From positions 1 through 36,833 of the IMG/VR virus record IMGVR_UViG_3300033067_001808: a stretch of 36,833 nucleotides of DNA; one strand, written 5' to 3'. Numbering within the stretch: position 1 is the first letter of the stretch; the number at the start of each line of letters is the position of its first letter. The stretch is from a virus. Lineage: Duplodnaviria; Caudoviricetes. Positions 1-36,833 of this stretch are shown one piece after another. Position numbers and translations under genes: made by a program. Under the pieces are notes generated by a model. It worked only from the letters and a program-made list of their open reading frames with translations, made no database searches and had not been told where the DNA came from.

Positions 1-56
1 GGTAATGCAAACCCCCTCATTTCGCTAGTTCTGTGGGCTGCTATGGGGATCAATAG

Positions 57-569
57 GTGCGCCTGACCGGTATCAGCGCAGTGGCCGACATGGTCGGCGT
101 GCATTACCAGACGGTCTGCGACTGGGTCGATGCTGGGCTTCCTGTCGCTTACCAGGGCACGCAGTTCGACGCCTACCAGTTCGAGTCGAGCGACGTGATC
201 AGGTGGTACGTCGCGCGCAAAGCCTCGGAACTGCCGGAGACGCCGAAGGATCGCCTGCTGCGGCTGCAGGCCGAAGAAGTGGAGATGCGGCTGGCTGAGC
301 GGCGCGGGTTGCTGATCGAGGCCACGAAGCTCGAGCCCGCCCTGCGCGCGGCGATCGTCTCGGCGAGGGAGAACCTGCTGCGCGCCGGCCCGCACCTGGC
401 CGCGCAGATGGAAGGCGCGGACAAGGGCCGCCGCATAGAGCTGCTGCGCGAGGCGCACGAGGAGTTTCTGCGCCTGCTGTCACACTGGCGGCCCGAAGAC
501 CAGGCTGTCGTTGACGACCTTGCCGACGTGGTCGATGGGCAGGATGGCGACGATGAACGCGCCGCGTGA
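57..569 (+). CDS. Terminase small subunit (lambda Nu1-like)
   Basis: N-terminal wHTH (VADMVGVHYQTVCDWVDAGLP), then coiled coil RLLRLQAEEVEMRLAERRGLLI; overlaps the large subunit gene. Confidence 0.85.
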   Translation: MRLTGISAVADMVGVHYQTVCDWVDAGLPVAYQGTQFDAYQFESSDVIRWYVARKASELPETPKDRLLRLQAEEVEMRLAERRGLLIEATKLEPALRAAIVSARENLLRAGPHLAAQMEGADKGRRIELLREAHEEFLRLLSHWRPEDQAVVDDLADVVDGQDGDDERAA

Positions 570-2604
570 ATGGCTGCCGGCGTTCGACACCGCGGCGGCG
601 GATGAGGCCCTGGCGGCCCTGATCGCGCGCGCCTTCGCCCATGCCGCGCCGCCCGAGCCGCTGTCGATCGCACAATGGGCGGAGAAGCACCGCCGCCTCT
701 CGCCGGAAGAGTCTGCCATCCCAGGCCCGTACTCGCTCAAGCTCACGCCGGTGCTGCGCGGCATCCTGGACGCCTGTTCCGACCCGGCGGTGCGCACCGT
801 CGTGGTCCAGAAGTCCGCGCAGATCGGCTACACCGTCGGCGTGGTCTGCAACGTCATGGGCTACCACATCCACCACAAGCCCAGCGTCCAGGTGGCCGTG
901 TTCCCGCGCCTGCAAGCCGCCAAGGATTTCGCCGCCGAGAAGCTCGACCCGATGATCCGCGCCACGCCGGTGCTCTCACCGCTGGTCATCCTGAAAAGCC
1001 GGGCTCTGGGCAACAGCCAGACGCGCAAGCGCTTTCCGGGCGGCCTGGCCAAGCTGGTCGGCGGCAACAGCCCGAGCGACGTCAAATCCACCTCCGCACG
1101 CGTGGTGATCATTGAAGAGCCGGACGACGTATCGGGCGACGTCAAAGGGCAGGGCGGCTCGATCAAGCTCGCCAAAGAGCGCGCCAAGACCTACCCAGAC
1201 CACCTCATCCTGGTCGGCGGCACCCCCACGGCCAAGGGCGCCAGCGCCATCGAAGCCGAGATGATGGTCACCGACCAGCGCCGCAGCTGGGTGCCCTGCC
1301 CGCACTGTGGCGAGGCGCACGTACTCGACTGGGGCAACGTCACCATTCCGGAGAGCGCCGACGGCGCTGCCCACGAAGTCTATGGCCGCTGCCGCTGGCA
1401 GGACGCCTACTACACCTGTCCGCACTGCGGCAGCGTGTGGAGCGACGAGCAGCGTGTGGCCGCGCTGCACCGCGCCCAGTGGATCGCCAGTTCGCCGGGT
1501 GCCGGCGCGGTGGGCTTCTACACCAACGAGCTGTACTCGAGCTTCGACGAGTCGCGCGTCCCGGTGCTCGCCCGCAAGTTCCTCGAAGCGCAGCACAAGA
1601 TGGACCAGGGCGACCCCGGCGACATGATCGCCTTCTGGAACTCCACGCTCGGCCTGCCGTGGGAATACAAGGGCGAACTGCCGGAGGAAGACGAGCTCGA
1701 AGAGCGCGCCGAAGCCTACGACGAATGGACCTGCCCGGCCGGCGGGCTGATCGCCTTGCTCACGGTCGATGTGCAGCATGACCGCCTGGCGGCAACCTGC
1801 TGGGTCGTCGGCCGCGGCGAGGAAATGTGGCTCGCCTACTGGGGCGAGCTGTACGGCCAGACGATGGTGGCCGGCGCCGGCGCCTGGCTCGAACTGGAAG
1901 AGCTGCTCGAGCGGCGCGTCACGCATGCCAGCGGCGCGCGGCTGCAGATCGAGGCCTGCGCCATCGACTGCTCCGACGGCCAGACCTCGGACGCCGCCTA
2001 CGGCTTCGTACGCAAGCACCGCGGCCGGCGCGTGTTCGCCGTCAAGGGCGCGGCCGACGCCATCGGCCGCGTCGAAATCTGGAGTCCGCCGCGCAAAATC
2101 GACCCGAACTATCGTGCCACCAAGGCCGCCAAGTTCGGCGTCGAGGTCAACCTCGTCGGCACCGCCAAGGCCAAGGACCTCGTACTCGGCTACGCCACCG
2201 AAACCGGCCGCGTGCGCCTCCAGGGCGACGGCCCGGGGCGGATGCACTGGTACAAGGGCGTGCGCAACGACTTCTACAAGCAGATCCTCGGCGAAATCAA
2301 GATCCCGTCGCGCATCAACCCGCGCAAACGCGAGTGGAAGCAGCGCACCGACCGCCGCAACGAGGCGCTCGACTGCACCGTCTATGCCGTGTGGCTGTGC
2401 CGTGCGCTCGGCCTGAACACCCGCAAGCCGGCCTGGTGGGACATCAAGGAGGCCGCGGTACGCCAGCGCAGCCTGATCGAGCCGGAGGGAGTGGGCGAGC
2501 CCGCGTCGACGCCATGGGCCGCCATGCCTGTGCCTCCGCCGCCCGCCCGGCACGTTTCCGTCGACGAAATGATCGCCGCCGCCCGCGCGCGGCTGGGGGG
2601 CTGA
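553..2604 (+). CDS. Terminase large subunit, lambda gpA family
   Basis: KSAQIGYT Walker A variant, VVIIEEPD Walker B, GGTPT, two CPHCG motifs, TVDVQHDRL nuclease and RNEALDC; start could be 544 or 553. Confidence 0.95.
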   Translation: MNAPREWLPAFDTAAADEALAALIARAFAHAAPPEPLSIAQWAEKHRRLSPEESAIPGPYSLKLTPVLRGILDACSDPAVRTVVVQKSAQIGYTVGVVCNVMGYHIHHKPSVQVAVFPRLQAAKDFAAEKLDPMIRATPVLSPLVILKSRALGNSQTRKRFPGGLAKLVGGNSPSDVKSTSARVVIIEEPDDVSGDVKGQGGSIKLAKERAKTYPDHLILVGGTPTAKGASAIEAEMMVTDQRRSWVPCPHCGEAHVLDWGNVTIPESADGAAHEVYGRCRWQDAYYTCPHCGSVWSDEQRVAALHRAQWIASSPGAGAVGFYTNELYSSFDESRVPVLARKFLEAQHKMDQGDPGDMIAFWNSTLGLPWEYKGELPEEDELEERAEAYDEWTCPAGGLIALLTVDVQHDRLAATCWVVGRGEEMWLAYWGELYGQTMVAGAGAWLELEELLERRVTHASGARLQIEACAIDCSDGQTSDAAYGFVRKHRGRRVFAVKGAADAIGRVEIWSPPRKIDPNYRATKAAKFGVEVNLVGTAKAKDLVLGYATETGRVRLQGDGPGRMHWYKGVRNDFYKQILGEIKIPSRINPRKREWKQRTDRRNEALDCTVYAVWLCRALGLNTRKPAWWDIKEAAVRQRSLIEPEGVGEPASTPWAAMPVPPPPARHVSVDEMIAAARARLGG

Positions 2605-2606
2605 GG

Positions 2607-3191
2607 ATGGGGCTGCTGCGCCGCTTCGACCTGGCGCCGCTGATCGAGCGGCACCGGATCAAGGTGTTCGTCGAGACCGGCACCGGCGGGGGCGACTCGC
2701 TGGACTGGGCTGCCGGCTTCGGCTTCGACGCGCTGTACTCCTGCGAGATCGAGCCGATCCTGGCCGTCGGCGCTATTGCCCGCTTCGCCGCCGAGCCGCG
2801 CGCCGTGATCGTGCGCGCCGACTCCGCCGCCTTCCTGCGCATGGTCATGCGCCCGGAACTGCCGCCCGCGCTCGTCTGGCTGGACGCGCACTTCCCCGGC
2901 GCAGACTTCGGCCTGCGGGGCTACCAGGCCGGCGACATCCCCGACGAGATCCGCCTGCCGCTGCGCCAGGAGCTGGAGATCCTCAGCCGCCGCCCGGGCC
3001 GCGACGTGATCCTGATCGACGATCTGCGCCTGATCGAGCCCGGCGACTACGAGGCCGGCCCGCTGCCGGAGGGCTTCCCGCCCGCGCCGGAGGGCGGCGC
3101 CTCGTGGATACGGCAGATGTTCGCCGCCACCCACGAGGCGCGCAGCTCGTTCAAGGATACCGGCTACCTGATGCTGACGCCGCGCGCATGA
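2607..3191 (+). CDS. Class I SAM-dependent methyltransferase-like protein
   Basis: ATG at 2607, 2 nt after the terminase stop; motifs VFVETGTGGG, YSCEIE, ADSAAFL, VWLDAH and VILIDD. Confidence 0.75.
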   Translation: MGLLRRFDLAPLIERHRIKVFVETGTGGGDSLDWAAGFGFDALYSCEIEPILAVGAIARFAAEPRAVIVRADSAAFLRMVMRPELPPALVWLDAHFPGADFGLRGYQAGDIPDEIRLPLRQELEILSRRPGRDVILIDDLRLIEPGDYEAGPLPEGFPPAPEGGASWIRQMFAATHEARSSFKDTGYLMLTPRA

Positions 3192-3430
3192 GGAAGAGGG
3201 CCGTGAGCGAACTGCTGGACTGGCTGCAACAGGCCGTGTTCGAGGCCGAGACTGGGCGGGCGAGCGCGGACGAGATTCGCGCCCGCTTCCTGCACGAGTT
3301 CGGCGGCGTGCGGGTCACGGTGCCGAAGTTCGATCCGAAGCAACGCGCGCAGGAGATCACCCGCATTCGCACGCTGATCGAGCAGGGCACGGCGGAGCGG
3401 ACGGCAAGGATGGTTGTGAGGGGGAGATGA
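3188..3430 (+). CDS. Mor/C-like late transcription activator (small)
   Basis: HEFGGVRVTVPK resembles the FGG-x-x-Y/V-P motif of Mu Mor/C family proteins; ATGA overlap with the upstream gene. Confidence 0.55.
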   Translation: MRKRAVSELLDWLQQAVFEAETGRASADEIRARFLHEFGGVRVTVPKFDPKQRAQEITRIRTLIEQGTAERTARMVVRGR

Positions 3431-3433
3431 ATT

Positions 3434-3661
3434 ATGTCGGCGAGAAAACACAGAAGGTTCGCGCAAATGAATTTGGCACAAGCGAAAGCGTTTTTGTCAC
3501 AAAAAGATGCGGCGCAGTTTGAGCGCTTAGTTGATTCGCTTTGTTCCTCTATTCTGCAGCGCATCACCGATGCGGAATTCGATGAGTTGGACGGAGTGTC
3601 CCTTGATCTAGGTATCGTCGGACCACGGACACCGTTTATGAATCTGAAAATTGCAATTTAA
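3434..3661 (+). CDS. Hypothetical protein, AT-rich insertion (moron-like)
   Basis: 75-aa ORF, GGAG upstream, visibly more AT-rich than its flanks. Confidence 0.55.
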   Translation: MSARKHRRFAQMNLAQAKAFLSQKDAAQFERLVDSLCSSILQRITDAEFDELDGVSLDLGIVGPRTPFMNLKIAI

Positions 3662-3677
3662 TCTTCCGGAACACTTC

Positions 3678-3719
3678 TGCCGATCGCGGCTAGGATCGGC
3701 AAAAAAGGTTCCCCATGAT
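3678..3719 (+). promoter_or_regulatory. Putative activator-dependent late promoter
   Basis: Inverted repeat TGCCGATC-N8-GATCGGCA (3678-3701) followed by a -10-like CATGAT (3714-3719) just upstream of the head operon. Confidence 0.4.
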
Positions 3720-3727
3720 TCGTGCTC

Positions 3728-4267
3728 ATGGCCGAACCCTCCTCCATCCGCGCCGGCGATACCGTCATCTGGACGCGTGAGCTTCCCGACTTCGCCCCAT
3801 CGGCCGGCTGGGCGCTCGCTTACCGGCTGATCCCGGCCAGCGGCGCGGCGGTCGATATCTCGACCACCGGCAGCGGCATCACCTACACCGCCACGCTTTC
3901 CGCCACCGCCTCGGCGGCGATCGCCGCCGGCAACTGCACGCTGGCCGGTCACGTCACCAAGGGAGCCGAGTCACAGACGGTCTATCAGGCGGCGCTGGCC
4001 GTCCTGCCGAACCTGCGCACCGCCGCCGCCTTCGACCCGCGCACGCCGAACGAGATCGAACTGGCCGCAGCGCGCACAGCTTTCAGTCGCGGCGTGTTGA
4101 GCTACTCGGTCGGCGACAGGCAAGTCACCTATGAAGATTCGGGTAAGTTGCTCACCCGCGTGCGCTATCTCGAGCAGCAAGTCTCCACCGAGCGCTATTA
4201 CGCCGCCATCGGCGCCGGCCAGGAAGCCTCGCCTCCGGGCCGGGTGATGTACCGGGGCGTGCAGTGA
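3728..4267 (+). CDS. Head-tail joining / gpW-like protein
   Basis: C-terminal VLSYSVGDRQVTY...LLTRVRYLEQQV resembles gpW; position directly before the portal. Confidence 0.65.
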   Translation: MAEPSSIRAGDTVIWTRELPDFAPSAGWALAYRLIPASGAAVDISTTGSGITYTATLSATASAAIAAGNCTLAGHVTKGAESQTVYQAALAVLPNLRTAAAFDPRTPNEIELAAARTAFSRGVLSYSVGDRQVTYEDSGKLLTRVRYLEQQVSTERYYAAIGAGQEASPPGRVMYRGVQ

Positions 4268-5859
4268 TGGGCTGGTTCGCCAACCTGCGCCGCAGCCGCG
4301 CGCACAAGCAGGCCGCCGCCGAACTGGCGCGCCTGATGGAAATCGCCCAGACGCCCGCCTGGACGGCCGGATGGGGCTCCGAGTCGCTCACGCTCAACGA
4401 GGATGCCGGGGCTTCGCTGCCCATCGCCGTGGCGCGATCCCGCGGCCTGTGGCGCAACAACGACTACGTCCGCCGCTACCGCCAGCTCCTGGTGAGCAAC
4501 GTGCTCGGGCCGATCGGCCTGCGCCTGCAGATGCGCATGAGCCTGCGCGACGGCCGTCCCAACCAGCCGGTCAATGATCGCATCGAGGCCGCCTGGCGCG
4601 CCTTCGGCACCCGGGCCGCCTGCGAAGTCTCCGGCAACCTGGAATGGGCGGACGTCGAGCGCCTGTGCCTGGAATGCCTGGCGCGCGACGGAGAATTCCT
4701 GATCCGCAAGCTGCCGCGCGGGCCGCACGGCTTCCAGCTCCAGGTGATCGATCCGACGCTGCTCGACGTCGGGCTCAATCTCACCGTAGCAGGCGGCCGG
4801 CGCATCGTGATGGGCGTCGAGGTCGACGAGTACGGCGCGCCGATCGCCTACCACATCCGCAACGGCGCGCGCCCGGCTTACCAGACGACGACCGCGTTCG
4901 ATCACGTGCGCGTGCCGGCCGCCGAGATCATCCATCGCTTCGTCGCCGAAGAACCCGGCCAGGTGCGCGGCATCCCCTGGACGGCCACCGCCGCGCAGCG
5001 CCTGTGGCTGGTGCGCGATTTCGAGAAGGCCGCCATGGTGGCGAGCAGCAACGCCGCCAAGCGCATCGGCTTCTTCGTCAGCCCCAACGGCGAGGCGCCG
5101 CCCGGCATGGGCGACACCATAGTCTCCGCCGTGCTCGAGCAGGCCAAGGCCGCCGGGCGGGTGCTCACGGCCGACGAGGTGGCCAAGCTCAAGTCGGTCG
5201 CCGAGAAGTACTCGACCACGGCGCCGGGCACCTACGACACGCTGCCGGACGGCTACGACTTCCGCCCGTTCGAGTCCGACTTCCCCCACGTCGGCCACGG
5301 CGAGTACGTCAAGGCCACCCTGCGCGGGGCCGCCTCGGGCCTCGGCGTGAGCTACGTGAGCCTGGGCAACGATCTGGAAAGCGTGAATTACTCCTCCGCC
5401 CGGGTCGGCATCCTCGAAGAGCGCGAGTTCTACAAGTGGGCGCAGGGCTGGCTTACCGCCGCGCTGCATGCCGAGGTGTTCACCGCCTGGCTGGAAAAGG
5501 CGCTGTTCAAACTCGACGAGCTTCGCGTGCTCGATGCCGCCCGCCTGCCGCAGTACCTCGCCGCCGCCACCTGGCAGCCGCGCCGCTGGGCCGGTATCGA
5601 CCCGGTGAAGGAAGCCGCCGCCGCCGAGAAGAACCTGCAGCTCAAGCTCACCAGCCGCCGCCGGCTGATCCTGGAGCGCGGCGAAGACCCCGACGAGGTA
5701 TTCGACGAGATCGCCGCGGAAGAATCGCAGTTCGGCCCGCTGATGCCGGCCGCCGTCGCGCCACCCGCCGAGCCCGAGGAAGACGCCGCCGAAGACGACG
5801 CCGAGGACAAGACCGAAGACAAGCCCGAGCGCGCCCTGCGCGCCGTATCAGGAGCCTGA
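4264..5859 (+). CDS. Portal protein, lambda family
   Basis: RSRGLWRNNDY, GQVRGIPW, NDLESVNYSSAR and IDPVKE motifs. Confidence 0.95.
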   Translation: MMGWFANLRRSRAHKQAAAELARLMEIAQTPAWTAGWGSESLTLNEDAGASLPIAVARSRGLWRNNDYVRRYRQLLVSNVLGPIGLRLQMRMSLRDGRPNQPVNDRIEAAWRAFGTRAACEVSGNLEWADVERLCLECLARDGEFLIRKLPRGPHGFQLQVIDPTLLDVGLNLTVAGGRRIVMGVEVDEYGAPIAYHIRNGARPAYQTTTAFDHVRVPAAEIIHRFVAEEPGQVRGIPWTATAAQRLWLVRDFEKAAMVASSNAAKRIGFFVSPNGEAPPGMGDTIVSAVLEQAKAAGRVLTADEVAKLKSVAEKYSTTAPGTYDTLPDGYDFRPFESDFPHVGHGEYVKATLRGAASGLGVSYVSLGNDLESVNYSSARVGILEEREFYKWAQGWLTAALHAEVFTAWLEKALFKLDELRVLDAARLPQYLAAATWQPRRWAGIDPVKEAAAAEKNLQLKLTSRRRLILERGEDPDEVFDEIAAEESQFGPLMPAAVAPPAEPEEDAAEDDAEDKTEDKPERALRAVSGA

Positions 5860-5861
5860 GC

Positions 5862-7727
5862 ATGGACCAACGACGCGCCCCGCAACCCGGAGACAACCTG
5901 CTGCGCGGCATCACGCTGGAGCACCGCGCCGCCGAGGGCGACGAGCCGGAGCGCTTTACCGCCTCGCTCAGCTCCGAAGACCCGTACCTGCGCTGGTTCG
6001 GCTACGAGATCCTGGACCACGGCAAGGGCGCCATCGACCTGGCGCGCGCCGCCGAGGGCCTGCCGCTGCTGTTCGGCCACGACGGCTACTCGGCCGACAC
6101 CCTGATCGGCCGGGCGGAGAACGTCCGCGTCGAGGCCAAGCGCCTGAAAGCCGACCTGCGTTTCTTCTCAGACGACGAGTCGCAGCGGGTGGCGCAGAAG
6201 GTGCGCGAAGGCCACCGCGAGATGTCGATCGGCTACCGGGTCGATGAGATGAAGCTGGAAAAAGCCGAATCCGACGGCGCCGACACCTACCGTGTCACCC
6301 GCTGGACGCCGTTGGAGGCGTCCATCGTCAGCGTCCCGGCCGACGCCACCGTCGGCGTCGGGCGCCAGTATTTTCAACCGGCGGCACTGCCCGCCGCCAC
6401 TGCGAAAGGAGTCCATTCCATGGACCAGCAACAAGCCGCCCCGGCGGGCGCAAACGCCGAAGTCCGCGCTATGGCGCCCCAGATGTCCGATGCCGACCGC
6501 GTCAAGGGCATCCTGGACCTGGGCGAAACCTATGCCAAGTACGTCGGCCAGCGCGACATCGCCGACGCCATCCGGCAGGGCCGCAGCGTCGAGCAGTTCA
6601 AGGACCTGATCCTGGCCAAGATGGAGGCCGCGCAGGCCAACGCCAACCCGATGATTATCGGGATGTCGAAAAAGGAAGTGCAGCGCTATTCGTTCTTCCG
6701 GGCCATTCTTGCCGCCGCAGACCGCGACTGGTCAAAAGCCGGGTTCGAGCGCGAGTGCTCCGAAGAAAGCGCTCGCCTGTTCGGCCGCTCTCCGGATGGA
6801 TTTTTCCTACCGATGGATGTCTTGCTTTCGCGCGATTTCAACGTCGGCACCACGACCGAGGCTGGAAACCTGGTGCAGACCACCGTTCGGGCGGACCTCT
6901 GGAACGACGTGATGCGCAATGCGCTGGTCATGCCGAATCTCGGCGCAACAGTTCTGACGGGCCTGCGCGATTCGATTAGCATCCCGCGCAAGGCGACCGC
7001 ATCGACCATCGGCACCCTGACGGAAATCGGCTCGGCGTCCGAGACCGCTCCCACCACCGCCGCACTGAGCCTGACGCCTAAGCGCGTCGGCGCTTTCGTC
7101 GAGGTCTCCAAGCAGGCCATCATCCAGGGCGTGATGGATGTCGAATCTATGATCCGAAACGACCTGCTATTCAGCACCGCGGTGCAGATCGAATACCTGG
7201 CGCTTAACGGCAACGGCACAGCCCCGCAGCATGCCGGCATTCGCAATACCAGCGGCATCGGCACCGTGGTAGGCGGTACAAATGGCGCGGCGCCCGCCTG
7301 GTCGCACATCGTTGACCTCGAAACGGCTGCCGGCAATGCCAATGCCGTACTTACGTCGAGGAACGGCTATCTGGTCAATTCCAAGACGAAGGGCAAGCTA
7401 AAGCAAACGCAGCTCGGAACCAGCCTCGACATGATCTGGAGCCGCTTCACTTCGGAGGCTCCCCTGAACGGCGCCAGAGTCGAGATGACCAACAACCTGC
7501 CGAGCAACCTGACCAAGGGCACCTCGACCACGGTCTGCTCGTCCGCCATTTTCTCAACCGACTGGAGCCAGGAGGTTATCGCCTTCTTCGGTGCGCCGGA
7601 CGTCATCGTCGATCAACTCACCAAAGCCGACACCGGCCAGGTAAAGATCGTACTCAACCAGTTCGCCGACTCCGGCGTGCGGCAGCCCGGCTGCTTCGCC
7701 AAGGTCGACGACCTGATCACCGGCTGA
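5862..7727 (+). CDS. Prohead protease fused to HK97-fold major capsid protein
   Basis: N-terminal PLLFGHD, MSIGY and EASIVSVPAD protease motifs; C-terminal capsid (LTPKRVGAFVEVSKQ, ALNGNGT). The ORF-track extension to 4644 overlaps the portal and is spurious. Confidence 0.92.
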   Translation: MDQRRAPQPGDNLLRGITLEHRAAEGDEPERFTASLSSEDPYLRWFGYEILDHGKGAIDLARAAEGLPLLFGHDGYSADTLIGRAENVRVEAKRLKADLRFFSDDESQRVAQKVREGHREMSIGYRVDEMKLEKAESDGADTYRVTRWTPLEASIVSVPADATVGVGRQYFQPAALPAATAKGVHSMDQQQAAPAGANAEVRAMAPQMSDADRVKGILDLGETYAKYVGQRDIADAIRQGRSVEQFKDLILAKMEAAQANANPMIIGMSKKEVQRYSFFRAILAAADRDWSKAGFERECSEESARLFGRSPDGFFLPMDVLLSRDFNVGTTTEAGNLVQTTVRADLWNDVMRNALVMPNLGATVLTGLRDSISIPRKATASTIGTLTEIGSASETAPTTAALSLTPKRVGAFVEVSKQAIIQGVMDVESMIRNDLLFSTAVQIEYLALNGNGTAPQHAGIRNTSGIGTVVGGTNGAAPAWSHIVDLETAAGNANAVLTSRNGYLVNSKTKGKLKQTQLGTSLDMIWSRFTSEAPLNGARVEMTNNLPSNLTKGTSTTVCSSAIFSTDWSQEVIAFFGAPDVIVDQLTKADTGQVKIVLNQFADSGVRQPGCFAKVDDLITG

Positions 7728-7749
7728 TCGTAGCGCCACGGCACGAGGT

Positions 7750-7809
7750 TTCGCATGGCTAGGGACGCGACCCGAAAAGCGGACTGCCTCCGCCCGCCTG
7801 CCATGCGAA
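7750..7809 (+). ncRNA. c4 antisense-RNA-like structured element
   Basis: 10-bp closing stem TTCGCATGGC/GCCATGCGAA enclosing TA-GGG(acgcga)CCC-GAAAA-GCGG(actgcctccgc)CCGC-CT; matches the GGCUAGGG..CCCGAAAAGC..CCUGCC pattern of P1-type c4 RNAs as I recall it. Confidence 0.7.
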
Positions 7810-7843
7810 TCATCATTCGGGGGCAGCACGCGGAGGCGCGCTG

Positions 7844-9385
7844 ATGGTCTGGAGAATCGACGATCCACAGGGCAACGAGGCGGCGAAGTGCCGCTTCGAC
7901 GTCCTGCCCTACCTGCATTCCGGCCTGGACCTGGGCTGCGGTCCGGACAAGGTCTGGCCGCACCTGATCGGCATCGACTCGCAGAAAGATTCCAACCTGT
8001 TCGGCATCAAGATGAAGCCGGACATGGTTCTGCCCGATGTGGCGCGCCTGCGCATGTTCGCCGACGGATCCATGCAGTGCGTGTTCAGCTCGCACACCCT
8101 GGAGCACATCCCGGACCACCTGGCGGCGCTCAAGGAATGGTGGCGAGTGATCGAGCCGGGCGGCTACCTGGTGCTCTACCTGCCGCACGCCGATCTGTAC
8201 CCGCGCATCGGCCAGCCCGGCGCGAACCCCGATCACGTGCATGACTTCGTACCGGGCGACATCATCGCCGCGATGGAAGTCACTGCCCCGGATTGGTCGC
8301 TTGTCGTCAATGAGGAGCGCGACGCCGGCCGCGAATACTCCTTCCTGCAGGTCTATCGCAAGCAATCCGCCGGACACGGCCAGCGCCATCCCTGGACCGT
8401 GCCGCTGCCGGAGCATCGCGCCGCCATCGTGCGCGTCGGCGGCCACGGCGATGCCTTGTGGGCAAGTTCTCCGGCCTGGCACCTCAAGCAGGCCGGCTAC
8501 CACGTCACCGTCTATACCGCGCACACCGGCGCGGCCATGCTCTCGCACGATCCCCACATCGACCGGGTCGTCTCGCTGCCCAACAACGCCATGACCGAAG
8601 AGGACATGCGCGCCTACTGGTGCCACGAGGCGGTCAAGTACGAGCGCTTTCACAACCTCATCGGCAGCGTCGAAAAGACCCTGCTGTTTCACGACTCCGA
8701 CGACGGCTACTGGCACCATCCGAAGCTGCGCCACCAGCTCGCCAATCGCAACTACCTGGACCAGGTGCATCTGTACTGCGACGTGCCCGCCGCGCCGAAA
8801 ATGCAGCGCTTTTATCCGTCGCCGGTCGAAGAGGAATGGGCGCGGCTCATGCGCGAAAAGCTCGCCGGCCCGCTGGTTGTGATCGCCCCGGCCGGCAGCG
8901 GCGTGGTCAAGTACTGGCCCCACGCCCAGCGACTCATGGAGCTGCTTGCCGAGCGTGGCGTCTATTCCGTGGTGATCGGCGACGTGCGCGACCCCGGCGT
9001 GACCGGCGTCGAGCCCTGGGGCAGCGTTGTCGGCATGGAATGGCCCGTGCGCTACGCCTGCGCCTTCGCCCTGCGCGCTGACGCCGTGGTGGCCACCGAA
9101 AGCCTGATCGCCAACGCGGTCGCCTTCGAGCCGATGCTCAAGCTGATCACCTTGAGCCACAGCAGCAACGAGAACCTGACCCGCGACTGGACCAACTGCG
9201 CCGCGATCGAGCCGCAGGGCGTGGCCTGCCACCCCTGCCACCGCATCCACGGCAATTTCCAGTTCTGCGCCCAGGACCCGGCCACCGGCGCGGCCGCCTG
9301 CCAGTCCACCGTCACCGCCGACACCGTCGCCGCCTTCCTGTTTGAGCGCTTGGGGCTTGAAGCCCGCGAGGCCGCCCATGCTTGA
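7844..9385 (+). CDS. Methyltransferase (type 11-like) fused to GT-B glycosyltransferase (GT9/heptosyltransferase-like)
   Basis: N-term GLDLGCG, VFSSHTLEH, EWWRVIEPGGYLVLYLP; C-term VRVGGHGDALW, HDPHIDRV, KYWPH, ADAVVATES and CHPCH...C...C. Confidence 0.8.
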   Translation: MVWRIDDPQGNEAAKCRFDVLPYLHSGLDLGCGPDKVWPHLIGIDSQKDSNLFGIKMKPDMVLPDVARLRMFADGSMQCVFSSHTLEHIPDHLAALKEWWRVIEPGGYLVLYLPHADLYPRIGQPGANPDHVHDFVPGDIIAAMEVTAPDWSLVVNEERDAGREYSFLQVYRKQSAGHGQRHPWTVPLPEHRAAIVRVGGHGDALWASSPAWHLKQAGYHVTVYTAHTGAAMLSHDPHIDRVVSLPNNAMTEEDMRAYWCHEAVKYERFHNLIGSVEKTLLFHDSDDGYWHHPKLRHQLANRNYLDQVHLYCDVPAAPKMQRFYPSPVEEEWARLMREKLAGPLVVIAPAGSGVVKYWPHAQRLMELLAERGVYSVVIGDVRDPGVTGVEPWGSVVGMEWPVRYACAFALRADAVVATESLIANAVAFEPMLKLITLSHSSNENLTRDWTNCAAIEPQGVACHPCHRIHGNFQFCAQDPATGAAACQSTVTADTVAAFLFERLGLEAREAAHA

Positions 9386-9698
9386 CCCCGCCACCCTCGC
9401 CGCCGACGCCGCCAGCCTGATCGAAGCGCTGGCCGACGTCACCGTCACCTGGACCCCGGCCGGCGGCGGCGGGCCCTACAGCACGCCGGCCATCCGGCAC
9501 GCGCCGGACATCGACGTGCTCTCCGGCGAGGTGCTCTCGCGCGACTGGCGCATCCATTACCCAACCGCCGCGCTGCCCGGCCTGGCCGATCGCTGGGATG
9601 ACGAGGTGCTCGTCATCGACGGCGCCACCTGGCGCCTGCGCAGCGTGCGCCGCCTCGGCGACGGCCTTATCGCCGAAGCCGCATTGACTCAACTGTAA
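9378..9698 (+). CDS. Head-tail joining protein (gpFII-like head closure)
   Basis: 106 aa, beta-rich, DEVLVIDGATWRLRSVRRLGDG; position after the capsid block. Confidence 0.65.
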   Translation: MLDPATLAADAASLIEALADVTVTWTPAGGGGPYSTPAIRHAPDIDVLSGEVLSRDWRIHYPTAALPGLADRWDDEVLVIDGATWRLRSVRRLGDGLIAEAALTQL

Positions 9699-9711
9699 GG
9701 AGACCGTAGCC

Positions 9712-10263
9712 ATGCTCAATCGCTTCCGCCACCTCGCCGCCGCGCTGCTCCTCGCCCTGCTGGCGCCTCTCGCCCACGCCACCGCGTTCTCCGACACCTT
9801 CGAGAACAAGCTGGTCGACTTCCTCCTGCGCGGCCAGACGCTGGTGATCGGCGCGCAAACCGCCACCTGGGGCACCGCGCCCGAGCTGTACCTGGCGCTG
9901 GGCACGGCCTGTTCCGACTCGGCCTTCACCGAACTGGGCGCCACCGGCAGCTATGCCCGGGTGCGCGTGCCCGGCTCCGGCGCGCCGAGCCTGAGCAATG
10001 CCTGGTCCAACACCAACAGCTCCTCCGGCACCACCTCCAGCACCGGCACCGGCGGCACCAGCTACAACCTCAACACCGTCACCTTCCCGACCGCCACGGC
10101 AGACTGGAACTCGGCCGCGACCATCGGCTACTGGGCGATCTACGACGCCTCCAGCAGCGGCAACATGCTGGTCTGCGCGGCGCTGACCACGGCCCGCGCC
10201 GTGACCAACGGCGCCACGGCGAGCTTCGCGGCCGGCGCGTTGTCGGTCCAGGTGGATAACTGA
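9712..10263 (+). CDS. Virion structural/fibre-associated protein with Sec signal peptide
   Basis: AAGGAG RBS; AFSDTFENKLVDFLLRG...YARV...VTFPTATADW...AIYDASSSGNML is a common phage structural family; N-term MLNRFRHLAAALLLALLAPLAHA signal. Confidence 0.7.
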   Translation: MLNRFRHLAAALLLALLAPLAHATAFSDTFENKLVDFLLRGQTLVIGAQTATWGTAPELYLALGTACSDSAFTELGATGSYARVRVPGSGAPSLSNAWSNTNSSSGTTSSTGTGGTSYNLNTVTFPTATADWNSAATIGYWAIYDASSSGNMLVCAALTTARAVTNGATASFAAGALSVQVDN

Positions 10264-10265
10264 TC

Positions 10266-10613
10266 ATGCGCGCCCTGCTGACCGTCCTGGCGCTGCTCGC
10301 GTCCGCCGCTGCGCAGGCCGCGCCGTTCCTGGTCGCCGACGTGCCGGCCGATGCCGCCATCGACTCCTGCACCGTGCAGGGTCTGCCCGCAGCGATCGCG
10401 CCCAAGGTGTCGCCGATCGTCGGCCAATTGGCAGACGGCACGGCCGGGCGCATCTGCCGATGGGACCTGACGGCGCTGGCAGCGGGCAGCTACACCGTCA
10501 CCGCGCGCACGCAGGCGAGCCTCTGGGGCGCGGAGTCTGCGCCGTCCCCCCCTTTTGCCTTCACGCGACCCGGCTCTCTGGGCGCGAGCGGGCCGCCGCG
10601 GCTTGTCCCCTAG
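10266..10613 (+). CDS. Small exported FN3/Ig-like protein
   Basis: Signal MRALLTVLALLASAAAQA; GSYTVTART...ESAPSPPFAF resembles an FN3 C-terminus; two Cys. Confidence 0.6.
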   Translation: MRALLTVLALLASAAAQAAPFLVADVPADAAIDSCTVQGLPAAIAPKVSPIVGQLADGTAGRICRWDLTALAAGSYTVTARTQASLWGAESAPSPPFAFTRPGSLGASGPPRLVP

Positions 10614-10633
10614 TCAGATGGTCCGCCGCTGAC

Positions 10634-11227
10634 ATGGCCCTGCCGGCAACCGATAGCTTCGACCGCGCAAACGGTGCGCTCGGATCAAACTGGACGCTAG
10701 GATGGGCGTCCAGCGCCGGATTTACCGTCGTATCCAACACGGCGCAGTTGGCGTCCGCTAATGACGAGGGCGTCAATTACTGGTCAGCCGACTCGTTTGC
10801 AAACGATCAGTACGCGCAATGCGTGGTTTCGACGATCGGTGGCACTTATGTCGGGGCTGGCCCGGCGGTGCGGTACTCAGCCTCGGGCGGGTATCACGCG
10901 GCTTATGATCAAGATACGGGTGCAATCCGTATCTCTCGGCGCTCCGGTGGGTCTAACACTAACCTCGCCAGCACCACATTCGGAGTTTCTGCCGGAGACA
11001 CATTGCGGCTGGAAATTAGCGGGACCGCTTTGACATTGTATGTCAATGGATCATCCCGGCTTACCGCATCAGATTCGACGTTTTCCGCGGGATCCGGCGG
11101 GATATACGGATGGCACTCATCAAGTACAATCGCGGTTAATGATTTCCAGGCCGGCAATCTTTCAGCCGCCGCGGCCTCCTTAGTCGTCCCTGCGCGCAGC
11201 CCAATGCAATCTCTACTCGTGAGGTGA
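10634..11227 (+). CDS. ConA/lectin-like beta-sandwich virion protein
   Basis: DSFDRANGALGSNW start, GDTLRLEISGTALTLYVNG; atypical AT-richer codon use. Confidence 0.6.
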   Translation: MALPATDSFDRANGALGSNWTLGWASSAGFTVVSNTAQLASANDEGVNYWSADSFANDQYAQCVVSTIGGTYVGAGPAVRYSASGGYHAAYDQDTGAIRISRRSGGSNTNLASTTFGVSAGDTLRLEISGTALTLYVNGSSRLTASDSTFSAGSGGIYGWHSSSTIAVNDFQAGNLSAAAASLVVPARSPMQSLLVR

Positions 11228-11231
11228 TCCG

Positions 11232-11534
11232 ATGGCAACCTTGATAGAACTGGCCGACTTCGCGGCAAGCACCGACCACGCAGTGCTCGTCAAGAAAATC
11301 CGCGTGGCGATCGCTAAGAAGGCCGTCGCCATCGGCAACCTGGCGAGCCCGACGGCGGCGCAACTTGCTTGGGCCAAGTCCGCGCTGGCGAGCCCGGCCG
11401 AGGCCGCCTCGCTGATCATCACCTACGTGCTCGCCGCCAACGCCGCCGCCACCATCGCCCAGATCGTGGCGGCCACCGACACCGCCATCGAAACGCAGGT
11501 CAATGCGGCGGTAGACAAGATCCTGAGCCTGTGA
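11232..11534 (+). CDS. Hypothetical helical protein (paralog of next gene)
   Basis: GAGGTG RBS; 100 aa. Confidence 0.7.
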   Translation: MATLIELADFAASTDHAVLVKKIRVAIAKKAVAIGNLASPTAAQLAWAKSALASPAEAASLIITYVLAANAAATIAQIVAATDTAIETQVNAAVDKILSL

Positions 11535-11541
11535 GGATGCC

Positions 11542-11832
11542 ATGAACGTCGTCGATCTGGTCAAGATTGCCCGCGCCTCCGATTTTCAGCAGCGCGTCGA
11601 GTACATGCTGACCGAGAAAGCGCTCGCCGCGCACGCGGGCAGCCCGACCACCGCAGAGTCCGCGCTGATTCAGAAGGTGCTGGACGGCCGCGAGCCGCTC
11701 CTGCCTTGGGCGATCGCCGTGCTCACCAGCGCCACCATCGCCGCCGGCACCCACACGCTTGACGGCGCCACCATCGCCGACGCGGATTTGCGCGCCCAGG
11801 TCGGCGCGCAATGGCCTGCCTTCACCGTTTGA
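11542..11832 (+). CDS. Hypothetical helical protein
   Basis: GAGG RBS; 96 aa; similar pattern to 11232..11534. Confidence 0.7.
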   Translation: MNVVDLVKIARASDFQQRVEYMLTEKALAAHAGSPTTAESALIQKVLDGREPLLPWAIAVLTSATIAAGTHTLDGATIADADLRAQVGAQWPAFTV

Positions 11833-11842
11833 GGACACCGAC

Positions 11843-12313
11843 ATGGGACGCATGTACACCGCAGTCTTCAACAACGTGGCCGTCACGGCAATTCAGGATC
11901 TCGTCGAGATCGTCGCGCCGGCCGATTCGGTCGTCGTGCTCCACGACATCCATCTGAGCCAGAACACCGACGTGGGGGATGCGGCGGAAGAGGTGCTTCG
12001 CATCGAACTGACCAGCGGGCACACCACCAGCGGCAGCGGCGGATCGGCGGTGACGCCCGTCCCGGTCAGCCTGGGCGATGCAGCTTTTGGTGGCACGGTC
12101 GAGGCAAACAACACCACGCAGGCCAGCGCCGGAACCATCGTCACCAAGTACGTCTGGAACTGGAATATCCGAGTCGGCTTCGACAAGGTGTTCACCCCCG
12201 AGACGCGCCCAATCATCAGCCCCTCCGCGCGCATGTGCCTGGAACTGCCGGCCGCGCCGGCTGATTCCGTGACCATGAGCGGGTCGATCACCTTCGAGGA
12301 AATCGGCGGGTAA
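11843..12313 (+). CDS. Hypothetical virion structural protein (beta-rich)
   Basis: GAGG RBS, ATG at 11843, ends SGSITFEEIGG. Confidence 0.65.
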   Translation: MGRMYTAVFNNVAVTAIQDLVEIVAPADSVVVLHDIHLSQNTDVGDAAEEVLRIELTSGHTTSGSGGSAVTPVPVSLGDAAFGGTVEANNTTQASAGTIVTKYVWNWNIRVGFDKVFTPETRPIISPSARMCLELPAAPADSVTMSGSITFEEIGG

Positions 12314-12316
12314 GTC

Positions 12317-13270
12317 ATGCCGGGGATCTTCCGCCGCCCGTTCGACTACGCCCCCCGCGCCGCGCTGCGGCGCTGGGTGCCGTCGGCGGCGCCGTCCGGC
12401 GTCGTCCTCGCCGGCGCCGCCTCGGGTCAGGCCGCTGCCGCCGGCACACTCACTACTGCCGTCGCCGTAACTGGCGCCGCGCTTTCCGTGGCCAATGCCG
12501 CTGGTGCGCTGTCGGTGTCGATGCCATTGGCAGGGGCCGCCGCCGCCGTGGTGAGCGCATTAGGAAGCGTCACCGTGCAGGTGCAGATCAGCGGCGCCGC
12601 GCTTGCACAGGCGCTCGCCACTGCGGCGCTGGGTGTGGGGCAGGCGCTCGTCGGCTCGGCCTCGGCACAGGCCGCAGGCAGCGCTGCCGCCGCGGTGACG
12701 CAGGCACTCGCCGGTGCCGCCGCCGGCGCGGCCGCCGCCAGCGGCGACCTGGTCACCGGCGTGCCGCCGGTGGCGCTCTCCGGCGCGGCCGTGGCGCAAG
12801 CGCTCGCCGCCGGCGACATGCACATGCTTACCGGGCTGGTCGGTGCCGCCAGTGCCGCGGCGCTGGCCGCCGGCGACCTGCGCATGAGCCTCAACCTGTC
12901 GGGCGCTGCGGTGGCGCAGGCCGCCGCCAGCGGCGATCTGGTCACTGGCGTGCCGCCAGTGTCTCTGGCCGGTGCCGCAACCGGGCAAGCGCTCGCAGGT
13001 GGCGTGCTGACCGTGAACGTCTCGCTCGGCGCCGCAGCTGTGGCCGAGGCCATCGCCTCCGGCAACCTGACCATGAGCGTCGCGCTTTCAGGCGCGGCGG
13101 GGGCGCAGGCCTCGGCCACCGGCGCGCTGATCTTCTTCGGCGAAAGCCTGAGTCAAATCGCCGCCTGGACCATCCGCGGTCCCGCCCGCTCCTGGCGCGT
13201 GCGCCCCGCCAGGCGCGACTGGACCGTGCGCCCCGCCAGGCGCGACTGGACCGTGCGCAGGAGCGCCTGA
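12317..13270 (+). CDS. Ala/Gly-rich repeat fibre-like protein
   Basis: About 20-aa repeats of the form LxGAAxAxAxAxGxL; C-terminal W-x-V/I-R repeats. Confidence 0.7.
   Translation: MPGIFRRPFDYAPRAALRRWVPSAAPSGVVLAGAASGQAAAAGTLTTAVAVTGAALSVANAAGALSVSMPLAGAAAAVVSALGSVTVQVQISGAALAQALATAALGVGQALVGSASAQAAGSAAAAVTQALAGAAAGAAAASGDLVTGVPPVALSGAAVAQALAAGDMHMLTGLVGAASAAALAAGDLRMSLNLSGAAVAQAAASGDLVTGVPPVSLAGAATGQALAGGVLTVNVSLGAAAVAEAIASGNLTMSVALSGAAGAQASATGALIFFGESLSQIAAWTIRGPARSWRVRPARRDWTVRPARRDWTVRRSA
13199..13258 (+). repeat. 27-bp perfect tandem repeat (about 2.2 copies) encoding VRPARRDWT
   Basis: gtgcgccccgccaggcgcgactggacc at 13199-13225 and 13226-13252, then gtgcgc. Confidence 0.9.
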
Positions 13271-13566
13271 TGCTGCCGATCAAGGATCCGCTGGAAACCG
13301 TCCCCGTGAGCTTCGACTTCGCCGACGAGATCGCCTCGGCCGCCACGCCGAGTGTGTCGGTCGAGGTCGTCACCGGTACCGATGCCTCGGTCGGCAGCAT
13401 GCCCACCGGTGCGCCCACGATCGCCGGCGCGGTGGTTACCCAGCTGATCCGCGCCGGCGTGGCCGGCAACACCTACCGCGTGCGCTGCGTGGCCAGCGGC
13501 CCGGGCGGCGAAGTGCTGGTGCGCGCCGACCTGCTGCGGCTGCGCACCCTGCCCGCGAAAGCCTGA
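13270..13566 (+). CDS. Fibre-tail adaptor-like protein (KDP family)
   Basis: MLPIKDPLETVPVSFDF...GVAGNTYRVRC. Confidence 0.6.
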   Translation: MLPIKDPLETVPVSFDFADEIASAATPSVSVEVVTGTDASVGSMPTGAPTIAGAVVTQLIRAGVAGNTYRVRCVASGPGGEVLVRADLLRLRTLPAKA

Positions 13567-13571
13567 TTGTT

Positions 13572-14039
13572 GTGACCCACGTCCGCGCCCAGATCACCGC
13601 TGCGCTGGCCAACACTCTGGGTCGGATTTCCACCACGGGGGGGCGCGTGCATGTGGCGCGGCCGGAAAACTGGCCACTGGCCACCACGCAACTGCCCGCG
13701 CTGCTGCTTTATGCCGACGCCGAGTCCGTGGCCACTACCGAGATCCTGGCATGGCCGCGCCGGCTGGAGCGCACGTTGCAGGTGCGCGTCGAAGTGCTGG
13801 CGGAGGATGACGATGATCTGGAGTCCACCCTATCGGCGATGCTCGCCGAGATCGAGGCTGCCATCGGCGCCAGCAAGGCGGCCTCATCCTGTGGTGGGCT
13901 GCTCGTGCATCCGCTCACGCTTGTCGATGTCGATGTGACACGCGATGCCGATGCCGGGCGCACCGTCGGTCGGCTGGTTACAACCTGGACTGGCACCTAC
14001 TACACCTACTCGAACGCGCCGGAAACGGCCATCACGTAA
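13572..14039 (+). CDS. Tail terminator (gpU-like)
   Basis: HVRAQITAAL...LPALLLY...IEAAI; directly before the tail tube gene. Confidence 0.7.
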   Translation: MTHVRAQITAALANTLGRISTTGGRVHVARPENWPLATTQLPALLLYADAESVATTEILAWPRRLERTLQVRVEVLAEDDDDLESTLSAMLAEIEAAIGASKAASSCGGLLVHPLTLVDVDVTRDADAGRTVGRLVTTWTGTYYTYSNAPETAIT

Positions 14040-14051
14040 GGAGACCGCATC

Positions 14052-15269
14052 ATGGCAATCGCATCTGGCGTGGCGAAGCAACTGCGCTACAAAGCCGAAT
14101 CGGCCTGGGGCACCGCGGCCGGCACCGCCAGCGGCAAGCTGCTGCGGCGCGTCGAATCGACGCTCGACCTGGGCAAGGACTCCTACGCCTCGGCCGAGAT
14201 TCGCTCCGACTACCAGGTGGCCGATTTCCGCCACGGCGTGCGCCGCGTCTCCGGCAACATCCGCGGCGAGCTGAGCCCCGGCACCTATGCCGACTTCATG
14301 GCCGCGGCGCTGCGCCGCGACTTCGCCGCCGTCTCGGCCTTGACGGGGTTGTCGCTGACCATCGCCGGCACGGCGCCGAATCAGACCATCACCCGCGGCT
14401 CCGGCGACTTCCTCACCGGTGGCATCAAGGTCGGCCACGTCATCCGGCTGACCGCCGGCGGCTTCGTTGCCGGCAACCTCAACAACAACATGCTCGTCAC
14501 GGCGGTGACCGCGACGGTGCTCACGGTGCGCACGCTCAACGGTAGCACGATCACCAACGAAGGACCCATTGGCACCGCCACCGCTACCATCGTCGGCAAG
14601 TGCACCTACACGCCGACCACGGGACACACAGACAAGTCGTTTTCGGTCGAGCACTGGTTTTCCGACATCGCGCAAAGCGAGCTGTTCACCGGCTGCAAGG
14701 TCGGCTCGCTCGGCATCAGCCTGCCGCCGACCGGCATGGCCACCGTCGATATGGCGCTGATGGGCAAGGACATCGTCACCGCCACCGCGGAGTACTTCGC
14801 CACCGGCACGCTGACTGCACTCACCACCGCCGGATGCATCGCCGCGGTCAATGGCGTGCTGCTGGTGGGCGGCACGGCGATCGCCACCTGCACCGGCATC
14901 TCGCTGCAAATCGACGGCGGCATGAGCGCGGATCCCGTGGTCGGGGCCAACACCGTTCCGGGCATCTTCCCGGGTCGGGTGAATGTCACCGGGCAATTAA
15001 CGGCGTACTTCGAAAACGCCACCCTGCGCGACTACTTCGTCAATGAGACCGCGATCAGCCTGATCGTGGCCCTGACGGCCTCCAACGACAACAACGCCGA
15101 GTTCATCAGCCTGGCCCTGCCGCGCATCAAGGTCGGCGGCGCCAGCAAGGGCGACGGCGAGCGCGGCCTGGTGGCCACCTTCCCGTTCCAGGCGGTGTAC
15201 AACTCGGCGGGCGGGGCCGGCATCGCCACGGAGGCCACTACGCTGTACGTTCAGGACTCGGCGGCCTGA
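14052..15269 (+). CDS. Major tail tube protein
   Basis: AAGGAG RBS; SAEIRSDYQVADFRHG, SFSVEHWFSDI and VTGQLTAYFE. Confidence 0.85.
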   Translation: MAIASGVAKQLRYKAESAWGTAAGTASGKLLRRVESTLDLGKDSYASAEIRSDYQVADFRHGVRRVSGNIRGELSPGTYADFMAAALRRDFAAVSALTGLSLTIAGTAPNQTITRGSGDFLTGGIKVGHVIRLTAGGFVAGNLNNNMLVTAVTATVLTVRTLNGSTITNEGPIGTATATIVGKCTYTPTTGHTDKSFSVEHWFSDIAQSELFTGCKVGSLGISLPPTGMATVDMALMGKDIVTATAEYFATGTLTALTTAGCIAAVNGVLLVGGTAIATCTGISLQIDGGMSADPVVGANTVPGIFPGRVNVTGQLTAYFENATLRDYFVNETAISLIVALTASNDNNAEFISLALPRIKVGGASKGDGERGLVATFPFQAVYNSAGGAGIATEATTLYVQDSAA

Positions 15270-15271
15270 CC

Positions 15272-15676
15272 ATGCTCGACCTGAACGATATCCGCGAGGC
15301 GCAGAGCGCCGAGATCGAGCTGCTGCACCCGTCCACCCGCGCCCCGCTCGGCGCCGCCATCACCGTGGCCGGGCCGGAGCACCCGAAGCGCAAGGGCCTG
15401 CTGTGGGAACGCCAGCGGCGGCTGCGGGCGAAATTCCAGAAGGCCGGCAAGCTCTCCTTCGCCGACCCGGCCGAGGAAGAAGCCGACGAGATCGACTACC
15501 TGGCCGCCTGCACATTGGGCTGGCGCGGCATCACCCGCGATGGGGTGGAGATCGCGTGGTCGGCCAACGAGGCCGCACGCCTGTACGGCGACCCGGAGCT
15601 GGCGTGGCTGCGCGCCCAGGTGCGCGCCGGGCTGGACGACCTGGAGCTTTTTATCAGGACCTCCGCGCGCGGCTAA
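15272..15676 (+). CDS. Tail assembly chaperone (gpG-like)
   Basis: LLHP...LAACTLGWRGI...WLRAQV; position between tube and tape measure genes. Confidence 0.8.
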   Translation: MLDLNDIREAQSAEIELLHPSTRAPLGAAITVAGPEHPKRKGLLWERQRRLRAKFQKAGKLSFADPAEEEADEIDYLAACTLGWRGITRDGVEIAWSANEAARLYGDPELAWLRAQVRAGLDDLELFIRTSARG

Positions 15677-16008
15677 CTGCCCGGGCGGAGGCTGAGTTTC
15701 GACTGGCACGGAGGCAGGACGATGGCAGCACCCTGCGCGAGCACCTGGCCGGCCTGTGGCGCAGCACCGGCCGCCTGCCGCCGGAGCTTGACCTGCCAGA
15801 GCTGCCGACCTGCGTCGAGGGGCTGTGGCGCGCCTTCCTCACGCTCAACGCCGCGCGCGGATCGAGCGGCTTCGGCCCGGCGCCGCTTACGTTCGGGGCG
15901 CTGCGCGACTACGGCGCCGTCATGGGCTGCGAATTCTCCGCCTGGGAGGCCGAGACCGTGATGGAACTGGACCGCGTGGCGCTGGCGGCGCTGGCCGCCA
16001 AGGACTGA
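15650..16008 (+). CDS. Tail assembly chaperone C-terminal part (gpT-like), probably reached by -1 frameshift
   Basis: Open -1 frame FYQDLRARL...LWRAFLTLNAARGSSGFGPAPLTF...ELDR with no own RBS/ATG; GCTTTTTA at 15646-15653. Confidence 0.7.
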
Positions 16009-16010
16009 CG

Positions 16011-18602
16011 ATGGCCTTCGACACCCAGGCGAAAATCATCATCACCGGCGAGGCGCAGGGACTCGAGGCGGCGATGAACCGCGCGCACCAGGTCGTGAGC
16101 CAGCGCAGCCGGGACATCGAGGGCGTGCTCGGCTCGGCGCGCAACGCGCTGGCCGCACTCGGGGTGGGGCTGTCGGCGGGCGCGATCACGGCCTTTGCCG
16201 GCAATGCCATCCGCTCGGCGGCGGCTCTGGACGACATGGCCGAGGCCACTGGCGCCAGTGTCTCGGGCTTGTCCAAGCTGAACGACATCGCGCGAATCGG
16301 CGGCGGAAACCTGGAATCGGTCGGCAAGGCCATCCAGGTCATGAACAAGGCGCTGCTGAATCCCAATGCAGACGAAAACAAGGGCGTCGGCGCGGCGCTG
16401 AAAGCGGTCAATCTGAATGCCGAGCAGCTGTTACGGCTCGACATGGACAAGCGCGTCGAAGCGGTGGCAGTGGCGTTCAACAAGTTCGCCGACGGCGCCG
16501 GCAAGGGAAACGCCGCGCAAGCCATTTTCAAGCAGTATGCCCAGGAGATGGTGCCGTTTCTCAATGACGTAGCCGAGAACCTGGACCGCACCGGGAGCCT
16601 GACGGCCAAGCAGGCCAAGGATGCCGAGGATATGGCCAAGGCATGGAACAGGCTTTCGATCGAGGCGGCCAATCTCGGCCGCTCACTGGTGATAGATCTG
16701 GCGCCCGGACTGACGGCGGTCATGCGCGGGTTCTCGCGCGGCGGTTTTCTGGGCGGGATCGGCGCCGCGGAAGGCGTCGCGCGGCCACTGGAAGAGATCG
16801 AGAAAGCATTTAAGAACGCACGCAAGCCGATCCTCGACGCCGGTTCGGTGGCCAACGCCAGCGCGCTGGACAGGTGGAACTACCAGTACTGGGAATCCGC
16901 CGTCGAAACCGCGCGCGCCCGCGCCTTCGAGCAGAACTTCGTTGGCCCGCCCTCTGATATGGCTGGCCGCCCGCAAGTCAACTTCACCGCGCCGGGTTCC
17001 GGCGGCGCATCCGGTCGCAAGGCGGCGCTGAGCGACCTGCAGCAGTTAGAGCGCCGCATGGCCAAGGAGCGCCTCGACCTGATGGATGCCGAGGGCGAAG
17101 AAGCACAGCGCCTATGGCTGGAAAAGTTCGAGCGCGAGCGTACGCTGGCCGATTACAAGAAGGCTCAGCACCTGGAAGAGATGGCGCAGCAGCGCGAGCT
17201 GGACGAATACTACCGCACCGGCGGCGAAGAGGCGGCGCGCGAGTACCGCGAGGCCGATGACAAGCGCCGCGCCGAGGAGTCCTACCGCGCCACGGTCAAG
17301 GCCGCCGAAGACGCCCAGCGCGAATGGGAACGCACCTCGCAGGGCATCACCGACAGCCTGACCGATGCGCTGCTGCGCGGTTTCGAGGGCGGCGCGGACG
17401 CGGCCAAGAACTTCGCCAACACCCTGAAAAACCTGTTCGCCACGCTGGTCCTGCGCCCGATCATCCAGCCGATCGCCCAGGCCGGCGCCGGCCTGGCGCT
17501 GGGCGCCTTGGGCATGGGCAGTGCCAATGCCTCTGGCGGCGGCATGGGCGCGGGGGATCTTTTCGGCATCGGCTCAGCCATCAACAGCATCACCGGCGGC
17601 GCCGGCATCGGCGGGGCGGTCGCCACCGGACTGGAAGCGATGGGCGCCACCACCGGCATCGCCACCGGCTGGGGGGCCGCCATCGGGACCGTGGCGCCTT
17701 ATTTGGCCGTGGCGGCCATCGCCTACTCCATGCTCAAGAAGCCGCGCGGCGGCCCGAAAACCCGCGGCGACGCGGTCGGCTCGTGGCAGTCCGACTACGC
17801 CGCGCTGGTCGAGCAGCTCGGCGGCACGCCGGGCAGCTTCTCGCCTTACCTGCAATACGAAGCCGACCCGCGCGGCAGGGCCAGCACCTCGATCTATTCC
17901 GGGCTGGCCGGCGGCGCCGGGGAACTGCTCTACCAGACGATCGGCCGCGACGTCGGCCGCGACGAGGCGGCGCTACAGGCCGGGCTGATCGAGGAATACA
18001 ACCGCATGCTGGTCACGGCGCTGCGTGCCTCCGACCTGCCGGCCGTGGCGCGCGAGGTGTTCGCCGCCATCGACCCCGCCACCGCCAGCGCCGAGCAGCT
18101 CGCCCGCGCGCTCGAGGAGGCCACCCGCGCGCAGGCGCAGTTCAGCGAGACGACGAAAGCCTGGGCGGGGATCGCCCGCAACCTGGTGAGCCAGCGCATG
18201 GCGATCGCCAGCAGCCCGAACCTGGCGCCGCTCAGCCCCGAGTCTCAGCTCTACGCCACGGGCGCGCAGTTCAGCGACAACTTCAAGCGCGCCGTGCTGA
18301 TGGGCGACCAGGGCAGCTTCAACACGCTCGGCCAGACGGCGCAGGAGTACCTCCAGTCGGCCCGCGGCTACTACGCCAGCAGCCCGGAATACGCCGCCAT
18401 CTACGGCCGCGTCCAGAAGTGGCTGGAAGAAGCCACGAACGCCGCGCTGCAACAGGCCGATATGGCCGACCTGGTGACCGAGACGCGCACCGGCAACGCG
18501 GCCAACGAGGCCGGCCTTAGCGCGCTGCTCACGCAACTGCAGTCCATCGATGCGCGGCTCGCCTCGATCGAGAGCACCAACGCGCTCGCCGCCGCTGCCT
18601 GA
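16011..18602 (+). CDS. Tape measure protein
   Basis: 863 aa, Ala/Gly-rich and helical; follows the chaperones. Confidence 0.9.
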   Translation: MAFDTQAKIIITGEAQGLEAAMNRAHQVVSQRSRDIEGVLGSARNALAALGVGLSAGAITAFAGNAIRSAAALDDMAEATGASVSGLSKLNDIARIGGGNLESVGKAIQVMNKALLNPNADENKGVGAALKAVNLNAEQLLRLDMDKRVEAVAVAFNKFADGAGKGNAAQAIFKQYAQEMVPFLNDVAENLDRTGSLTAKQAKDAEDMAKAWNRLSIEAANLGRSLVIDLAPGLTAVMRGFSRGGFLGGIGAAEGVARPLEEIEKAFKNARKPILDAGSVANASALDRWNYQYWESAVETARARAFEQNFVGPPSDMAGRPQVNFTAPGSGGASGRKAALSDLQQLERRMAKERLDLMDAEGEEAQRLWLEKFERERTLADYKKAQHLEEMAQQRELDEYYRTGGEEAAREYREADDKRRAEESYRATVKAAEDAQREWERTSQGITDSLTDALLRGFEGGADAAKNFANTLKNLFATLVLRPIIQPIAQAGAGLALGALGMGSANASGGGMGAGDLFGIGSAINSITGGAGIGGAVATGLEAMGATTGIATGWGAAIGTVAPYLAVAAIAYSMLKKPRGGPKTRGDAVGSWQSDYAALVEQLGGTPGSFSPYLQYEADPRGRASTSIYSGLAGGAGELLYQTIGRDVGRDEAALQAGLIEEYNRMLVTALRASDLPAVAREVFAAIDPATASAEQLARALEEATRAQAQFSETTKAWAGIARNLVSQRMAIASSPNLAPLSPESQLYATGAQFSDNFKRAVLMGDQGSFNTLGQTAQEYLQSARGYYASSPEYAAIYGRVQKWLEEATNAALQQADMADLVTETRTGNAANEAGLSALLTQLQSIDARLASIESTNALAAAA

Positions 18603-18610
18603 CATGCGCC

Positions 18611-18642
18611 CCTCGATCCTCGATCCGCGATCCTCGATCCTC
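18611..18642 (+). repeat. Heptamer tandem repeat (CCTCGAT)x4 plus CCTC
   Basis: cctcgat cctcgat ccgcgat cctcgat cctc immediately before ATG 18645. Confidence 0.9.
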
Positions 18643-18644
18643 CC

Positions 18645-20198
18645 ATGATCTACCTGGTCGAAATGGTCGCCGCCATCGATGCCGCCGGCACCACGACCAC
18701 GCTGCGCGCCACCACGGCCGCGCACTACGCCACCCGTTCGACCGACACGCCGGCCAACACGCAGTACCTACCGCGGGTGAAGACCGCCGGCCTGTTCCGC
18801 CGCGACATCGCCAGCCCGGGCCGGATCTACGGCGCACAGCAGGTGGGCTATGGGCTGGTGGAGCTGGTCAATGCCGACGGCGGCCTGGACGCCTGGCTGG
18901 ACTACGCCTTCGACGGCCGCGAATGCCGCATCCTGGCCGGCGAGGAGGGCGCCGCCTATGCCGACTTCGTGCTTGTGCTCAAGGGCACGATGGACCAGAT
19001 CCAGGCCGACGGCCTGCACACCCTCACAGTGCGCATCCGCGACCGCCTGCACGAGCTGGACAAGCCGATCCAGTCCACCGCGTACCTCGGCAACAACAGC
19101 CTGCCCGCGGGCCTGGAAGGCGTGGAAGACCTGAAGGGCAAGCTCAAGCCGCGCGCCTACGGCAACTGCGTCAATATCTCGCCGCCGTGCGTCAATACCT
19201 CGCGGCTCATCTACCAGGCGAGCGATCAGGCCCTTTACCGCATCGGCGCCGTGTATGACCAGGGCGTGGCGCTGACGGCGGGCAGCACCTACAGCTCGCA
19301 GTCCGACATGGAAACGACCGCCCCCTCGGCCGGGCAGTATCGCGTCTGGGCGGCCGGAGGCATGTTCCGCTTGGGCAGCACGCCGTCCGGGCAGATCACC
19401 TGCGACGCGCAGCAATACGACACGGCGTTCGGCGCCACATCCGGGCGCGCCGCTTCGCTGATGCAGGAGATTGCCGAGGACGCCGGCATCGCCACGGCCG
19501 ACATATCCGCCGCCGACGTGACCGCGCTCAACGCGGCCACCGCCTACCCGGACATGGGCGTCTGGCTCGGCCTGGACGACGCATCGACCGCCCTGCAGCT
19601 CATGGACTACCTGGCCACCTCGGTCGGGGCGTGGTACGGCTTCGACCGGCTGGGCAGCCTGCGCATGGCCCAGCTTGCCGCGCCGACGCTCGGGGCCGTG
19701 GTCCATACCTTCGGCGCGCACGAGATCCTGGACCTGCACCGCCGATCGAGCCAGGACGCCGGTGCCGGCGTGCCGGCCTGGGACGTGAAGGTGCGCTATT
19801 ACCGCAACTGGACCCCGCAGCGCCCGGCCGACCTGGCCGGTTCGGTGACGCTGGTCAATCGCCAGTTCAAGACGCAGGAGTGGCGCAATTCCCGCGGACT
19901 GGACGCAACGGTGAAGACCAAGCATCCTTTGGCCTGGTCGATCGAGTACGACACGGCCTCGATCACCGAAGCCTACATGGCCATCGAGGCCGACCGCCGC
20001 CTGGCGCTGCTCAAGGTGGATCGCGCGCTCTACGAGGCGCGGGTGCATGTCGCACCTGCGCTGCTGGAGAGCCTGGAGCTTGGCGCCGTGGTGCGCTTCG
20101 ATCTGACCCGATTCGGGCTGACCGAAAAACCGCTGCTGATCACCGGCATCCTGCACGACCCGCGTGCCCAGGCCGCGGACCTGACCCTGTGGGGCTGA
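18645..20198 (+). CDS. Tail tip/hub protein
   Basis: LVNADGGLD, KPRAYGNCVNISP and VYDQGVAL; follows the tape measure gene. Confidence 0.75.
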   Translation: MIYLVEMVAAIDAAGTTTTLRATTAAHYATRSTDTPANTQYLPRVKTAGLFRRDIASPGRIYGAQQVGYGLVELVNADGGLDAWLDYAFDGRECRILAGEEGAAYADFVLVLKGTMDQIQADGLHTLTVRIRDRLHELDKPIQSTAYLGNNSLPAGLEGVEDLKGKLKPRAYGNCVNISPPCVNTSRLIYQASDQALYRIGAVYDQGVALTAGSTYSSQSDMETTAPSAGQYRVWAAGGMFRLGSTPSGQITCDAQQYDTAFGATSGRAASLMQEIAEDAGIATADISAADVTALNAATAYPDMGVWLGLDDASTALQLMDYLATSVGAWYGFDRLGSLRMAQLAAPTLGAVVHTFGAHEILDLHRRSSQDAGAGVPAWDVKVRYYRNWTPQRPADLAGSVTLVNRQFKTQEWRNSRGLDATVKTKHPLAWSIEYDTASITEAYMAIEADRRLALLKVDRALYEARVHVAPALLESLELGAVVRFDLTRFGLTEKPLLITGILHDPRAQAADLTLWG

Positions 20199-20199
20199 C

Positions 20200-21060
20200 G
20201 TGAGCAATTGCCTGATCGCCTACCGCAACTTCGCCGACTTCGCCACGCTCTCCGGCGGCTCGTGGTCGTCGACCATGCCGCTTGCCAACCTGCTCGACCG
20301 CACGCTCGGCGTCAAGGCGCGCGCGGTCGATGATGCCGCCGCCTCCACACAGTTCGACGTCGACCTCGGCTCGGCGGCCGGCATCAAGGTGTTCTGCCTG
20401 GCCGGGCACAATCTGTCGGTCGGCGCGTTGATGCGCTTGCGCGGCTCCGACACCGCCGGTACCTTCACCACGCCGCTGTACGACTCCGGCACCGTCAGCG
20501 CTTGGGGCAACGCCTACACCACCTCCGACATCCCGTGGGAAGACGACGCCTTCTGGGCCTCGGTGAGCACCTTCACCGGGCTCGACGCCGGCAACCCGAC
20601 CCTGATCCACATCCTGCCCGCCGAGACCGCCGCGCGCTACTGGCGGCTGGAGATCACCGACACCACCAACGCCGACGGCTACGTCGAGGCCGGGCGCCTG
20701 TTCCTCGGCCAGGCGTGGCAGCCGACGTACAACTTCGTCTATGGCGCCGGCATCGCCTACGCCGACGACTCCATCGTCGAGCAGGCCCTCGGCGGCTCGG
20801 AGTACTTCGACGCCCGCCCGGTGCGCCGCATTGTCTCGCTGCGATTCGACGCGCTGACCGATGCCGAGGCCATGCAGATGATGCTTGACATGCAGCGCCT
20901 GCGCGGCACGACCGGCGAGATCCTGTTCGTTTGGGATCCGGACGACCTGAGCTACTTCCAGCAGCGCTCCATGCTGTGCCGGCAGGCGGAGCTCAACCCG
21001 ATCGAACTGGCCCGCCTCGGCGCGCACGCGGCGGCCCTGAAACTGCGCGAACTGATCTAG
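20200..21060 (+). CDS. Minor tail protein (distal-tail-like)
   Basis: ARYWRLEITD...GRLFLGQAWQPTYN...GTTGEILFV. Confidence 0.7.
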   Translation: MSNCLIAYRNFADFATLSGGSWSSTMPLANLLDRTLGVKARAVDDAAASTQFDVDLGSAAGIKVFCLAGHNLSVGALMRLRGSDTAGTFTTPLYDSGTVSAWGNAYTTSDIPWEDDAFWASVSTFTGLDAGNPTLIHILPAETAARYWRLEITDTTNADGYVEAGRLFLGQAWQPTYNFVYGAGIAYADDSIVEQALGGSEYFDARPVRRIVSLRFDALTDAEAMQMMLDMQRLRGTTGEILFVWDPDDLSYFQQRSMLCRQAELNPIELARLGAHAAALKLRELI

Positions 21061-21069
21061 GAGCACTCT

Positions 21070-22191
21070 ATGGCATCGGTCACCTTCCCCTCGGCGCTCG
21101 GCGGCGACGGCGCCACCTACACCGACGACTCCGACCCGAGCACGGGGCTTGCCAACGGCGGCCACCGCACCCGCTTTGTGCCCTGCCTCTCGGGCGCCGT
21201 GGCGATGGCCGAGAGCGCGGCATCGTCCGCGGTCAAGGCGCTTCGCCGCAACGTGCTGATAAATAGCAGCTTCGAGGTGTGGAACGAGTCCGTTGCATCG
21301 ATCAGTTCGGCTACGCAAGCGTGGCGCGCCGAGTGCTGGTACATCACCGCCTCCGGCGCGGCGGTTACTTCGGCACGCTCCACCACGGTGAGGACCGGCA
21401 ATAAAGCCCGCTATTCGATCGAGATCGTCGGCGCGACATCCGTGACCAACGTCCAGCTCGGCCAGCGCATCGAGGCCGCCAACGTGCCGAAGATCGCCGG
21501 CACGGTGACCTTCCAGGCGTGGGTGTACAACGGATCCGGGGCGAGTTTCCAGCCGAGCCTGCTGGTCTATACCCCGGCAACGGCGGATAGCTGGGGCTCT
21601 CCCACGGTGCGGCTGACGCAGACGCTGCAGTCCTGCCCGGACGGTGCCTGGACGCAGGTCAGCCATACGGTCGACATCAGCGCCTACACCAACCTGGCCA
21701 ACGGCGTCACGATCGAGCTGCGGATTCCAAGCGGGTCGATGGTTTCCGGCGATACCGTGCGAATCATGGAGCCGATGCTGTGTCCGGCCGATACGGTGAC
21801 CGATTTCGACTTTGAGCCGATCACAGAGACGGAGCGCGCCTGCGAACGATTTTTCGAGAAAAGCTTTGTGCCCGGAACGGCGCCGGCACAAAACGTCGGT
21901 ACCAATACCGCGGAATCGACATTCCGCGCAGTCAACACGGGAGCAAACATTAACGGCAGTCCGCAGATCCGTTTCCGGACCAGTAAGCGCGCCACGCCGA
22001 GCGTCACGATCTACAACCCCGCGGCGGCCAATGCCCAAGTCAGGGACGAAACTGCCGCGGCTGATTGTGCGGCAAGTGCAGTCGGCCGGGCGTCTGTCAA
22101 TGGGTTCGATGTCGGATGCACGGGCGCGGCCGGAACCGCCATAGGTAACGTGATGGGTATCCATTGGACCGCGAATGCGAGGCTGTCATGA
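21070..22191 (+). CDS. Tail fibre / receptor-binding protein with carbohydrate-binding-type domain
   Basis: AGGAG RBS; RRNVLINSSFEVW...FEPITETERACERFFEKS...KRATPSVTIY pattern. Confidence 0.75.
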   Translation: MASVTFPSALGGDGATYTDDSDPSTGLANGGHRTRFVPCLSGAVAMAESAASSAVKALRRNVLINSSFEVWNESVASISSATQAWRAECWYITASGAAVTSARSTTVRTGNKARYSIEIVGATSVTNVQLGQRIEAANVPKIAGTVTFQAWVYNGSGASFQPSLLVYTPATADSWGSPTVRLTQTLQSCPDGAWTQVSHTVDISAYTNLANGVTIELRIPSGSMVSGDTVRIMEPMLCPADTVTDFDFEPITETERACERFFEKSFVPGTAPAQNVGTNTAESTFRAVNTGANINGSPQIRFRTSKRATPSVTIYNPAAANAQVRDETAAADCAASAVGRASVNGFDVGCTGAAGTAIGNVMGIHWTANARLS

Positions 22192-22520
22192 TCTACAAAC
22201 TGCGACTCGTGGCCGGCGTGATCCGGCTGGCCGATGGGGCGACGATCCCCGAGGATGCGCGCAACGCGGATTGGCAACGGTTCCTCGCCTGGGTCGCCGC
22301 CGGCAACACCCCCGAGCCCGCCGACCCGCCGCCACCGCCGAGCCAGGACGAACTGGACGCCGCCGCGGCCAAAGCCTACGCCAAGCTGCAGTCTCTGATG
22401 AGCATGACCCCGGCGCAGGTCCAAACGTGGGTAAAGGCCAACATCACCACGCTGCCGGCCGCGCAGGACGCCATCGCCACCCTGGCGATCGCCGTGGCCG
22501 TGCTGGCGCGAAGGCTGTAG
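22188..22520 (+). CDS. Tail fibre assembly chaperone-like protein
   Basis: IRLADGATIPEDARNADWQRFLAWVAAGNTPEPAD. Confidence 0.7.
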   Translation: MIYKLRLVAGVIRLADGATIPEDARNADWQRFLAWVAAGNTPEPADPPPPPSQDELDAAAAKAYAKLQSLMSMTPAQVQTWVKANITTLPAAQDAIATLAIAVAVLARRL

Positions 22521-22569
22521 AGAGCGGGGCCACCCGCCGCGATAGAGGGCTCCCGGAAAGGCAGGCTAG

Positions 22570-22995
22570 ATGAAATGGAGCGATCTTGCAGCACATGCCG
22601 CCGCCGACCCGCACTGGGCGATCGGCCTCATGATGACCGCTCGTAGAACCGGCGAGGTGGCCCTGCCGCTCGGCCAGCGCCTGGCCGTGGCACTTGGACC
22701 CATGCTGGTGACCGGCATCATCGCGGCGGCCGGCAGCCTGATGGGCGGCTACATCGCGGTGGAGAAGCGCTTCGCCGGGCTGGAGAAAAGCACGGACGAG
22801 CTCAAGCTGCTGCTGAACTCGCGCATCGACCAGCGCATCAGCGAAGTCGCCAGCTTGCGCCAGACCGACATCGACCATGCCAACCGCCTGGCCGCCGTCG
22901 AGACCCTGCAGCGCAATTGCGGCGAGAACCTCGCCGAGCTGCGCGCCATGGTGCGCCACGAGCTGGACGAGAATCGCGGCCGGCGCACACCATGA
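22570..22995 (+). CDS. Membrane-anchored coiled-coil protein (lysis-region position)
   Basis: One hydrophobic segment (LGPMLVTGIIAAAGSLMGGYIAV) followed by heptad-rich helix. Confidence 0.6.
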   Translation: MKWSDLAAHAAADPHWAIGLMMTARRTGEVALPLGQRLAVALGPMLVTGIIAAAGSLMGGYIAVEKRFAGLEKSTDELKLLLNSRIDQRISEVASLRQTDIDHANRLAAVETLQRNCGENLAELRAMVRHELDENRGRRTP

Positions 22996-23035
22996 CACCA
23001 AGAGCTGACCTCCGCCACCGGCAGGTGGCGCTTCC

Positions 23036-23073
23036 GCCCGGACCGGCGCGTCTCCCGGTCCGGGCCTTTCCTT
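23036..23073 (+). terminator. Putative intrinsic terminator
   Basis: 11-bp stem GCCCGGACCGG/CCGGTCCGGGC followed by CTTTCCTT. Confidence 0.5.
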
Positions 23074-23101
23074 GCGGCGCCCAGCCGCCAGCGGCGCGGC
23101 C

Positions 23102-23299
23102 ATGAGCACACCTGTTGCCCGGGCGCCGCATCCGCCGCACTGCACCGGATGCCGCCACTCCATGCGCTACGCCACCATCATCCACGGCCAGGTCCATCAC
23201 GAGGGCCTGTGCCTGCGCCCGCGCGGGCATACCGTGTGGGGCCAGGGCTGCCGGCACTACACCGAGCCGGCGCTCAAACCGGCGAAGGGGGCGCGGTGA
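23102..23299 (+). CDS. Small Cys/His-rich protein
   Basis: CTGCRH...GLC...GCRHY; stop overlaps the next GTG. Confidence 0.5.
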   Translation: MSTPVARAPHPPHCTGCRHSMRYATIIHGQVHHEGLCLRPRGHTVWGQGCRHYTEPALKPAKGAR

Positions 23300-23466
23300 T
23301 CATCCCCGAGTGGCTGCTTTGGCTCGCCGGTACGCTCGGCGCGCTCTGGCTGGCCTCGGCGGTCGGCCGGCGTAAATCCGACTACGACCTCGGCTCACCC
23401 TTCCTTGGGCTGGCTGTGCTGCTCATCTGGGCGGCCTTCGTGGTCGGCTTCTGGCTCGCCCGATGA
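23296..23466 (+). CDS. Small two-TM membrane protein
   Basis: MIIPEWLLWLAGTLGALWLASAV...FLGLAVLLIWAAFVVGFWLAR; GTGA and ATGA overlaps with neighbours. Confidence 0.55.
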   Translation: MIIPEWLLWLAGTLGALWLASAVGRRKSDYDLGSPFLGLAVLLIWAAFVVGFWLAR

Positions 23467-23660
23467 CCCGCCCGGAAGCCCTGGAGGCAATTCACCGGGC
23501 CCTGCGCTCGCAGGGCATAGAGGACCGCGACGTCCATGAGTACCTCGATTGGATCGAGGATGCCACCGAGCGCGACTGGCGCACCTGGTGGCTGCTTGCG
23601 GCGGGGATGGGACTACTCGGGCTGACTGCTGGGGCGGTGATCTGCCTTCTGGTGAGATAA
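23463..23660 (+). CDS. Small protein with C-terminal TM helix
   Basis: 65 aa, WWLLAAGMGLLGLTAGAVICLLV. Confidence 0.55.
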   Translation: MTRPEALEAIHRALRSQGIEDRDVHEYLDWIEDATERDWRTWWLLAAGMGLLGLTAGAVICLLVR

Positions 23661-23715
23661 CCCGCAGGGCGTATCCCTCCGTCCCACGCCTGGCAGCCGC
23701 AGCGCAGGCCGGCGC

Positions 23716-23928
23716 CTGTTCAATACTCTGGTCCACCCCCGCGCCGATGCTGGGTCTTCGGCCGGCTCAAAGATGGCCCGCTTATTGGACAGTGTCAGCG
23801 CGTCCTGTTGCACATCAGGCATTTGGCCCGTTTATGGCCCGATCCCATGATAGTTTGTCCGCTGCCCGGAGAGCCAATGCCGGCGTGGGGGTTGTCCAAT
23901 ATGCGCAGGGAGGCTGTCCAATACTCTG
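23716..23928. other. attP region with arm-type integrase binding repeats
   Basis: TGT(C/T)CAATA at 23716-23730, 23783-23792 (inverted), 23893-23901 and 23914-23928, directly downstream of the integrase stop; TGGCCCG x3 at 23774, 23824 and 23835. Confidence 0.7.
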
Positions 23929-23931
23929 CGG

Positions 23932-24909
23932 TCAACCGCCAGGCTTGCGGCGCGGTCCGCTCACCCGGTCGATCTCGCGCCGGCGGATGTAGCGCTCGGT
24001 CATCGCCGCCGAGGCGTGGCCGGCCAGCAACTGCGGGTTGAGCCCCTGGGCCTTGGCGTCGGTCAGACTCTTGGCGCGCAGGTCGTGTAGGCGCGCGTCC
24101 TGGATGCCGGCCGCGCGCACTGCCTCGCGGAAGTGCCGGGCTACGGTCTTGTAGGTGAGCGGCGCGCCGGTGTGGGCGTGCAGCAGCGTCAGGCCCTTGA
24201 CGCACCGGTGCAGCGCGCGCGCCTGCTCGACCGCGCCGGCCAGTTCCGGCGTCCAGGTGACGATCAGCCGCTTGCCGGTCTTGGCCTGGCGGAAGGCGAT
24301 GCCTTCCTCGCCGATGTCGGCGTAGCGGATCGCCAGCACGTCGCCGATGCGCTGGGCGGTCAGATAGCACAGATCCATGATCACCCGCGTCTGCGCGCCG
24401 GCCTGGGCGGCGATGGCGGCGTATTCCGAATCGGTGAGGTAGCGCCCGCGCTTGGCCTCGGCGTAGCGCTCGATGCCGAGCACCGGGTTGCTCTCCGCCA
24501 GGCCGCGGCGCAGGGCCAGGGCGAAGACGTCCTTGAGCAGCGCGCGCATCTGGTTGGCCAGGTTCGGCGTGTCGGCGTGGTGGTCCATCAACTGCGCCAC
24601 GTGCTTCGGTTTCACCTGCTCGGGCGAAAACTCCGCGAAGGCGCTTTTCAGGCGCTTGGCGACCATCTTGTACTGCGCCAGGGTGCTGGGCTTGACCCGG
24701 GCCGCTAGGCGCGCCAGGGTGGCCTCGATCAGCCCCGGCATGCCCGCTTCGGGCTCGGCGGGCCGGGTGCGCCGCGCGTACTCGGCCAGGGCCTCGGCGT
24801 AGTCGGTGCCCAGCGAGGTCCAGCGGCCGCGCTTGACCAACCAGTAGCGGCCGTGCCGCAGGTACATGCAGGCCGGCAGGTGGCGGTCGTGTTTGCGGGG
24901 ACGGTTCAT
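23932..24909 (-). CDS. int: Tyrosine integrase
   Basis: Catalytic residues R (TAQRIGD), K (QAKTG), HDLR, LAGH and TERY; start MNRPRKHDRHLP overlaps the upstream xis-like gene. Confidence 0.95.
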   Translation of the reverse strand: MNRPRKHDRHLPACMYLRHGRYWLVKRGRWTSLGTDYAEALAEYARRTRPAEPEAGMPGLIEATLARLAARVKPSTLAQYKMVAKRLKSAFAEFSPEQVKPKHVAQLMDHHADTPNLANQMRALLKDVFALALRRGLAESNPVLGIERYAEAKRGRYLTDSEYAAIAAQAGAQTRVIMDLCYLTAQRIGDVLAIRYADIGEEGIAFRQAKTGKRLIVTWTPELAGAVEQARALHRCVKGLTLLHAHTGAPLTYKTVARHFREAVRAAGIQDARLHDLRAKSLTDAKAQGLNPQLLAGHASAAMTERYIRRREIDRVSGPRRKPGG

Positions 24910-25106
24910 GCCAGGCGCAGGCGCGGTTCCGGCGGGGCAGTCTGCCGCCCTTCGCCCAGGCGCGCAAGCGCCACCGAGCGCAGCACCGCCGGGGTGCCGT
25001 CGGGCCGCGCGGCGTAGGGGATGCGCATGGCTTCCAGCGCCCGGCACTGGGCGCGCGGGGTGACGCGGTGGGTCAGCTCGGCGATTTCGTCGCGGGTGAG
25101 GAACAT
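24906..25106 (-). CDS. DUF4224-like putative excisionase
   Basis: MFLTRDEIAELT...AQCRALEAMRIPY..RPDGTPAV; directly upstream of the integrase. Confidence 0.8.
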   Translation of the reverse strand: MFLTRDEIAELTHRVTPRAQCRALEAMRIPYAARPDGTPAVLRSVALARLGEGRQTAPPEPRLRLA

Positions 25107-25109
25107 GGG

Positions 25110-25325
25110 TCAGGTGGCCGGCTCGGGCGGGGCGGGCAGAGGCGCCCAGTGAGTCGGCGGCCAGTTCCGGCGCATGTAGCCGCCAGCGATCCAGCACCGG
25201 CAGCGCGGGTCATCATCCCAGCAACCGACCAGGATCTTGCATAACGAGTGCTGTTCGCTACCCATGTACAGCAGCATGTACGTGCCGTCCTTCGGCGCGC
25301 TTTCAATCGGCTGCCAGTCGGTCAT
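25110..25325 (-). CDS. DUF551-like protein
   Basis: WQPIESAPKDGT...PTHWAPLPAPP. Confidence 0.8.
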   Translation of the reverse strand: MTDWQPIESAPKDGTYMLLYMGSEQHSLCKILVGCWDDDPRCRCWIAGGYMRRNWPPTHWAPLPAPPEPAT

Positions 25326-25906
25326 CACTGCGCGGCCTCGGCGCCGTAGAGCACCCGGTCCACCTGCTCGATCAGCTCGGGCACGGTGCCGACGTTGTTG
25401 ATCACCACATCGCCGTCTTCGACCGGCAGCCCCCGCTCCGAGACGTGAGCCGCCTCGCTCCCGTAGGCCGCCAGCGGCTGGGGGCGCCTGATGTGCCACA
25501 GCACGCCGCCCTGCGCGCGCAGCCAGGCCGCCTCGTTGGCGAAGCGGATGTCGCTCACCACCACCTGCGACGTGCCGCCTTCCGGGTCCTGCGACGTCAG
25601 CGCGCGATGTACGGCGATCTCGTTGGCCGCCACGCGCAGCCAGATGTCCTCGCCGCACACCGCCCGGCCCCACTCGGTGCCCAGCGTCTGCATCAGCCGG
25701 CGCGGGCTCGCCCCGATCCACGGGATCACCGCTTCCTTGCGTGCGCGGTCGAGCAGCTCGTCCTCCGTCAGCCCGAATAGGATCATCAGCGCCGCGCGCA
25801 GCGGCTCGGCCAGCGCCACCTCATAGAAGCCGTGGGCGCGCACCAGGTGCGTGGCCACCGTGCTCTTGCCCGCGCCGGCGCGCCCCGTCAGCCCGATCAG
25901 CCTCAT
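25325..25906 (-). CDS. Deoxynucleoside monophosphate kinase
   Basis: LIGLTGRAGAGKST, SPRRLMQTLGTEWGR, VVSDIRFANE and HVSE; GGAGG RBS. Confidence 0.9.
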   Translation of the reverse strand: MRLIGLTGRAGAGKSTVATHLVRAHGFYEVALAEPLRAALMILFGLTEDELLDRARKEAVIPWIGASPRRLMQTLGTEWGRAVCGEDIWLRVAANEIAVHRALTSQDPEGGTSQVVVSDIRFANEAAWLRAQGGVLWHIRRPQPLAAYGSEAAHVSERGLPVEDGDVVINNVGTVPELIEQVDRVLYGAEAAQ

Positions 25907-25984
25907 GCCTGCCTCCCGAAAGCGATCTCGAACAGCCAATACTTATCCAGTTTGCGTAAGTCGATCAGTTCGCGTTAAGCTCCA

Positions 25985-26079
25985 TGCCAATCAGCGCATC
26001 CAGCGCGATCGGAGCGCACTTCGCATTGTTCGTTTTGTTGGCGTTCAGTCGCGGGCGCTCGCTCACTTTTGCGTTAGGC
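25985..26079 (+). mobile_element. attC-like site 1 (degenerate)
   Basis: R'' TGCCAAT, 5 nt, CATCCAGC ... GCTCACT, TTTGC, R' GTTAGGC; internal imperfect palindrome. Confidence 0.6.
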
Positions 26080-26553
26080 GCTACGTGCCCGCTCGCGGGC
26101 TTCGGCATTCGCCATGTCTGTGGCAATGTGACGGTCCACTGCGCTCGGGTCGTTGAACCTGGCCTGCGTCTGGTCGCTGCACAGGTAGTACACACACCGC
26201 TCAGGGCTGCTGTGGTCACGCAGCCATCGGTAGTTTCGCGCGTGCGTCGCGGCCACCCGCAAGTCTTGCGCTTCCTCGCCACGGCCTTCCATCGCAAGGT
26301 CGTGCGCCAGCTTCATCAGCCGCACATACCAGCGGTTCTCGTCGTTCCATGTGCTCACTTCCAGCCTCCTATCCCGCGCAGCATGTTCCACAACATCCAA
26401 CTCAGCACGCCAAGCGCCATCACCATCGGCACCGCCGCTATCGCCAGTAACCAGTGCAGCAGGTTCCATTCGCAGTCCATACGTCACCTCATCACTTTGC
26501 ACGTGGGAGGCGTGCGCCCATGTCTCTAGCCTTGCTCGTGCCGTGAATCGCAT
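26074..26553 (-). CDS. Hypothetical protein (159 aa), cassette gene
   Basis: GGAGGT RBS, start MRFTARARLE; the stop TAA is the TTA of the GTTAGGC core site. Confidence 0.7.
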   Translation of the reverse strand: MRFTARARLETWAHASHVQSDEVTYGLRMEPAALVTGDSGGADGDGAWRAELDVVEHAARDRRLEVSTWNDENRWYVRLMKLAHDLAMEGRGEEAQDLRVAATHARNYRWLRDHSSPERCVYYLCSDQTQARFNDPSAVDRHIATDMANAEARERARSA

Positions 26554-26616
26554 CTCAACCTCCGCGCCTAATCCGGCAGTCCAGCGGACGCCATGCCGGC
26601 GCCGCTGACTTCTGCG
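26074..26616. mobile_element. Integron-type gene cassette
   Basis: Begins TTAGGCGC (26074-26081), the exact reverse complement of GCGCCTAA (26564-26571) in its own attC; carries a single ORF. Confidence 0.75.
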
Positions 26617-26622
26617 TTCGGC
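26566..26622 (+). mobile_element. attC-like site 2 (57 bp)
   Basis: GCCTAAT-CCGGC-AGTC(C)AGCGG(A)CGCC-ATGCC-GGCGCCGCTGACT-TCTGC-GTTCGGC: perfect stem with two unpaired bases, which are G and T on the bottom strand. Confidence 0.85.
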
Positions 26623-26849
26623 GTCTCTCGCAATGGCGACCCGCAAAGCCCCTCGCGCTGCAAGTAGCCCATCGCCCTCGTCGGCAGTTCGTGCTCTGGT
26701 GCGGCTTTCCGCAGAGCCCGGGCGAGTTTCGCAACGAGCATCGCCAGATCGCCGACGTTTCGCTGTAGGTCTTCGGCCTCTTCTTTGCACAGCCAGCCGT
26801 CAGGCAATTCCGGCGGGTCTTCCGGGTCTCCCCATGCTTCCCAACTCAT
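26568..26849 (-). CDS. Hypothetical protein reading through attC site 2
   Basis: MSWEAWGDPE...DLAMLVAKLARALRK...LCGSPLRETPNAEVSG; start could be 26861. Confidence 0.6.
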   Translation of the reverse strand: MSWEAWGDPEDPPELPDGWLCKEEAEDLQRNVGDLAMLVAKLARALRKAAPEHELPTRAMGYLQREGLCGSPLRETPNAEVSGAGMASAGLPD

Positions 26850-26865
26850 CGCGCGTTCCATGTAC

Positions 26866-27141
26866 TCATGCCGCCTCCGATCCCCGCAACGCCAGCAGCG
26901 CCGCCTGCACGCAGCGCGCCGGGTGCTCGCAGTCGTCCAGCGCGTGGTGCTTGGTGCCGGCGCGCTTGAGCGTGGCGCCTGGGGCCAGCTTGCACACGGT
27001 GCGCGCGCAGCGCTCGTTCCAGTAGTGCCACGGGGCATTGCCCAGGTCGGCGGCTTCGAAGGCCTCGCGCAGGATCGCGTCCTCGCGCGTGGTCCAGTAG
27101 CTGCGCGCCGGGCGATCGAGGAGCGGCGTGGGGGCGTTCAC
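26866..27141 (-). pseudogene. Chimeric/truncated 3'-5' exonuclease (Rv2179c-like C-terminal half)
   Basis: AILREAF...PWHYWNERCART...HHALDD matches the C-terminus of phage DEDDh exonucleases; the N-terminal DxE motif is absent. Confidence 0.55.
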
Positions 27142-27671
27142 GGCCGCCAGACTCCCTGCGTGGCCTGCAGAAAATCGCCCAGTGCCAGCGTCTGCTCGGC
27201 GCTCAGTTCCAGCGCGCCTTCGCACGTGGCGATCACCAGCGTGCCGCGATGGTCCAGGCTGATGTCGATCGCCTCGCCCGGCGGCAGCGTGCGCGCCATC
27301 GCCTCACTCAAGTCGAACGCTGCGCCGGAGGGGTGGCCCTCCGGTGCGTGCTTCGCAGCGGCGCGCGCCCCGGCGGAGGACTGTGCAGCGTCGAGTTCCG
27401 GTCGCGCGCGGCCGGTGTTGTTGGCCGCCACCTCCGGCTGGGCGGGCGCTATTTCAGCGCGGGGAACATCGGTCAGGCCGGGGGCGTCCGCGCACACGTA
27501 GCGGTACGGCCGCGCCTCGCCGCGCAGCACCTTGCCCGCGCGGTACAAGCCGTGAATCAGCCGCGCGGCATGATCGCCGTCCTGGATGTCGTCGATCGCC
27601 TTGGCGATTTCGGCGGCGGTGCTCTCCGGGTTCTCGCGCAGGAAGGCGAGGATGCGCTGCGACAGGCTCAC
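27138..27671 (-). CDS. Winged-helix DNA-binding protein
   Basis: LSQRILAFLRENPESTAAEIAKAI...LYRAGKVLR...YRY. Confidence 0.65.
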   Translation of the reverse strand: MSLSQRILAFLRENPESTAAEIAKAIDDIQDGDHAARLIHGLYRAGKVLRGEARPYRYVCADAPGLTDVPRAEIAPAQPEVAANNTGRARPELDAAQSSAGARAAAKHAPEGHPSGAAFDLSEAMARTLPPGEAIDISLDHRGTLVIATCEGALELSAEQTLALGDFLQATQGVWRP

Positions 27672-27826
27672 GCCCGGCCCTCCTCGATCATCCGGCGCAC
27701 GATCTCGCGGTCCTCCGCGTCCGAGCATCGGCCGGACTGGAGCACCTCCGCCAGCAGCACCACCCCGGCCAGCCCGCCGGCCAGGAAGGCCACTAGCACG
27801 ATCAGGATCAACGCGGTCTCGCTCAC
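27668..27826 (-). CDS. Small membrane protein
   Basis: ALILIVLVAFLAGGLAGVVLLA; GTGA overlaps on both sides. Confidence 0.55.
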   Translation of the reverse strand: MSETALILIVLVAFLAGGLAGVVLLAEVLQSGRCSDAEDREIVRRMIEEGRA

Positions 27827-28062
27827 AGCCAGCGCTCCCACGGCAGGGCCGAGAGCGTCGCCACGGCCAGCACTGCCGCATCGGCCTTGCGCTGCACCTG
27901 GCGGGCCGGGTGCGCCAGCCATTTCTCGCCGAGCAGCCGCACGGCGGCGAGCCAGCGGCGCATCAGCGCCTTGCGCTGGGCTTCGTCCGCCAGCGCATGC
28001 CGCGGCCAGATCCGCACCGCGCGCCGGTTCAGCGCGTAGCGGGTGAGCGATACGTTTGTCAT
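27823..28062 (-). CDS. Hypothetical protein
   Basis: 79 aa, coupled by 4-nt overlaps. Confidence 0.6.
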   Translation of the reverse strand: MTNVSLTRYALNRRAVRIWPRHALADEAQRKALMRRWLAAVRLLGEKWLAHPARQVQRKADAAVLAVATLSALPWERWL

Positions 28063-28271
28063 GATGCCCCCACGTCGAGCCGGATCGGCACGATTGCCTC
28101 CGGCGGTCTCTGATTCCAGGCGGTGATGGCCTCGTACTGGTCCTGCCCGGTGTGATGCGGCCCGACCGTGCGGCAGCCGTTGCAGCAGATCGCCCAGGTC
28201 CGCGTGTCGATCTCCTCGATGGCGAGATCGGCGCCGCAGCAGTACGGGCAGCGCAGCACGGGCGTCTTCAT
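28059..28271 (-). CDS. Lar-family restriction alleviation protein
   Basis: LRCPYC...ICCNGCRTVGP...EAITAWNQR. Confidence 0.75.
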   Translation of the reverse strand: MKTPVLRCPYCCGADLAIEEIDTRTWAICCNGCRTVGPHHTGQDQYEAITAWNQRPPEAIVPIRLDVGAS

Positions 28272-28453
28272 GCCTCGCCCCGCGTGCCCAGGCATTCCAG
28301 GCACACCCGGCGGCGCGCCTTGCCCTGGCCGATCCAGCGGTACGGGTGGCGCAGGCTCAGGCTGCGACCGCAGCGCCGGCACAGCCAGGTGTCGGTGATC
28401 GTGCGCCGCGGCGGGCCCGAGGGCGGGCGGCGCATGTCCTGCAGGCGGATCAC
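28268..28453 (-). CDS. Small zinc-finger protein
   Basis: CRRC...CLEC. Confidence 0.55.
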   Translation of the reverse strand: MIRLQDMRRPPSGPPRRTITDTWLCRRCGRSLSLRHPYRWIGQGKARRRVCLECLGTRGEA

Positions 28454-28683
28454 GCCGCGAATCCCAGGGTGCGCAGCGCAGGCCGCTCGGTCCAGGCGCG
28501 CATCGACCAACCGTCTCGATCGTCGCCGCTGACCGGCTGATTGCGCAGGCAGGCGCAGTGCGGGCTTTGCCGCCAGCGCTCGCTGCTCGTCTCCCAGTAG
28601 CCGGCGAGATGCGTCGTCCAGCGCTCGGAGTCCTGCTCCACCGCCGTGCGCACGGCCGCGCGGATGCCGAGATCGGCGCTCAT
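28450..28683 (-). CDS. Hypothetical protein
   Basis: 77 aa, ATGA and GTGA coupled. Confidence 0.5.
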   Translation of the reverse strand: MSADLGIRAAVRTAVEQDSERWTTHLAGYWETSSERWRQSPHCACLRNQPVSGDDRDGWSMRAWTERPALRTLGFAA

Positions 28684-28985
28684 GCCGCGCACGCCTTCGG
28701 CGCCGCCGGCCAGGCCCTCGGCGGGCGCACCTTGCCGGGCGGGTAATCTGCGGCGCGCAGGGCCAGCGCCTGCTCGGCGCGGCGCACGCGGCTCGCCAGC
28801 CGCATGAACACCGCGCTGTTGGCCCGCGCCGAGCGGCCCGCCAGCTCATCGTCGCCGGCCAGCCGCTCGGCTTCCAGCGCGGTGGTGGTGGCCTCGTTCA
28901 ACGCGCACAGCAGCCCCACGAGCTCGCCGCGGCTGAGCTTCAATTCGGTGGTGGTGGTGCTGCGGGTGGTGTCGGTCGTGTCCAT
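28680..28985 (-). CDS. Hypothetical protein, first gene after PL
   Basis: GGGAGG RBS; 101 aa. Confidence 0.65.
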   Translation of the reverse strand: MDTTDTTRSTTTTELKLSRGELVGLLCALNEATTTALEAERLAGDDELAGRSARANSAVFMRLASRVRRAEQALALRAADYPPGKVRPPRAWPAAPKACAA

Positions 28986-29027
28986 TGCATCCTCCCTGTT
29001 GAGACTGTTACGGCAAAGGATGACTAA

Positions 29028-29069
29028 ACATTACCGCATCCGGTAAAAAAAAGCAACCGGATACGGTAA
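29028..29069 (-). promoter_or_regulatory. PL promoter with two operators
   Basis: Minus strand TTGCTT-17-TAATGT; operators TTACCGCATCCGGTAA (29031-29046) and CAACCGGATACGGTAA (29054-29069). Confidence 0.8.
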
Positions 29070-29155
29070 TATCGTGGCGTGCCGCGTTTGATGCGGCGCA
29101 ACGGAGGCGGCGCCGCGAGGTGCTACCGTCTGAAAATCACTAGATGGAGGTCGAA

Positions 29156-29365
29156 ATGTTGCAGGCGATCGGGCTGCTGATGTGCGCGTACCTATGCTTC
29201 AAAGGCATCGAAATTTGGATGATCGGAACCACTGCACCCAAAGAGCTGGGGCGCGGCGCCGCCTGGGCGGGGGCGCTGGTGTTCGTGGCGGCCGTATTTG
29301 TGGCCGTGGTGTTCGCCTGGCTGTTCATCGCTATGGGCGCGAGCAGCGGCATCCCCGGCCTCTGA
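29156..29365 (+). CDS. Small two-TM membrane protein in the immunity region
   Basis: GGAGGT RBS before ATG 29156; two hydrophobic helices; convergent with cI. Confidence 0.7.
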   Translation: MLQAIGLLMCAYLCFKGIEIWMIGTTAPKELGRGAAWAGALVFVAAVFVAVVFAWLFIAMGASSGIPGL

Positions 29366-29369
29366 GCGG

Positions 29370-29693
29370 CTACGGGTCGTACTTGGCGATTTCCTGTGCC
29401 GCGTGCGCCAGGCGCTTGTAGAGGTCGCGCTCTGCGGGCGTGAGCGATAGCGGCGGGTTGTTCGGGTCGAGGTCTGGCATGAGGAGGTGCCAGGCTTCGA
29501 GCCCATAGGCTTCGGCGATCTGCTGCACCTTGTCGATGCCGACCGAGGTGCGGCGATTCTTGATGCGCGTCACCGTGCCATTGCCGACGCCCGAATCTTC
29601 GATGAATCGCTTCTGGTTGATCTTGCCGTAGCGAGCGCGCATCAACGCCTGCACGTTCTCCCAAACTATCTCTTTCACGTCGCGCCGGACCAT
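29370..29693 (-). CDS. cI: CI-like repressor (HTH-XRE, no peptidase domain)
   Basis: INQKRFIEDSGVGNGTVTRIKN...IDKVQQIAEAYGLEAWHLL; divergent from a cro-like gene. Confidence 0.8.
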   Translation of the reverse strand: MVRRDVKEIVWENVQALMRARYGKINQKRFIEDSGVGNGTVTRIKNRRTSVGIDKVQQIAEAYGLEAWHLLMPDLDPNNPPLSLTPAERDLYKRLAHAAQEIAKYDP

Positions 29694-29758
29694 CGAAAGA
29701 CGGTAGCGCGAATCGCTTACCGGGTGCGGTTGCAAAAACTTACCGGATGCGGTAATGT
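29691..29758 (+). promoter_or_regulatory. OR operators with PR and putative PRM
   Basis: TTACCGGGTGCGGTTG (29717-29732), TTACCGGATGCGGTAA (29740-29755), half site CGGTAG (29701-29706); PR is TTGCAA-17-TAATGT (29730-29758). Confidence 0.8.
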
Positions 29759-29766
29759 CTGCGTCC

Positions 29767-29985
29767 ATGACTCTGCTCGAATCCATCGAAAGGCTTCGCC
29801 GGTGCTCGCGCTCTGATATTCGCGTGATCTCTGAAAAGACCGGCCTGCCTTTCCACACGCTATGCAAGATCGCTACGGGCGAGACGAAAGACCCGCGTGT
29901 ATCGACGATTCAGGCCCTGACCGAATACTACGAGGCGGCGGACGTCACTATCCACGCCGCCCACGACGAACAGGAGGCCGCGTGA
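29767..29985 (+). CDS. cro: Cro-like HTH protein
   Basis: ISEKTGLPFHTLCKIATGETKDPRVSTIQAL. Confidence 0.8.
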   Translation: MTLLESIERLRRCSRSDIRVISEKTGLPFHTLCKIATGETKDPRVSTIQALTEYYEAADVTIHAAHDEQEAA

Positions 29986-30040
29986 TGCGTGGCCTTGTAT
30001 CGAATTCCTCCTCCATCGTCGCCCCCGACGTGGAAGCTTG

Positions 30041-30075
30041 CCCCGCCTGGCCTGTGCCGGCGGGGATTTTTCTTT
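30041..30075 (+). terminator. Putative intrinsic terminator (tR1-like)
   Basis: CCCCGCC(T)GGC-ctgt-GCCGGCGGGG followed by ATTTTTCTTT. Confidence 0.6.
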
Positions 30076-30085
30076 GAGCGCTTCG

Positions 30086-30322
30086 ATGTTGGACGACGCC
30101 GAGACGGCCGCGGGCGACCTGCGCGATTTCAGGCTGAAGATCACCGAGGAGACCGGCGACGTGCTCGACGCGCTCGCGCACGTGACCGGCGACGATCGCG
30201 CCGCCATCGCGCGCGCCGCACTGCACGAGTGGGCGCTGGGGCAGATCCATCGCTCAACGGTAATCCTGCGCGTGCGCCGCCGCGAGGGAGGCGGCACGGC
30301 AGGCGGGGGCGCGAAAGCATGA
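30086..30322 (+). CDS. Ribbon-helix-helix protein in CII position
   Basis: DFRLKITEETGDVLDALAHVTGDDRAAIARAALHEWA. Confidence 0.6.
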   Translation: MLDDAETAAGDLRDFRLKITEETGDVLDALAHVTGDDRAAIARAALHEWALGQIHRSTVILRVRRREGGGTAGGGAKA

Positions 30323-31101
30323 AGGCCACCTCCAGCTTCCAAGGGCAAAGCGAAGCGACCCAGTGGAAAGTGCGCGGAATCGTTGCGGCTGCGGTAAGCA
30401 TCGGCGCTCGCATGCATGCCGCGAAGTTCGGCCGACGCTTCCCGTTCTGGCTGTTCGATCTGTACTGCGGAAGCGGTTACAACGACAAGGCCAATTGTCT
30501 CGGTTCGCCGATAGCGATGTACGAGGAGGCGTGCCGCCAGGGAGTGAGTCCCCTGCTACACGCGGTGGATATCGACGGGCAAAGCCTGTCAGTCTTGTCC
30601 GCCCGGCCCCAACTGCGCGGCAGGATTGGCAAGGATGTGTGGCTGCACCACGGGAGCAACGATGGATTCTGGGCGCTAGCGCGCGAGCTGGTGCGCCTGC
30701 GCGAGCGGCCGCAGTACGCTCATGGCGTGGTGTTGTTCGACCCGAACAACTCGGTCGTTGATCCGGCGCTACTGCGTGGCTTTGCGCAGGCACTGCCAGG
30801 CATCGACATCGTCATCAACTACAGCGGCAGCAGTATCAAGCGAGTAACCGGGACCGGCGTTACGCGCGACGATCTGGATACGCTGCTCGATGCTGCCGGC
30901 AAGCAGCATTGGCTGATTCGCAGGCCCATCGGAGCGCAACAGTGGTCACTGTTGATCGGCCGCAATGTGCGCACCGGCGACTTCCGCGCCATCGGGTTCG
31001 AGCACCTTGACAGCGTGGCGGGGCGCGATCTGCGCCAGACGCTGCTTATGACGAAAACGGAAATCCGCAATGCTTCGGGTCAAACACATCTTGGCTTCTA
31101 G
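30319..31101 (+). CDS. tcmP: Three-Cys-motif partner protein (TcmP / GMT-like methyltransferase fold)
   Basis: ATQWK..., LFDLYCGSG, GSP, VLFDPN and DIVINY; neighbour of a DUF5131 gene. Confidence 0.7.
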   Translation: MKATSSFQGQSEATQWKVRGIVAAAVSIGARMHAAKFGRRFPFWLFDLYCGSGYNDKANCLGSPIAMYEEACRQGVSPLLHAVDIDGQSLSVLSARPQLRGRIGKDVWLHHGSNDGFWALARELVRLRERPQYAHGVVLFDPNNSVVDPALLRGFAQALPGIDIVINYSGSSIKRVTGTGVTRDDLDTLLDAAGKQHWLIRRPIGAQQWSLLIGRNVRTGDFRAIGFEHLDSVAGRDLRQTLLMTKTEIRNASGQTHLGF

Positions 31102-31330
31102 CGATTACGCAAGCTATCGCGCTTACCTCGCGCATCCGGTATTCCGGGCCTGCGTAGCGGCCAGGCGAGCGTTGGTTGGCGAGGCGTGCGAAGAGTGCGG
31201 CGAGGCGCCGGCTAGCGAGCCACATCACATCGACTACCCTGCCTGGGGCGCCTTCGACACGCCGGCGAATATCCGGCTGCTGTGCCACGCCTGCCACAGC
31301 AAACACCACGTGCAAAGGCTGCTCGATTGA
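31070..31330 (+). CDS. HNH endonuclease-like protein
   Basis: CEECG...PHHIDY...NIRLLCHACHSKHH. Confidence 0.8.
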   Translation: MLRVKHILASSDYASYRAYLAHPVFRACVAARRALVGEACEECGEAPASEPHHIDYPAWGAFDTPANIRLLCHACHSKHHVQRLLD

Positions 31331-32736
31331 ACGCCGCCCACGACCTGCTGTCGCTGGATTCGCTGGCGCTCGATCCGGCGCTGCAGCCGCGCCAGGCGCT
31401 TGACCAGAACACCGTCGCCGAGTACGCGGCGGCGATGCAGGCCGGCGACGTTTTCCCGCCGCTGCATGTGTTCGATACCGGCGAGAACCTGTTACTGGCC
31501 GACGGGTTTCATCGCGTCGCTGCGGCCCGCCAGGTCGGCTACGGCGCGCTGCGCGCCACCGTGCGCACCGGCACCTGGGATGACGCCTTCGCCTACACGC
31601 TGTCGGCCAACCGCACGCACGGCCTGCGCCGCACCCGCGCCGACCTGCAGGCCACCATCGAGCGCGCCCTGCGCAACCCGGTATGGGTGGAGCGTGCCGA
31701 CTCGTGGATCGCCGCGGAGATCGGGTGCCATGACCAAACGGTGCGCGTAAGTCGGGAGCGAATGGAATCAACTTCTCAAATTGAGAAGTTGGACTCCCTT
31801 CTCGGCAAGGATGGCAAGCACCGGCCGCGGGAGAATAAGCGCGCGACCGAAGCGTTCGTCGTCGCAGACTCCTACGGCCTGGAGTCCTGGGCAGCGCTGG
31901 ACGCCAAGCAGCGCGGCATCGTGTTCAAGGCCAAGCCCGAGGGCCAGATGAACCGCCAGGAGTCCGATAACGAGGATTCCGTCGGCAACATCGAATGGGC
32001 CAAGTGGTCGTGGAACCCGGTCACCGGCTGCAAGCACGACTGCCCGTACTGCTATGCGCGAGACATCGCGGAGCGCTTCTACCCACAGAAGTTCGCGCCG
32101 ACCCTGCACCCGAAGCGGCTACGCCAGCCCGTCATCGCGCATCCGCCGGCCGCCGCAGAGCAAGACTTGAGTCTGCGCAACATTTTCACTTGCAGCATGG
32201 CCGACCTGTTCGGCCGCTGGGTGCCACGCGAATGGATCGATGCCGTGTTACAGACGGTGGCCGATGCGCCGCAGTGGAATTTCCTGTTCCTGACCAAGTT
32301 CCCGCGGCGCATGTCGGAGTTCGATTTCCCAGATAACGCCTGGGTCGGCACCTCGGTCGATTGTCAGGCCCGGGTACGCAATGCCGAGGCTGCTTTCGCC
32401 AAGGTCCGCGCCAAAGTCAAATGGCTTTCGTGCGAACCGCTGATCGAGCCGCTGCGCTTCGAGCACATGGATTTGTTTCAGTGGCTTGTTATCGGTGGCG
32501 CATCGCGCAGCACGCAGACGCCGGAATGGCGGCCGCCGCGTGCGTGGGTGGATGCGCTGGAGGACCAGGCTGCTGCGGCTGGAACGATGATCTACGAGAA
32601 AACCAACCTGCTGCGGCGCTGGCGCTCCTGGCCCGGACATCCGGACGAACCGAAAACCATAGCGCCCGAGGCGATGCACTACCTGGGCAAGCGTCAGACG
32701 GTGGACCAGGTGATCGAGGAGCCGGCCGGATCGTGA
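31327..32736 (+). CDS. ParB-like N-terminal domain fused to DUF5131 (Gp37Gp68, radical-SAM-like) domain
   Basis: LLADGFHRVAA...ANRTHGL; WSWNPVTGCKHDCPYCYA, IFTCSMADLF, FLFLTKFP, WLSCEPL and WLVIGG; TTG start overlapping the HNH stop. Confidence 0.85.
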   Translation: MNAAHDLLSLDSLALDPALQPRQALDQNTVAEYAAAMQAGDVFPPLHVFDTGENLLLADGFHRVAAARQVGYGALRATVRTGTWDDAFAYTLSANRTHGLRRTRADLQATIERALRNPVWVERADSWIAAEIGCHDQTVRVSRERMESTSQIEKLDSLLGKDGKHRPRENKRATEAFVVADSYGLESWAALDAKQRGIVFKAKPEGQMNRQESDNEDSVGNIEWAKWSWNPVTGCKHDCPYCYARDIAERFYPQKFAPTLHPKRLRQPVIAHPPAAAEQDLSLRNIFTCSMADLFGRWVPREWIDAVLQTVADAPQWNFLFLTKFPRRMSEFDFPDNAWVGTSVDCQARVRNAEAAFAKVRAKVKWLSCEPLIEPLRFEHMDLFQWLVIGGASRSTQTPEWRPPRAWVDALEDQAAAAGTMIYEKTNLLRRWRSWPGHPDEPKTIAPEAMHYLGKRQTVDQVIEEPAGS

Positions 32737-33080
32737 TCCCAGAGCTTCCAGGGCTGGCCCGCCAGCTCGCCGACTATCACGCGGCGGCCATCGCGACGCC
32801 ACCTCCGCCGCCGAAGCGCGAGACCGAGCGCAAGCGCCTGGGGCCGAAGCCGGCCCGCCCGCCCTCGATCCGCGCCCAGGTGATCGGCGTATTCGAGCAG
32901 GCCGGCGGCAAGTGGCTGCACATGCCTACGATCCGCGAGCGGGTCGGGGCCAGCGCCGAACGCGCGCGCACCATCCGCGCCGAGGTCTGCGAGCTGCACC
33001 GCGACGGCTACCTGCTGCGCATGGGCGAGCCGGGCTCGTATGCCTACCGTCTGCCGTTGGCGGGAAAGGGCCGGCGATGA
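32733..33080 (+). CDS. Winged-helix protein
   Basis: IRAQVIGVFEQ...IRAEVCELHRDGYLLRMG..GSYAYRL. Confidence 0.55.
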   Translation: MIPELPGLARQLADYHAAAIATPPPPPKRETERKRLGPKPARPPSIRAQVIGVFEQAGGKWLHMPTIRERVGASAERARTIRAEVCELHRDGYLLRMGEPGSYAYRLPLAGKGRR

Positions 33081-33295
33081 GCCACGCCACCGAGCGCGGC
33101 TTCGCGCACCTGGAAACGCTGAGCGAGGCGGACCGCGCCCGCGAGCAGGAGATCCGCGAGGCGTTGATCCTGATGTGCGCGGCGCGCACGGCCTACGACC
33201 GCAGCCGCCACTGGCGCCGCGCCGAGGGGCTGATCAAGGGCCGCTCTGCGCAGGCGGTCGCGGCGATCGAGCGCCACCTGGGGCTGGCGGCGTGA
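33077..33295 (+). CDS. Hypothetical protein
   Basis: 72 aa, LIKGRSAQAVAAIERHLGL; ATGA overlap. Confidence 0.6.
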   Translation: MSHATERGFAHLETLSEADRAREQEIREALILMCAARTAYDRSRHWRRAEGLIKGRSAQAVAAIERHLGLAA

Positions 33296-33390
33296 TAGGT
33301 CGGCTGCACCGCTGGCTGTGGCGGCTGGCCTATGCCAGGGCGGAGCGCCGCTACTGGGACGCGGCGGGGCGCTGGAAAGGGGCACGGTGA
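33292..33390 (+). CDS. Very small hypothetical protein
   Basis: 32 aa filling the gap with GTGA overlaps at both ends. Confidence 0.35.
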   Translation: MIGRLHRWLWRLAYARAERRYWDAAGRWKGAR

Positions 33391-35624
33391 TCGATCCGCA
33401 GCAGTTCGCCGCGGTGCCCGCGCGCCTGCGCACGGCTCGCCAATGGCTGATCTGGCGGCTGGAAGCGCATACCGGCGAGAAGAAGCCGCGGAAGGTGCCC
33501 TATTACGCCGACGGCAAGCGGCGCACCGGGCAGCAGGGCTCGGAGGCTGACCGTGCCCGCCTGGTGGACTTCGAGGCAGCGATCGCGGCGGTCGCGGCGC
33601 GCGAGGCCAGCGGCATCGGCTTCGCCTTCCTGCCCGGCGATGGGCTGATCGGCATCGACATCGACGGGGCGATCGACGCCGATACGGGCGAGATTGCCGC
33701 GCGCGCGCAAGCCATCATCGCGGCCTGCGCCTCCTACACCGAGTACTCGCCCTCGCGCCGAGGGGTCCACATCATCGTGGCCGGCGAGTCGGAGACCTTC
33801 AAGAGCAACGACATCGGCCTGGAGGTGTTCTGCGGCCGGCAGTACTTCACCTTCACCGGCGCGGCTTACCCGGGCACGCCGGGCGAGGTGGCGGCAATCG
33901 ACGCGGCGACGCTGCGGCGGCTACGGGCCACGGTGGCGCAGGCGAAGGGCCGGCGCCAGGAGACCGCCGCGGCGCCGGGCACGCCGGAGGTATCGGGGGC
34001 GCAAAAGATGCGCAGCGCGCTCGCCTACCTGTCGCCGGAATGCGGCTACGAGGAGTGGATCGAGGTGGGCATGGCGATCCACGCCGAGCTGGGCGAGGGC
34101 GCCTTCGACGTGTGGGACGCCTGGAGCGCGGGCTCCGGCAAGTACCCGGGCAGCAAGGCGCTGGAGGCGCACTGGAAGAGCTTCTCCCCGGGGCGCGGCA
34201 TCACCGGTGCCACCGTGTTCAAGCGCGCCATGGAGGGCGGCTGGCGGCCGCCGAAACCGGCGAAACCGCTGCCTACACCCGATGCGGCTGGCGCGGAGGG
34301 CGAGAAGACCGAGAAGCCCGCCGGCAAGCCGCGCAAGGCGCGCCCCGGGTTCTGGGGGCAGTTGATCAAGCGCCCGCGCGGCGGGATCGAGGATTGTCGG
34401 GAGAACGTGTTCCTGGTGCTCCACCATCATCCGGACTGGGCCGGGGTGTTGGGGTTCGACGAATTCGCTTTCCGCATCGTCAAGCGCAAGCCCACGCCGT
34501 GGGGCGCACCGCCCGGCGAATGGACGCCGGCGGACGACTACGAGCTGGGCCTGTGGCTGGCGCGCGAACTGGACATCGTGATCAAGGCCGAGGGCAGCCT
34601 GGTGGCCGGCGTGGCGATGGCGGCGCATCGGGCGAAGTTCCACCCGGTGCGCGAGTTCATCGCCGCGCAGCGCTGGGACGCGGTGCCGCGGCTGGACTTC
34701 TGGCTGGTGGAGTGCCTGGGGGTGGCGGACTCGCCCTACGCGCGGCTGGCGGGGCGCTACTTCATCATGGGCATGGTCAACCGGGTGCTGATGCCGGGCT
34801 GCCCGATGCACTACATGCTGATCCTGGAGGGCCGCCAGGGCAAGGGCAAGAGCAGCGCGCTGCGCACGCTGGCGCAGCCGTGGTTCGCCGACACGCCCTT
34901 CAAGCTGGGCGACAAGGACGCGATGTTGAACCTCTCGGGCGCCTGGCTGTACGAGATCGCCGAGATGGACTCCTTCAACCGCGCCGAGACCACGGCGGTG
35001 AAGAGCTTTGTTACCGGGCAGACCGATCGCGTGCGCGAGCCGTACTCGCGGCGATTCGTCGACAAGGCGCGCCAGAGCGTGCTGGCCGGGACGACCAACC
35101 AGCACGAGTACTTCAAGGACAACACGGGCAACCGCCGCTTTTGGCCGGTTTCCGTCGGGGCGCTGGATCTGGAACGCCTGCGCGCCTGGCGCGAGCAACT
35201 GTTCGCCGAGGCCGCGCACCTGCTGGCCGCCGGCCACAAGTACCACCCGACCCGGCAGGAGGAGCTGCTGTACTTCATGCCGGAACAGGAGTCGCGCGAG
35301 ATCGGCGACCCCTGGCTAGACCTGATCGCCGCCTGGTTGAACCTCAACAACGTGTGGCCGCGCCTGACCGCGACCGGCGCACGCGAGGAGCTGACCACGG
35401 CGATGATCATGCGCGAGGCGCTGCACGTGCCATCGGACCGCATCGACAACACTCGGCAGATGGCCATCCGGGTGGGGCTGTGCATGCGCAAGCTGGGATG
35501 GCGCAGGGTGCGCAGCCCGCACGCCAGCGGCGGCCATCGGGCGTGGATCTACGAAGCACCGAAAGCGCGCGAAGAGGCCGCGCAGGACGACGAGGAGCGC
35601 GAGGATGCGATGCTGCCGCTCTAG
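33387..35624 (+). CDS. AEP primase + PriCT-2 + VapE/VirE-type helicase replication protein
   Basis: IGIDID and EYSPSRRGVH (primase); YEEWIEVGMAIH..WDAWS..KY (PriCT-2); GRQGKGKS, YEIAE, GTTN and TGNRRFWPV (helicase). Confidence 0.92.
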   Translation: MIDPQQFAAVPARLRTARQWLIWRLEAHTGEKKPRKVPYYADGKRRTGQQGSEADRARLVDFEAAIAAVAAREASGIGFAFLPGDGLIGIDIDGAIDADTGEIAARAQAIIAACASYTEYSPSRRGVHIIVAGESETFKSNDIGLEVFCGRQYFTFTGAAYPGTPGEVAAIDAATLRRLRATVAQAKGRRQETAAAPGTPEVSGAQKMRSALAYLSPECGYEEWIEVGMAIHAELGEGAFDVWDAWSAGSGKYPGSKALEAHWKSFSPGRGITGATVFKRAMEGGWRPPKPAKPLPTPDAAGAEGEKTEKPAGKPRKARPGFWGQLIKRPRGGIEDCRENVFLVLHHHPDWAGVLGFDEFAFRIVKRKPTPWGAPPGEWTPADDYELGLWLARELDIVIKAEGSLVAGVAMAAHRAKFHPVREFIAAQRWDAVPRLDFWLVECLGVADSPYARLAGRYFIMGMVNRVLMPGCPMHYMLILEGRQGKGKSSALRTLAQPWFADTPFKLGDKDAMLNLSGAWLYEIAEMDSFNRAETTAVKSFVTGQTDRVREPYSRRFVDKARQSVLAGTTNQHEYFKDNTGNRRFWPVSVGALDLERLRAWREQLFAEAAHLLAAGHKYHPTRQEELLYFMPEQESREIGDPWLDLIAAWLNLNNVWPRLTATGAREELTTAMIMREALHVPSDRIDNTRQMAIRVGLCMRKLGWRRVRSPHASGGHRAWIYEAPKAREEAAQDDEEREDAMLPL

Positions 35625-35652
35625 GCACGTGGCTTGCTATGCGCGCCGATCC

Positions 35653-35950
35653 TGTCCCATGTCCCGGGTTTTGTCCCATGTTGCCGGCAAACATGGGACA
35701 GCCGGAGAGCCGCGCCAGCGCTGCGTCTTCGGAATCTGTCCCATGTGTCCCATTGAAATCCTCGCGCGTATACGTGGGCGGGCGCGCGGGGGCGAGGGCG
35801 GGCGCGCACGTATACGCGCGCGAGCGAATTTCATTCTAGACCCTTTCATGAAGAGTTTAGATGGGACATGGGACAAAGCCTTATTTCAAGCGGCACATCT
35901 CATGTCCCATGTTCGTGTCCCATGTTTTGGAGGTGGTCAACATGGGACAG
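35653..35950. repeat. Putative replication origin: iterons plus central palindrome
   Basis: Ten copies of TGTCCCAT in both orientations around an inverted repeat CGCGCGTATACGTG...CACGTATACGCGCG (35761-35824). Confidence 0.8.
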
Positions 35951-36187
35951 CCTAAAGGTTCGATGCGGGAGCAGATGCCGCAGTGCGCCGCCTGGGTCGA
36001 TGAGATCCGGGCCGTCTTCGGCCGCGCCTCGGTCGATGCGGCCATGCGCGCCGAAGGCTTCTACGCCGAGGAGGCCGGCCAGGTGCTCGGCGCCAGGGCC
36101 ACGGGCCGCGCCATCGGCGGCGCCGACCTGGTGACGATCAACGCCAAGCAACGCGAGCGCGAAGCGCAGATCCGGAGCGGCAAGTGA
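35942..36187 (+). CDS. Conserved small phage protein
   Basis: GGAGGT RBS; MREQMPQCAAWVDEIRAVFG...FYAEEAGQVLG. Confidence 0.7.
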   Translation: MGQPKGSMREQMPQCAAWVDEIRAVFGRASVDAAMRAEGFYAEEAGQVLGARATGRAIGGADLVTINAKQREREAQIRSGK

Positions 36188-36833
36188 TCACCATCAGCGT
36201 CAAGCACAACTTCCCGGAGGTGCAGCGCGCTCTCCGAGAGATGGGTAAGCAGGCGAGGTTCGCAGCGGCAAAAGCACTGACGCACACTGCGCAGCAGTTG
36301 AAGAAAGACGTAGTGGACGACATGCGCCGGCAGTTCGATCGTCCTACGCCGTTCGTGCTCAAGTCGCTGTTCGTCAGCCCGGCCACCAAGCAGAACCTGT
36401 CTGCTGCGGTTTTCCTGAAAGACCGCAGCGCCGGATCTGATCCGGCCACGCACTACCTTGGACATCAGTTTGCAGGTGGTGGCCGATCGCTGAAAGCGGC
36501 AGAGCGCCTTCTGTTGTCGCGAGGATTCCTTGCTCAGGGCGAGTTCCTTGTACCTGGTGGAGGCGCTCGACTCGACGCCTACGGCAACATGTCGAGAGGG
36601 CAGATAGTCCAGATCCTTAGCCAGATCGGCATCAAGCGTGCCGGCTTCGACAGCACGCCAACCAAGAGCAAGCGCAGTCGGCGCAACGTTAAGCGCGCCG
36701 GCCGCATCTTCTGGTCTTTCGGCCCGGGCTCGATAGGTCCGGGCGCATTCAAGGGCAAGATCAAGTTCGACGAGTTGGGCTACTTCGGCCGCGAGCAGCA
36801 CCTGCCGAAGGGTGCCTGGGTCGATACCGGCCC
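36184..36833 (+). CDS. Tail completion / gpZ-like protein, truncated by window end
   Basis: Not in the ORF track; hand translation from GTG 36184 gives MITISVKHNFPEVQRALREMGKQARFAAAKALTHTA...FDRPTPFVLKSLFVSPATK. Confidence 0.75.
   Translation, partial: MITISVKHNFPEVQRALREMGKQARFAAAKALTHTAQQLKKDVVDDMRRQFDRPTPFVLKSLFVSPATKQNLSAAVFLKDRSAGSDPATHYLGHQFAGGGRSLKAAERLLLSRGFLAQGEFLVPGGGARLDAYGNMSRGQIVQILSQIGIKRAGFDSTPTKSKRSRRNVKRAGRIFWSFGPGSIGPGAFKGKIKFDELGYFGREQHLPKGAWVDTG

Follow-up and report, generated by a model that had tools for sequence, protein, structure and literature searches.

Clusters of attC sites without an intI gene have already been published for phages, and IntI1 recombined five of six phage attC sites in the experiments described in PMC9892861. 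TJE1 and PH101 are presented there as typical arrays, and the words 'antisense' and 'opposite' are absent from the main text. By the attC model of the present analysis, TJE1 is canonical. In MW202573, one of the CALINs of that paper (L396:4146-5815), all annotated genes lie on the attC bottom strand, a feature that passes unremarked in its text. According to PMC5027507, the choice of attC strand is held to make the cassette genes face the integron promoter.

The locus described here lies in a linear viral record of 36.8 kb, about 62% complete; the whole stretch analysed (36,833 nucleotides) is called the window below. Like the phage clusters of PMC9892861, it has attC between small genes, no intI, and several ORFs between two sites, but only one of its sites passes the attC model. 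It also resembles the sedentary chromosomal integrons of the Rhodocyclaceae (L353-L390) in its attC architecture, crossover and circular-junction signature, and the attC type of its better site (site 2, below) occurs in one of them, L359. The difference lies in the genes. In the Rhodocyclaceae integrons the cassette genes are on the top strand (57 of 73 sites, with 5 on the bottom strand and 11 unclear) and end at R'', whereas the genes of the window cassette start after R'' on the bottom strand and end at, or run through, the next site, with no intI, and no recognisable attI or Pc, beside them.

Three further systems are worth comparing. SALINs and attC x attG recombination, as presented by Loot et al. 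(bioRxiv 10.1101/2022.09.11.507474), likewise involve a single scorable attC with no integrase nearby; there they are stray insertions in bacterial genomes, whereas the cassette family of the window is phage-specific, reversed, and found in multi-site arrays. The inverted-integrase integrons of Cury et al. (2016, PMC4889954) are likewise a variant of integron orientation, but as described in that paper it is intI that is flipped relative to attC. In the phage layout the cassette genes are flipped relative to their own attC, and the intI of the two phage loci that have one (L391 and L392) keeps its usual polarity to attC. Lastly, Nivina et al. (2020, PMC7439510) report that synthetic attC sites engineered into proteins are translated and still recombine, whereas here natural genes read into attC and gain variable tails.

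The locus therefore acts like an integron cassette array but fails the gene-orientation feature. A CALIN contains two or more attC and no intI nearby; there is no intI near the window array, and its one attC by the model, plus a remnant, is too few. A literature search for reversed cassettes in phages found no paper, though it was partial and a published mention may have been missed. The locus is a real, partly decayed member of a phage-specific system of reversed cassettes. We consider it probable that the early genes of such phages include a reversed integron-type cassette that is mobile among relatives, and that the phages swap early genes by means of an IntI encoded elsewhere.

The phage and its early genes

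PHROG matches mark the record as a temperate phage, with head and tail genes, an integrase, an excisionase, a repressor and cro-like pair, and a primase, to which a Pfam search of the window added a terminase. The repressor and cro-like pair lies at 29370-29985 (PHROG matches), and every called gene from the repressor to the excisionase gene xis is on the minus strand. Within this row the cassette sits between a 3'-5' exonuclease-like gene upstream (26866..27141, minus strand; phrog_255, PF16473) and a deoxynucleoside monophosphate kinase gene downstream (25325..25906, minus strand; phrog_139, E 8.7e-56). The row ends with xis (24906-25106, minus strand) and the phage tyrosine integrase, which is not an IntI (23932-24909, minus strand), both identified with PHROG and Pfam.

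The gene order suggests an early-left promoter, PL, upstream of the row. The earlier note described the cassette as co-directional with a PL operon, and the direction stands: its genes share the orientation of the repressor-distal early genes, which lead on to xis and int. PL itself, however, is a presumption from gene order, and a consensus scan of 25800-29800 gave 0 sigma-70-like promoters. Two similar inverted repeats, at 29031-29046 and 29740-29755, lie on either side of the repressor gene region and are possible operators. Further right, an early gene on the plus strand (31327-32736) encodes a ParB-like domain fused to DUF5131. The sole match of an Rfam scan of the window was an int-alpA RNA motif (7752-7822, plus strand, 50.5 bits), with the major head gene on one side and a methyltransferase-domain gene (7844-9385) on the other, and ARAGORN found 0 tRNA genes.

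Among the sequencing runs examined, run X1 carries the cassette region identical to the window at every letter, and X1 may be the sample of origin. RNA runs contained only small shares of the region.

The attC sites

Site 2 (26566..26622) lies on the minus strand, which is its bottom, recombining strand, with the G|TT crossover at 26616/26617. The earlier note proposed this 57-bp sequence as an attC from its spacing and its extrahelical G and T. Both hallmarks are present: there are R''/L''/L'/R' inverted repeats with attC spacing (spacers of 5-6 bases), and the minus (bottom) strand carries the extrahelical G and T. A rule-based detector gave site 2 as its sole match in the window, with a score of 20 against a best score of 18 in 10 shuffled windows. 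A covariance model scored it at 36.6 bits (E about 7.5e-7, minus strand), the next match in the window having 12.3 bits. The model was built from 62 bacterial sites in intI-anchored arrays, excluding the site-2 type; its source was 40 regions beside intI genes, in genomes of the family of G052, a record titled Rhodocyclaceae. In these regions the detector found 82 sites, from which the 62 were taken; 81 had the polarity expected from the intI geometry, and the polarity of the model agrees with the bottom strand of TJE1_attC1, a site recombined by IntI1 in PMC9892861. By the model, site 2 is an attC. Plain folding z-scores are modest, at -2.2 to -2.5.

The stem is not perfect, as had been claimed. 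R'' reads AAT instead of AAC, which creates a C:A mismatch in the cleavage triplet. The letter is confirmed by run X1, while other contigs in the examined runs have C at this place (26572). The AAC/GTT triplet of the R box, unpaired here, is paired in a second copy of the cassette, L395, described below. Because a non-complementary triplet, different from that of site 2, lowered recombination from 2.2e-3 to 6e-6, about 370-fold, according to PMC2811028, site 2 is presumably impaired by its mismatch.

The site-2 type of attC is widespread. A search with the pattern of its inner arms matched 100 viral loci and, by estimate, 950 stretches of bacterial genomes. Most of 101 viral matches keep the AAC and GTT cores, which lie outside the search pattern. 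In bacteria the type also occurs in the intI array of L359, where it adjoins top-strand genes that we take to resemble a hicAB pair. Many other contigs of runs X1, X2 and X4 carry it too, with loose ends at the site borders. In X1 and X2 its summed depth is about 1000 to 5900; the phage contig of X1 has a depth of 15.

The second, degenerate site of the earlier note, site 1 (25985..26079, minus strand), keeps its crossover GTT at 26073 and its right arm, while its left arm is unpaired. Its status as an attC is not confirmed: it scores 2.9 bits (E 1.1 on a 351-base stretch) with the covariance model, so that the model support sought for both sites was obtained for site 2 alone, and its folding z is -0.6. 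L340 has an intact attC whose right arm is identical to the final 20 bases of site 1, so the crossover at 26073 is real and site 1 is a remnant. The frame in which orf93 (below) runs into an attC stays open across all of site 1, as far as 25965 (25965-26108, minus strand), so that an empty site would still yield a translatable tail. A possible third remnant at 25933..25980 ends in a GTT core (25974-25980). As an attC this core fails the test, and by visual inspection it lacks a motif present in attI candidates of bacteria and phages; neither reading is supported.

Genes of the cassette

From crossover to crossover the cassette occupies 26074..26616 (minus strand) and comprises its genes and its own attC body; the G|TT points at 26073 and 26616 enclose 543 bp, as first noted. 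The segment was thought to hold exactly one gene, and a long frame is indeed open, over 159 codons in the window, L304 and L337 and over 162 codons in L320 and L322. The substitutions tell otherwise. Mostly synonymous change in the long frame is confined to its first 24 and last 94 codons, and in the middle it is seen only in the +1 frame. Between the window and L304, the middle stretch has 9 synonymous and 4 replacement changes in the +1 frame against 3 and 13 in the long frame; between the window and L337, the counts are 6 and 7 against 3 and 15. These patterns rule out a single gene of 159 codons and indicate that the cassette holds at least two genes, here called orf41 and orf94.

The predicted order is as follows. 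After a ribosome-binding motif there is a 24-codon leader (26482..26553, minus strand) under purifying selection, whose frame is open into orf94, giving the 159 codons in all. Then comes orf41 (26355..26480, minus strand, +1 frame), recognised by its substitution pattern and predicted to encode a small hydrophobic peptide of membrane type; its stop overlaps the start of orf94. The last gene, orf94 (26074..26358, minus strand), encodes a conserved phage protein with 62 homologues, and its TAA stop ends at the crossover. In the relatives L309, L310, L315, L318 and L331, extra genes lie between orf41 and orf94.

Pfam and PHROG gave no family for orf94, orf41 or the 159-codon frame. In the Atlas, the orf94 cluster is 80% viral, and only unnamed clusters were returned. 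A single-sequence search with orf94 gave 0 viral loci, and an alignment search gave 2 viral and 33 metagenome loci. Of 301 genomes of the Rhodocyclaceae family one has orf94, again within a reversed array.

The gene on the other side of site 2 is orf93 (26568..26849, minus strand; phrog_660), whose last codons read through site 2 to a stop in R''. Among 34 homologues, 21 match it up to the crossover codon and then diverge, with 20 different tails. Because the homologues break at the crossover codon with such varied tails, orf93 is the end of another cassette, one whose own attC is gone. A 20-base scar just before orf93 (26850..26869, minus strand) duplicates the five opening codons of orf94, and run X3 contains a relative that is without it (20 bases missing at 26844). 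No attC was found beside orf93 in loci L302 and L303. In the latter, the orf93 homologue begins with the cassette's own leader, comprising the R''-side motif and a ribosome-binding site (L303:2830-2860), with no attC before it. On the opposite side of the cassette, neighbourhoods of the kinase gene are not enriched in attC, with 5 detector matches in 80 loci against 3 in shuffles.

Orientation of the genes

The coding strand of the cassette is the bottom strand of its attC, and the TAA of orf94 ends at the crossover; the gene is thus antisense to the attC, as had been observed in the first reading of the sequence. Among viral loci this is the common arrangement. With one pattern and one gene caller, 59 of 61 scorable viral loci (out of 100) are reversed and none is canonical, while among 39 scorable bacterial loci (out of 121) 31 are canonical and one is reversed, the rest in each set being ties. 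A locus was scored if it had a detector match of score 18 and flanks that were long enough. The gene caller was made for this analysis; it gave the correct strand for all 12 known window genes, although these had formed part of its training data.

A test that does without the caller gives the same picture. Of 131 viral sites, 96 have a ribosome-binding motif and a start codon on the bottom strand no more than 45 bases after R''; in two bacterial sets the figures are 5 of 73 and 3 of 92. In the loci found from the orf94 side, all 37 detector matches go with the gene strand, while in intI-anchored bacterial arrays 57 of 73 sites are canonical and 5 reversed, with 11 unclear. Reversed genes are a feature of the phages: viral loci normally have this layout and bacterial loci have it only exceptionally, and in this sense the supposed pool of reverse-oriented phage cassettes exists. 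Most phage sites keep the extrahelical G and T.

Some of the long attC sites carry a ribosome-binding motif and an ATG in the loop, so that the gene starts inside the hairpin (L304, L305, L306, L311, L314, L318 and L321). Such starts were counted at 8 of 31 sites in the orf94 loci, 7 of 131 in the pattern loci and 3 of 73 in the bacterial intI arrays.

Evidence for mobility

The start of the 543-bp segment pairs with its own R'' side at 6 of 6 variable positions, and the present R' partner does so at 4 of 6. This is the signature of a cassette that has passed through a circle, and it bears out the earlier note on this point. The 8-mer at the segment start precedes only 3 of 143 viral sites.

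The same cassette was sought in other contexts and was found in L395, part of genome G301, where it lies between different neighbours; 460 of 544 aligned positions (85%) are identical. The L395 copy has the same attC as site 2, intact, within an array of 8 model matches. By inspection its contig is phage-like. The reversed array there spans 210-4065, and one of its genes presumably encodes a DNA methyltransferase, which it resembles. In run X4, one contig follows the window over 26204-26618, with 9 differences and 2 gaps, and another over 26073-26191 with 0 differences; both depart from the window at a crossover GTT. Among 29 loci in which the 3' end of orf94 is intact, 26 have an AAC directly after the last codon; what comes next falls into 20 different sequences, and in 18 loci a model match begins there.

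The circular-junction signature is general among the phage arrays. Of 71 adjacent pairs of viral sites, 54 have the far end of the cassette as the better pairing partner of R'' and 6 have the present partner, and pairing with R'' is perfect for the far end in 29 and for the present partner in 0; among the 37 pairs from bacterial arrays the far end was better in 22 and worse in 7. A linkage test over 195 sites found the attC body associated with the R'' flank in 48 of 114 pairs, and with the R' flank in 4 of 53. The pair counts in both the linkage and the circular-junction tests are not independent, and the 100 pattern loci were selected on the attC body. Both tests are in line with cutting at G|TT in R', which is where IntI acts. 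By the sequence evidence as a whole, the 543-bp segment is a mobile cassette. As relatives carry it between other neighbours, the phages likely swap early genes with an integron enzyme.

The exact empty junction, which the earlier note expected in related phages, was not found by any of the searches made for it. A pattern for the right arm of site 1 gave one viral match with another follower, and a pattern for the end of orf93 gave 0; the peptide predicted from site 1 ends none of the 34 orf93 homologues; and no joint skips the cassette in the four runs examined, whose contigs show presence only. Elsewhere, the cassette had 0 matches in PLSDB plasmids and one match, of 34 bases, among GenBank phages.

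Not everything fits a simple exchange of cassettes. One cassette leader occurs with 10 attC bodies in 13 contexts. L320 and L322 have 3 differing codons over 489 bases and yet differ in attC and in the ribosome-binding region, which suggests homologous recombination inside the leader, or repeated building of cassettes. Plain shuffling by IntI does not explain this exchange of attC bodies within the cassette family. In the phage of the window, the array is likely no longer efficient, since site 2 is mismatched at the cleavage triplet; site 1 is a remnant.

Source of the recombinase

The window has no IntI, in agreement with the earlier note. The best match reaches 16.1 bits where the cut-off is 265, and the integrase of the phage is no IntI either; with a record about 62% complete, the missing part could hold an intI. 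Between the array and xis there are other genes and no intI. Among 50 viral records tested (48 with the site-2 attC type, plus L337 and L303), IntI is present in 2, and among the 14 that are at least 90% complete it is present in 1. Relatives of the locus reach 8 attC per array.

Two phage loci do have an intI. In L391 (762-7814, G042) the repressor is followed, all in one direction, by early genes, three attC in the reversed layout, an attI-like site and then intI, xis and int. L392 (6449-10344, G040) is a provirus; its array of six reversed attC ends at an intI, which lies on the edge of the record. As for bacteria, 151 genomes were sampled from the family of G052 (Rhodocyclaceae), and 77 of them have an IntI; from G301 and L359, this family would be our guess for the host of this phage. 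G301 itself, which holds the intact array, has only a partial intI match of 98.9 bits. In a tree of 22 IntI rows that passed a motif filter the two phage IntIs are not grouped, deep support being weak, and no IntI donor could be identified from it.

The layout of L391 would account for the reversal: its intI lies at the distal end of the early operon, an order in which only genes on the bottom strand would be read. It is possible, if rather doubtful, that the array of the window is a relic of such a phage integron, in which the intI and attI of an ancestor, once between the array and xis-int, were lost, so that only co-infecting phages with an intI now serve the array. The complete row of L391, and the six attC with an intI at the record end in L392, are what this reading would lead one to expect. 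Against it, IntI is rare in the viral records tested, as given above, and no attI-like motif is found at the place in the window that matches L391. The two phage IntIs stand apart in the weakly supported tree, and as L392 is a provirus its intI could be that of the host.

Proposed mechanism

The reading that we prefer is exchange by an IntI encoded elsewhere, and it would work as follows. As in known integron biology, the bottom strand of attC would fold into a hairpin, and IntI would cut between A and C of the AAC in R'. The cassette would leave as a circle with its own attC and could re-enter at another attC, at an attI or at a secondary GTT site. With the genes on the bottom strand, each attC would precede its genes and provide the ribosome-binding site, either after R'' or in the hairpin loop. 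The TAA of the next crossover would often be the stop codon, and a gene without a stop at the crossover would take its last residues from whichever attC comes next. The cassette genes would be read from the phage early-left promoter and not from an integron Pc. The most likely source of the enzyme would be an integron in the host chromosome, perhaps during the SOS response, the stress that also triggers prophage induction; alternatively, it could come from a phage in the same cell that carries an intI. Ordinary homologous recombination between related cassettes likely adds mosaicism inside them. In the genome studied here the cassette is probably close to fixed, both of its sites being damaged.

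Could recombination do this without IntI? The hairpins might be former attC sites that now act as linker repeats, with modules swapped by homologous or microhomology recombination. The many attC bodies found on one cassette leader, the extra genes inside the cassette in L309, L310, L315, L318 and L331, the 20-base scar beside orf93 and the damage to both sites here all fit such a process. Adjacent attC bodies are, however, too dissimilar for homology, and yet the breakpoints fall on G|TT; the circular-junction signature and the linkage of attC body with R'' need a cut at R'; and most phage sites retain the extrahelical G and T. We regard this explanation as unlikely.

A single accident, in which a bacterial cassette was inserted once and backwards at a secondary GTT site, as in SALINs, is very improbable. 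IntI does insert at GWT sites across genomes without strand bias, according to bioRxiv 10.1101/2022.09.11.507474, and one attC alone passes the model in the window. A backwards insertion, though, would flip gene and attC jointly and not against each other; the reversed layout recurs in dozens of viral loci; and the one genome out of 301 in the Rhodocyclaceae family that has orf94 also holds it in a reversed array. Recurrence and geometry thus largely refute this reading. That the palindrome is a terminator, some other RNA hairpin or a product of chance is barely credible, since the modest folding z-score and the gene that reads through it are outweighed by the covariance score and polarity of site 2, by the AAC and GTT cores kept outside the search pattern in most of the 101 matches, and by the lack of any terminator-like call at site 2.

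Significance

The locus itself is a damaged example, and its value lies in relatives that carry the same cassette in several contexts, together with an intact copy. A large pool of phage cassettes whose genes are flipped relative to their sites means that the same chemistry serves a second logic of expression. It links phage accessory genes to host integrons and provides natural cases of translated attC. The mosaicism of phage early regions is usually ascribed to illegitimate recombination, and the cassettes offer a testable, site-specific cause for such gene-by-gene variation.

In a broader form, which we hold to be slightly on the favourable side of even, temperate phages of Betaproteobacteria run a mirror image of the integron. 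Their shared pool of opposite-strand cassettes would be silent in bacterial integrons, expressed from the phage early promoter, and shuffled by a host or phage IntI at prophage induction, with the attC supplying ribosome-binding sites, start codons and interchangeable protein ends. If this is true, the system would drive the mosaicism of phage genomes in a site-specific way, and, as one cassette occurs with many attC bodies, it would also give a view of how new cassettes are made.
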